From NCBI GenBank assembly GCA_964433995.1, contig CAYSTH010000001.1, positions 1 to 61,605 on the forward strand: a stretch of 61,605 nucleotides of DNA, in the 5' to 3' direction. Under the pieces are notes generated by a model. That model was not told the DNA's origin, searched no databases, and worked only from the letters and a program-made list of their open reading frames with translations. The stretch is from an uncultured Francisellaceae bacterium (GTDB lineage: Bacteria; Pseudomonadota; Gammaproteobacteria; Berkiellales; Berkiellaceae). Position 1 is the stretch's first letter, and every line of letters starts with the position of its first letter. Below are positions 1 through 61,605 of this stretch, one piece after another. The translations under genes and the position numbers were made by a program.

Positions 1-8386: not shown

Positions 8387-10510
8387 TCAATTCATCTGAC
8401 TGTTTTTTTTGGGTGGATGCCAATCTAAAGGATAAACGCTTTTTTCTATAGAACTATGTAATTCAACTAAGGGAAGTGGTTTACTAAAAAAATACCCTTG
8501 TATATAATCTGCTTCCATTTCTTTTAATATATTGTATTGATCAACGTTTTCAACCCCTTCAACCACCAAACGCATATCTAATGTTTTTGCCATTAAAATA
8601 ATACTTTTTATCATACTTTTAAGTTTTGTTTGAGTTAAGATATTGGTGATAAAGCTTCTATCTATTTTTAGATAACTAAACGGAAAATGATGCAACGTAC
8701 TCAAACTGGAATATCCTGTTCCAAAATCATCTATTGCAATTTGAATGCCTTTTTTTCTTAATTCTTCTAAAATATACAATTCTGAATCAGAATGTTTCAA
8801 TAAAACAGATTCAGTGACTTCTACTTTTATATTTTGATAACTTAAGAAATTTTCTTTAATCGCACGTTCTATCTCAAAAATAATCTCATTGTTTTCTAAT
8901 TGTTTAGCGGATACATTAATACATATATACCAATTTTCTTCTGGTTTGTATTTTTCTATTAATTTAGCCAGCGTTTCACATGATTGTTGAATAACAAAAT
9001 TACCTAGTTCTACAATCATGTCACTTTCTTCCGCAATAGGAATAAATTGCTCCGGAGAAACAAATCCTAATTCGGGGTGATGCCATCTTAACAATGCTTC
9101 AAAACCAGCGATTTGGCCATTTTCTGCTAAAACGATGGGTTGATAAAATACACTAAATTGCTTTTTATTTAGTGCTGATTTCAAGTTGTTAGAAATACGA
9201 AATTTCTTCTGAGCTTCTTCTCTTAAATCATTATCATAAAATACAAACCGACTTTTTCCCGATTTTTTTGCATGATATAAAGCAATATCGGCATCTCTGA
9301 ATATTTCATCGGAAGAGATGTAAGGCGATGTTTTATTGCACCATACTATCCCCATACTGACTGAGGGATTAATTAAATACTCTTGTATTTTAATAGGCGA
9401 GGTCAACACACTTGCCATACGCGTAATCATCATATGAAAAGAATGTTTATCTACAGGTTTTTGTATAATGACAGCGAATTCATCGCCACCTAAGCGTGAA
9501 ACCGTATCGGTATTTCTTACAATACTAGCTAAAGATTTTCCGACATGAATTAATAATTTATCCCCAACAGGATGTCCCATCGAATCATTAATATACTTAA
9601 AATTATCTAAATCAAATAATACTAAAGCAAAATCTTCAGACACAGCGCGTTTAAATCTAAGTAATGCTTGCTGTAATCTGTCATTTAACAAATTTCTATT
9701 TGGTAATTTAGTTAAAAAATCATGCATGGCATCATGCACCAATTGCTCTTCTATTTTTTTATTTTTTTCAATATCACTTTGAGCGCCCACCATCCTCACA
9801 GGCTGATCATTTGAATTCACCAAGGTGACCCATTTTGAAACAAACCATAAATACTGACCATTTTTATGCAGTAATCTATATTCACATTGGTAATTTTTTT
9901 CAACATTACTTTTAAGTGATTCTTCAATGTGATACAAAAGTTTTTCACAGTCTTCTGGATGCACTCGTTGAAGCCACATTTCTTTGCTTTCTTCTAATTC
10001 TGTTTCTTCAAAGCCTATCATCTGATTCCATCTTTTAGAAAAAAATACCCGACCTGAAGAAATATCCCAATCCCACAATCCATCATTTGAACCTTTTGCC
10101 GCCAATGCATATCTTTCTTCTCGAAGAGCAACATCTTCCGTGACCCTTTTGAGCGTTCGCTGATGTTCTTTATATTGTTTATCTATTAGTTCTTGTGATG
10201 TTTTAGTCACAAAATTCATTTGTGTCTCATAGTGAGCAGTAAGCCATTCGATAGAATTCTTACTGGTAAGGTAAGGACGAATAACAAAATAAAAAATCAA
10301 TGGTACCGAAACTAGTACTAATAAAAATGCATCTAAATAAACTGCCGCTGTTGATATCATCAGTGGTTGTAAATAGGGTAAAACAAACATGATTGAGCCT
10401 TCTACCAGACATTCAATCAGGGCAATTTTAATCATAATTTGAATAATTTCTTTGCGCGAAAAAATCATGAGTAGGCCCCCTATCAATGGATTTATCGATA
10501 GGGAACTCAT
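8387..10510 (-). CDS. Membrane-anchored PAS-GGDEF-EAL c-di-GMP turnover protein
   Basis: 707-aa ORF with hydrophobic N-terminal segments, a PAS-like block (NDGLWDWD...RVHPED), an intact GGDEF (RLGGDEFAV), an intact EAL (FEALLRW) and DDFGTGYSS. Confidence 0.9.
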   Translation of the reverse strand: MSSLSINPLIGGLLMIFSRKEIIQIMIKIALIECLVEGSIMFVLPYLQPLMISTAAVYLDAFLLVLVSVPLIFYFVIRPYLTSKNSIEWLTAHYETQMNFVTKTSQELIDKQYKEHQRTLKRVTEDVALREERYALAAKGSNDGLWDWDISSGRVFFSKRWNQMIGFEETELEESKEMWLQRVHPEDCEKLLYHIEESLKSNVEKNYQCEYRLLHKNGQYLWFVSKWVTLVNSNDQPVRMVGAQSDIEKNKKIEEQLVHDAMHDFLTKLPNRNLLNDRLQQALLRFKRAVSEDFALVLFDLDNFKYINDSMGHPVGDKLLIHVGKSLASIVRNTDTVSRLGGDEFAVIIQKPVDKHSFHMMITRMASVLTSPIKIQEYLINPSVSMGIVWCNKTSPYISSDEIFRDADIALYHAKKSGKSRFVFYDNDLREEAQKKFRISNNLKSALNKKQFSVFYQPIVLAENGQIAGFEALLRWHHPELGFVSPEQFIPIAEESDMIVELGNFVIQQSCETLAKLIEKYKPEENWYICINVSAKQLENNEIIFEIERAIKENFLSYQNIKVEVTESVLLKHSDSELYILEELRKKGIQIAIDDFGTGYSSLSTLHHFPFSYLKIDRSFITNILTQTKLKSMIKSIILMAKTLDMRLVVEGVENVDQYNILKEMEADYIQGYFFSKPLPLVELHSSIEKSVYPLDWHPPKKNSQMN

Positions 10511-10515
10511 AAACT

Positions 10516-13218
10516 TTAAAGCATTTTTTCTTTTATTCTACAGAATGAAGATAAATGACAAGTTCGACAGCTTTGCATACCACTTTTAGGAGCAACCTGT
10601 GCTTCACCGCTCATAAATGCCGTTGTAAGACCAGCTAAATGATGTCGCCAATAACTTAATAATGCTTGCCACAGCGAGTTGTTATTCAGTGTTTCTTGGC
10701 AACTGATACCATATTTGTTTAAGAGACTTTTTTGATGTTCTATAGATTTTACATCAGGTAACACATTTTCACTGTAAGTAATACCAACAAAATCACATTC
10801 CCCTGTAGGCTTAACCACACCAAAAGCAACCCCTAAAGGCACATAATCTGTTTCTATCAAACAATAAATGGGCAATTGCGGCTCATTAAGCCGTTCGCCA
10901 AAACAGTCTGCAAAACTGGCTTGACCTGTTTTATAGTCAATTAAAATAGCCTCTCCTGAGGTGGTTAAATCTACCCTGTCTATTCTTAAATTAAGTGCCA
11001 ACCCTTCGATTTGCATTGTCTGCCAACTTTCTCTGAGTAGCACACTAAAAGGTTCTCTTTTCTTTTCTAAATTTAACCAATTCATTAATACTTTTGTTAA
11101 ATTAGCCGTTTCATTTTGCCAAAAAACCTCCCCTAAACGATTAGGTTCTTTTTCTTGAAAAAGAATAATGCTTTTTTTAATTTTATCTTGAATCAGCGAT
11201 TCTAATTCTTGAACTGAATAATTTAACAATGTCTGATGATCTTTGAGCGTTGACCAAATTTTATCTAAAATATCATGCAAGAGTGTCCCTCTTTCCATCA
11301 CGCTTAGACCTAAAATAGACTCTTGCAGCGGTAATTTTAATTTAAGTCTTGCTTCTGAAAAACCTTTAAAAGGACAAATCGCCTGACATTTTAAAATACG
11401 TGTGCCGCCTGAAATTTTTTCATTTTTATCTACTTTAGGCGCATGATTATCTTCTACTTTTTCTATCCTAAATTCTTCAACAATCTGAACAGCTTGACTC
11501 TGTTTTAATTTTTCGACCTCTAAAATTGACATACTACGAATGCATTCACTTGGTAGACAAAGCTTATCTTCGTCGTACTGGCTATAAGAAAAAATAACGT
11601 CTGGTGCCGAAAACTTTAGCCTTTCTGTCATTTTTGAAGCCAAATCGTATTCTCTTTCAGCAGACGCATGTGGCATGGCTTTTTGGCGTTGCAATTGATA
11701 AGGTAAAAAAGGATTGGGATCCGGAGAAGCAGGCCAATTGTGATTATTCATACCCATTACCCATAAATGAGAAAAAAGCTGACCCGTACCTTCTAGTACG
11801 CCCATAATATTCACAGGCACATCACCTGTTTCTGCTTGAAAAGGAATAAAGGTTAAATAACTTTCAAAATCATTTAAATGTTCTTCATATTTTTTATGCG
11901 ACACAACTAATGATAATCTTGAAAACACTTCTAAAGCCTGATAAAAATGATGCACGATTTGATATTCTAAACTAGATAAGATGCGCGCTCCAGGAAAATC
12001 AAAGATCTCTAGGTAAGATTTCACTTTTTGTATAAAACCAGACAAATGAATAGCTGTTTGCTCTGGATTTTCACTATGCATTTTTTGTTTCAGATTATGG
12101 ATTAAAGTTAATATCATACTGGATTCAGTATGTTGTGATAACCAATGATGCAACTTATCAAAAGACCAGATAGTACGTCCATTTTGTTTTAGTAAACCCA
12201 TCACACGCAAATTTTCACTTTGCTCTTGACTATTTTTACTCAAATAAACATGACGCAACATAAAATCAATATCTGCTAAACGTGCGTATTTTTGCTGCAC
12301 AATGTTCAATATTTTCAATACCACTTTTACAAGTGTTTGACTACCCAGTGGCGTACCCGCAGATAAACTAAATCGATTGGTGATTATTTTTTGTGCGCAA
12401 TACTTTTGTTCAGGATGAAATACTTTTACAAATGCCTCTTCTATCTTTTGGCGATGCATAGCCAATTCAGGATGAACGACACCAATATTTTTCTCCCCTC
12501 TATCGACAAGTGCTTTTGCCCATTTGGCGATTGTGTCACATTCTTCTGTTGCTGTTCTAAAGCTTAATTGTTGAGAAACGGCAGATGATAGTCTCAAATT
12601 AACTTGAGAAAAGGTGAGCAATGATAATACTTGATTATAAATAGGAGGCAGATCATCAAACCCCAATAATATCCAGGATTGTTTTTGAGTAAGTTTGATC
12701 AATATTTCAGGATGTGAAACAAAATAAGAGGCGCGTTCAGATGCTGTTATCCATTGTTGATGGTTTAGTTGTTTTTTAAAAAACTGTCCCCATACCACAA
12801 ATTTTTTAGCATCATCAGTGAGTTCATTAAAAAAATGATTTTCTTCAAAGTAATCAGACATTCCCCATAAATGCAGATGACGCCAAGCTTGCATAACTAA
12901 ACTGGTTATTTTTGATAATTGAACAAACCCTTCTGGATACTGTGTTTGAATAATGTTAGCCCATAACGCCCTTTCTTGTTCTTTAGTTAACATAACAGGT
13001 ACATTCAAGGTGCTAAGCTCATAAGCTTGCCAAATTTCGTTGAATTTTTCTTCTAATGTATAAATATTGGGTTTTACCCAAGTTTTTTTGAATTGTTTTT
13101 GTTGATGGTTTTCTGCGTATCTTAATATTAATTTGTCTTTTAATCGGCTATTCACCGTAATAAGAGTGTGCCCTTCTAAAATATATTTCAGCACGTCATC
13201 GTAAGAAAGTTGGCTCAT
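10516..13218 (-). CDS. addB: AddB-type PD-(D/E)XK nuclease subunit with Fe-S cysteines
   Basis: 900-aa ORF. The C-terminal nuclease-like region contains IDRVD..LIDYKTG and the Cys pattern C..CPFKGF ... CRTCHLSSFC (C-x2-C-x5-C). It lies in the same strand block as addA. Confidence 0.7.
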   Translation of the reverse strand: MSQLSYDDVLKYILEGHTLITVNSRLKDKLILRYAENHQQKQFKKTWVKPNIYTLEEKFNEIWQAYELSTLNVPVMLTKEQERALWANIIQTQYPEGFVQLSKITSLVMQAWRHLHLWGMSDYFEENHFFNELTDDAKKFVVWGQFFKKQLNHQQWITASERASYFVSHPEILIKLTQKQSWILLGFDDLPPIYNQVLSLLTFSQVNLRLSSAVSQQLSFRTATEECDTIAKWAKALVDRGEKNIGVVHPELAMHRQKIEEAFVKVFHPEQKYCAQKIITNRFSLSAGTPLGSQTLVKVVLKILNIVQQKYARLADIDFMLRHVYLSKNSQEQSENLRVMGLLKQNGRTIWSFDKLHHWLSQHTESSMILTLIHNLKQKMHSENPEQTAIHLSGFIQKVKSYLEIFDFPGARILSSLEYQIVHHFYQALEVFSRLSLVVSHKKYEEHLNDFESYLTFIPFQAETGDVPVNIMGVLEGTGQLFSHLWVMGMNNHNWPASPDPNPFLPYQLQRQKAMPHASAEREYDLASKMTERLKFSAPDVIFSYSQYDEDKLCLPSECIRSMSILEVEKLKQSQAVQIVEEFRIEKVEDNHAPKVDKNEKISGGTRILKCQAICPFKGFSEARLKLKLPLQESILGLSVMERGTLLHDILDKIWSTLKDHQTLLNYSVQELESLIQDKIKKSIILFQEKEPNRLGEVFWQNETANLTKVLMNWLNLEKKREPFSVLLRESWQTMQIEGLALNLRIDRVDLTTSGEAILIDYKTGQASFADCFGERLNEPQLPIYCLIETDYVPLGVAFGVVKPTGECDFVGITYSENVLPDVKSIEHQKSLLNKYGISCQETLNNNSLWQALLSYWRHHLAGLTTAFMSGEAQVAPKSGMQSCRTCHLSSFCRIKEKML

Positions 13219-13306
13219 TATAAACTCTTTATTTAAACATTCGTCTTATATATACCCTATTCAGTTACACTTAAATATATTAAATTAAAAATGGAGCAAC
13301 TGAAAA

Positions 13307-14200
13307 ATGGATAACACCGAACACTCAAATCCCGTTATACTCTTTTCATATCCCAAACCAGATAATGATTTAAGCACCATGAAAAAAACAGATACCGTAT
13401 TTCTAGAACGTCCTACTGCCGGTTTAATTGGCCACAGAGGATTACCAAGCAAAGCGCCTGAAAATAGTCTGTTAAGCTTTGAACTCGCTGCAGAGGCAAA
13501 ACTGAGCATGGTCGAATTTGACGTTCAGGTAACCAAGGATGATCACCTGGTTATCATGCATGATGATACCATAGACAGAACCACTACAGGCAAAGGCTTA
13601 GTCTATAAACTGACGAGTAATCAACTTAAAGCTTATACTCTCAAAAATCATCATGATGTCAAAAATAACGAATTATCTATTCCTACTTTAATAGAAACCA
13701 TGGATTTATTACACACACGTCAAATCCAAGCTAATATCGAACTTAAATTACCCGAAGATTTGCCCGAAAATGAACTTGCCCCCATTCGAATAAAATTGCT
13801 CACTAGTTTTAAACACTATTTAGACACACATTGGAAAAATAAAACACCTTGGCCATTGGTTTCTTCTTTTGATCATCCTATCTTAATTCAACTTAGAAAA
13901 AGCTACCCGGCAATCCCTATTGGTTTTTTAAGTGAACAACCCACTGAAGAGCATTTAAACCTAGCTATACAACATAAACCGGCTAGTGTTAATGCCAAAT
14001 TTTCACACATCACCGAAGATTTTGTAAAATCTGCATCTGAAAAAAAGGTGCCTATCTTGGCATACACAGTGAATGACCCTGAAAAAGCACAAACATTACT
14101 TGATTGGGGCGTTTATGCATTATTCACCGATCTGGGAGATATGCTCGCTCCACTCTTAAAAAACAACGCCTCTAGCAATAAAGTAAATATCGGAAAATGA
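13307..14200 (+). CDS. Glycerophosphodiester phosphodiesterase family protein
   Basis: 297-aa ORF with GHRGLPSKAPENS, VEFDVQVTKDDHLVIMHDDTIDRTT and NIELK motifs. GGAG lies ~10 nt upstream of the ATG. Confidence 0.8.
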   Translation: MDNTEHSNPVILFSYPKPDNDLSTMKKTDTVFLERPTAGLIGHRGLPSKAPENSLLSFELAAEAKLSMVEFDVQVTKDDHLVIMHDDTIDRTTTGKGLVYKLTSNQLKAYTLKNHHDVKNNELSIPTLIETMDLLHTRQIQANIELKLPEDLPENELAPIRIKLLTSFKHYLDTHWKNKTPWPLVSSFDHPILIQLRKSYPAIPIGFLSEQPTEEHLNLAIQHKPASVNAKFSHITEDFVKSASEKKVPILAYTVNDPEKAQTLLDWGVYALFTDLGDMLAPLLKNNASSNKVNIGK

Positions 14201-14249
14201 AGCTAACTAAGTATTTAGATATGAGTGTGCTTTATGTTAAGATTCTGTC

Positions 14250-15317
14250 ATGAACAGAGAAATGATCACAATTAGAAATCTATCAAAATATTATGGTTTT
14301 GGGGCAGATCGCATAGAAGCCCTAAAAAATATTAATTTAGATGTCAAAATAGGTGAAGTATACGGTATTATCGGTCGCAGCGGCGCGGGCAAAAGCACCC
14401 TCATCCGTTCGGTAAACATGCTAGAAGTTCCATCTGAAGGAACAGTGTTTGTTAATAAACTAAATTTAACTGCCATGACAAATATCGAATTGCGAAGAGC
14501 TCGTAAGCAAATCGGTATGATTTTTCAACATTTCAACTTATTAGAGTCTAGGACTGTTTTTGAAAACATTAGTCTCCCTTTAGAATTAATAGGGGCGACC
14601 AAAACAGAAATTAAACATCGTGTTAATGAACTGCTTAACTTAACTGAATTAAAACGTCACCAAAAACAATATCCACATCAACTGAGTGGCGGACAAAAGC
14701 AACGTGTGGCAATCGCGCGAGCATTAGCAACTTCACCCAAAGTGTTGTTATGCGATGAAGCCACTTCAGCGTTAGATCCTCGTTCGACTCAATCTATTTT
14801 AGAGCTACTCCGCTCTATCAACAAAGAATTAAATCTCACCATTATGCTTATCACACATGAAATGGATGTGGTAAAAGAAATCTGCGAAAGTGTGGCAGTA
14901 TTGCATGATGGAGAAATTATTGAGCAGGGAGCTGTTTTAGATATTTTTACAAACCCACAAACTCAAGTAGCCAAAGATTTTATCAAAACGTCCACCAGAA
15001 TGGATATTCCCAAATCGCTACGAAGATTACTGAGACCCAAACCAGAAGAAAATGACAGCCGTCTTATCCGAATTTCTTACCGAGGTAGTGCCACATCTCA
15101 ACCTATTATTGGTTATCTCATTTCCCATTTTAAATTAACCATTAATATTATTCAGGCCAATATCGAAACCATTCAAGATGAAACAGTGGGTGTATTGGTC
15201 GTTGAAGTATCTGGCACCGAAGAGAATTTTCAGCAGGGTCTTCTATTTTTAAACCGCAATCAACTTAATGTCGAGATAATAGGATATGTACACAGAGCTG
15301 CTACAGGCTTTGCTTGA
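14250..15317 (+). CDS. metN: Methionine ABC transporter ATP-binding protein
   Basis: 355-aa ORF with Walker A GRSGAGKST, signature LSGGQKQRV, Walker B LLCDEATSALD and a C-terminal NIL-type regulatory domain. Confidence 0.9.
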   Translation: MNREMITIRNLSKYYGFGADRIEALKNINLDVKIGEVYGIIGRSGAGKSTLIRSVNMLEVPSEGTVFVNKLNLTAMTNIELRRARKQIGMIFQHFNLLESRTVFENISLPLELIGATKTEIKHRVNELLNLTELKRHQKQYPHQLSGGQKQRVAIARALATSPKVLLCDEATSALDPRSTQSILELLRSINKELNLTIMLITHEMDVVKEICESVAVLHDGEIIEQGAVLDIFTNPQTQVAKDFIKTSTRMDIPKSLRRLLRPKPEENDSRLIRISYRGSATSQPIIGYLISHFKLTINIIQANIETIQDETVGVLVVEVSGTEENFQQGLLFLNRNQLNVEIIGYVHRAATGFA

Positions 15318-15924
15318 AACGCTGTTAATGGTTTTTGCTTCTGGCCTAATCGCTTGCGTATTAGGCTTACCAATCGGCGTACTGCTTTCCATTACACGTA
15401 AGAATCAAATTTGGGAAAATCCTGCTTTTCATTACATTCTTGCTGGAATAGTCAATGCTACTCGCTCTATACCCTTTATTATCTTAATGATCGCGATTAC
15501 GCCATTTACCAGGTTGATTATGGGTACTTCTATCGGTGTACTGGCTACCTTAGTACCACTTAGTTTAGCAGCTATCCCCTTTTTTGCGAGAACAGTTGAA
15601 ACTGCATTGGAAGAAGTACCCGATAGACTGGTTGAAACAGCGTTATCGATGGGCGCGACACAAATGCAAATTATACGCAAAGTACTTATCCCAGAGGCAA
15701 GTGCCAGCATTTTGAGTGGCGTCACGCTCACATTGGTTAGCTTAGTTGGTTATTCTGCTATGGCGGGTGCTATTGGTGGCGGTGGCTTGGGCACACTCGC
15801 CTTTCACCACGGTTACCAACGTTTTGATACCGGTATTATGATTTCGACTGTGGTGATTTTAATTTTTGTGGTTCAACTTATTCAAATGGCAGGTGACTAT
15901 GCGGTCTCAAAATTCCAGCATTAA
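15286..15924 (+). CDS. metI: Methionine ABC transporter permease
   Basis: 212-aa polytopic ORF that overlaps the metN end, with an EAA-like loop (VEEVPDRLVETALSMGAT). Confidence 0.85.
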   Translation: MYTELLQALLETLLMVFASGLIACVLGLPIGVLLSITRKNQIWENPAFHYILAGIVNATRSIPFIILMIAITPFTRLIMGTSIGVLATLVPLSLAAIPFFARTVETALEEVPDRLVETALSMGATQMQIIRKVLIPEASASILSGVTLTLVSLVGYSAMAGAIGGGGLGTLAFHHGYQRFDTGIMISTVVILIFVVQLIQMAGDYAVSKFQH

Positions 15925-16735
15925 GATAATTCGTTTTATTACCCATATCACGATAACCTTAGTGATGATGCTAGGTCTCTATGCTTGCTCCCACAAACAA
16001 CGTGGCTCAAATGAAATCTACATTGGTACTATTGCTGGCCCTGAAAGCGATTTAGTGAAAACAGCTCAAGCCATTGCAAAAGACAAATATGACTTAACCA
16101 TAAAAGTCATCGAATTTGAAGACTACAATACGCCCAACACGGCTTTGGCAGAAGGCTCTATTGATGCCAACATGTTCCAACACCAACAGTATCTTGATTT
16201 TGTCATCGCACATAAAAAATTCCCTATTCAAAGCATTGGCAAAACATTTATTTACCCAATGGGGGGATATTCAAAAAAATATACCACTATTGGCCAATTA
16301 CCTGAAAAAGCCATTATTGCCCTACCGAATGATCCCAGTAACAGTGAACGTGCATTAAGACTCCTCGCTGATGCAGGCTTAATCACATTGAGCATGCCTG
16401 ATAAAAATCAGGTCACTGGTCTTAAAAATATTACCTCTAATCCGAAACAGTTTGTCTTTAAAGAACTTGATGCTGCACAATTACCTAGAGCATTGGAAGA
16501 TGTAGATTTGGCCGTGATTAATACTAACTATGCTATCCCAGCAGGACTCAAACCTAAAAGGGATGCTATTATTATCGAATCGAGCAAATCTCCTTATGCT
16601 AATATTGTTGCTGTCAGAACAAATGAAGCGGATGAACCAAAATATCAACAACTGATGAACTCACTTCATTCACCCGAAGTACTAGATAAAGCCAATGAAT
16701 TATTTGATGGGCAAGTACTGCCCGCCTGGAAGTAG
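15899..16735 (+). CDS. metQ: Methionine-binding lipoprotein (MetQ/NlpA family)
   Basis: I trimmed the ORF to the internal ATG (MRSQNSS...), which gives a signal peptide with the lipobox LGLYAC. NlpA-family body (IGTIAGPE..). Confidence 0.8.
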   Translation: MRSQNSSIKIIRFITHITITLVMMLGLYACSHKQRGSNEIYIGTIAGPESDLVKTAQAIAKDKYDLTIKVIEFEDYNTPNTALAEGSIDANMFQHQQYLDFVIAHKKFPIQSIGKTFIYPMGGYSKKYTTIGQLPEKAIIALPNDPSNSERALRLLADAGLITLSMPDKNQVTGLKNITSNPKQFVFKELDAAQLPRALEDVDLAVINTNYAIPAGLKPKRDAIIIESSKSPYANIVAVRTNEADEPKYQQLMNSLHSPEVLDKANELFDGQVLPAWK

Positions 16736-16744
16736 AAAACATTT

Positions 16745-17665
16745 ATGCCTAAACTAAGTGATATAGTATACAAATTCATACCTCATTTTTTTTGGGCAAT
16801 GCTGTTGTGTCTTTTTCATACAGGAATAGCTAATGCTAATAATGGACTAGATAACATGAAAGCACCCCACATACCTTTACTCGTAACAGATGCAACAGCC
16901 GATCAAACCTTGCCGAATAAGCTCCGAATTCTACCTCATTATCATGGCATTGCTGGAATAGTCGGTTCTGCCCAATTTAATGAAATGGGTTTGGCTGCCA
17001 TTGTATCAAAAATTCAAGCTCATCATCCCAAGAAAAAAATATGGTTAGTTGATTTGCGTCAAGAAACCCATTTTTTTGCCAATGGTCAACCTTTAAGCTT
17101 TTATGGCTATCATAATAGTGCCAATATTGAAAAATCTTCTGCACAAATTCTTGAAGAAGAATCTAAAGTTATTTCAGATTTTCAACATAAATCTGAACCC
17201 ACAATTGTTAACTTAGTGGTGGATAAAAAGAACGGTGAAATCACTAAAACTCGTCCTGTTCAAATGAATTTACAAACAAGTGAGTCTGAAGAAAGCTTAG
17301 CTAAAAAACATGGCTTAGCTTACAAAAGATTTTACATAACCGATCATAAAGCGCCCACTCCTGAAGCTCAAAAAGAACTTGTCACTTTTATCAATCAACT
17401 CGATGCAGATGATTGGGTCATTGTACACTGCCGAGGCGGAAAGGGTCGCACCACAACTTTTATGTTACTCACTGCAATATTAAAAGACAGAGAACAACAC
17501 AAAGTAAAATCTGTTCAAGAATATATTGAAGAACAAATTAGCTTAGGCGGCACAAACTTGTTTAACACAGATGACGGTGATGATGCTCTTTGGCAAAAAG
17601 AAAATAAAAAACACCGTGCTAAATTTATAGAACAATTTTACTCTGAGAGTAACCGTGGTCATTGA
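16745..17665 (+). CDS. PTP-like cysteine phytase / inositol-phosphate phosphatase with an N-terminal signal peptide
   Basis: 306-aa ORF. It has the CX5R P-loop HCRGGKGRTT and an upstream VDLRQETHFFANG motif typical of PTP-like phytases. The N-terminus is hydrophobic (FFWAMLLCLFHTGIANA). Confidence 0.75.
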   Translation: MPKLSDIVYKFIPHFFWAMLLCLFHTGIANANNGLDNMKAPHIPLLVTDATADQTLPNKLRILPHYHGIAGIVGSAQFNEMGLAAIVSKIQAHHPKKKIWLVDLRQETHFFANGQPLSFYGYHNSANIEKSSAQILEEESKVISDFQHKSEPTIVNLVVDKKNGEITKTRPVQMNLQTSESEESLAKKHGLAYKRFYITDHKAPTPEAQKELVTFINQLDADDWVIVHCRGGKGRTTTFMLLTAILKDREQHKVKSVQEYIEEQISLGGTNLFNTDDGDDALWQKENKKHRAKFIEQFYSESNRGH

Positions 17666-17678
17666 CCCATTGTGCCAA

Positions 17679-17930
17679 TTAATAATGATACCGACAAGAA
17701 ATAATCGTTAAAACATCATTTTCACAAGAATAAACAAGTCTGTGTTCTTCATCAATTCTACGAGACCAATAACCACTAAAATTCCCTTTTAATGGCTCGG
17801 GTTTCCCTTTTCCTTGAAAAGGAGAACGAGTGCATTCTTTGATTAATTCATTAATTCGACGCAATTTATTTTTATCAAGTTTTTGCCAATATAAATAGTC
17901 TTCCCAGGCATTATCGTCAAATAATATCAT
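17679..17930 (-). CDS. yoeB: YoeB/Txe-family toxin
   Basis: 83-aa ORF with ...WSRRIDEEHRLVY...ISCRYHY, a typical YoeB C-terminus. It lies 3 nt downstream of the antitoxin. Confidence 0.9.
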   Translation of the reverse strand: MILFDDNAWEDYLYWQKLDKNKLRRINELIKECTRSPFQGKGKPEPLKGNFSGYWSRRIDEEHRLVYSCENDVLTIISCRYHY

Positions 17931-17933
17931 TTA

Positions 17934-18188
17934 CTAGTCTTCTATCAGTTTTTTTTCTTTTACTTGATGTTTTTTCACATTTTCAATGCTTTTTATCAGC
18001 CGTGCATTATTTTCAGGACTTTTCATTAAATATAATGTTTCCTGAATTGCGTTGTAGTCTTCAAGTGAAAGGATAACAACAGGCTTTTCATTTTGCCTAG
18101 TGATAATAATCGGGGCATGATCATCGCACACTTTATTCATAGTCGCCGTAAAATTCTTTCTCGCTTGTGTGTAGGTAATCGCATCCAT
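17934..18188 (-). CDS. yefM: YefM/Phd-family antitoxin
   Basis: I trimmed the track ORF to the internal ATG at 18188 (MDAITYTQARKNF...), which is preceded by GAGGAGG. The 84-aa product matches the YefM pattern. Confidence 0.85.
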   Translation of the reverse strand: MDAITYTQARKNFTATMNKVCDDHAPIIITRQNEKPVVILSLEDYNAIQETLYLMKSPENNARLIKSIENVKKHQVKEKKLIED

Positions 18189-18280
18189 ATTAGCCTCCTC
18201 ATATATCATCACATTACAAAAGATTACCATATCAGTACCTAATCGGTAAACATTTAAATTAGTTTCAAAACTAATTCTCT

Positions 18281-19414
18281 CTATTCCAATATTTCTTGCC
18301 ACAAAGTGACTCGCGATGGGCCACTAGGCGTCGATGAGGTGGTAATTTGATTATTGGCCACTTCTGTTAATTCTTGAAAGTTAAAAGCACCATTTCTATT
18401 AATATTACCTCTCGCAACAATGCTGCCTTTTACAGAACCTGAACCATTATGGTTGTAATCTCCGTTTGTCCAGACGACAGAATAATCATTGTTACTGCCG
18501 TTAAAATTCACATTTCCTTTAGCAATAATCGCTACCGTCACAGCTGAATTACTTTTACCGGCGCCCCCTTGCTGGCCTGAACCATTTTTGCTGACATCGC
18601 CAGTAGAAACAATGGTCGCATTAGAAAAATTACCCGATATAACAGCATTACCATTACAATAATAAATCTTACCACCTTGATCGCCGCTTAAATTGATATT
18701 ACAAGTACTGGCTGCAGCTTGTCCTTTTAGCTGATTTAAATATGCATCAGTAACTGCGGGGATATCCACTGTTGGGGTATTTGATTGTAAAAGTGAGGCC
18801 GACACATTATTTGCATTAATAATGCCACTGGCTGTCACAATTCCGCCATTGATAGTCGTATTACCATTTAAATTGACATTTTTATTGGCATGAATGTTTC
18901 CATTGAGTGTTTTTTTACCATTTATATTAATATCTCCCCCTGAAATCAATCCTGAACCACCAATATAAGTTGCGCTAGAACCCGCAGTGGGTTTGGTCAT
19001 AGTAATTTTTAAAGTGGTTTTAGCAGCGGCTGCGCTTGAATTATCTGATTTGGTATACCCTCTTACTTTGACAGTAACGTCTGCACTAGTCCATACCACA
19101 TCGTTAGGATCAATCCAATAATATCCTCTCGTTCCTATATTAGGGCTGCCTGCTGCTGTTGTGGGAATCGTATTTTGCCAAGTACTTGAATTCCATGTCG
19201 TGTTTGGATCTTTTAACCATTTATTAAAACTCGCAGCACCTGTTTCTGCTGCCATAAAAGAAATGGCTTTTGCATTTTGATTGGCTACCATTTTTTCTTG
19301 CATCATACTACCGCGCATCGATGTCATTGTGACGACAGCTGCAACAGAAATGACCAATAAAGCAATGATAAGTGCTCCTCCTTTTTGAAAAATTAATCTG
19401 TTTTTAATGTTCAT
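18281..19414 (-). CDS. PilX-N-domain minor pilin-like protein with a C-terminal Gly/Asn beta-helix-like repeat region
   Basis: 377-aa ORF. The N-terminus (KGGALIIALLVISVAAVVTMTSMRGSMMQEKMVANQ) resembles the PilX N-terminal domain. The C-terminal half has iterated G(N/D)(I/V)N-type repeats (NINGKKTLNGNIHANKNVNLNGNTTINGG...). Confidence 0.6.
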   Translation of the reverse strand: MNIKNRLIFQKGGALIIALLVISVAAVVTMTSMRGSMMQEKMVANQNAKAISFMAAETGAASFNKWLKDPNTTWNSSTWQNTIPTTAAGSPNIGTRGYYWIDPNDVVWTSADVTVKVRGYTKSDNSSAAAAKTTLKITMTKPTAGSSATYIGGSGLISGGDININGKKTLNGNIHANKNVNLNGNTTINGGIVTASGIINANNVSASLLQSNTPTVDIPAVTDAYLNQLKGQAAASTCNINLSGDQGGKIYYCNGNAVISGNFSNATIVSTGDVSKNGSGQQGGAGKSNSAVTVAIIAKGNVNFNGSNNDYSVVWTNGDYNHNGSGSVKGSIVARGNINRNGAFNFQELTEVANNQITTSSTPSGPSRVTLWQEILE

Positions 19415-19422
19415 ATGAAACC

Positions 19423-19986
19423 TCAGCTTGCATATTTTGAAATTAATTTTTCTCTTAAAGTTGATGTAAAAGTATTTGTTTTTCCATTGGTTAAAATAAT
19501 ACTCATTCTCACACTGTCAACTTTACTCCAATCTGATGGTGCTGCAATAAATTCGGCATTACTAATCACTTTATCGCTATTTGCATCTACCCCATATAAC
19601 AATGTCATACCTGCTATGTCTCCAACTAGTGCGGTGCCATTACAAAATAGTTGATTATTTGCGTAAGTAAAAGTATCGGTTTGTACGCCATTAACCACTT
19701 GGCCTAAGCAATTTTTTAATCCTGTGGCACCTGTAAACGTCACGGCTAACTGGCTGGTTGTACTTGTACTGCTAATCGAATCTGCTTGTCTCACAATTCG
19801 ATTCACCGTGCCTGAAATAAATCTTAAGGCTTCTATGGTATTATCTAAATCTCGTTTTGTGCTCACCGTTTTTTGATTTGTTGCAAAAGCACTAATTAAA
19901 CCACCCATTAAAAAAAGTCCAATGACCATGGCTATCATGAGCTCTATTAAGGTAAAGCCTTTTTGTGAACGCTTTTTCATTATCAT
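19423..19986 (-). CDS. pilW: Type IV pilus minor pilin PilW-like
   Basis: 187-aa ORF with the prepilin motif KG|FTLIELMIAMVIG. It holds the third position in the minor-pilin operon and is short for a PilW. Confidence 0.65.
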   Translation of the reverse strand: MIMKKRSQKGFTLIELMIAMVIGLFLMGGLISAFATNQKTVSTKRDLDNTIEALRFISGTVNRIVRQADSISSTSTTSQLAVTFTGATGLKNCLGQVVNGVQTDTFTYANNQLFCNGTALVGDIAGMTLLYGVDANSDKVISNAEFIAAPSDWSKVDSVRMSIILTNGKTNTFTSTLREKLISKYAS

Positions 19987-20010
19987 GCTTTATCTCTTAT
20001 TCATCACAAT

Positions 20011-20427
20011 TTAAGTACAATCAATTGCTGGAATACTGATACTTTGAATAAGCTGTTGTGCCGCTTGGGAAGTGTCAGTGCCAGTATATTTAATTTTATT
20101 GTCTTGCCATGAAATGGTAATGGTATAAATAGGAATATTGCCGGTTGCATCATAAGCCAAACTACCGCTCCAATTTGGCAAACTATTTGTGTTGCTGGTT
20201 ACCCATTCTGAAACAATGGTATCTTTACTGCCTGGCAGTGCACACATCCCCGACCATAAGCGTTCAACTAAATCATTTGCTTGAAGTGTCGCAACAGAGC
20301 GCTGATAACTTGCATAAGAATATTGTAAAGCTTTTACTTGCAATACACCGACACCAAGCAAAGCAATAGAAAGCACCACCAAGGTTATTAACACTTCAAT
20401 TAAAGTAAACCCTTTGTTTTTTAACAT
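20011..20427 (-). CDS. pilV: Type IV pilus minor pilin PilV-like
   Basis: I trimmed to the ATG giving MLKNKG|FTLIEVLITLVVLSIALLG. It overlaps the fimT stop by a few nt. Confidence 0.7.
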   Translation of the reverse strand: MLKNKGFTLIEVLITLVVLSIALLGVGVLQVKALQYSYASYQRSVATLQANDLVERLWSGMCALPGSKDTIVSEWVTSNTNSLPNWSGSLAYDATGNIPIYTITISWQDNKIKYTGTDTSQAAQQLIQSISIPAIDCT

Positions 20428-20939
20428 GATGTGCTTTGTACTCCTGCTTTTCCTATGGCAGTTAAACAAACCCATTTACTATTTGTTGAACCAGTCGCAG
20501 AAGCTTGTATAGATTGAGTTGCTGCCGGTTCTAAATACCCTCCTGTTGCATACTGAATAGCAGTGGGTCCTGTTAATGTAACCGTTGTATCAAGAGGGTT
20601 TTGAATACGAATAATTTGTTCTGAACTATCTCTTACACCATTACCAGATGTATCCAAAAACATAATCCAACCTACATGCCAATTACCACTACCCGTACAA
20701 CTCGTTTGATCGCTGCTTGGACATAAAGAAACCATTTGATTTCTTTTTACAGCTTCAGCCCTGGCAAGTTGTAAGGCATAAAGCATTTCCTGGGCCGAAT
20801 TATTGGCTTGATTATCAGCCATTAATGCTCTGAAGCTTGGCACCCCCACGGTCATCAACAACCCCATTACCACCAATACCACCATCAATTCGATGATGGT
20901 AAAACCATGATGATGAACAATATATATGTGCCTATTCAT
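20421..20939 (-). CDS. fimT: Type IV pilus minor pilin FimT/FimU (GspH-like)
   Basis: I trimmed from a TTG to the ATG at 20939, which forms a TAATG overlap with the pilE stop. The product begins MNRHIYIVHHHG|FTIIELMVVLVVMG, then RALMADNQ. Confidence 0.7.
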   Translation of the reverse strand: MNRHIYIVHHHGFTIIELMVVLVVMGLLMTVGVPSFRALMADNQANNSAQEMLYALQLARAEAVKRNQMVSLCPSSDQTSCTGSGNWHVGWIMFLDTSGNGVRDSSEQIIRIQNPLDTTVTLTGPTAIQYATGGYLEPAATQSIQASATGSTNSKWVCLTAIGKAGVQSTSC

Positions 20940-21376
20940 TAGTTCCAACAACCTGAGGTTGTGGGTGTTTTGGCACCAGTTTGAGACAAAGTTAATGTAC
21001 CGCAGCTATCGGTTGCTTGCGTACTCGTGCTAATAGGAACCCCTGAAAGAGTATAAGTATCCATCGCTACCCCACTCACCGATAAGTTGTAATATTTTGT
21101 GGCATCGTCTTTTGGAGAAGCCGTAAAAGGCAAGACTGCTCCAACATAAGTGCCATTAGTGGTGTAATACCGCTCCATATATTGCGCCAATTCGAGCAAC
21201 GCTGTTTGCGCATCCACTCGCCGACTTTTTTGCAGATGAGTCGTATAGGCCGGGTAAGCAACGGCACTCAGAATACCAACAATCACCATCACAATCATCA
21301 GCTCAATCAACGTAAACCCATTTGCTTGTCTTTTTGACTGTATATAATTTTGGTAAATCTTTTTTATACGAGGCAT
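20939..21376 (-). CDS. pilE: Type IVa pilin (PilE-like)
   Basis: 145-aa ORF with G|FTLIELMIVMVIVGILSAVAYPAY and C-terminal Cys residues (C...C). The predicted leader before the G|F site is unusually long (19 aa), with no alternative start in frame. Confidence 0.8.
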   Translation of the reverse strand: MPRIKKIYQNYIQSKRQANGFTLIELMIVMVIVGILSAVAYPAYTTHLQKSRRVDAQTALLELAQYMERYYTTNGTYVGAVLPFTASPKDDATKYYNLSVSGVAMDTYTLSGVPISTSTQATDSCGTLTLSQTGAKTPTTSGCWN

Positions 21377-21523
21377 CTGGTTAATCCTTTACTTTTAGAA
21401 AGCATTTATCTATATATACAGAATTATAGTCTCGATAACTTGACAAAACTGGCAAAATCAGTAAATAAAGAAGTATGGGTATTGATTAAACATTTTGTGA
21501 ATAATTTAAGGAATTCATAGCGG

Positions 21524-22222
21524 ATGACCTTTGAAAGTATCGACGCCTTAGAAGAACCTCCCCCGCTTAGGCGAACACTTTACCTTCTCTTAAGTTTTTG
21601 GTTTCTCCCATTCTGGTGCTTTGCAAATGCTGTTGGCAATGTGCTGCTCTTGTCTCATCCACTCTGGCGTCTTGATCTCACCGTAGTCATTAGCTTGCTC
21701 GGATTTTTAGGTCTATCTGGATGGATGTTAGACACTATTCGTCATAGCTGCCCCACCGACTACAGCTTTACAAGTTATTATTGGATAACCTGGATGATTG
21801 CAGTGGTATTCGCTCCTAGTCTAGACACTTTGTACTATGCAGCAAGTGATTGGCAAATGGCGGCTATGCCAGAAGATACCGTAATGCCTGTTGTCATCTA
21901 CGGAGGCATTTATTATTTCTTACCGGGCTTAAGCTTGTTTTTCTTAGGTAACATCAGTTGGGAATACTACGCCTCATATAACTACTCAGTAGATTGGGCG
22001 TCGATTTTAGTAGACAACACTACCTTTGTGGCAGCTTTGCTGACATGGGATGCTTCCTTAGCAGATAAACAATGGCTGTTTATTACCCTTAGTGGATACT
22101 TATTTTATTTATTGCCTAAAGCTCAACGAGATAATTTGCTCAAAAAGCTCTCATGTACCGAAAGCTCTTCTAAGGTGGCTCTAACCACACGAAGACCCTT
22201 TAGGTTACTTTCAAGACGCTGA
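21524..22222 (+). CDS. Hypothetical aromatic-rich polytopic membrane protein
   Basis: 232-aa ORF with about five hydrophobic segments and no motif I recognise. Its last ~33 codons overlap the 3' end of dnaQ on the other strand. Confidence 0.45.
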   Translation: MTFESIDALEEPPPLRRTLYLLLSFWFLPFWCFANAVGNVLLLSHPLWRLDLTVVISLLGFLGLSGWMLDTIRHSCPTDYSFTSYYWITWMIAVVFAPSLDTLYYAASDWQMAAMPEDTVMPVVIYGGIYYFLPGLSLFFLGNISWEYYASYNYSVDWASILVDNTTFVAALLTWDASLADKQWLFITLSGYLFYLLPKAQRDNLLKKLSCTESSSKVALTTRRPFRLLSRR

Positions 22223-22794
22223 TGGCCAGAATGCAGTTGGCCATTTTTTTCGTTATCTAAAGAAAAGAGCGTGCCTTGTCCGCCTGTCATGGCAAGATAC
22301 ACTTCTGCCAAAATAGAGGCGTCTAATAAAGCGCCGTGAAATGCTCGATGTTGATTATTGATTTCATATCTTTTGCACAAAGCATCCAAATTATTTCGTT
22401 GACCAGGATGTTTGTCTCTAGCCATCACTAAGGTATCAACCACTTTGCAGTGATCTCTCACCATGCCCCACGGCGAGCCTAACAAACCCAGTTCATAATC
22501 AAGAAAACCTAAGTCAAACGGAGCATTATGAATAATCAGTTCAGCACCTTGAATAAATTGCTTAAACTCCTCAGCAATATGCTCAAAATAAGGTTTGTCT
22601 GCGACAAACTCATTGGTGATGCCATGCACTCGCATCGCCCCTTCATCGATCATGCGCTTAGGATTTAAATACACATGAAAAGTTTTACCAGTGATTTTGC
22701 GGTGTAATAATTCGACACACCCTATTTCGATGATACGGTGCCCATCTTTGGTAGAAAGACCAGTGGTTTCGGTATCGAGTACAATTTGACGCAT
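22123..22794 (-). CDS. dnaQ: DNA polymerase III epsilon subunit (3'-5' exonuclease)
   Basis: 223-aa ORF with Exo motifs VLDTETTG, HNAPFDLGFL and HGALLDA. The C-terminal LRVVRATLEEL..HE resembles the E. coli DnaQ tail. Confidence 0.9.
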   Translation of the reverse strand: MRQIVLDTETTGLSTKDGHRIIEIGCVELLHRKITGKTFHVYLNPKRMIDEGAMRVHGITNEFVADKPYFEHIAEEFKQFIQGAELIIHNAPFDLGFLDYELGLLGSPWGMVRDHCKVVDTLVMARDKHPGQRNNLDALCKRYEINNQHRAFHGALLDASILAEVYLAMTGGQGTLFSLDNEKNGQLHSGHQRLESNLKGLRVVRATLEELSVHESFLSKLSR

Positions 22795-22800
22795 AAAATA

Positions 22801-23235
22801 TTAACTTATTTTTTTACTTTCTAGGCGAGCAGCTTCGTCTACTCTATCGTTTTCGGGATGACCGCTGTGACCTTTTACCCATTCCCAGGTAATTTGGTGT
22901 CGACTGACTTCACTATCTAAAGCTTGCCATAAATCTTGATTTTTAACTGGCTTGTTCTCTTTGTTTTTCCAATTGCGTTTCTTCCAATTGACTATCCATT
23001 CGGTCATGCCTTTTTTCACATATTCCGAATCGGTACAAAGAACCACTTCGCACCCAAATTTGAGTGCTTTTAGACCTTCAATCGCTGCTTGTAATTCCAT
23101 GCGATTGTTGGTGGTGTGAGGCTCATGCCCACTGAGCATTTTTTCGTTATCACCATGGATTAATAATGCAGCCCAACCGCCTGGTCCAGGGTTTCCGCTG
23201 CATGCACCATCTGTATATAATTTAACTAAAGCCAT
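22801..23235 (-). CDS. rnhA: Ribonuclease HI
   Basis: 144-aa ORF with [30 protein letters not shown] and [15 protein letters not shown]. Confidence 0.92.
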
Positions 23236-23959
23236 TTTTATTCTTTCGTTGATGAGATGACGTATTCTGGACAGTTTCCGCTGCCCAAACTTCTTTTTTG
23301 GCTGTTCGCCAATTGGGACGAATAGGGGTTAATTTTGCAACTCTTTTCACAAAATTTAAACAATAGCCTCCACCCAAACCAGATAACCAGCGAGGCACAT
23401 GGTTTTCTAGCGTCTCCATTTTTTTCATGAGTTTAGCATGACCCAAAGGTGGGCGATAAAAAAAATGTTCCTGTTTCATTAATTCTAACTCAAGCAGCTG
23501 ACACCAATCTACGATACGGTTAGCCATAATCAATTTTTGTTTAAAATGATAACTATGCCAAACACCCACTAAACTCATTGGATTAAAGCCCGTAATAATC
23601 AGTTGTCCTTCCGGCCTTAATATACGGTGCACCTCTCTCAGGACATGATGTGGCCGTTTAGTTGTTTCTAAAGCATGCGCTAATATCACCACATCGACAG
23701 AATCGGGTTGAAGCCCCAAAGTTTCTGGGTGAGAAATCATTTTACTAAACCGCAGATGCGGATTAACATAGTCACCCAACACTAATTTGTGCTGAACCAA
23801 ACTAGATGTCAAAACAGGCAGCAGCGCATTATAGCCTATCCAAACTAAATGCAGGCCAAATACTCGAGAAAAAAGCTCCTTGAGTACTTGCTGCTCGGCT
23901 TCCACCAATAAATCACCTAGATGACCTTGATAGCAACCAGGTTGATTAAAGTTATCCAT
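23222..23959 (-). CDS. Class I SAM-dependent methyltransferase (YafS-like by position)
   Basis: I trimmed to the internal ATG (MDNFNQPG...). It contains [25 protein letters not shown]. Its position next to rnhA/dnaQ/mltD mirrors the E. coli yafS neighbourhood. Confidence 0.65.
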
Positions 23960-24050
23960 ACTCTTCTTTACCAATGCGCAAAACAAAACTGTAAAACGAA
24001 TGGGCTTGTAAATCAAAAAAAATATGTAGTTTGTTAGCATGCTTTTTTCT

Positions 24051-24138
24051 TGTCATGCCAGCGAAGGCTGGCATCCAGGACAGTAATATCTTTAGCTCTT
24101 TTCTTTATTCTGGATGCCAGCCTTCGCTGGCATGACAG
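24051..24138. repeat. REP-like nested palindrome: two inverted copies of tgtcatgccagcgaaggctggcatccag
   Basis: The copy at 24051-24079 and its reverse complement at 24110-24138 flank a ~30-nt spacer. Each copy contains its own hairpin (atgccagc/gctggcat). A third copy lies at 56203-56231. Confidence 0.85.
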
Positions 24139-24222
24139 TTTTGAGCATTTTCCAAGCTTTAAATTTCAGAATATTTATATCAGGTGAAATTATTCTGAGA
24201 AGCTGTTAGACTAAGAACTATC

Positions 24223-25218
24223 ATGAATTTAGCTAACAAGATTATTGTATTGCTGAGCTTAGTGTTACTTGTGCTGACGCCAAGTTTTGGCAACATACCA
24301 AGTTTGGCAACCAAACAATCAACCAATATTATTTTGTTTAAACCACAAAAACATGGGCATGTCTGGTCTCGTCTTGCTGAGATTTTTAATTTAGATCACG
24401 CTGAACACGATCCCAATGTAAAATACTACATCCGGTATTATCTGAAAAACCCTTATTATCTAAACGAAATAGCCCAAAATGCTTCTGCTCATATTGGTTC
24501 GGTGATAGATGAAATCGAACGACGTCAATTACCGGGCGAACTGGCGCTGTTACCGATTATCGAAAGCGATTATAACCCTTATGCAAAAAACACTCGCACG
24601 GGAGCCAATGGCTTATGGCAATTAATGCCTTCTACCAATAAATTATTTAGAACCAAAAATTTAGGCATCGATACTCAATTGCCAGAGTATAGAATTATCG
24701 ATTCTACTCATGCAGCCTTAAATTATTTAGAATATTTGCATGAATTTTTTCAAGGTGATTGGCTGCATGCCATTGCTGCTTACAACGTGGGTGAAGGTCG
24801 CATTAAAAAAGAAATTAAACAAAATAAACAAAGTAGTTTACCCTCCACTTTTTGGGATTTAAATTTACCCAAAGAAACCAAGAGCTTTGTGCCTAAGTTA
24901 TTGGCCTTGGCCAGTATTATGAAAAACCCCGATAGATATCATTGTCGATTACATTTAATCACCAATATAAAACAACAACCTGTGAATGACAGCCCTGTTA
25001 TTTGCTATGAGAATCCCGAGCATGAAGACTTGTTAGCGGTGCCTACCCCTAAACAAGCCTTTCAACATCAAGTGAAGCGTTATCAAATTAAGCCCGGTGA
25101 TTCTCTTGTCAAAATTGCCAAAAACAATAAAGTATCTGTCACGCATCTAAAAAAAGCGAATAAACTAAAAAGCAGTCAAATTAAAACAGGCAAATTTTTG
25201 ATTATTCCTGTTGCTTAA
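24223..25218 (+). CDS. mltD: Membrane-bound lytic murein transglycosylase D-like (SLT domain + LysM)
   Basis: 331-aa ORF with a signal peptide, the catalytic region LLPIIESDYNPYA...GLWQLMP...AYNVGEG, and a C-terminal LysM-like YQIKPGDSLVKIAK. Confidence 0.85.
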   Translation: MNLANKIIVLLSLVLLVLTPSFGNIPSLATKQSTNIILFKPQKHGHVWSRLAEIFNLDHAEHDPNVKYYIRYYLKNPYYLNEIAQNASAHIGSVIDEIERRQLPGELALLPIIESDYNPYAKNTRTGANGLWQLMPSTNKLFRTKNLGIDTQLPEYRIIDSTHAALNYLEYLHEFFQGDWLHAIAAYNVGEGRIKKEIKQNKQSSLPSTFWDLNLPKETKSFVPKLLALASIMKNPDRYHCRLHLITNIKQQPVNDSPVICYENPEHEDLLAVPTPKQAFQHQVKRYQIKPGDSLVKIAKNNKVSVTHLKKANKLKSSQIKTGKFLIIPVA

Positions 25219-25340
25219 TACCTCAAATCTCATTAAACAAGAAAAACCGATAAATGATTGAAAATAACGGACAAAATACCCGTTTTTAGCAAGCTAGTAT
25301 GATAAAATAAGTCAATTTAATTTGCATCTTAAGGTTTGCT

Positions 25341-27944
25341 ATGACAGATGTAAGCTCAGAAACTCCGCTTAAAGATTTACCACATCTTGCATTAATCGAG
25401 CTTGTACGCACCTTCGTGTCTGGTTTCCCATTTAAAGGCGTATGTGATGCTTTTATTCTTATGTGGTGTCAAGCACTGCTGACAAGTAAAAAAGATGAAG
25501 CTTTTTTTTATCAACGCTTAGATAGACTATCTGTATGCGACAAAGAAAAAACGTTTGAAAATTTAAAAGCAGTCATCGATGCTATTTATGAAAAACAAAC
25601 TAACCGTTCTATAAAAACAAATTTCACAGGAGAGGAATGGCAAATATTAGAGCTGCGTGCTTTTGCTGAAGCGATTGCCATTCATGCCTATGAATTACAA
25701 TTTATTCAAGCTCATATTTTTTACGATGATTTACCAAAATCATACATACTTACCGCATCTAAAAAGCTAGAAGAACAAGATGTTAAGCTTAACATAGATC
25801 GCATCGGTACGCTTATTTCTACTCGAGTAGAATTAGAAAATTATTTTGAAGCACTCAAAACAGAATTAATGAAATTAGATCAAGATGAGATTATTGCATT
25901 CCGATTAACTTCGCACAATCATGCAGTCGGTTTATATTTTGATTCTTGCTCAGGAAAATTTCATTTTTTAGATAGCAACCAAATGTCCGGCAGAAATACC
26001 TATTATATTGAAGCCGATCCTAAAGAACTCCCTGATATACTCTTTAATTCATTTCCACCTGGAACCTTAGAAACATATTCGCCTTTTTCGATAACCGCTT
26101 TTTCTCGTAATCAACACCCAGAATTAATCCAACGATTAAAGGCAATGACTCAGGAAATGCTTTTATCTGAAGAGAGATACAATAGAAAAAACAGCATTAA
26201 TACCACTGCTCTTTTATTGCTTTGTCAACAAGGCGATATAGAATTAGTGCGGTTCTTGTTAGACAATCAACCAGTCGAAAATTTGAATCTTTCAAAAAAC
26301 AATGTGGATAATTTAATTTTCAGAGCCAATCACTGTGGTCATCATGAAATAGTGAAACTGATATCAGAACACGAAATATACGGGTCTGCTCTTTTTTCTC
26401 AAGCTTGCCAAGATGGCAACATGCAAATATTTAATATCATGCTACCTCATGTAGCAAAAATAAATATCAATAGGCCAGATAAAAATGGAAACATCCCGTT
26501 GTTACTGGCTTGCCAAAATGGGCACTCAGAAATAGTTAAACTCTTATTGCACTATATTATAATAACAGGCAAAAATCTCCAAGACAATATTGATGCACGA
26601 GATAAAAATGGAAACACTTCATTGTCATTTGCTTGCCAAAATCACCATAAAGAAATTGTTAAACTCTTAATAGAAAATGGTGCAAATCAATCATCGCTTC
26701 CTACTTCTGCTGTTGCTTGCCAAAAAGGTGACATTGAAATCATTAATCTTTTACTTCAACTTGGCGAAAACAAATTTTCCTTGTTTTTTACGGCTTGTAA
26801 AGTAGGTAACACTTTTACGATTGAATATTTGCTACATCATCTTTCAAATGAAAAAATAAATGCACTTGATACAGAGGGAAATACGCCTCTTTTAATTGCC
26901 TATCAATACGGCCACACAGACATTATAAAGCTTTTAATAAAACAAGGCGCTAATCCATTAGCTCTTTTTTCTCTTGCTTGCCAAGAGGGTAATTTAACAA
27001 GCATTAGCTTCTTGTTAAACCACATGAACAAAGAAAACATCTATACACCTGATACAAACAACAGAACACCAATTTTGGTTGCTTATGAGCATGGCCATTT
27101 AGATATAGTGCGTTTTTTAATACAGGTGTGTACAAACAAAACTCACAATGACCATTCACTACTCTATACATCTTGTGAAAATGGCCTCTTTGAAGTAGTA
27201 GCGATGCTGCTAAAATTTGAAAAAGATCATGATATTAATTTAAGAACGAATACAGAGAAAACGACTCTTTTCTTTACCGCTTGCAAAAATGGTCATGCAA
27301 AAGTAGCTCAGCTCTTACTGCAACACAACAAAATGCAAAGTATCAGTACGCGTGATGTAAATGGCAAAACACCTTTTTTTATCGCTTGCGAGTCTGGTAA
27401 AACTGAAACCGTTTTGCTCTTACTAAATGACACTAGAATGCAAGAAACCAACGCCATCGACATCAATGGAAACACCCCATTGCTGGTAGCTTGTCAAAAT
27501 GGCCATCTAGAAATCGTTAAGATATTGCTACAACATGGCGCAATGAAAAACATACATCATCAAAATAAATTTTATGAAACGCCTTTATATGCAGCTTGTC
27601 GCCAAGGCAACTTTGATATAGTTCAACTCTTGCTTCAACACGGTGCAAACAAATATATTAATATGCCTAATGCAGAGGGTTATTCACCGTTTTTAATCGC
27701 AGAACAAAATGGCTACCCCAAAATAGTTGCTCTCCTAAAAGAAAAGATGCTTCCTGGCGCACAAGAAACTGTCAAGTTATTTACCAAAAAAGAAAAAAAA
27801 CAACCTATCTTCGTTCAAGAAAATAACCTTCACCTGCCGTTATTTGATAAAAAAAGAAAAGCGGCAAATAGCTTAACCGAACAACCGCCTTGCAAAAAGC
27901 AAAATACAGCCGATAGAATGGAAATCGAGAGACTCTATAAATAG
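25341..27944 (+). CDS. YopT-like (C58-type) Cys/His/Asp domain fused to a long ankyrin-repeat array, with an NLS-like tail
   Basis: 867-aa ORF. The N-terminal ~270 aa carry GVCDAFILMW and HNHAVGLYFDSCSGKFHFLDSN. More than 12 ANK repeats follow (G.TPL..A...GH.EIVKLLL..GA). The tail is KKRKAANSLTEQPPCKKQ. Confidence 0.75.
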   Translation: MTDVSSETPLKDLPHLALIELVRTFVSGFPFKGVCDAFILMWCQALLTSKKDEAFFYQRLDRLSVCDKEKTFENLKAVIDAIYEKQTNRSIKTNFTGEEWQILELRAFAEAIAIHAYELQFIQAHIFYDDLPKSYILTASKKLEEQDVKLNIDRIGTLISTRVELENYFEALKTELMKLDQDEIIAFRLTSHNHAVGLYFDSCSGKFHFLDSNQMSGRNTYYIEADPKELPDILFNSFPPGTLETYSPFSITAFSRNQHPELIQRLKAMTQEMLLSEERYNRKNSINTTALLLLCQQGDIELVRFLLDNQPVENLNLSKNNVDNLIFRANHCGHHEIVKLISEHEIYGSALFSQACQDGNMQIFNIMLPHVAKININRPDKNGNIPLLLACQNGHSEIVKLLLHYIIITGKNLQDNIDARDKNGNTSLSFACQNHHKEIVKLLIENGANQSSLPTSAVACQKGDIEIINLLLQLGENKFSLFFTACKVGNTFTIEYLLHHLSNEKINALDTEGNTPLLIAYQYGHTDIIKLLIKQGANPLALFSLACQEGNLTSISFLLNHMNKENIYTPDTNNRTPILVAYEHGHLDIVRFLIQVCTNKTHNDHSLLYTSCENGLFEVVAMLLKFEKDHDINLRTNTEKTTLFFTACKNGHAKVAQLLLQHNKMQSISTRDVNGKTPFFIACESGKTETVLLLLNDTRMQETNAIDINGNTPLLVACQNGHLEIVKILLQHGAMKNIHHQNKFYETPLYAACRQGNFDIVQLLLQHGANKYINMPNAEGYSPFLIAEQNGYPKIVALLKEKMLPGAQETVKLFTKKEKKQPIFVQENNLHLPLFDKKRKAANSLTEQPPCKKQNTADRMEIERLYK

Positions 27945-28049
27945 AAAAAGCCGATAACCCGTAATAAATTACAGATAAAATGCATCTATTTCAAGTTAGA
28001 CAAATGGTACAATGCTCTTATTTGATTGTTTAATAAGAAGTTGCTTTTT

Positions 28050-36722: not shown

Positions 36723-38774
36723 TTATTCAACTTTGTCAGAATATAGAAAACATTTCACTACTTGCTTAGGCAAATTATAAATAGGTGGATAAATTTCTTT
36801 GCAAATAGGCATGACATGCGGACACCTAGGGTGAAAATGGCAGCCTCGTGGTGGCATGACATTAGAAGGAATTTCACCTGTTGGAGCATGAACCTTTTTA
36901 GGCCCTTCTAAACTTGGTACAGAAGCCAACAAAGCTTGCGTGTAGGGGTGTTTGGGGCTTTTTAAGATGGCTTCAGCAGGCCCCTGTTCGATAATTCGGC
37001 CCAAATACATCACCGCGATGGTATCTGCAAGATAAGAAACCACCGATATATTATGGGTAATAAACAAAAAGCTAATATTAAATTCATTCTGTAATGCCTG
37101 AAATAAATTTAATAACTGTGCTTGTACTGACACATCTAAGCTACTTGTGGGTTCATCACAAATAATAAATTTTGCACCAAGTGCTAATACCCTTGCGATG
37201 CAAATACGTTGCCTCTGACCACCCGAAAATTCATGCGGAAAACGATGCTTCATGTTTTTATTCAAGCCCACTTGCTCTAGCAATGCATCGATTCGCTCTT
37301 GTCGCTCGGCTGAATTTGTCCCTACTTTTAAAGCTATCATGCCTTCTTCTAAAATATCGGACACTCTCATACGCGGATCCATAGAAGAATAAGGATCTTG
37401 AAAAATCATTTGACAATCACTGCGCATTTTATGCAGTGTCCAAGGAAACACGCGTGTTAAATCCTTGCCCATGTAAATAACATTGCCATAAGAAGGTTTG
37501 ATGAGCTGCAAAATGGCTTTTCCTACTGTTGATTTTCCACACCCCGATTCGCCTACTAAAGCAACCGTTTCGCCTTCATGTATGGATAAACTGACCCCAT
37601 CTACTGCTTTAACATAACCTACTGTTCTTTTAAAAATGCCTTTTTGAATAGGGAAGAACACTTTTAAATGGTTAATATCAACCAAATTTACTTTTTCTTC
37701 TATATGATGCTCGTGATCCATTTCTTCAAAAATATGGTGCACAATTTCTTTTTTGCCCATTAAGCTCTGGGCAGTTTGTTGAACTGAATTTTTTAAATAT
37801 TCAGGTTGGTAATGCAAACAGCGAACTAAGCCACTTGCCATGTTTTGATAGGGATATAAATTAGGTAGCTGTTGCCCACAACGTTCTATTGCGACTTCAC
37901 AACGTCCATAAAACCGACACAGTTTAAATTCTTGGTTTAAACTGGGCACCTGCCCTGGGATAACCGACAAAGGTGCTCTTTTAACCGATCTTTCAGGCAA
38001 GGCTTTAAATAATTTTTGTGCATAAGGGTGCTTGGGAGAAAAAAAGAACTCTTTGGTTGATGCTTGTTCAACCATATGACCGGCATACATCACATGAATC
38101 ACATCGGCAAGCTCTCTTACCACGCCTAAATCATGGCTAATTAAAATAAGGGCCATTTTGTTTTTTTTAATAATGATTTTGAGTAACTCGATAATTTGAG
38201 CTTGCGTGGTGACGTCTAATGCCGTCGTTGGTTCATCTGCTATTAAAATACTAGGTGATTTGGCCAATGCCATGGCTATCATCACCCTTTGTTTTTGTCC
38301 GCCTGAAATCTGATGTGGATATTTTTTTAACATTAATTCGGGTTCTGAAATTAAGACATCTTTTAATAATTCAATTGCTTTATCACGATATTGTGCTTTA
38401 GATAATTTTTCTGAAATTGCCTCTATGATTTGTTCCCCAATAGTGAGCACAGGGTTCAGTGCCACTTGCGGATCTTGAAATATCATCGCGATATCATGAC
38501 GCCTAATGGTATGCATTTGTCTTTCGGAGTAATGTAATAAATTTTGACCTTTAAATTTAATTTCGGATTGCAAATCAATTCTGGCTTGGAGGGGTAATAA
38601 TCTTAATATCGACATCGCCGTAATAGACTTACCTGAGCCCGATTCTCCTACAATTGCCATAGTTTGAGTTTCGTGTAAAGTAAATGAAACCGTATTCACC
38701 GCTCTAATATAATCTGATTCTGTTTGAATATAAATTTTAAGATTATTGACTTCTAAAATAGGGTATTGACTCAT
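36723..38774 (-). CDS. yejF: Peptide ABC transporter, fused double ATPase (YejF-like)
   Basis: 683-aa ORF with two ABC cassettes (GESGSGKS / GESGCGKST, ISGGQKQRV / FSGGQRQRI) and Cys-rich oligopeptide-transporter C-terminal segments after each. Confidence 0.8.
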   Translation of the reverse strand: MSQYPILEVNNLKIYIQTESDYIRAVNTVSFTLHETQTMAIVGESGSGKSITAMSILRLLPLQARIDLQSEIKFKGQNLLHYSERQMHTIRRHDIAMIFQDPQVALNPVLTIGEQIIEAISEKLSKAQYRDKAIELLKDVLISEPELMLKKYPHQISGGQKQRVMIAMALAKSPSILIADEPTTALDVTTQAQIIELLKIIIKKNKMALILISHDLGVVRELADVIHVMYAGHMVEQASTKEFFFSPKHPYAQKLFKALPERSVKRAPLSVIPGQVPSLNQEFKLCRFYGRCEVAIERCGQQLPNLYPYQNMASGLVRCLHYQPEYLKNSVQQTAQSLMGKKEIVHHIFEEMDHEHHIEEKVNLVDINHLKVFFPIQKGIFKRTVGYVKAVDGVSLSIHEGETVALVGESGCGKSTVGKAILQLIKPSYGNVIYMGKDLTRVFPWTLHKMRSDCQMIFQDPYSSMDPRMRVSDILEEGMIALKVGTNSAERQERIDALLEQVGLNKNMKHRFPHEFSGGQRQRICIARVLALGAKFIICDEPTSSLDVSVQAQLLNLFQALQNEFNISFLFITHNISVVSYLADTIAVMYLGRIIEQGPAEAILKSPKHPYTQALLASVPSLEGPKKVHAPTGEIPSNVMPPRGCHFHPRCPHVMPICKEIYPPIYNLPKQVVKCFLYSDKVE

Positions 38775-40183
38775 TATTTTTGATCTCGCATTCTTGGATC
38801 AAAGGCATCTCTTAAGCTATCTGCAAAAATATTAGCAGACAGCACTAATGTGAACATAAAGATAAATGCCGCTGTTAAAGACCACCATACAACTGGAATA
38901 CGCGACATTTCTAAACGTGCGCCATTAATCATGCTGCCCCAACTATATGATGCCGGATCGACTCCCACACCCATATAAGATAATACCGCCTCAGCCAGTA
39001 CCAGGCCTGAAAAATCTAACGCGATAGAAATTAAAATAATATGCGACATATTAGGCAATAAATGTTTTAACATAATTTTAAAATGAGATACACCCAAACT
39101 TCTGGCCGCCAGCACATAATCTATTTCTCTTAGTTTTAATGCTTCGGCTCTGAGTAATCGACAAAGGCCCGTCCAGCTAGTGACCCCCAAAATAACACAC
39201 AATGCTAATAACCTTGCATCACTTCTTTCTGCCATTGAACGAAACCAATCGCTATGGCTTGCCATCAACACTTGCAAGCTTAAAACACTTGCTGCAATTA
39301 ACAATACACCTGGGATTGAGCTGAGAGTGGTATATAAATACTGAATAATATCATCAATCCATCCACGTAAATAGCCTGCCAAAATGCCTAAAAATATGGC
39401 AAAAGGCAGCATCACTAAAGTCGTTAAAGTGCCAATTAATACCCCTGTTCTGATACTTTTTATGGCTTCGTATAATACATCTTCACCTATTTTAGACGTG
39501 CCTAAAATATGATAATTAGGCAGTGACAAAGCAACAAAAGAAATAATAAACAAAATAAAGCATAATGTTGCCAAAAAAGTTTTTTGAGGAAAAACAGATT
39601 TATTTTTTGGTTTTTTGCTTATTTTATGAGCAATCCATTTAGGGGTGGAAAATAATAGGGTTAAAAATATCCCCATTACTGATGCTAAGCCTAGTTTTCT
39701 TAATATATCCCCTGTTTTCTCACTCTCATTTTTTAAATGATATCCTGAATACAATAATCTAGGGTAATCTCTTAACACTTCTCCATTTTTAGTGATATTT
39801 TCTTTATTAAAACCATACAATGCAAATGGTGCAGAATAAGAAACTTCTTGATGCTCGATGGCATCTTTAAGAAGAAGATCTAATAAACTCTTACTTTGTC
39901 CTGTACCGTATGTATTAGGATAATTTTTTGCCATAGGATGATTGGGTAATATTTCAACATGAATAGAATCGATGGTCGCAATTAAAATAAATAAACTTAA
40001 CAACATCATCACAACAATGTTTAAAGGACGTTGAATCACTTTTTTCCAAGGTTCTAACATGGTAGGATTGCGACGAATACTAAAGAAAAAACTCATTACC
40101 ATAAAGATTAACAAATACAATAAAATATCTGTCCATAATGGCACAATTTTTAAATAAGATAAGTCATTAAAAAAATCAATCAT
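38774..40183 (-). CDS. yejE: Peptide ABC transporter permease (YejE-like)
   Basis: 469-aa polytopic ORF with a BPD-transporter core and an N-terminal extension. Its stop and start abut yejF and yejB. Confidence 0.75.
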   Translation of the reverse strand: MIDFFNDLSYLKIVPLWTDILLYLLIFMVMSFFFSIRRNPTMLEPWKKVIQRPLNIVVMMLLSLFILIATIDSIHVEILPNHPMAKNYPNTYGTGQSKSLLDLLLKDAIEHQEVSYSAPFALYGFNKENITKNGEVLRDYPRLLYSGYHLKNESEKTGDILRKLGLASVMGIFLTLLFSTPKWIAHKISKKPKNKSVFPQKTFLATLCFILFIISFVALSLPNYHILGTSKIGEDVLYEAIKSIRTGVLIGTLTTLVMLPFAIFLGILAGYLRGWIDDIIQYLYTTLSSIPGVLLIAASVLSLQVLMASHSDWFRSMAERSDARLLALCVILGVTSWTGLCRLLRAEALKLREIDYVLAARSLGVSHFKIMLKHLLPNMSHIILISIALDFSGLVLAEAVLSYMGVGVDPASYSWGSMINGARLEMSRIPVVWWSLTAAFIFMFTLVLSANIFADSLRDAFDPRMRDQK

Positions 40184-41156
40184 TCAATTTTACTCTAGGA
40201 TCTACCAAGGTATAAGAAACATCTGTTAAGATTAAACCAATAATATATAAAACTGATCCTAAAAATACCATGGCCCTAACAATGGCAAAATCTTGTTGTT
40301 CAATAGCATCTATTGTGTAACTTCCTAATCCAGGTATACCAAAAAAAGATTCGGTTAATAAACTTCCTAAAAATAATAAAGGTAGCAATACGACAACCCC
40401 CGTTAAAATAGGAATTAAAGCATTTCTTAAAACATGCTTAAATAAAACGTACATTTCTGAAAAGCCTTTAGATAAGGCCGTTTTAACATAATCTTTGTTC
40501 ACTTCTTCTAAAAACAAAGTGCGATACCATCTTGCTCCAGAGCCTAATCCACCTATCACGCCTATTAAAACAGGCAAAATCAAAAATTTAATTAAACTCC
40601 ACCCGGCTTCATAACCTGAGACAGGAACTAATTTTAATACTTTAGCCAATACATATTGTCCACCAATAATATAAAATAAAGCAGAAATAGACATCATCAT
40701 GACACAAATAATCACACCCGTGGTATCAATATAAGTGCCTCTAAAAAAAACAAATAACAACGCAACGGTGATATCGACTAACAACCCAAGCAATAAAGCG
40801 GGTATGGCAATCGCTAATGAAGGCAACATACGTTGCTTTATATCATAACTAATATCTTGACCTGCATCGCTAGAACCAAATTCAAAAGCAAATAATTTAA
40901 TGGATTTTTGATAAAAAATAGTTTGTTTAAATTGTGCTATGCCTTCTTTTTGCTCATTAACAAATAAAGGTAAATTATAGCCGTGGGCTTTTTTCCAATT
41001 TTCGACTGCAGTTTGCGTCACATATTTTTGACCCAAATGAATTCTGGCAATATCATCGGGGGTGTTCACAATAAAAAATAAAGAGAACGTAAGAATATTT
41101 ACCCCAATTAAAATAGGAATAGCATAAAAAATTCGCCTAATGATATATGCTAACAT
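40176..41156 (-). CDS. yejB: Peptide ABC transporter permease (YejB-like)
   Basis: 326-aa ORF with an MLAYIIRRI.. start typical of DppB/OppB/YejB-type permeases. Confidence 0.75.
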   Translation of the reverse strand: MLAYIIRRIFYAIPILIGVNILTFSLFFIVNTPDDIARIHLGQKYVTQTAVENWKKAHGYNLPLFVNEQKEGIAQFKQTIFYQKSIKLFAFEFGSSDAGQDISYDIKQRMLPSLAIAIPALLLGLLVDITVALLFVFFRGTYIDTTGVIICVMMMSISALFYIIGGQYVLAKVLKLVPVSGYEAGWSLIKFLILPVLIGVIGGLGSGARWYRTLFLEEVNKDYVKTALSKGFSEMYVLFKHVLRNALIPILTGVVVLLPLLFLGSLLTESFFGIPGLGSYTIDAIEQQDFAIVRAMVFLGSVLYIIGLILTDVSYTLVDPRVKLND

Positions 41157-41204
41157 GTCACTCTTTTTTTCCTTGTTTTGTTACTCATTCACATTCCCCC
41201 GTTA

Positions 41205-41375
41205 ACCATTTTTTCTCATTTTAAGTACGGTATTTTATAAAGTTGGTAGGCGCTCTAAAATCCCCTCTACCAAAGCGAGCATGTTTTTTACCCTCATCCG
41301 GCCTTTCAGGCCACCTTCTCCCGCTACCACTCGCTAACGCTCCTTGCGGTAGAAGGGATAAAGCCACATCGTGCT
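41205..41375. repeat. GC-rich composite repeat (short copy) inside the yejA-yejB intergenic region
   Basis: Its reverse complement matches the ends of the element at ~46010-46290. Shared segments are ggctttRtcccttctaccgYaaggagc, gcgagtggYWRcgggagaaggtggcc.gaaggccgga and gctcgctttggtagagggga. Boundaries are approximate. Confidence 0.75.
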
Positions 41376-41404
41376 ACACTTTTATCAAATCTCAAATACA
41401 AACC

Positions 41405-43576
41405 TCATAACGTATATCGTCTTAAGGGTAAAAGCTGTTTTTTTCTATACATAAACCATGCAGGTAAACAACACCCTACTAATCCCATAAAGATTACCCC
41501 CAATGGCCAAAAATGAGCAGGGTTCCATTCTATTCTTTTTTCTGCCCTTAATATGGGATCGATTTTAATATATTTAATATTATTATGAGACATAGCGTTC
41601 GGTTTGCTAGGATATAACCACTGATGACTTAAAGCATACGATTTTGGGTGTAATCCCCAAATCCAGGGGGCATCTTCTCTGGCAATATCTAACATTTCAC
41701 CGAGTATTTTGGCACGCTCCTCACCATCGGGTAAATTACGCATTTTTTCATAAAGTGTATTGTAAGTAGGATTATCATAATTAGCAGGATTTTCACCACC
41801 TGACTTTACTTTGCCATTAGGGCCATAAAGTAAAAATAGAAAGTTTTCAGGATCGGGGTAATCAGCATTCCATCCCCAAAAAAATAACTGTGCATCACCC
41901 GTACGCATTTTATCTTGAAAGCGATTATATTGTGTGGCTCTTACAATAAGATCAATGCCTAATTTCGAAAATTGTTTACGAATCCATTCAAATTGTGCTT
42001 TGGTATCAGGGCCAGCGCCTTGCACTGCATCATAATACAAAATTAATGGTTTTCCAGTATTTTTATCCACTCCATGAGGATACCCTGCTTCTGATAATAA
42101 AGCTTTTGCCTCGCTTATGGGTTTTCTTTTTTTGTTTTGATCATACACAATAGGGTTTAAGTTAAGATTATTTGGAATAGATTGTGACATGCCGGGAGGT
42201 AATAAACTTTGTGCCGCCAAGCCTCTGCCATTTAAAAAAATAGTGATGTATTCTTCTATATCCATTGCTATAGAAATTGCTTGTCTTAATTTTTTATTTT
42301 TTTCACTATATCCACCCACAACTGGATCTAGCATATTGAATCCCCAATAAAATGTCGAGGGCAATATATCGGTTGTTAACTTGATTTTCTTTTCTAACAT
42401 AGGTTCAGTGAGTTGTAAGCCGCCTGCCGTACCATTCGCTTGAAATGCCTGATCAAAACTATCACTGCTTACACCAGAACTATCATAGTAACCTTGTAAA
42501 AATTTATTCCAATAAGGAATATCTTCTTTTTCTAAAATAAATTCTACTCTATCTAAAAAGGGTAAATTTTTCCCCATCAAGTCTTTAAACTCTATTTCTT
42601 CGCCTTGAGGATATTGTATTTTTCTAAATAATTTATTACGTTGTAACACCATTTGTGAATTGGGATCGTTTTTATCAAGATAATAAGGGCCTGTGCCAAC
42701 TGGAAACCAATCTAAGGTAATATCTTTTTCTACCATCGTTGGGTGACTATAAAATTTGATTGCTTCCCAAGGCATAGGGGCGAAAAATGGCATCGCAAGC
42801 CAATAAATAAATTGGGGATACTCGCCATTTATTGTGATGCTATAGGTATATTTATCTATTACTTTTGCACCTAAAATATCTATTTTATTTAAATCAACAT
42901 AAACAGGATGTTCTAAAGTTGCATTGACTTCGCTATATTTTTTTTGCAAAGTTTCGGATAATTCACCTAAACCAAGAATATGTTGCTGCATTAAGCCTAA
43001 AATTGGCGATTTTACTAAAGGATCGGCTAAACGTTTTATTTGAAAAACAAAATCTTCTGCTACTACTTCACGAGTACCTGCATTAGGAAAATCATTTAAA
43101 CTATCTAATTTTTCTACCCAATTATTGTTTAATTCATGATAAACATATTGATTTTTTTCCTGGTAGAAACAAGGATGCATTTGATAAAAAATATGCGGTC
43201 TAATTTTAATTTGATATTGTGTATAAACAATATGATTTTTATTTTCAGTCTGATTAAAATCTTTATCTAAATAAACGACTTTGGGCATTTGCTCAGCGAC
43301 TAAAGGCTCGAGTGTATAAGGCCTTTTAAAATAGTGATACTGGAGCGGCGGTTCATAAATTTGATTTAATATTACCCATTCATTGCTTGAATAAGAAACC
43401 GCTGGATCTAAATGTTTGGGACGTTCTGAAAACGAACTATAAAATGTATTTGCTTTAGGATCATCACTAGGATAAGGATCGTTCCACGGTTTATCCGAAC
43501 ACGAACATAAGCATCCTACCCCTATCAACATCAAATATTTTTTAAGTCGTTGTAACATCCGTTGTTTTATATCCAA
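41405..43576 (-). CDS. yejA: Peptide ABC transporter substrate-binding protein (family 5, YejA-like) with a C-terminal hydrophobic segment
   Basis: 723-aa ORF with an N-terminal signal/lipobox-like LIGVGCLCSC and an SBP_bac_5-type body. The C-terminal hydrophobic stretch FWPLGVIFMGLVGCCLPAWFMY is followed by basic residues. Confidence 0.7.
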   Translation of the reverse strand: MDIKQRMLQRLKKYLMLIGVGCLCSCSDKPWNDPYPSDDPKANTFYSSFSERPKHLDPAVSYSSNEWVILNQIYEPPLQYHYFKRPYTLEPLVAEQMPKVVYLDKDFNQTENKNHIVYTQYQIKIRPHIFYQMHPCFYQEKNQYVYHELNNNWVEKLDSLNDFPNAGTREVVAEDFVFQIKRLADPLVKSPILGLMQQHILGLGELSETLQKKYSEVNATLEHPVYVDLNKIDILGAKVIDKYTYSITINGEYPQFIYWLAMPFFAPMPWEAIKFYSHPTMVEKDITLDWFPVGTGPYYLDKNDPNSQMVLQRNKLFRKIQYPQGEEIEFKDLMGKNLPFLDRVEFILEKEDIPYWNKFLQGYYDSSGVSSDSFDQAFQANGTAGGLQLTEPMLEKKIKLTTDILPSTFYWGFNMLDPVVGGYSEKNKKLRQAISIAMDIEEYITIFLNGRGLAAQSLLPPGMSQSIPNNLNLNPIVYDQNKKRKPISEAKALLSEAGYPHGVDKNTGKPLILYYDAVQGAGPDTKAQFEWIRKQFSKLGIDLIVRATQYNRFQDKMRTGDAQLFFWGWNADYPDPENFLFLLYGPNGKVKSGGENPANYDNPTYNTLYEKMRNLPDGEERAKILGEMLDIAREDAPWIWGLHPKSYALSHQWLYPSKPNAMSHNNIKYIKIDPILRAEKRIEWNPAHFWPLGVIFMGLVGCCLPAWFMYRKKQLLPLRRYTL

Positions 43577-43729
43577 TATAAAATATTTGTTAGTAAACTT
43601 ATGTAAACTTTGATTAAGTTATCGTCCTACTACTCCATTTCCCCTGATTAGATTTAGGTATAGAATAGCAACCTAATTTAGTGTAGCTAAAGTATCGCTT
43701 ATAAATAGCCAAAATGAGGATCAAATACC

Positions 43730-44554
43730 ATGAGTGGATTATTAAAAGGCAAAAGAGTCCTAATTACGGGTTTAATCAGCAATAAATCTATAGCATATGG
43801 CATCGCTGAAGCCATGAAAGCTCAAGGTGCAGAACTCGCATTTACCTATCAAACTGACAAATTTTCGGACCGAGTTACTAAAATGGCTCAAGAGTTTGGC
43901 TCCGATCTCGTCTTCCAATGTGATGTCAGTTCTGATGAACAAATTGATAACTTATTTACTTCTCTAAAAGCAAAATGGGACTATTTAGATGTGCTGATCC
44001 ACTCTATTGCCTTTGCTCCAGGTGATCAATTAGAAGGTAATTTTGTCGATGTGGTGAACAGACAAGGTTTTGCCATTGCACACGATGTAAGTGCCTATAG
44101 CTTTTGTGCTTTAGCAAAAGCAGCTTACCCTATGATGAAAGACCGCGCAGGCGCCATGTTAACCTTATCTTATTTGGGTGCTGAACGCGCTATTCCTAAT
44201 TACAATGTCATGGGCTTAGCAAAAGCCAGCTTAGAAGCGTCTGTACGCTATTTAGCCAGCAGCCTAGGTTCTATGGGTATTCGTGTGAACGGCATTTCTG
44301 CAGGCCCTATTCGTACTTTAGCGGCTTCGGGTATTAAAGATTTAAGAAAAATGCTTTCTACTAACGCCAAAGTCACCCCTTTGCGTAAAAATGTTGATGC
44401 CATTGAAGTAGGTAATGCTGCTGCATTTTTATGCTCTGATTTAGCTTCAGGTATCACGGGCGAAATTATTCACGTCGATGCGGGCTACAGCAACATAGGC
44501 ATGAGTGAATTAGTCGCACTTTCAGAAACAACAAGCAGTGATACAGAAGCATAA
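43730..44554 (+). CDS. fabI: Enoyl-ACP reductase (NADH) FabI
   Basis: 274-aa ORF with [22 protein letters not shown] and [23 protein letters not shown] (Tyr/Lys catalytic pair). Confidence 0.92.
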
Positions 44555-44583
44555 TAAAAAAATATAAACACAAGGAAAATTAA

Positions 44584-45372
44584 ATGGATCTTGATCATAG
44601 TGAAGACATAAAGGCACGTGGCACTGATAGATTTCAGAAACAAATACGTGCCGAAAAAATAGAGCCTATCAAAATCTCTAAAAGACTAGATAAGGCTCTG
44701 AATCAGACTAAATACCGAAATACTGCGGCTAAAGAAGATACGGTTAAATATGATATAGCTGAAGGTCTTTCTGAAAAATTACATCATCTAACTTTAGAAG
44801 AAGAATATCGTCTAGTAGAACAGCGTGACTTTGAATTATATGGTCCTTATTATGAACCGTCTGATGATAGTAGCTCACACTTCTCTTTTGGTTCTAGTTC
44901 TGGTGAAGAGGATGAATTCAGTGGCGACAATCGACCTCACACTCAAGAGTTCTCTGATTCTGAAGAAAGTTATTATTCTCAGGAAACGTCTTACTCTGGA
45001 GAATTATCAGATTCTTCAGACCACTTTGATGGTTTTTGCTTTAACTCCACTCTCAAAGATAAAATTGTTGAAGAAAAACAAAACCAAAAACCTTGTGATT
45101 TAACTGATGAAAAAAATGTGCATAAAAATAAAAGTCACAAAAGCTATCTTTCACATCAAAAAGATAAACAAGAGTTGGTTAACAAAAAAGTGTTAGCTTT
45201 TGCATTTAGTGGGGTACACCGAAAAGGCGGGCATCACAGTAGATTTGTATATAATATTGGCCGTGAAGAAAAGCGTATTTTGGATACTTATCAACAATCA
45301 ATAAACCCTATTGAGATTGCAGAACAACCAAAAGAACGTGCTCGAGATATCAATAAAAGATGTAAAAAATAA
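44584..45372 (+). CDS. Hypothetical acidic Ser/Glu/Asp-rich, likely disordered protein
   Basis: 262-aa ORF starting 30 nt after fabI. It has a central low-complexity block (EPSDDSSSHFSFGSSSGEEDEFSGD..SDSEESYYSQETSYSGELSDSSD) and a basic C-terminus, and is followed by a strong hairpin terminator. Confidence 0.6.
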   Translation: MDLDHSEDIKARGTDRFQKQIRAEKIEPIKISKRLDKALNQTKYRNTAAKEDTVKYDIAEGLSEKLHHLTLEEEYRLVEQRDFELYGPYYEPSDDSSSHFSFGSSSGEEDEFSGDNRPHTQEFSDSEESYYSQETSYSGELSDSSDHFDGFCFNSTLKDKIVEEKQNQKPCDLTDEKNVHKNKSHKSYLSHQKDKQELVNKKVLAFAFSGVHRKGGHHSRFVYNIGREEKRILDTYQQSINPIEIAEQPKERARDINKRCKK

Positions 45373-45387
45373 TCGTTTATCCCTATT

Positions 45388-45418
45388 CCGCCCATACTGT
45401 AAAATATGGGCGGTTTTT
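45388..45418 (+). terminator. Rho-independent terminator
   Basis: 9-bp stem ccgcccata/tatgggcgg with an 8-nt loop and a T-run, 16 nt after the stop at 45372. Confidence 0.8.
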
Positions 45419-45426
45419 AATTTTAT

Positions 45427-45470
45427 AAATCCCCCCGCCGCTTCGCGTCGCCCCCCTTTTTCAAAGTGGG
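45427..45470. repeat. Short copy of the aaatccccccg...ccccctttt..caaag.ggg GC-rich element
   Basis: It shares the aaatccccccg start and the ccccc(c)ttt..caaagNggg core with the longer element at 50790-50880. Confidence 0.55.
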
Positions 45471-45505
45471 TAAAAGTGAGTAAAGAGAGATTAGTAAAAA
45501 AATGA

Positions 45506-45844
45506 TTAATACAAAATGTTTGTTGTATTGGTCGTATAGCTCGCCAACCCGCTTAATCCCCCAATTAGCATAGATGCACCCATATTATGGGTTAAAGCAG
45601 GCATATTCTGCGTAAAACCGCCCCCTAACATGCCGCATGCAAGCCCTACCACTAAAGATGGATTTAACATTAAAGGCTGTGCGACAAAATTCAGCGTATT
45701 ACGTACTAACATACTTCCTAAAGCACCTGCAAAAGCACTGGCTGCAAAATCATAGGAGATTTTAGCGGCAAGCACAGTTAAGACTGCTTCCATGCCTAAA
45801 CCACCAGCCACTTGTGTTGAATCGTTTATTGAAATACTTTTCAT
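45506..45844 (-). CDS. Double-glycine-leader peptide precursor (class II microcin/bacteriocin-like), Gly-rich hydrophobic core
   Basis: 112-aa ORF with the leader MKSISINDSTQVAGG| and a ~97-aa hydrophobic core containing GxxxG-type motifs (GALGSML, GLACGMLGGG, LIGGLSGLA). Confidence 0.6.
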   Translation of the reverse strand: MKSISINDSTQVAGGLGMEAVLTVLAAKISYDFAASAFAGALGSMLVRNTLNFVAQPLMLNPSLVVGLACGMLGGGFTQNMPALTHNMGASMLIGGLSGLASYTTNTTNILY

Positions 45845-46009
45845 GATAATTGATGCCTTATATTAAAAATTAAAAGTAAATATTTAAAAAATATTGAGAG
45901 ATGATTATATAGAGCTGATTAACTTTATTTAATTTGTTAACTATGCCGGTAATCGATGGTAATCGACCGTTTATCGGGGGTTTTGTGCTACAAAGATACT
46001 CACTATTTG

Positions 46010-46290
46010 GCACAATATGGCTTTGTCCCTTCTACCGTAAGGAGCATAAGCGAGTGGCTACGGGAGAAGGTGGCCGAAGGCCGGACCTGCCAAGCCGAAG
46101 CTTTGAAGCGTAGGCTGGTGAGGGCAAAAAAATGATTTCACTTTTCCTCTGCCCTCACCCGTCTTGGCCGCTAACGCGATGGCCAATCCACCCTCTCCCA
46201 TGCGCTCGCTTGCTCGCTTTGGTAGAGGGGACTTTGATAGATCGTGCCAACTTTTGTAAAATACCCACTTAAGATGCGAGGGACTGTCAG
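46010..46290. repeat. GC-rich composite repeat (long copy)
   Basis: Same termini as the 41205-41375 element in inverted orientation, plus ~100 nt of extra internal GC-rich sequence. It accounts for the spurious ORF 46058-46306. Boundaries are approximate. Confidence 0.75.
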
Positions 46291-46369
46291 AGCGACAGGC
46301 TGACATGACATTTTTAAGATGTCACTCTGTAAAAAAAATTTTACAGTTTAAATCGAATACACAAAAATA

Positions 46370-46663
46370 TTAATTACTTGTCATATTCAATGTTAATTCT
46401 GGCATCTTTACTGATGTATCAACAACTGGCAAATGAACTCCTAGGTTTTTAGAACCTCTTTGAAGATCGTAAGCAATTTGAATACCCATTGCGATCATCA
46501 TTAAGGGTGCTGCATATTCCATAGGAATATTCAAAACAGGCATCTCACCACTTACTTTAATCAAACATTGTGAGCTATTGCTCACTACATCATATATAGA
46601 TAATAAACATTGGCTGTATCCACCAGAGACTTGTTCTAATTGAGTTGTTGTTATGGTCTTCAT
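46370..46663 (-). CDS. Double-glycine-leader peptide precursor (class II microcin/bacteriocin-like)
   Basis: 97-aa ORF with the textbook GG leader MKTITTTQLEQVSGG|YSQC... The core has two Cys and a hydrophobic stretch (AAPLMMIAMGIQIAY). Confidence 0.6.
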   Translation of the reverse strand: MKTITTTQLEQVSGGYSQCLLSIYDVVSNSSQCLIKVSGEMPVLNIPMEYAAPLMMIAMGIQIAYDLQRGSKNLGVHLPVVDTSVKMPELTLNMTSN

Positions 46664-46957
46664 CTTTGTAACCTCTAATCCAAGAATATGAAAAATATTA
46701 AGTTGTCATTTTATACAATCAACTTATGTAATTTAACTTATTAACCATACCGTTTATCTCCAAAATACAACCGTTCGTCATCGATTTAAACCGTTTGGTC
46801 CATTATTTTTATGATTTTGTCGATCTGTAAATACACATAACAGGCACACAGTGGGTACTTAGCTTAAACTTTTAGAGAGATCAAGCGATAACACAACTAC
46901 CTAATTTAGTTTAGGAAGTGTTCATTTTTATAGTTGTATACAATGTTGGAGATTATT

Positions 46958-47251
46958 ATGAAGTCTAAAATCCTAATGGCGATTTCTATTGCAGCAGCTC
47001 TTTCCGCTAACACTGCTTTTGCAGCTGATGAAATGATGGATAAATGCAAAGTCGTTAAAGATGGCAAAGGAATGATCAAAGCCAACAAAGCTGACTGTGC
47101 TGGTACAAGCCATGCTTGCGCTGGTCAAAACAAAGCTGGCGATGCTGAATCTTGGATCAAAGTGCCAAAAGGACAGTGTGAAAAAATTAATGCTGGTGAT
47201 TTTAGCGGCGTAAGCAAAGAAGTCAAAGAAAAAATCGAAGGCGCAAAATAA
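46958..47251 (+). CDS. bufA: DUF2282-type secreted Cys-containing precursor peptide (bufferin-type RiPP precursor)
   Basis: I trimmed to the ATG at 46958, which is preceded by GGAGA. The Sec signal is MKSKILMAISIAAALSANTAFA|A. The core is DKCKVV..KADCAGTSHACAGQNK..ESWIKVPKGQCEKI (4 Cys). Confidence 0.75.
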   Translation: MKSKILMAISIAAALSANTAFAADEMMDKCKVVKDGKGMIKANKADCAGTSHACAGQNKAGDAESWIKVPKGQCEKINAGDFSGVSKEVKEKIEGAK

Positions 47252-47280
47252 TCATTATTTAAAAATATTAATGGATTAAT

Positions 47281-48138
47281 ATGACTTTGAATCAACTAAT
47301 TGGTATAGGCCTTAGGCATCCTCATTATCATGAGGTTATCGATAGTCAACCTGGTATTGGTTGGTTCGAAGTTCACAGCGAAAACTTTTTTCATTTAGGC
47401 GGTCCTAGCCTTAATGCCCTTAAAACAATCCGAGCATCTTACCCAATTAGCTTACATGGCGTGGGTTTATCATTGGGATCTGCAGATAAATTAGATGTAG
47501 ATCATCTTAAAAAAATAAAAAAACTTATTCGAGAAATTGATCCTTTTTTAGTTTCTGAACATTTATCTTGGGGAAAAATCAATAACACATTTTTACCGGA
47601 CTTATTGCCTTTACCTTATACCCAAGAAAGCTTAAGTGTGATTTCTCAAAACATTCAACAAACTCAAGATTATCTGCAACGTGAAATATTAATAGAAAAC
47701 CCCTCTTCATACCTAGAATATCAAGATTCTGAACTTGATGAAGCCGACTTTATAGTTAAATTATGCCAAAAATCTGGCGCTAAACTTTTATTAGACATTA
47801 ATAATATTTTTGTTTCTGCTCACAATCATCAATGGGACGCTAAAAAATATATCAATAGCATTCCTGGCGATTTGGTAAAAGAGTTACATTTAGCTGGTCA
47901 TTCTCATAAAGCTTTATCTGAACAAAAAATAATTAAAGTCGACACGCATAATAATAAAGTATGCGAAGAAGTGTGGGAACTTTATATTTATAGCTTGACA
48001 CATTTTGGTTTAAAACACACTCTCATAGAATGGGATGCCGATATTCCTGAATTAAGTGTTTTATTAGAAGAAGCACAAAAAGCTAAAACATATTGTGAGT
48101 TAAACTTAGTGCAGCAGCAAGCTCATGCAAAAGCTTAA
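47281..48138 (+). CDS. bufB: DUF692 / MNIO (multinuclear non-heme iron oxidative) enzyme
   Basis: 285-aa ORF with GIGLRHPHY, GWFEVHSENFF, YPISLHGVGLSLGS, LVSEHLSW, ENPSSY and LLLDINN, which fit the UPF0276/DUF692 pattern. Confidence 0.85.
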   Translation: MTLNQLIGIGLRHPHYHEVIDSQPGIGWFEVHSENFFHLGGPSLNALKTIRASYPISLHGVGLSLGSADKLDVDHLKKIKKLIREIDPFLVSEHLSWGKINNTFLPDLLPLPYTQESLSVISQNIQQTQDYLQREILIENPSSYLEYQDSELDEADFIVKLCQKSGAKLLLDINNIFVSAHNHQWDAKKYINSIPGDLVKELHLAGHSHKALSEQKIIKVDTHNNKVCEEVWELYIYSLTHFGLKHTLIEWDADIPELSVLLEEAQKAKTYCELNLVQQQAHAKA

Positions 48139-48892
48139 AGATATTCAACATGATTTTACTCATAGTTTATTTCAAACCGACAAGATACCTGTTTCTGATT
48201 TTATTGCGTCTGATTATGCTAGTGAGCGTCTGAATATTTACAGACAAACGATTATACAAAATTTACGCCAAGCCCTTGCCATTACCTACCCTGGTATTTG
48301 GCACTTACTCGGTGATGAATGTGCCGATAGCGTGGCTTATGCTTATATAAATAATATAAACAATTTTCCCATTTCTGGGTGTCTAGATGATTGGGGTATA
48401 AGTTTTGCTGAATTTTTAGAACAACAGCCAGAATTAATAACATTACCTTATCTTAAAGACTATGCTCACTATGAATGGCTAAAACATTTGGCTTATGGGC
48501 AAGCTGATAGCGATTATTTAACTTATGATAAGTTAACAACATTATCTGAAAATGAATTAACCAATGCTATTTTTTATTTTCACCCTACTGTTTATTTTAT
48601 GCAGTCTGTTTTTCCATTGGATAATATTTTAAATATTATTGAAAATCCTGATAGCGAAAAATTACATTTAACCAAACAAAACACTTATGCTCTTATTGCT
48701 AGACCTGAAAACAATGTGATAACTTATTGGCTTTCTGAAGATTATTATGTATTTTTTGATGATTTAAAAAAAGGATTATCGTTTGGATTATCTATAGAAA
48801 AAGCAGAAAAAAAATATTCTGATTTTAACTTATCGGAAATAATAACTTTTTTAATCGAAAATAAGCTTATTTCTCACATTTCTTATGCCTAA
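48125..48892 (+). CDS. bufC: DUF2063-family partner protein of the MNIO enzyme
   Basis: 255-aa ORF overlapping the DUF692 gene by 14 nt. The N-terminal segment (ERLNIYRQTIIQNLRQALAITYPGIWHLLGDE) fits the DUF2063 pattern. Confidence 0.75.
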   Translation: MQKLKDIQHDFTHSLFQTDKIPVSDFIASDYASERLNIYRQTIIQNLRQALAITYPGIWHLLGDECADSVAYAYINNINNFPISGCLDDWGISFAEFLEQQPELITLPYLKDYAHYEWLKHLAYGQADSDYLTYDKLTTLSENELTNAIFYFHPTVYFMQSVFPLDNILNIIENPDSEKLHLTKQNTYALIARPENNVITYWLSEDYYVFFDDLKKGLSFGLSIEKAEKKYSDFNLSEIITFLIENKLISHISYA

Positions 48893-49049
48893 ATTTAAAG
48901 CGTGTACTTAAACATCTAAAAAATACGATTACCTACACTTATGAACACTGTTATCTCTTGCTAGATTCATTTCATCGGTTATTTGTTGTCATTCCTTGAC
49001 CTGCATAGTAGACTGCCTTTTTTTAACTTTAAATACACAGGATATTTCA

Positions 49050-49856
49050 ATGGATAACCCAATTCAAACAGAACGAAATGATCAATTGCGCTCTGCGGCA
49101 GAAGCAGGTATTACGACTGAAATAATCACCCAACTCCAAAATGGGGCAAATATAGAAGCAATGGACCACGATGGTTGGACTGCACTCATGTTCGCCTGTT
49201 TTCATAACCACGCGCCCGTTGTCGAATTATTACTTCAAAAAAAAGCTAACCTAGAACACAAATCTCACAACAATTGTACGCCACTCATCGTTGCTTGTAT
49301 GAAAGGTTGGACTGAAATTGTTAAACTCTTAGTCCAAAACAATGTCAACATTGAGGAAAAAGATAATGAGGGTATGACACCACTTATGTGGGCTTCTTAT
49401 TATGGCCATTATGATATAGTTGATCTTTTAATTCAAAAAAATGCCAATACACTAGCCACCAATCATCTCGGCGAGACTGCACAAGATATTGCCTTGTTTA
49501 AACGGAATGATACATTTTATCAATTATTCCGTACATTAACAGAACAAGAGCGCAAAAATTTTGGAAGTAAAAGTATAAGAAATATCCAGCTTTATACGAG
49601 ATTTATAAAATGGTCTGAAGAGAACCCCCAAAAAAAACAAGATACTTCTGATTTAACACTACAAATACCTACCGTTATTTTTTCTGAAGAACCCAAGCAC
49701 AAAAGTTGTAGTGACATGATAATTGAAGGCTTTATTGCTGCAAAAGAAGGGGTTTTTAATCTTTTTAATACAAAAAGAAAGAGAGAAAACAAAGAGGAAA
49801 ATGAACAAAATCAAGATGGATATGGAAATCCTAACAAAAAGGCAAAGCTAAACTAA
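49050..49856 (+). CDS. Ankyrin-repeat protein with a C-terminal bipartite-NLS-like tail
   Basis: I trimmed from a TTG to the ATG at 49050 (AGGA lies 8 nt upstream). ANK repeats are present (DGWTALMFACFHNHAPVVELLLQKKANLE, NCTPLIVACMKGWTEIVKLLVQNNVNIE, GMTPLMWASYYGHYDIVDLLIQKNAN). The tail is KRKRENKEENEQNQDGYGNPNKKAKLN. Confidence 0.85.
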   Translation: MDNPIQTERNDQLRSAAEAGITTEIITQLQNGANIEAMDHDGWTALMFACFHNHAPVVELLLQKKANLEHKSHNNCTPLIVACMKGWTEIVKLLVQNNVNIEEKDNEGMTPLMWASYYGHYDIVDLLIQKNANTLATNHLGETAQDIALFKRNDTFYQLFRTLTEQERKNFGSKSIRNIQLYTRFIKWSEENPQKKQDTSDLTLQIPTVIFSEEPKHKSCSDMIIEGFIAAKEGVFNLFNTKRKRENKEENEQNQDGYGNPNKKAKLN

Positions 49857-49949
49857 CGCCTGTTCTTCAATATTTTTTTTGCGTTAACTCAGGTATTACA
49901 CTGCGCCTTACGGCGCAGGCGTTAACATAGAGTCAAAAAAAGGTGACAT

Positions 49950-50768
49950 TTAAGAATTAAATTTATTTCGCCGAATTATTTCAGGAGATACATCCATTCT
50001 TTCTTCTGAATGAGCATTTGCTGCAACCATATTTATTTGAGAAAAAACGAGAGGTGCTGTATGTAATGGAAGTTCAGCTGCTTCAAAAACTTTCATTCCA
50101 ATGCGCTCTGGATCAAATATATTAAAAAATGTTTCTAATTGCTCTGGTGTTAATGCATTAAGCAACAAAGATATTATTTCTTTTTTAGATTTTTTGCCAT
50201 AAACTGACCTAAGGGCTGAATATCCATACGCATGGCCTGCGTCTTGATCTACCCCTTTTTGAAGCAGTAATTTAACTATTTCTAATTTATCATTCTGAGC
50301 AGCTTGAATCAGTGGTGTCAAACCAAAAAGATTTTTGGCATTAATATCTACACCGACTTCTTCGATTAGGCCAGTCACAACCATAACATGACCTAGTCGA
50401 ACATGTTCAATGAGCAAATCTTCGAGCGCATATTGCTCTATTTCTTTACGTCTTTGCTCAAGCACGGGATCAAGCTTAAAGCAGGGAGCTTTTGTAAGAT
50501 GTTCATCTAAAATAAAATTTGTGTTTTGATTTTTAACACCTTTTTCGATTAATAAATCGACAATTTTCTGGTGTTGATTCCAATGAGCTAACTGGAAAGC
50601 TGTTAACCCTAAAACATTATGCGCGTTGATATCAGCTTTAGCTTCTTTAATCAGTCCTTTTACTGTCATAAAATGACCATCTCTAGCAAATGCTGTAAAG
50701 AATTCGGTAAGCTGTTTTTCTTCTAATGTTTTATATTCTCGAGCGACAGTTGTAGCAGGTGCGTCCAT
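49950..50768 (-). CDS. Ankyrin-repeat protein
   Basis: 272-aa ORF with ANK-like units (GLTAFQLAHWNQHQKIVDLLIEKGV, GLTPLIQAAQNDKLEIVKLLLQKGVDQD). It has no NLS-like tail. Confidence 0.8.
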   Translation of the reverse strand: MDAPATTVAREYKTLEEKQLTEFFTAFARDGHFMTVKGLIKEAKADINAHNVLGLTAFQLAHWNQHQKIVDLLIEKGVKNQNTNFILDEHLTKAPCFKLDPVLEQRRKEIEQYALEDLLIEHVRLGHVMVVTGLIEEVGVDINAKNLFGLTPLIQAAQNDKLEIVKLLLQKGVDQDAGHAYGYSALRSVYGKKSKKEIISLLLNALTPEQLETFFNIFDPERIGMKVFEAAELPLHTAPLVFSQINMVAANAHSEERMDVSPEIIRRNKFNS

Positions 50769-50789
50769 TTGTACTCTCCTTATTTAAAT

Positions 50790-50880
50790 AAATCCCCCCG
50801 TCTGGCTACGCTGAAGCTACGCCAAGACGGCCCCCTTTGGCATCAAAGGGGCGCGCGAGCAAAACGAGCGGGGGGATTTA
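50790..50880. repeat. GC-rich palindromic element with terminal inverted repeats aaatccccccg / cggggggattt
   Basis: It has internal sub-palindromes (cccctttg gcat caaagggg; cgtctgg...ccaagacg). It fills the gap between the ppiD stop (50878-50880) and the start of the ankyrin gene. Confidence 0.75.
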
Positions 50881-52845
50881 TACTTTTTCTTTATCCGTTT
50901 CAGGCTTGCTATTTTCTAACAAATTTTTGACATTCGATGTTTTGAGTACATGCTCTATCAGCAAGTTAAATTCAACCTGACCTAAAGAACTAGCATAGCT
51001 TTTCATAAAGGCAGGATTTTGAATTTGGCTATCATCTTTGCCATCGATAATATTGCTTGCAGTCACTAAAGCAAAGTCACCATTAGATAACTCAGCTGTT
51101 TTGGCTTGTAATTTATTTTTATTTTTGTCTGTTGGCTTAGGTAAGCTAAATGCTGTTTGTGCTATAGCAGGATCTATGCCCATTTTCGCACCAGGGAAAT
51201 AGCGTGTTTCTTCTACTTCTTTGCGTACTAGTCCTTTTTTAGACTGAACAGACAGATTATTTGCCTGAGCGACTTGTTGTAAAGTTTTGCCGGCCTCTAA
51301 CTCAGCTGTCATTTTTGAGGCTAATGCTTTAGCCTGCTTTTGTGCTTCTTCAGAAGTTAAATAGGTCACAATATCGTTTTTAACCGTTTCTAATGGCTTT
51401 TGTTTCGCAGGAATATGTTGATTCACCCGAACAACGACATATGTTTTGTCATCTAATTTAATAAGCTCACTGTTATGCTTATCTTGCAAAACTTCAGCAC
51501 TAAACGCGGCTTTGAGCAACTTAGGATTTTTAAATAGCTCTTTAGGATCTTCTTGAGAAAATACATCGGTCTGAGCAATCTTCAACTTAAATTTATCGGC
51601 AATAGGCTGAAGTGAATCAGGTTGTTCATAAGCCAAGGTAGATATTTCATCTCCAACTTGACTGATTTGTTCATCAGACTTATGTTCAATAAATTGTGTT
51701 TTTAATTGTTCCTTGACTAAATTAAAAGACTCATGAGATTCGGGAAATTTTTCAAGCAATTTAATAATGTGTATACCAAATTGTGTACGCACTAAACCTG
51801 ATAATTCACCCTGTTTATTCATTGCAAAAACCGCTTTTTCGAATTCAGGAACCATTTCACCTTTACCAAAGGTTCCTAACTCTCCACCATTTTTACCCGA
51901 ACCTGTATCATCAGAATAAGTTTGAGCCAGTTTTTTGAAATCTTCGCCTGCTTTTAATTTAGCAAGTAGCTCTTTGGCTTTTTGTTCTACTTTTTGTGTA
52001 TCTTCTTTGCTTGCATCTTCAGGCAGAGCCAATAATATATGTGCTGCTTTGACTCTTTCTGGTTGAGTATACTGCGCAATATTTTTTTGATAAAAAGCTT
52101 TTAGATCTTCTTCTGTTGGTTTAATTTCTTTTTTGAAATCGGCAGTATTTAAGACAAGATAATCGAACGACGCTTTTTCGTCTGTCACAAAATCTTCAGC
52201 ATGCGCCTTGTAGTAAGCATCAATGCTTTCTGGCGTAATTTTAATCTCTTTAGTAAATCGAGAAGCTGGGATGACAACGTAATCAACATCTCTTTTTTGC
52301 TCAATAAACTTAATAAGCGTTTTGGCTTCTGGCGCTAGTGAAAAATTACTATATACAATGCCTTTCTGAAGTTGGTTAACCAAGATATTTGTTCGGATTT
52401 CAGATTTGAAAGCCTCTAAAGTGTAACCCATTCCTTTAAGAAATTGATTTAACCTTTCTGGTGAGTAAACACCCTCTTCTTGAAATTCGGGTATTGTTTT
52501 CAAAAGTTGATCTAACGTGCTGTTACTCACACGTAAGCCCATGTCTTCGGTTTTGTATTGAAGCGCTTTTACTTCGATAAGATTTTGAAGGGCAACTTGT
52601 TTTAAATAGTTGACGTCAATTTCGAGTTCGGGATTTTGCATGGCTTGTTGACGCTGTAAACGCTCTACCAGCGTATCTAGCTCAGCCATCGTGATTTTAT
52701 CGCCATTTACTTCTGCAGCTGCTTGACCCTTAGGATTTAGGCCTAGCCTATCTCCCACGCCCCACATCACAAAAGTAATGGCAATCATGCCCAAAATTAT
52801 CCAAGCAACCCAACCTTGTGCCTTTTCACGAATATTTTGCAACAT
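50878..52845 (-). CDS. ppiD: Periplasmic chaperone / peptidyl-prolyl isomerase PpiD
   Basis: I trimmed from a TTG to the ATG at 52845 (MLQNIREKAQGWVAWIILGMIAITF, an N-terminal TM anchor; GAGGGA SD). It has a parvulin-like block (VKAAHILL...FGIHIIKL) and the conserved lon-hupB-ppiD neighbourhood. Confidence 0.88.
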   Translation of the reverse strand: MLQNIREKAQGWVAWIILGMIAITFVMWGVGDRLGLNPKGQAAAEVNGDKITMAELDTLVERLQRQQAMQNPELEIDVNYLKQVALQNLIEVKALQYKTEDMGLRVSNSTLDQLLKTIPEFQEEGVYSPERLNQFLKGMGYTLEAFKSEIRTNILVNQLQKGIVYSNFSLAPEAKTLIKFIEQKRDVDYVVIPASRFTKEIKITPESIDAYYKAHAEDFVTDEKASFDYLVLNTADFKKEIKPTEEDLKAFYQKNIAQYTQPERVKAAHILLALPEDASKEDTQKVEQKAKELLAKLKAGEDFKKLAQTYSDDTGSGKNGGELGTFGKGEMVPEFEKAVFAMNKQGELSGLVRTQFGIHIIKLLEKFPESHESFNLVKEQLKTQFIEHKSDEQISQVGDEISTLAYEQPDSLQPIADKFKLKIAQTDVFSQEDPKELFKNPKLLKAAFSAEVLQDKHNSELIKLDDKTYVVVRVNQHIPAKQKPLETVKNDIVTYLTSEEAQKQAKALASKMTAELEAGKTLQQVAQANNLSVQSKKGLVRKEVEETRYFPGAKMGIDPAIAQTAFSLPKPTDKNKNKLQAKTAELSNGDFALVTASNIIDGKDDSQIQNPAFMKSYASSLGQVEFNLLIEHVLKTSNVKNLLENSKPETDKEKV

Positions 52846-52861
52846 GTTCAAATCCCTCAAG

Positions 52862-52892
52862 TAAAAAAAAAGGCGTGTAGTACAACACGCCT
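52862..52892 (-). terminator. Rho-independent terminator downstream of tRNA-Asp (minus strand)
   Basis: 8-bp stem aggcgtgt/acacgcct with a 6-nt loop. The A-run on the plus strand is a U-tract on the minus-strand transcript. Confidence 0.7.
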
Positions 52893-52922
52893 TTTATAAC
52901 TCAAATTTAAGTTTTTGAAAAC

Positions 52923-52999
52923 TGGCGGAGCGGACGGGACTCGAACCCGCGACCCTCGGCGTGACAGGCCGATATTCTAACCAACTGAACTACCGCTCC
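52923..52999 (-). tRNA. tRNA-Asp (GUC)
   Basis: The reverse complement GGAGCGGTAGTTCAGTTGGTTAGAATATCGGCCTGTCACGCCGAGGGTCGCGGGTTCGAGTCCCGTCCGCTCCGCCA folds as a cloverleaf with anticodon loop CUGUCAC. Confidence 0.95.
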
Positions 53000-53005
53000 A
53001 GGATA

Positions 53006-53081
53006 TGGTGGGTGCTGAGGGGATCGAACCCCCGACATTCGCCGTGTAAAGGCGACGCTCTACCAGCTGAGCTAAGCACCC
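53006..53081 (-). tRNA. tRNA-Val (UAC)
   Basis: The reverse complement is GGGTGCTTAGCTCAGCTGGTAGAGCGTCGCCTTTACACGGCGAATGTCGGGGGTTCGATCCCCTCAGCACCCACCA, with anticodon loop UUUACAC. Confidence 0.95.
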
Positions 53082-53096
53082 TGGTTGTTGATGATG

Positions 53097-53408
53097 TCAT
53101 TCATCAACTGTATTGGGGTCGCAGTTTACAGCATCTTTCAACGCTTTACCAGCCTTAAAGAAAGGAATATTTGCAGCACCGATCTGAATAGGCTCTCCTG
53201 TCTTAGGATTACGACCAGTTCTAGCTGCTCTTGGCTTCATTCCAAAGGTTCCAAAGCCCAATAAAGAGATAGATTGACCCGCTTGTAGCGTTTGAGTAAC
53301 AGACTCTAAGAAGGTTGTTAGGGCTTTACCTGCAGCCGCTTTAGAAATAGACGAAGCTTCAGCCATCGCATCGATTAAATCAGTTTTATTGACCGCAATT
53401 TTGCTCAC
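53097..53408 (-). CDS. hupB: DNA-binding protein HU
   Basis: 103-aa ORF (apparent GTG start) with [11 protein letters not shown]..., GFGTF...[17 protein letters not shown] and a short C-terminal extension. Confidence 0.88.
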
Positions 53409-53518
53409 ACAGATCCCCTTTATTTTATATTATCCAATTTTTTTATTAATCAAAAAATTTATTATACTCTCTAGCTTAGGTTCTTTAGAAGCCGAGCAAG
53501 AAGCAAGGTATCATGGGA

Positions 53519-56125
53519 TTAATGATGACGCAAATCATCTTTTCCCTCTATTTTTTTACCGTCTTCGCCTTTTTTTGCCTCTGATACATTTTTATCTGCA
53601 CCTGCTGCTGGTACTTCTGCATCGGGCGGTGTCGGTAATGGCTCAGGAAGTCGAGAAAGTGCTAATTCTAAAACTTCGTCTATCCATTTCACACAATGAA
53701 TATGTAAGTCATGTTGCACATTTTCCGGAATGTCTTTGAGATCTCTGCGATTTTCTTCAGGAATCACCACATTCTTAATTCCAGCTCTTCTTGCTGCCAA
53801 TAATTTTTCTTTCAAACCACCTATAGGAAGCACTTCGCCCCTAAGGGTAATTTCGCCTGTCATAGCAACATCAGAACGAACAGGAATACCTGTGAGAGCC
53901 GAAACCAGTGCTGTAGCCATACCGATACCTGCGCTAGGGCCATCTTTAGGCGTTGCCCCTTCAGGCACATGCACATGGATATCTTTTTTCTCATAAAAAT
54001 CTTTGGCAATACCTAAGCTATTTGCTCTGCTTCTCACAACGGTAAGTGCTGCTTGAATAGATTCTTGCATCACTTCACCCAGTGAGCCAGTTCGAGTCAC
54101 TTTGCCTTTGCCGTCTACTGCAATGGCTTCTATCGTGAGAATTTCACCACCGACTTCTGTCCAAGCCAAACCAGTTACCTGGCCAACCCTATCATTTTCT
54201 TCTGCACGACCAAAACGATATTTTCTGACACCTAAATAATACTCAAGCATCTCAGGTGTCACATTCACACCATGTGGATCTAATGCTGACATAACAGGCT
54301 CTTGAACCTGATTGGTTTCAGGCACAACCCCTGCTGTTTCACCGTCACTGTCAGATGTTGCCACTTCTACTTCTGGCTCTTCTTCTATGATTTCGATTTT
54401 GCTAGATTTGATTGCTTTAATCACATTAGGTTCTGACGAATCTTTTGATTTAGCCGCTTCAATATCTTTGGCTAGCAATAAATCTTTAACCACCTTACGA
54501 CAAATTTTAGAAATTTCTCTATCTAAACTACGTACACCAGATTCACGACTGTAATATCGAATAATATCTAAAATCGCTTCGTCCGAAATGATGACCTCAT
54601 TCGGCAACAGACCATTATTTTTACGTTGTTTAGGGATTAAATATTTCTTTGCAATATTGAGTTTTTCGTCTTCTGTATATCCAGCTAAACGAATAACTTC
54701 CATTCTATCTAGTAAGGGCGGAGGAATATTTAAAGAATTTGCTGTCGCCACAAACATAATGTCTGACAAATCGTAATCGACTTCTAAATAATGATCGTTA
54801 AAAGCTGTGTTCTGCTCTGGATCTAACACTTCGAGCATAGCAGAAGCCGGATCGCCTCTAAAATCACTGCTCATTTTGTCAATTTCGTCTAACAAAAATA
54901 AAGGATTTTTCACCCCAGCTTTAGAGAGCTTTTGTAAAATTTTGCCAGGCATAGAGCCAATGTAGGTACGACGATGCCCGCGTATTTCTGCCTCATCTCT
55001 TACCCCACCTAAAGACATTCTCACAAATATACGCTGCGTTGCTCTGGCGATAGATTGACCTAAAGAGGTTTTACCTACTCCAGGAGGTCCGACCAAGCAC
55101 AAAATGGGGCCTTTTATTTTCTTCACCCGTTTTTGAACAGCAAGATATTCTAAGATTCGTTCTTTTACTTTATCTAAGCCGTAATGATCCGCATCTAATA
55201 TTTCTTCTGCTTGTTTGAGATCTAGGCTTACTTTAGATTTTTTCTTCCAAGGAACCGATAGCATCCAATCGATATAATTTCTTGAAACAGTTGCCTCAGC
55301 AGACATGGGCGCCATCATCTTAAGCTTATTGAGTTCGGCCAAGGTTTTTTGCTTGGCTTCGGCACTCATTCCCGCTTCTTCAATTTTTTTGCGAAGATCT
55401 TCACCTTCGTTAGCTTCGTGACCTAATTCTTCTTGAATGGCTTTCATTTGCTCATTGAGATAATACTCTCGCTGAGATTTTTCCATCTGTTTTTTAACAT
55501 TTGTTTTAATGCGTTGTTCCATTTGCATTAAATCAATTTCAGATTCCATCAACGCCATGAGTTTTTCCATGCGCGCAGTTAAATCAACCAGCTCTAGAAC
55601 CGACTGTTTATCAGGAATTTTCAAAGACATATGCGCAGCAATCGTATCGGCTAAACGGCCTGGGTCTTCGATACCAGCAACAGATGTAATAATTTCGGGA
55701 GGAATTTTTTTATTGAGTTTGACATAGCGCTCAAACTGAGACAAAACCGTACGAATCAATACAGTACTTTCATTTTCACCTAGTTCTGATGATTCAATAA
55801 TATCAGCACTAACTAAAAAATAGGGGTCTGTTTCTAGAAATTCTGTAATTTTACCGCGTTTAATACCCTCTACGAGTACTTTTACTGTGCCATCGGGTAA
55901 TTTAAGCAACTGCAAAATGGTGGCGACGGCCCCAACATCGAAAATATCTTTGTCTGTTGGGTTATCTTGTGTTGGTTCTTTTTGTGCGACCAGCATAATT
56001 TGCTTTTCAGCAGTGTTCATTGCCGCTTCGAGACCTTTAATCGACTTCTCTCGGCCAACAAACAAGGGAATAACCATATGCGGAAAAACAACCACGTCTC
56101 TCAGTGGTAATACTGGAATGTTCAT
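53519..56125 (-). CDS. lon: ATP-dependent Lon protease
   Basis: I trimmed to [17 protein letters not shown]. It has Walker [10 protein letters not shown], Walker [10 protein letters not shown], protease Ser PKDGPSAGI, an acidic insertion between the AAA+ and protease domains, and a C-terminal extension. Confidence 0.93.
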
Positions 56126-56202
56126 GGTGACAAGTTCCATAGCTATCCCTCAATGATAAAAGCTAATATTGACACCCTCAAGCCTAAGAACGAACCTAAA
56201 AG

Positions 56203-56231
56203 TGTCATGCCAGCGGAAGGCTGGCATCCAG
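56203..56231. repeat. Third copy of the tgtcatgccagcg(g)aaggctggcatccag REP-like element
   Basis: Single copy with a 1-nt indel relative to the 24.05-kb pair, located in the lon-clpX intergenic DNA. Confidence 0.8.
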
Positions 56232-56256
56232 AAAAAATTATGACAGCTTACACACC

Positions 56257-57546
56257 CTACCCTTCACCTTCTTTGGTTTTGAGGGGTTTATCAGGGTTGT
56301 GATAAATAAGCAGTGGTTCAGATTCACCTTTAATGAGACTTTCATCAATCACCACTTTACTTACCCCTTCTAGCGAAGGCAGTTTATACATGGTGTCTAA
56401 TAAAACATTTTCAAGTATAGAGCGTAAACCTCTTGCACCTGTTTTACGTTGCATTGCTTTTTTAGCTACAGCACGAATCGCTTCTTTTCTAAATTCGAGT
56501 TCAACCCCTTCCATCTCAAATAATTTTGCATATTGTTTGGTCAGGGCATTTTTGGGTTCAACTAAAATATTCAGTAAAGCAGCTTCGTCTAATTCTTCTA
56601 GTACGGCAACGACTGGCAAACGTCCAATAAATTCTGGGATCAGTCCGTATTTAATTAAATCTTCAGGTTCTACATGTTTGAGTAATTCGCTGTTTGCTTT
56701 TCTGTCTTCTTTGCTTTTTACATCGGCAGAAAAACCAATACCCGTTTTATCGGTTCTGTCACGAATGACTTTTTCTAAACCAGCAAAAGCACCACCACAA
56801 ATAAATAACATGCGAGAAGTGTTCACTTGCAAAAATTCTTGTTGTGGATGTTTGCGGCCACCTTGTGGTGGAACAGAAGCAACTGTACCTTCTATTAACT
56901 TCAATAAAGCCTGTTGAACACCTTCACCCGATACATCTCGAGTAATAGAAGGGTTTTCAGATTTACGTGAAATTTTGTCAATTTCATCGATGTAAACAAT
57001 ACCGGTTTGTGCTTTTTCGATATCGTAATCGCATTTTTGCAATAATTTTTGAATAATATTTTCGACATCTTCACCCACATAACCTGCTTCGGTTAATGTG
57101 GTCGCATCGGCAATCGTAAATGGCACATCTAACAATCTGGCTAATGTTTCTGCTAACAGCGTTTTACCAGAACCTGTTGGGCCAATTAACAAAATATTAC
57201 TTTTGCCTAATTCAATATCATCTGTTTTTAGATTACTGCGTAAACGTTTATAGTGATTATACACGGCAACAGAAAGGATTTTCTTAGCTTGAGACTGCCC
57301 TACAACATATTCATCTAGAATAGTGTGTATTTCTTTGGGTGTAGGTAAATGTGATTTTTGGCTGATCTCTGATGTTTCATCGACTTCTTCACGAATGATA
57401 TCGTTACATAAATCAACACATTCATCACAAATGAATACAGAAGGACCTGCAATTAACTTACGGACTTCATGTTGGCTTTTACCGCAAAATGAACAATAAA
57501 GGAGCTTTCCGCCCTCTGAACCTTTTCCGCCCGATTTAGTACTCAT
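56257..57546 (-). CDS. clpX: ATP-dependent Clp protease ATP-binding subunit ClpX
   Basis: 429-aa ORF with a zinc-binding N-domain (CSFCGK...CDEC), Walker A GPTGSGKT and Walker [10 protein letters not shown]. Confidence 0.95.
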
Positions 57547-57696
57547 GTATGTACCCCTACTTAATACCGCTTTTTAATATCTGCTTTCTCTGTTCTATTT
57601 TACTATACCAAACTTATGCTCAGTATGAAGCAGATTAATCGCATCACTCAATATACTTTAGTTTTAACGGCCAGAGGCCAAAAACTTAATGACTGA

Positions 57697-58341
57697 TCAT
57701 GTGGAGGCTGGTTTGTTCAAATTCAAGTCTCTACGAGTAATCACCGTATCGATTAGACCATATTTCATGGCTTCGTCAGCGCTCATAAAGTTATCTCTAT
57801 CTGAATCAGCTGCCACTGTATCAACTGGTTGACCAGTGTGCTCAGCTAATAAAGTATTCAGGGTATCTTTAATTTTTAAAATTTCTTTGGCATGAATGGC
57901 AATGTCACTCGCCTGACCTTGATATCCACCCAAAGGTTGATGAATCATTACACGTGAATTAGGCAAAGCATGACGCTTACCTTTGGTTCCCGCGCTCAAT
58001 AAAAACGCCCCCATACTGGCCGCTTGACCAATACAAAGTGTGCTGACATCAGGCTTAATAAATTTCATGGTGTCATAAATCGCCATGCCTGCTGTCACCG
58101 AGCCACCTGGTGAATTGATATATAAATAAATATCTTTATCTGGATTTTCTGATTCTAAAAAAAGCATCTGGGCAACAATCAGATTCGCACTGTAATCTTC
58201 AACCGGACCAACTAAGAATATGACACGCTCTTTTAATAAACGAGAATAAATATCATAAGCTCTTTCGCCTCGTGAAGATTGTTCTACAACCATTGGCACG
58301 AGGGTTGAATTGGTAATTTGGTTATCTAAAATATTTCTCAT
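57697..58341 (-). CDS. clpP: ATP-dependent Clp protease proteolytic subunit ClpP
   Basis: 214-aa ORF with the catalytic context [15 protein letters not shown] and a [12 protein letters not shown] start. Confidence 0.95.
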
Positions 58342-58395
58342 GATTACTCTCTCTGTAATATGCCCAGTAACATCCTGTTAAGAACCGTTACTCCA

Positions 58396-59700
58396 TCATG
58401 ACATGACGGCGTCAAAACTGACAGGGGTTTCTTTCACTTTTAATTGTTTTAATAAGCAGCTAACCGTTTCATCTAATAACGCTTTTCTTTCTAAGCCTGC
58501 TCTTAAATTTTGGTTAGAAAGATAGTATTGTAAAAACTGATCAGCGCTAGCACCAAAATTTTTAGCTAGTTTTTGAGCTTCTTCACGAACTTTTTCTTGC
58601 GTAATGGTGATTTGATTCACTTCAACAATTTTATTGATCAACAAACCAAGCATCACACGCTTTTCAGCCATGTCTTGTAATTCTGCGTCTTCTGGAAAAT
58701 GAACATGTTCACCATTTTTTAAACGTTGTTCAAATTCTTTTAGAACATTTAATTTTTCTTGATCGACCATCACATTAGGCAAGGTAAATTTATTTTTTTC
58801 GATTAAAAGCTCTAATACTTTTTCTTTTACTTCTTCTGTTAAGGTTTCTTGTAATTCTGAGGTTAAACGCTCAGTGATTTTTTGCTTTAGATTAGCAATC
58901 AGATCTTCGCCTTCTTTTACTTCGATGCGAATTTTATTCGCCAAAGCTTCGTCGGTCATAGGCTGTTGTTCTAAAACTTGATGAATTTCTATTTTGATTT
59001 CGACTTCTAGGCCTGCATCGTGTTCATCTTTCCAATCTTTAGGATAAGCTAATTTAAGTTCAACCTTGCTGCCTTCAGATTTGCCTACTAAACCTTCAAC
59101 TAATCCTGGGATCATGCCTTCGGATTTTAAAATAAGATTCACATTTTTTTGTTCAAATGGCTCTGGGTGTTTGCCATCTAGTAATTGACGTGAAATATCG
59201 ACAAGTAGTTTATCGCCATTTTTAGCGGCTCTTTCGACTTTAGTCCAATCACAATACTGTAACTTCATTTTTTCAATCATGTTGCTGACATCTTTATCTG
59301 TCACTTCTGCAACACGTTTTTCGAATTCGATTTGAGATAAATCAACTAAATTAATTTCAGGTAAGATTTCTAAACTAGCCACAAATTCTAATGTTTCGTT
59401 TTCATCTAGAATTTTTTCGATAGTCGGCACGCCAGCTGGGTTAATTCCTTCGGCTGTTAGTGCTTTAGGGAAATTGTCTTTGATTAATTCTTCAATCACT
59501 TCTGAACGAACTTGTGGGCCAAACTTTTTCACGATAGTTGCCACAGGCACTTTACCTGGACGGAACCCTTTTAGGTTCATCTTTTTGCTGAGTTCGTTAA
59601 CTTTTGAGTTGAATTTACTATTCACCCCTGCATCTGGAATTTGAATCGTCACTCGACGGCCTAATTCACTCGTTGTTTCCACAGACACTTGCATAGACAT
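58396..59700 (-). CDS. tig: Trigger factor
   Basis: I trimmed to the ATG at 59700 (GAGAGGA SD 6 nt upstream). It begins MSMQVSVETTSELGRRVTIQIP and contains GFRPGKVP. Conserved tig-clpP-clpX-lon order. Confidence 0.93.
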   Translation of the reverse strand: MSMQVSVETTSELGRRVTIQIPDAGVNSKFNSKVNELSKKMNLKGFRPGKVPVATIVKKFGPQVRSEVIEELIKDNFPKALTAEGINPAGVPTIEKILDENETLEFVASLEILPEINLVDLSQIEFEKRVAEVTDKDVSNMIEKMKLQYCDWTKVERAAKNGDKLLVDISRQLLDGKHPEPFEQKNVNLILKSEGMIPGLVEGLVGKSEGSKVELKLAYPKDWKDEHDAGLEVEIKIEIHQVLEQQPMTDEALANKIRIEVKEGEDLIANLKQKITERLTSELQETLTEEVKEKVLELLIEKNKFTLPNVMVDQEKLNVLKEFEQRLKNGEHVHFPEDAELQDMAEKRVMLGLLINKIVEVNQITITQEKVREEAQKLAKNFGASADQFLQYYLSNQNLRAGLERKALLDETVSCLLKQLKVKETPVSFDAVMS

Positions 59701-59745
59701 GGGAATTCCTCTCAACTCAACAGGGAAGCTAGATGTTTTTTAATA

Positions 59746-59830
59746 TGGTGCGAAAGGAGAGACTCGAACTCTCACGGGTTGCCCCGCTGGAACCTAAATC
59801 CAGTGCGTCTACCAATTTCGCCACTTTCGC
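59746..59830 (-). tRNA. tRNA-Leu (UAG)
   Basis: The 85-nt reverse complement is GCGAAAGTGGCGAAATTGGTAGACGCACTGGATTTAGGTTCCAG...CTTTCGCACCA, with a long variable arm and anticodon loop UUUAGGU. Confidence 0.93.
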
Positions 59831-59844
59831 ATATTCAATCAATT

Positions 59845-59920
<76 letters not shown>

Positions 59921-59946
59921 GACTCTAAAACCACTAATAAAGAATC

Positions 59947-60023
59947 TGGGGTGAATGATGGGGCTCGAACCCACGACAACCGGAATCACAATCCGGGGCT
60001 CTACCAACTGAGCTACATCCACC
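59947..60023 (-). tRNA. tRNA-His (GUG)
   Basis: The reverse complement is GGTGGATGTAGCTCAGTTGGTAGAGCCCCGGATTGTGATTCCGG...CATTCACCCCA. It has the extra G-1 typical of tRNA-His. Confidence 0.93.
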
Positions 60024-60029
60024 ATAATT

Positions 60030-60106
60030 TGGTGCGCCTGGCAGGACTCGAACCTGCTACCCTCGGCTTAGAAGGCCGATGCTCTATCCAAATGAGCTAC
60101 AGGCGC
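60030..60106 (-). tRNA. tRNA-Arg (UCU)
   Basis: The reverse complement is GCGCCTGTAGCTCATTTGGATAGAGCATCGGCCTTCTAAGCCGAGGGTAGCAGGTTCGAGTCCTGCCAGGCGCACCA, with anticodon loop CUUCUAA. Confidence 0.93.
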
Positions 60107-60132
60107 GAATACTATTCACATTCGACCAATTT

Positions 60133-60209
60133 TGGTCGGGGTAGAGGGATTTGAACCCCCGACATTCTGCTCCCAAAGCAGACGCGCTACCAGGCTGCGC
60201 TATACCCCG
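60133..60209 (-). tRNA. tRNA-Pro (UGG)
   Basis: The reverse complement is CGGGGTATAGCGCAGCCTGGTAGCGCGTCTGCTTTGGGAGCAGAATGTCGGGGGTTCAAATCCCTCTACCCCGACCA. Confidence 0.93.
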
Positions 60210-60264
60210 ACTGACTAAGCGGAAAGCACTTTAACAGAAAATGCTCTCACATCCAAGTCCGCAA

Positions 60265-60293
60265 ATAATACTGTTTACAAAGCCAATCGTCAA
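60265..60293 (-). promoter_or_regulatory. Sigma-70-type promoter for the tRNA Pro-Arg-His-Lys-Leu cluster
   Basis: The minus strand reads TTGACG, a 17-nt spacer, then TATTAT, followed by ttgcgg. It lies ~55 nt upstream of tRNA-Pro. Confidence 0.6.
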
Positions 60294-60377
60294 ACGCGTG
60301 CAAACACTATTTTCTCGTGCGAGAATAAAACCCGGTTATTCATTTATTATCTATTGAACTAAATACAAGGTAAGATC

Positions 60378-61268
60378 ATGACCCAACCCTGCCAGCTCTT
60401 AGACGGCAAAAAACTGGCTGAACAAATAAAGCAAAATTTAATCTTAAAAGTAAACCAAAGAATAGCGACGGGATTACCTGCTCCAGGACTTGCGGTGATT
60501 CAAGTCGGCCAAGATCCTGCTTCTAAAATTTATGTTCAAAAAAAACGTGCATTATGTCTAGAACTGGGCTTTAACAGCCGGGCATATGATTTGCCTGATA
60601 ACACGCCACAAAATGCCCTAATCGATTTAATTCATACCCTCAATAATGATACCTCGATTCATGGCATATTAGTCCAACTGCCCTTACCGGCTCATATTGC
60701 AGAACAAGCGGTTATCGAAGCGCTCTCTCCCTATAAAGACGTGGATGGATTTCATCCCTTTAATATTGGCCGACTAGCACAACGTTTACCGATTTTAAGA
60801 CCTTGTACGCCTTTTGGGATCATGCAATTATTAAACACTATCCCCTTTAATTATTATGGCGCGCATGCTGTCATTGTGGGTGCATCCAACATTGTGGGTA
60901 GACCCATGACATTAGAATTATTGCAAGCGGGTGCAACCACCACCACTTGTCACAAATTCACTCAAAATTTAAAAAGCCATGTTCAAGAAGCAGACTTATT
61001 AGTTGTTGCTGTCGGCAAACCCAATTTGATCCCAGGAGAATGGGTAAAACCAGGTGCCGTCGTCATAGATGTTGGTATTAATAGGCTGCCATCTGGCAAA
61101 GTGGTGGGTGATATCGAATTCGAAGAAGCCAAAAAAAATGCACATTACATAACCCCAGTGCCAGGAGGTGTAGGTCCAATGACGGTTGCGACCTTGATGC
61201 AAAATACGTTACTCGCAGCGGAACTCGCTGAAAAAAATCAAAATAAAACTCAAACGATAATTAAATAA
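60378..61268 (+). CDS. folD: Bifunctional methylenetetrahydrofolate dehydrogenase/cyclohydrolase
   Basis: 296-aa ORF with [55 protein letters not shown] and [13 protein letters not shown]. Confidence 0.95.
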
Positions 61269-61287
61269 ATAAAATTAGGAGTAATTT

Positions 61288-61605
61288 ATGACTCACCTAA
61301 ATGACGCTGTTGCCAAAGGCGATTTACCTGCTGTTAGAAATTTAATTGAAACCCAACGTTACAACCCTAATTATACTGGTTTTACAGGCTGGAATGACAC
61401 GCCTATTACGGTTGCCGCTAAATTCGGTCAACGTAAAGTGATGGAATACCTTATTCAAAAAGGCGCTGATGTGAATCAAAAAGGCTACTGGGGATTTACA
61501 GCTTCTGCCATAGAAACAGCGCTCATGGTGGGCAAAACACAAACGGTGGTCACCCTTTTGGTGAATAACGCTACCCTGCCAACTGAATTGCATAAAACTG
61601 ATATT
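61288..61605 (+). CDS. Ankyrin-repeat protein, 5' fragment (runs off the window)
   Basis: Not in the ORF track. ATG at 61288, 20 nt after folD and preceded by AGGAG. My translation is MTHLNDAVAKGDLPAVRNLIETQ...TPITVAAKFGQRKVMEYLIQKGADVNQKG..., open to the window end. Confidence 0.75.
   Translation, partial: MTHLNDAVAKGDLPAVRNLIETQRYNPNYTGFTGWNDTPITVAAKFGQRKVMEYLIQKGADVNQKGYWGFTASAIETALMVGKTQTVVTLLVNNATLPTELHKTDI

What the first reader, a model, noticed from the sequence alone, without database searches (positions are those of the whole stretch)
45506..46663. Two orphan double-glycine-leader peptide genes (microcin/class II bacteriocin-like) flanking a GC-rich repeat
Both small minus-strand ORFs begin with a canonical GG-type leader, MKSISINDSTQVAGG| and MKTITTTQLEQVSGG|. 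The first has a ~97-aa Gly-rich hydrophobic core with GxxxG motifs, reminiscent of colicin V or class IIa microcins. The second has an ~82-aa core with two Cys and a hydrophobic helix. No C39-peptidase ABC exporter, HlyD partner or obvious immunity gene lies within this 61-kb window. The two genes are separated by a ~280-bp GC-rich repeat. Their upstream regions share sequence (aatttRttaacttat..ccgtttatc), which suggests a duplicated cassette. Secreted GG-leader peptides are unexpected in a genome that otherwise looks host-adapted. They could be bacteriocins, signalling peptides, or substrates of another export route.
Basis: partly seen in the sequence, partly recalled or inferred. Interest (0 to 1): 0.7.

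Follow-up and report, generated by a model that had tools for sequence, protein, structure and literature searches.

The report
Co-regulated double-glycine-leader peptide gene pair
Two small neighbouring genes in an uncultured, ankyrin-rich gammaproteobacterium are real, conserved genes for peptides with a bacteriocin-type export leader and share a distinctive promoter, so they look like new microcin-like secreted peptides whose exporter, immunity gene and activity are still unknown.

Summary
Two minus-strand ORFs start with 15-residue double-glycine leaders: pep1 (45506-45844, 112 aa) and pep2 (46370-46663, 97 aa).

- **Real genes.** Both are conserved in order (pep2 then pep1) in six related lineages. 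dN/dS is 0.08-0.33 at dS 0.4-2.4. Each forms a small, lineage-restricted family.
- **Modular leader.** Only the leaders resemble each other. In relatives the same leader sits on two further core families, and a pep1-type leader is fused to a pep2-like core.
- **Shared promoter.** It has two 10-nt direct repeats (GAYRAACGGT) 21 bp apart, a TTAAY-N2-RTTAA palindrome over a weak -35, a 17-nt spacer and TAYAAT.
- **GC-rich repeat.** It is an incidental, dispersed palindromic element inserted between the genes. In one relative the genes are 2 nt apart.
- **What is missing.** No C39-peptidase ABC exporter, HlyD partner, immunity-like ORF or regulator lies in the window or in seven related loci.

Best reading: new class II microcin-like or Cdz-like peptides exported by a PCAT-type exporter and controlled by an unidentified activator. 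Export and activity are inferred. This is a new member of a known kind, of moderate interest.

The parts
46370..46663 (-). pep2: 97-aa precursor. 15-aa GG leader (46619-46663) plus an 82-aa core (9.0 kDa, pI 4.95) with two invariant Cys (C19, C33) and one hydrophobic helix (about residues 48-68).
   Evidence: TIGR01847 15.6 bits against a 15.7 cut-off, orthologue P0009 16.3
45506..45844 (-). pep1: 112-aa precursor. 15-aa GG leader (45800-45844; invariant Ser at -7) plus a 97-aa hydrophobic Gly/Ala-rich core (9.9 kDa, GRAVY 0.77) with three small-residue/glycine zippers and an invariant polar C-terminus, ASYTTNTT.
46708..46799 (-). pep2 promoter module. Direct repeats ACCAAACGGT (46790-46799), GACGAACGGT (46770-46779) and GATAAACGGT (46749-46758); TGGTTAATAAGTTAAAT (46731-46747, holds the -35 TTAAAT); 17-nt spacer; -10 TAAAAT (46708-46713).
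45904..45975 (-). pep1 promoter module. Repeats GATAAACGGT (45966-45975) and GATTACCGGC (45945-45954); TAGTTAACAAATTAAAT (45927-45943); 17-nt spacer; -10 TATAAT (45904-45909).
46010..46279 (.). GC-rich palindromic dispersed repeat (REP/MITE-like) inserted between pep2 and pep1. The inner ~125 bp (46086-46210) is absent from the second copy. Not part of the gene system.
   Evidence: Logan contigs L001-L003 end inside it
41214..41374 (.). Second, shorter, inverted copy of the same palindromic element, in the intergenic region of the ABC importer operon.
45388..45413 (.). GC-rich hairpin between the convergent pep1 and the 262-aa ORF (44584-45372). Likely a bidirectional terminator.

Best explanation
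pep2 and pep1 are a conserved, co-regulated pair of precursor peptides with double-glycine leaders. Two steps are shown: they are real genes under purifying selection, and they share a modular 15-residue leader and a conserved promoter module with the other GG-leader genes of this clade. The rest is inferred. An unidentified activator binds the two 10-nt direct repeats (21-bp phasing, the geometry of LytTR-type sites) and switches on promoters that have a weak -35. [quoted passage not shown] These act on membranes of competing bacteria as class II microcin-like or Cdz-like toxins. pep1 would be the glycine-zipper membrane-inserting component and pep2 a possibly disulfide-bonded partner, perhaps working as a two-component pair.
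For: - Conservation: homologues at 53-100% identity in six lineages, always in the order pep2 then pep1. dN/dS is 0.08-0.33 with dS 0.4-2.4.
- Leader match: both fit the published microcin signal regex, far above chance. The leaders have the same length and pattern as the MccV signal MRTLTLNELDSVSGG. TIGR01847 aligns 15 of 15 positions, with scores at the cut-off for pep2 (15.6), P0009 (16.3) and L011 p3 (16.4).
- Leader modularity: only residues 1-17 of pep1 and pep2 align. L011 carries two more GG-leader ORFs with unrelated cores behind the same promoter, plus a decayed pep1 paralogue. L073 carries a pep1-type leader (68% identity, hhalign E 1.9e-6) on a pep2-like core (E 3.5e-8).
- Promoter: 11 promoters show an invariant layout, surrounded by unconserved intergenic DNA. 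L012 and L073 carry variants. The -35 is weak and the standard sigma-70 scan does not call these promoters. LytTR sites are two 9-11-nt repeats with 11-13-nt spacers (PMC4847170).
- Pairing: the two genes are 2 nt apart in L014.
- Core features: 9-10 kDa cores, glycine zippers and a polar C-terminus in pep1 fit the Cdz-like criteria (PMC5380434).
Against: - No C39-peptidase ABC transporter, HlyD protein or TolC was seen in the 61.6-kb window or in seven related loci.
- No conserved small membrane ORF that could give immunity lies next to the genes. Verified microcin immunity genes are normally adjacent.
- pep1 has an invariant Ser at -7, where GG leaders usually have a hydrophobic residue, and it gets no TIGR01847 hit.
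- Window pep2 scores 0.1 bit below the TIGR01847 cut-off.
- The cores have no homology to any known bacteriocin.
- The structure models are uninformative (pLDDT 49 and 43).
- No regulator was found, and there are no expression or activity data.
Confidence: 0.6

Rival explanations
1. Toxin plus immunity: pep2 is the only exported bacteriocin, and pep1, a hydrophobic 112-aa protein encoded right after it, is its inner-membrane immunity protein. pep1's N-terminal 'GG' would then be a relic or coincidence.
For: The gene order (bacteriocin then a small hydrophobic protein, 2 nt apart in L014) is the classic bacteriocin-immunity layout. Immunity proteins are small membrane proteins encoded next to the microcin. 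pep1 has several hydrophobic segments, an atypical Ser at -7 and no TIGR01847 hit. No other immunity candidate exists in the locus.
Against: The GG and the hydrophobic residue at -4 are invariant in pep1. Its leader is near-identical to that of L011 p3 (MKQISINDLEQISGG), which passes TIGR01847. The pep1-type leader is found on a pep2-like core in L073. L073 has a pep2-like gene with no pep1 within the ~400 bp of sequence held downstream of it, where a hairpin and a convergent gene follow. pep1 has its own copy of the inducible promoter in five lineages. Its hydrophobic segments are Gly/Ala-rich and interrupted by polar residues and Pro, so they are not clean transmembrane helices.
Confidence: 0.15
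2. Exported GG-leader peptides with a non-antibacterial role. They could be signalling or pheromone-like factors, surface or aggregation proteins, or factors acting on the eukaryotic host of an intracellular bacterium.
For: No immunity gene is adjacent. The genome context is rich in ankyrin-repeat proteins, six in the window, which suggests a eukaryote-associated lifestyle. The direct-repeat promoter has the geometry of LytTR-type response-regulator sites, which I recall as typical of quorum-sensing peptide regulons. PCAT substrates include signalling peptides (abstract of PMC7018657).
Against: At 82-97 aa the cores are far longer than the peptide pheromones I know of. Multiple unrelated cores, leader shuffling and a decaying paralogue match what I know of fast-evolving toxin repertoires. 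Glycine zippers are typical of membrane-damaging toxins.
Confidence: 0.15
3. Not exported at all: these are small inner-membrane proteins of unknown housekeeping function, and their N-termini resemble GG leaders by chance or by common descent.
For: No exporter was found nearby. Both have hydrophobic segments. The leader HMM scores are at or below threshold.
Against: The regex match is far above chance. The same 15-residue module sits on four unrelated cores and recombines between them. The GG at positions 14-15 is invariant in both families.
Confidence: 0.07
4. Substrates of the neighbouring bufferin machinery: the MNIO enzyme BufB with BufC modifies the two invariant Cys of pep2, making it a new GG-leader MNIO RiPP.
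For: pep2 is divergently adjacent to bufA1-bufB-bufC in five lineages. From memory, MNIO enzymes act on Cys residues. pep2 has two invariant Cys.
Against: The operon has its own canonical DUF2282 precursor, BufA1. In L014 and L073 the GG genes lie elsewhere with no bufferin operon beside them, and they keep the Cys. There is no shared promoter module on the buf side. pep1 and the L011 p3/p4 cores show no such Cys pattern.
Confidence: 0.03

Closest known systems
Class II (IIa) microcins of Gram-negative bacteria, e.g. microcin V / CvaC
   Same: The leader is 15 residues and ends in GG, with the same spacing as MRTLTLNELDSVSGG. The cores are unmodified-looking and about 9-10 kDa. pep1 has a Gly/Ala-rich hydrophobic core and pep2 has two Cys that could form a disulfide. 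The host is Gram-negative. Both match the published signal regex.
   Different: There is no adjacent PCAT/MFP and no adjacent immunity gene. The cores have no sequence homology to any known microcin. The promoters carry a direct-repeat activator-type module. The host is an uncultured ankyrin-rich gammaproteobacterium, not an enterobacterium.
Cdz-like glycine-zipper two-protein bacteriocins (CdzC/CdzD of Caulobacter; PMC5380434)
   Same: There are two adjacent small proteins of 60-151 aa with leaders ending in GG. pep1 has glycine-zipper motifs flanked by Pro or charged residues and a short polar C-terminus. Cdz-like genes are reported as common in gammaproteobacteria.
   Different: No CdzAB-type type I secretion genes or CdzI-like immunity gene lie within 10 kb. 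pep2 has no glycine zipper. No sequence homology was tested or detected, and contact-dependence is unknown.
Quorum-sensing bacteriocin regulons of Gram-positive bacteria (pln, blp, com) with class IIb two-peptide bacteriocins
   Same: Several GG-leader peptide genes with unrelated cores each sit behind a copy of one promoter. That promoter carries two direct repeats of about 10 nt with about 21-bp phasing upstream of a weak -35, which is the general geometry of LytTR-type sites. As I recall, the pln, blp and com bacteriocin promoters are built this way. The genes come as a pair.
   Different: The host is Gram-negative. The peptides are two to three times longer. No LytTR regulator, kinase, pheromone gene, transporter or immunity gene was seen nearby. 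The repeat sequence (GAYRAACGGT) is unlike the LytTR boxes I recall. An extra TTAAY-N2-RTTAA palindrome overlaps the -35.

Membership tests
Double-glycine-leader (PCAT-substrate) peptides, TIGR01847 bacteriocin_sig | N-terminal leader of about 15-18 aa ending in GG/GA/GS, directly after Met-Lys/Arg | tested here: met
   Both ORFs fit. GG at positions 14-15 is invariant in both families. The regex matches only these two ORFs in the window; simulated mean 0.025.
Double-glycine-leader (PCAT-substrate) peptides, TIGR01847 bacteriocin_sig | Hydrophobic residues at -4, -7 and -12 of the leader (positions from my own knowledge of GG leaders) | tested here: inconclusive
   pep2 has V(-4), L(-7), I(-12), so it fits. 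pep1 has V/I(-4) and I/L(-12) but an invariant Ser at -7.
Double-glycine-leader (PCAT-substrate) peptides, TIGR01847 bacteriocin_sig | HMM score at or above the curated cut-off (15.7 bits) | tested here: inconclusive
   Window pep2 scores 15.6. Orthologue P0009 (16.3) and L011 p3 (16.4) pass. Other pep2 orthologues score 13.6-15.4, and two orthologues plus the pep1 family get no hit.
Double-glycine-leader (PCAT-substrate) peptides, TIGR01847 bacteriocin_sig | A cognate C39-peptidase ABC transporter in the genome, and cleavage after GG | not testable with these tools
   None is in the window or in loci L004, L006, L008, L011, L012, L014, L073. The rest of the genome is not available.
Class II microcins | Small (about 5-10 kDa) core from a Gram-negative bacterium with a GG signal | tested here: met
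   The cores are 8,978 and 9,902 Da. Definition from PMC12219008.
Class II microcins | Adjacent small membrane immunity gene | tested here: not met
   No conserved small ORF lies between or beside the genes. Only the promoter is conserved in the intergenic DNA. Criterion.
Class II microcins | PCAT and MFP genes in the same cluster | tested here: not met
   Pfam scans of the window ORFs of at least 150 aa and the gene tables of seven related loci show none.
Class II microcins | Antibacterial activity of the secreted core | not testable with these tools
   This needs the CvaAB secretion and self-inhibition assay.
Cdz-like glycine-zipper bacteriocins | 60-151 aa, leader ending G[GAS], one or two glycine zippers not interrupted by Pro or charge, short polar C-terminus | tested here: inconclusive
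   pep1 meets all four: G67xxxG71xxxG75, A35xxxA39xxxG43, S91xxxG95xxxG99, and C-terminus ASYTTNTTNILY. pep2 has no zipper. Criteria.
Cdz-like glycine-zipper bacteriocins | CdzAB-type type I secretion genes within about 10 kb | tested here: not met
LytTR-regulated bacteriocin promoters | Two 9-11-nt repeats separated by 11-13 nt upstream of the promoter | tested here: met
   Two 10-nt repeats with an 11-nt spacer occur in 11 promoters with fixed geometry, plus a variant in L073. Definition from PMC4847170.
LytTR-regulated bacteriocin promoters | A LytTR-domain response regulator that binds them | not testable with these tools
   No Response_reg or LytTR hit among the window ORFs. The rest of the genome is unavailable.
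Bufferin (BufA, DUF2282) precursors | DUF2282 domain with a Sec signal peptide | tested here: not met
   pep1 and pep2 get no DUF2282 hit. The true BufA1 is the neighbouring ORF 46934-47251.

The most novel reading that the evidence does not exclude
This uncultured, ankyrin-rich (probably protist-associated) gammaproteobacterial clade may run a Gram-positive-style inducible peptide regulon. Several GG-leader genes with shuffled leaders and unrelated cores would be driven by one direct-repeat activator, with exporter, regulator and immunity encoded at a distance. The pep2/pep1 pair would be a new two-component glycine-zipper toxin used against co-resident bacteria, or even against host or organelle membranes.
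Probability: 0.15. Interest if true: 0.7.

Novelty: new member of a known kind. Interest (0 to 1): 0.42.

Why it matters
If confirmed, these would be two new core families (four counting the relatives' extra genes) of double-glycine-leader secreted peptides in a lineage where none are described. They show that microcin-like genes can be kept for long evolutionary times away from their exporter and immunity genes. The conserved promoter module is a concrete handle: scanning a complete genome for it should reveal the rest of the regulon, including transporter, regulator and immunity genes. The finding also warns genome-mining pipelines that require an adjacent PCAT that they would miss such genes.

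Tried and rejected
- **Distant homologues.** A profile of pep1 against 1.84 billion representatives found only its own cluster. The pep2 profile search added only the RBC015 orthologue. Pfam, NCBIfam and PDB sequence searches gave nothing beyond the leader.
- **Structure.** AlphaFold2 models were too poor (pLDDT 49 and 43) to justify fold searches.
- **Regulon and exporter by promoter scan.** Scanning JGI metagenome contigs for the promoter pattern gave 57 hits. None had the upstream repeats or a GG ORF, so all look like chance, and the 2.25-Mb relative is not in that collection. Whether a PCAT exists elsewhere therefore remains open.
- **Taxonomy.** PDB hits for ClpP and FabI carry no organism information. 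No paper mentions the RBC015 MAG. The organism stays 'uncultured gammaproteobacterium'.
- **Prepilin-type leader for pep1.** Rejected: the Glu at +5 in the window copy is Gln in all homologues.
- **Functional link to the GC-rich repeat.** Rejected: it is an insertion absent from relatives.
- **Functional link to the bufferin operon.** Judged unlikely: the adjacency is lost in L014 and L073.

Full report
**Observation.** The two minus-strand ORFs exist as described.
- pep1 is 45506-45844 (112 aa) and begins MKSISINDSTQVAGG.
- pep2 is 46370-46663 (97 aa) and begins MKTITTTQLEQVSGG.
- Both fit the double-glycine signal regex used in the largest published class II microcin screen ([KEQI]x[IL]x9G[GAS]; PMC12219008). 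They are the only two ORFs of 50-150 aa in the six-frame translation of the window that do. Simulated sequences average 0.025 matches, and 0 of 200 reach two.
- The leaders have the length and spacing of the microcin V signal MRTLTLNELDSVSGG.
- NCBIfam TIGR01847 (bacteriocin_sig) aligns all 15 positions of pep2 at 15.6 bits against a 15.7 cut-off. A pep2 orthologue (16.3) and a further GG peptide of a relative (16.4) pass. pep1 gets no hit.

**They are real genes.**
- pep1 has seven homologues at 60-97% identity. pep2 has seven at 53-100%.
- Pairwise dN/dS is 0.08-0.33 while dS is 0.4-2.4 (one pair saturated), so both are under purifying selection.
- An exhaustive profile search of 1.84 billion representative proteins finds only pep1's own cluster. 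Only one species-level genome of GTDB carries it, the MAG 'uncultured Gammaproteobacteria bacterium RBC015'.
- The families are therefore restricted to one uncultured clade. The taxonomy could not be refined.

**Context.**
- In five lineages (the window, L004, L008, L011 and L012+L006) the order is bufC-bufB-bufA1 (divergent), then pep2, pep1, then a convergent hypothetical gene and fabI.
- In a sixth lineage (L014, a 2.25-Mb JGI contig) the bufferin operon is absent from this site. There pep2 and pep1 are separated by 2 nt and share a single promoter.
- The pair itself is the conserved unit. The bufferin adjacency is synteny rather than function.
- No Peptidase_C39 ABC transporter, HlyD protein, response regulator or conserved small membrane ORF occurs in the window or in the held parts of the seven related loci. 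All window ORFs of at least 150 aa were scanned, except ClpX and ClpP, which were identified otherwise.

**The leader is a module.**
- Profile comparison aligns pep1 and pep2 over residues 1-17 only.
- Relative L011 has two additional GG-leader ORFs with unrelated hydrophobic cores (MKQISINDLEQISGG..., MKPLLINEIAHISGG...). It also has a decayed pep1 paralogue.
- Relative L073 has a 92-aa ORF whose first 19 residues are 68% identical to pep1's leader (E 1.9e-6). Its core is homologous to pep2 and keeps both Cys (E 3.5e-8).
- This exchange argues that pep1's N-terminus works as a leader despite its invariant Ser at -7. One leader on several unrelated, shuffled cores is, to my knowledge, typical of PCAT-dependent peptide repertoires.

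**The shared upstream sequence is a promoter module.**
- Eleven promoters from six lineages have an invariant layout. Variants occur in L012 and L073.
- The layout is GAYRARYGGY, 11 nt, GAYNANYGGY, then TRGTTAAY-N2-RTTAAAY, 17 nt, TAYAAT. The TRGTTAAY-N2-RTTAAAY part is a near-palindrome TTAAY-N2-RTTAA that contains a weak -35, TTAAAY.
- The surrounding intergenic DNA is not conserved.
- The window's pep2 promoter and L073 carry a third repeat 20 bp further upstream.
- A standard sigma-70 scan does not call these promoters because the -35 is poor. That fits dependence on an activator.
- Two 10-nt repeats with an 11-nt spacer match the general geometry of LytTR-type response-regulator sites (two 9-11-nt repeats, 11-13-nt spacers; PMC4847170). 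As I recall, such regulators control GG-leader bacteriocin regulons in Gram-positive bacteria.
- This is an analogy only. No regulator was found, and the repeat sequence is unlike the LytTR boxes I recall.

**The GC-rich repeat.**
- The element at about 46010-46279 folds into a long hairpin (z = -6.5).
- A shorter inverted copy at 41214-41374 lacks the inner ~125 bp. A related copy occurs in the RBC015 MAG.
- Public short-read assemblies of the same organism break inside it.
- Relatives have unrelated intergenic DNA, or none, at this position.
- It is an incidental REP/MITE-like insertion.

**The cores.**
- pep1's mature part would be 97 aa (9.9 kDa, GRAVY 0.77) and 25% Gly plus Ala. It has three small-residue/glycine zippers and an invariant polar tail, ASYTTNTT. 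It meets the four descriptive criteria for Cdz-like glycine-zipper bacteriocins (PMC5380434).
- pep2's mature part would be 82 aa (9.0 kDa, pI 4.95). It has two invariant Cys 14 residues apart, an invariant NIPxEYA motif, one hydrophobic helix and a variable tail.
- AlphaFold2 models were low-confidence and helical, so no fold search was run.

**Interpretation.**
- Best-supported reading (about 0.6): a conserved, co-regulated pair of PCAT-type exported peptides, functionally like class II microcins or Cdz-like two-protein bacteriocins. The exporter, regulator and any immunity gene would be encoded elsewhere.
- Shown: the genes are real, the leader is modular, the promoter is shared and the pairing is conserved.
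- Inferred: cleavage after Gly15, export by a PCAT, activator control and membrane-targeting antibacterial activity.
- Main counter-evidence: no transporter and no adjacent immunity gene, and pep1's Ser at -7.
- Rivals: pep1 as the immunity protein of pep2 (0.15; weakened by the leader exchange and by L073, which shows no pep1 in the short stretch held downstream of its pep2-like gene); exported peptides with a non-antibacterial role (0.15); unexported small membrane proteins (0.07); substrates of the neighbouring MNIO enzyme (0.03).

**Verdict.**
- These are new sequence families of a known kind, with an unusual dispersed organisation and a well-defined promoter signature.
- Interest is moderate. 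Widespread microcin-like genes in Gram-negative bacteria are already proposed (PMC12219008), and the decisive facts (exporter, cleavage, activity) could not be tested here.

Noticed in passing
window 46934-48892 (+): A complete bufferin-type RiPP operon lies divergently next to pep2. It comprises BufA1 (DUF2282; gene callers start it at 46958), the MNIO maturase BufB (47281-48138; NF050167 370 bits, above its 310 cut-off) and BufC/HvfC (48125-48892). It is conserved at this site in five lineages but absent from it in L014 and L073.
   Followed up: partly
L011 543-827, 841-1092, about 1113-1290: A relative carries two further GG-leader ORFs (94 and 83 aa) with unrelated hydrophobic cores behind the same promoter module. 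It also carries a decayed pep1 paralogue (59% identity over 56 aa, with in-frame stops).
   Followed up: partly
L073 20589-20867: A 92-aa ORF is chimeric, with a pep1-type leader on a pep2-like two-Cys core. Its promoter variant has three GAYRANCGGK repeats. This is evidence of leader/core recombination in the clade.
   Followed up: yes
window 45424-45461 and 50845-50882: A second short GC-rich element (TATAAATCCCCCCGCCGCTTCGCGTCGCCCCCCTTTTT) occurs as an inverted pair, 71% complementary. One copy lies just downstream of pep1. Similar C-run/G-run hairpins occupy intergenic DNA of relatives (L008, L011, L014).
   Followed up: no
L014 16936-17278: A frameshifted transposase-like gene remnant (MTHSFRAHYFHLIWSTKNR...), which to my eye looks IS200/RAYT-like but was not scanned, lies just upstream of the pep2-pep1 operon in the 2.25-Mb relative. 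It may relate to the REP-like palindromic elements of the clade.
   Followed up: no
window 36723-43576 (-): An ABC importer is conserved next to fabI in all lineages. It has a family-5 solute-binding protein (723 aa), two permeases and a fused double ATPase with oligo_HPY domains. From memory it resembles the peptide/microcin C importer YejABEF. No link to the GG peptides was tested.
   Followed up: no
window 44584-45372 (+): A 262-aa acidic, Ser/Lys-rich ORF with no family hit is convergent with pep1. A hypothetical gene is conserved at this position in relatives, but its length varies widely (91-348 aa).
   Followed up: no
window 3043-4080, 25341-29366, 33419-36595, 48996-50768: Six ankyrin-repeat proteins lie in 61 kb, alongside a PTP-like phytase/phosphatase (16745-17665). 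This suggests a eukaryote-associated lifestyle.
   Followed up: no
window 43650-43686 and 46878-46914: A 37-nt direct repeat (73% identity, core CCTAATTTAGT) lies upstream of both fabI and bufA1. It may be chance or a shared regulatory site.
   Followed up: no

Follow-up and report, generated by a model that had tools for sequence, protein, structure and literature searches.

A probable Buf1-type bufferin operon without DoxX in an uncultured, ankyrin-rich gammaproteobacterial lineage

Three genes of the same direction, bufA, bufB and bufC, occupy positions 46958-48892 on the + strand of the window, i.e. the whole stretch of 61,605 nucleotides that was analysed. They most probably form a functional Buf1-type bufferin (captophorin) biosynthetic operon, a reading to which we assign a probability of about 0.82. 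The genes are intact, represent the three defining families, are arranged in a coupled manner and evolve under purifying selection. Modification, export and metal binding of the BufA peptide would follow by extrapolation from characterised systems. Features of the locus are listed below, where L001 denotes the buf locus of a sister metagenome-assembled genome.

46899-46934, + strand: candidate promoter/operator upstream of bufA, a block conserved between the window and L001
46948-46951, + strand: ribosome-binding site GGAG, 6 nt before the bufA ATG, kept in L001
46958-47251, + strand: bufA ORF, 97 aa
46958-47023, + strand: Sec signal peptide of BufA, residues 1-22, MKSKILMAISIAAALSANTAFA, with cleavage predicted by inspection between AFA and AD
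47024-47251, + strand: BufA core peptide, 75 aa and stop, with the DUF2282 match and four Cys
47281-48138, + strand: bufB, MNIO (DUF692) maturase, 285 aa
48125-48892, + strand: bufC, DUF2063 partner (PME type 1) with an RRE-like C-terminal domain, 255 aa

A gap of 29 nt separates bufA from bufB, and bufB overlaps bufC by 14 nt. Both distances are kept in L001 and, to judge from this layout, the three genes are arranged for coupled expression. The preliminary description, made from the letters of the window, had proposed three co-directional, tightly packed genes, in agreement with the ORF coordinates and the overlap. It had named a frameshift or premature stop as evidence against the operon; bufA, bufB and bufC contain neither frameshifts nor internal stops, and BufB and BufC are identical in an independently assembled Logan contig (L081). 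Every sequence motif it listed for the precursor and the MNIO enzyme was found, and the Pfam profile check it suggested matched the three proteins to DUF2282, MbnB_TglH_ChrH and DUF2063.

The precursor BufA matches the Pfam family DUF2282 (BufA1, PF10048) with 52.3 bits (gathering cut-off 22.4, E=5.4e-14), and the precomputed Pfam label of the identical gene in L081 is likewise BufA1. Its length lies inside the 80-120 aa expected of DUF2282/BufA1 precursors, and its amino-acid identity to the L001 protein is 92%. The four cysteines, Cys30, Cys47, Cys54 and Cys74 (Cys8, Cys25, Cys32 and Cys52 of the core; CysI to CysIV), occupy columns at least 90% conserved in 70 aligned sequences (69 homologues and the window) and are invariant among the 47 closer sequences. 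In the same alignment G38 and the DC and CAG motifs are also at least 90% conserved, and the vPkG.C motif is conserved, partly only at 60-90%. The central Cys pair sits in the DC...C(A/S)G context typical of Buf1 precursors.

The only hydrophobic segment of BufA is N-terminal and carries a cleavage motif. It is composed of a K-rich n-region (MKSK), a 13-residue hydrophobic core with a Kyte-Doolittle maximum of 2.67, and an AxA motif; among the 69 homologues the sequence of the N-terminus is variable and its hydrophobicity is kept. BufA is predicted to be exported via this Sec signal peptide, which would stand in place of a classical RiPP leader. The earlier claim of a 97-aa DUF2282 precursor with this cleavage site and four Cys is thereby borne out, by the Pfam score and, for the signal peptide, by inspection. 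In an AF2 model of moderate confidence (pLDDT 70), the outer pair (CysI and CysIV) lies where structured elements end, and the central pair (CysII and CysIII) falls in a low-confidence loop; a PDB sequence search with BufA returned no significant match.

Assignment of BufB to the DUF692/MNIO enzymes, as initially proposed, is sustained by its match to MbnB_TglH_ChrH (PF05114; E=1.4e-101, 340 bits) and by the NCBIfam equivalog MNIO_BufB (NF050167), the cut-off of which (310) is passed with 370.2 bits. The protein stays under the NCBIfam cut-offs for HvfB, ApyH, ChrH and MbnB, and it matches a solved MNIO structure (PDB 3bww, E=1.9e-33). All residues that are at least 95% conserved among 82 aligned sequences (81 homologues and the window), and thus all family-invariant His, Glu, Asp and Asn, are present in BufB, including H32, H59, H94, E139, D172, N175, H203, D221, H223, E250 and D252.

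BufC was matched to DUF2063 (PF09836) with E=1e-15 and 58.2 bits. Because a PDB sequence search gave no significant match, its kinship was drawn from fold comparison. Foldseek aligned the full-length AF2 model (pLDDT 90.4) with TglI (8hi7_A, E=4.5e-6, TM 0.60) and NGO1945 (3dee, E=1e-4, TM 0.54/0.67), and more weakly with MbnC (E=0.43) and the RRE protein TbiB1. The PF09836 match and the TglI/NGO1945-like model agree with the DUF2063 partner, overlapping bufB by 14 nt, that had been claimed. Taken as a whole, the proposal of a bufferin-type RiPP cluster is upheld by the three family assignments, the conserved Cys, the BufB residues and the BufC model.

Two related cluster types were considered and rejected. 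An HvfABC/oxazolin-type cluster is contradicted by the precursor, devoid of Lys-Cys repeats, and by scores under the cut-offs for HvfB (241 vs 360 bits) and HvfC (45 vs 142 bits). A methanobactin (MbnABC) cluster disagrees with the MbnB score (56.8 vs 325 bits), the weak MbnC match and the 97-aa precursor with predicted Sec export.

The window BufB belongs to a clade made up exclusively of low-GC loci (0.31-0.45), which come from Legionella, a Legionellaceae metagenome-assembled genome, and assemblies labelled as Gammaproteobacteria and as Rickettsiales/Anaplasmataceae. In the DUF2282 precursors of this clade, six residues are inserted after CysI, KVVKDG in the window, and the C-terminal tail is conserved as INAGDFSGVS..KxKIE; mainstream bufferins have neither. 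Since the precursor subclade has these two additions, its affinity or metal preference could differ.

The operon is flanked by two minus-strand genes for double-glycine-leader peptides and by two genes for ankyrin-repeat proteins. In the sister genome, fabI, the two peptide genes, bufABC and ppiD come in the same order (FabI and PpiD named by synteny and by Pfam matches recorded for L081), and only the two ankyrin genes are lineage-specific. Because this order is conserved, bufABC does not lie in a variable accessory stretch. Compared with L001, dN/dS equals 0.037 for bufA, 0.148 for bufB and 0.184 for bufC, with 0.041 for fabI (dS about 1-1.9). Judged by these ratios, bufABC is under purifying selection and BufA is constrained on a par with FabI; the operon is not recent accessory DNA. 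Of the suggestion that the operon sits in an accessory stretch, the peptide and ankyrin neighbours thus remain, but the accessory nature of the operon itself is opposed by the L001 synteny and low dN/dS.

What follows bufC varies: most relatives have DoxX there, L001 has a gene for a secreted MsrB, and the window has ankyrin genes. In L001, this signal-peptide-bearing MsrB (SelR, E=8e-39) starts 19 nt past bufC on the same strand; MsrB-like ORFs of four other loci are several kb from their buf clusters, and an MsrB remnant looked for in place of the ankyrin genes was not found in the window. A 38-nt GC-rich inverted pair (45424-45461 and 50845-50882) was examined as possible boundaries of a mobile element with the operon as cargo and was discarded, because L001 has the operon at this very site and the motif resembles a dispersed repeat. 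Placement of the host by ClpX is loose, with 82-83% identity to Candidatus Berkiella and 81-82% to unrelated marine Gammaproteobacteria, so the label "intracellular" rests mainly on the many ankyrin-repeat genes. The nearest named ClpX relatives, Candidatus Berkiella, are amoeba-associated bacteria.

We have also addressed the absence of DoxX, which the preliminary description had found noteworthy. A tblastn search of the 61.6-kb window with three DoxX proteins verified by Pfam yielded no DoxX-like sequence (best E=0.64), so the lack of an adjacent DoxX gene stands. Its significance does not: 14 of 72 informative relatives are without DoxX within about 7 kb (the census radius, save for one locus with <1 kb of sequence downstream), and in Caulobacter vibrioides DoxX is dispensable for modification and copper protection (PMC11626156). 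Furthermore, the H3 operon of L. pneumophila (lpg2253-2255), a paralogue of the GIG operon, has the same three-gene arrangement without DoxX as the window (PMC5413113). DoxX is a frequent but optional member of Buf1 clusters, and a cluster without it is not unusual. The statement that no sigma/anti-sigma pair is adjacent was correct, as a Pfam scan of five flanking ORFs gave no match to sigma or anti-sigma families; no such pair, copper-responsive regulator or other copper gene is located nearby.

Upstream of bufA, TTG at 46934 is an unlikely start codon. The block 46899-46934 contains a dyad, CCTAA-N6-TTAGG (46900-46915), followed by a -10-like hexamer TATAGT (46929-46934), and is kept in L001 despite near-saturated synonymous sites in the flanking genes. 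From this conservation we infer a possible promoter/operator. A generic sigma-70 scan did not call the block, and the sites found by the generic sigma-70 and terminator scan were no more numerous than in shuffled sequence. Several loci of the low-GC clade have a dyad 52-61 nt upstream of bufA, with unlike sequences. An operator common to the clade was therefore dropped; a common regulator site is unconvincing because only the window and L001 share a dyad sequence. Across the full window, an Rfam scan at gathering thresholds revealed only tRNAs, a permissive Rfam scan of the region upstream of bufA (45350-47000) only sub-threshold, chance-level matches, and no clear terminator was found from bufC to the first ankyrin gene.

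The founding, biochemically characterised Buf1 bufferin is encoded by buf1 of C. vibrioides (bufA1B1C1D1, CCNA_03363-03366; PMC11626156). In both loci the precursor is a DUF2282 protein that combines four Cys with a Sec signal peptide, the genes for the MNIO enzyme and the DUF2063/RRE protein come next in the same order, and the Cys spacing is similar (CysI at Cys12 and CysIV at Cys52 in C. vibrioides; Cys8/25/32/52 in the window core). The window differs in the absence of bufD (DoxX) and of adjacent sigF/nrsF, in its BufA, which has 6 aa inserted after CysI and ends in a conserved tail of about 20 aa, and in its low-GC, ankyrin-gene-rich host. In C. vibrioides, the pair BufB1/BufC1 is both necessary and sufficient to introduce -4 Da modifications at two residues, CysII and CysIII; a disulfide links CysI with CysIV, cleavage of the signal peptide takes place at the predicted site, and the bufferin binds Cu2+ with a KD of about 6e-15 M and Cu+ with about 7e-20 M (PMC11626156). 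Formation of 5-thiooxazoles has been extended to MNIO-PME1 clusters as a general chemistry (10.1101/2025.11.18.689057).

By analogy with C. vibrioides buf1, BufB would be a multinuclear non-haem iron oxidase to which the RRE-like domain of BufC presents the BufA substrate. The two proteins would carry out four-electron oxidation of BufA Cys47 and Cys54 to 5-thiooxazoles in the cytoplasm, after which the modified peptide would be exported by Sec and cut by signal peptidase past AFA at residue 22, and the outer Cys30 and Cys74 would form a disulfide. The resulting periplasmic product of 75 residues has a predicted mass of 7856.76 Da, compared with 7866.84 Da for the unmodified core (-10.08 Da). 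With the S and N atoms of its thiooxazoles as ligands, the product would chelate Cu(I)/Cu(II) and thereby keep surplus copper buffered, a plausible benefit in amoebal phagosomes. A role in protection from copper within a host vacuole has already been put forward as a hypothesis by the field.

Legionella, amoeba-associated as the window host may be, provides a further close comparison. The GIG operon of L. pneumophila (lpg2105-2108) was described in 2017, with a promoter induced by copper and gold (PMC5413113). Its proteins of 97, 284 and 259 aa, compared by size, resemble those of the window (97, 285 and 255 aa), but GIG carries DoxX and resides on the ICE-beta-ox mobile element, whereas the window operon is chromosomal, between fabI and ppiD. 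Orthologues of L. anisa, in the same low-GC BufB clade, are 65% (BufA), 58% (BufB) and 41% (BufC) identical to the window proteins. L. pneumophila subsp. fraseri has the most bufferin clusters per genome published (PMC12452194). Together with GIG, this runs counter to the earlier framing, in which bufferins belonged to free-living bacteria only. In Cupriavidus metallidurans, the metal-induced gig (gold-induced genes) operon shares the DUF2282, MNIO and DUF2063 core; it comprises four genes including DoxX, and has a high-GC, mainstream BufA1 without insertion or tail (cf. L058). The Lys-Cys-repeat captophorins, i.e. oxazolin/HvfABC of Haemophilus, gonophorin of Neisseria and fontiphorin, share with bufferins the MNIO and DUF2063 (PME1) pair, 5-thiooxazole chemistry and association with copper, and the solved homologues 3bww and 3dee stem from such systems. 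HvfABC-type precursors consist of EGKCG-type repeats, unlike the DUF2282 precursor of the window.

The same biosynthesis could mainly serve a target other than copper, either another thiophilic metal (Zn, Cd, Au, Hg or Ag) or oxidative/chlorine stress in a host vacuole, which we regard as improbable. Such a role is suggested by the response of gig operons to gold and cadmium as well as copper (PMC11626156), by MerC-bufferin fusions that point to other metals, and by the MsrB (methionine sulfoxide reductase) of L001, which hints at a link with oxidative stress; the insertion and tail could also alter specificity. However, MsrB is adjacent in one genome only, the metal-binding CysII/CysIII loop motifs (DC...CAG) are unaltered, and all MNIO-PME1 products tested so far bind copper (PMC11626156; 10.1101/2025.11.18.689057). 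That the double-glycine-leader peptides are extra substrates of the MNIO and its partner, in a composite two-product locus, is very improbable, even though two of them adjoin bufABC in both the window and L001, the main candidate (97 aa, 46370-46663) has two Cys that are both kept in L001, and the superfamily is known to include multi-substrate MNIO enzymes and precursors lacking a signal peptide. A survey by tblastn and leader regex of 3,548 small ORFs in 80 loci and the window disclosed no such peptide next to a buf cluster in the other 79 loci. The peptides were consequently rejected as general buf companions, and with them a functional link. They are divergently transcribed and evolve much faster (dN/dS 0.20-0.24, identity 56-60%), their leader implies export by a C39-peptidase ABC transporter, unrelated to bufferin maturation, and BufB matches DUF2282-type maturases at equivalog level.

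Older annotations would make the three products a small membrane protein, an unrelated TIM-barrel enzyme and a DNA-binding regulator devoid of RiPP chemistry, and the Pfam copy used here indeed reads "Predicted integral membrane protein" and "Putative DNA-binding domain". We give this almost no credence: the names were superseded by experiment, with in vitro reconstitution refuting them for the family (PMC11626156), newer Pfam uses BufA1 and HvfC_N, the single hydrophobic segment of BufA ends in a cleavage motif, and the modelled BufC resembles MNIO partner proteins. Decay of the operon in a host-restricted genome, with its product no longer made, might be read from the missing DoxX and from the ankyrin gene insertions and dispersed GC-rich repeats in the flanks. 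It is nevertheless hardly credible with three intact frames, all conserved catalytic residues present, dN/dS of 0.04-0.18 at near-saturated dS, BufA constrained like FabI, and an identical locus assembled from an independent Logan run, SRR36362383.

With a functional Buf1 operon as the preferred reading, the locus is an ordinary, intact member of the bufferin family, whose DoxX-less form and amoeba-associated hosts have already been published; the novelty claimed initially, for a cluster without DoxX and outside free-living bacteria, is accordingly not maintained in view of the DoxX-less clusters and Legionella bufferins on record. It adds one operon to a family of thousands, which NCBI's current models would name automatically. 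We consider it doubtful that the window operon represents a distinct, horizontally exchanged Buf1 sub-lineage specialised for life inside eukaryotic hosts. If it did, the tail or insertion could shift metal preference, bring in another partner or provide a phagosome-specific role, and variation in the gene behind bufC could be a sign of adjustment to the host niche. The modest value of the locus is comparative: in an uncultured gammaproteobacterial lineage rich in ankyrin genes, a Buf1 operon without DoxX is fixed at one chromosomal site, and constraint on BufA like that on an essential gene fits the published idea that bufferins aid survival of phagocyte copper. The mildly new point is the low-GC precursor subclade with insertion and tail, which spans Legionellales and Rickettsiales-like assemblies and may offer bufferin researchers a natural variant.

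The three genes of the bufABC operon correspond exactly to those of the preliminary description and are arranged as follows:

46958-47251, + strand, bufA, 97 aa
47281-48138, + strand, bufB, 285 aa, starting 29 nt 3' of bufA
48125-48892, + strand, bufC, 255 aa, overlapping bufB by 14 nt

At 6 nt 5' of the bufA ATG lies a ribosome-binding site (GGAG), which makes an in-frame TTG at 46934 improbable as the start. The proposed family memberships are borne out by significant Pfam matches of BufA to DUF2282 (E = 5.4e-14, 52.3 bits at a cut-off of 22.4), BufB to MbnB_TglH_ChrH/DUF692 (E = 1.4e-101), and BufC to DUF2063 (E = 1e-15). Furthermore, BufB scores 370.2 bits with the NCBIfam equivalog MNIO_BufB, over the curated cut-off of 310, and stays under the NCBIfam cut-offs for HvfB, ApyH, ChrH, and MbnB. 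On a Logan contig assembled independently, identical genes carry the labels BufA1 and HvfC_N (newer Pfam release). Because the newer Pfam and NCBIfam models already fit, a current annotation pipeline would name the locus unaided. The preliminary finding is real, and its interpretation as a bufferin-type cluster is correct.

By inspection, BufA residues 1-22, MKSKILMAISIAAALSANTAFA, represent the putative Sec signal peptide described previously, which starts lysine-rich and has a hydrophobic core followed by an AxA site ahead of ADE. The core comprises 75 residues, with cysteines CysI-CysIV at core positions 8, 25, 32, and 52 (precursor 30, 47, 54, and 74). The four Cys, one Gly, and the motifs DC, CAG, and vPkG.C are conserved when the window sequence is aligned with 69 homologues drawn from 80 related loci. 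The AlphaFold model of BufA, built on 47 sequences, is of moderate confidence (pLDDT 70). Its strands 27-30 and 67-70 and helix 73-78 place CysI and CysIV on structured elements, while CysII and CysIII fall within a low-confidence loop; the predicted fold is consistent with the published picture, in which a beta-sheet faces a thiooxazole loop.

BufB retains every residue conserved in at least 95% of 81 BufB homologues, including H32, H59, H94, E139, D172, N175, H203, D221, H223, E250, and D252, and its nearest solved structure is the MNIO 3bww (E = 1.9e-33). No match to BufC was found in a sequence search of the PDB. Its predicted model (pLDDT 90.4) matches TglI, which partners the MNIO TglH (8hi7_A; E = 4.5e-6, TM 0.60), and the DUF2063 protein NGO1945 (3dee; E = 1e-4); weaker matches are MbnC and TbiB1, an RRE protein. 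Judged by these model matches, BufC is an MNIO partner protein rather than a transcription factor.

The mechanism proposed here follows the characterised system of C. vibrioides, in which CysII and CysIII become 5-thiooxazoles (-4 Da per residue), a step for which BufB1 and BufC1 are both required and sufficient, a disulfide links CysI to CysIV, the Sec signal peptide is cut at the predicted site, and the periplasmic product binds Cu2+ with a KD of ~6e-15 M and Cu+ with ~7e-20 M, shielding cells from copper (PMC11626156). This 5-thiooxazole chemistry has since been widened to MNIO/DUF2063 clusters generally, named 'captophorins' (10.1101/2025.11.18.689057). By analogy, BufB and BufC of the window would turn CysII and CysIII of BufA into 5-thiooxazoles, CysI and CysIV would be joined as a disulfide, and cleavage of the signal peptide would yield a periplasmic product that may bind Cu2+/Cu+ and protect from copper. 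The computed mass of the product so modified is 7856.76 Da, compared with 7866.84 Da for the unmodified core.

Both features deemed unusual at first, the intracellular host and the absence of DoxX, are already published. The copper- and gold-induced GIG operon of L. pneumophila (lpg2105-2108: DoxX 165 aa, DUF2063 259 aa, DUF692 284 aa, DUF2282 97 aa) was described in 2017 (PMC5413113). The published maximum of bufferin clusters per genome belongs to L. pneumophila subsp. fraseri, which has five genes for Buf1, seven for MNIO, and six for DUF2063 but just three for DoxX, and amoebal engulfment and copper in innate immunity have been discussed as the rationale for bufferins (PMC12452194). H3, an L. 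pneumophila operon (lpg2253-2255) that all five surveyed strains carry (PMC5413113), has exactly the three-gene form of the window operon, and DoxX is dispensable in Caulobacter for both modification and copper protection (PMC11626156). BufB retrieved 80 loci, of which 8 are cut by contig ends and 72 were informative; using Pfam-verified seeds, DoxX was found adjacent in 54 of these 72 and as a DoxX-like ORF elsewhere in the locus in 4, while 14 showed none on the stretch fetched (~6-7.5 kb downstream; <1 kb in locus L055). The missing sigma/anti-sigma pair is likewise no novelty, since sigma/NrsF pairs are present in only some Buf1 clusters.

The placement of the operon in accessory DNA is not supported either. 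The closest genome, which is metagenome-assembled and has the label uncultured Gammaproteobacteria RBC015 (locus L001), shares the gene order fabI, unknown ORF, two double-glycine-leader peptides, bufABC, and ppiD, so the operon was not recently acquired; only the two ankyrin genes 3' of bufC are lineage-specific. Synonymous sites are near saturation (dS 1.0-1.9), and dN/dS is 0.037 for bufA (92% identity), 0.148 for bufB (71%), and 0.184 for bufC (56%), compared with 0.041 for fabI and 0.059 for ppiD. The constraint on BufA equals that on an essential enzyme, and the operon is therefore not a relic. In L001, a gene for a 180-aa MsrB (9625-10167, +; SelR domain, E = 8e-39; N-terminal signal-like sequence) starts 19 nt 3' of bufC on the same strand, in the slot held by DoxX in most relatives and by the ankyrin genes in the window. 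The unknown ORF (44584-45372, +) between fabI and the peptide genes encodes 262 Ser/Asp/Glu-rich residues without family match, only a short stretch being conserved in L001; a strong hairpin resembling a terminator comes next, at 45388-45413.

No regulator gene adjoins bufABC. Comparison of the intergenic regions (window 46664-46957, L001 7383-7657) disclosed a block ~25-100 nt upstream of the bufA start, kept despite saturated synonymous divergence, with a dyad CCTAA-N6-TTAGG and a TATAGT hexamer. It is ranked only as a candidate operator, because the dyads at similar positions in other relatives differ in sequence. In addition, TATTTAACTTATTAACCATACCGTTTATC (~30 nt, ~46729-46757), located in the divergent region that separates bufA from the gene of the 97-aa peptide, is almost identical in both.

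The two double-glycine-leader ORFs are:

46370-46663, - strand, leader MKTITTTQLEQVSGG|Y..., two Cys, both conserved in L001
45506-45844, - strand, leader MKSISINDSTQVAGG|L..., Gly/Ala-rich hydrophobic core

Both are kept in L001 (56-60% identity, dN/dS ~0.2), have no Pfam or NCBIfam match, and are absent from the other 79 buf loci; no C39-peptidase ABC exporter was found among the large ORFs scanned in the window. A GC-rich dispersed repeat, standing out from the 35% GC background and without Rfam match, looks like a miniature mobile element. Its copies lie beside the leader peptides (46010-46085 and 46211-46279, apparently split by insertion), between oligopeptide-transporter genes (41214-41374), and between msrB and ppiD in L001 (10213-10284). 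A 38-nt GC-rich inverted pair (45424-45461 and 50845-50882; 71% complementary; core AAATCCCCCCGC, with a third core copy at 50790-50801) flanks a 5.4-kb stretch comprising the peptides, bufABC, and both ankyrin genes; the synteny conserved with L001 argues against its bounding a mobile unit.

The window spans a complete NCBI contig of 61,605 nt. Its gene order tig-clpP-clpX-lon...ppiD is gammaproteobacterial; among named ClpX sequences, those of Candidatus Berkiella and Berkiellales come closest (82-83% identity), with unrelated marine Gammaproteobacteria almost as close. Ankyrin-repeat proteins are unusually dense, with at least five clear and possibly six (one weak) in 61.6 kb:

3043-4080, 25341-27944, 28026-29366, 48996-49856, 49950-50768, ankyrin-repeat ORFs
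33419-36595, very large ORF, only a weak ankyrin match
30221-33370, very large ORF, no family match
16745-17665, PTP-like phytase/dual-specificity phosphatase

This set is effector-like and typical of amoeba-associated bacteria; the ankyrin and phosphatase genes are consistent with a host-associated lifestyle, without proving it.

In a neighbour-joining BufB tree, the window and L001 fall in a clade of low-GC loci only (0.31-0.45), together with Legionella anisa, another Legionella species, a Legionellaceae metagenome-assembled genome, and assemblies that bear the label Rickettsiales, Anaplasmataceae or Alphaproteobacteria. Within this clade, the DUF2282 precursors carry a 6-residue insertion after CysI (KVVKDG in the window) and a conserved C-terminal tail, INAGDFSGVS..KxKIE, both lacking in the high-GC mainstream. 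A full-library BufA search gave 259 related clusters at 50% identity, 56 with E<=1e-10, and the tail aligned in about fifty of the best 150 of the 259. In four low-GC BufB relatives (L036, L060, L074, and L075; ~7576-7970 each), lipoprotein-type precursors with repeated HKC/NKC (Lys-Cys) motifs replace the DUF2282 precursor upstream of the MNIO gene. In L013-L016, L018, L020, and L021, tblastn detected no DUF2282 precursor, and no convincing Cys-rich ORF was found upstream (those in L014, L015, and L018 are short and probably spurious). Several assemblies with non-DUF2282 loci bear implausible taxon labels (Rickettsia typhi, Rhizobium sp.).

The cross-class spread of the low-GC clade suggests horizontal exchange between host-associated bacteria; this is a lead rather than a result, since the tree was made by a quick distance method and its assemblies have unreliable taxonomy labels. 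Such exchange would fit the L. pneumophila GIG operon, which is sited on an integrative conjugative element (PMC5413113). The window operon is an ordinary representative of a large family whose description is recent but thorough; that it belongs to a Buf1 subclade adapted to hosts, exchanged horizontally, and altered in its properties is unlikely, and would be of moderate interest if true.
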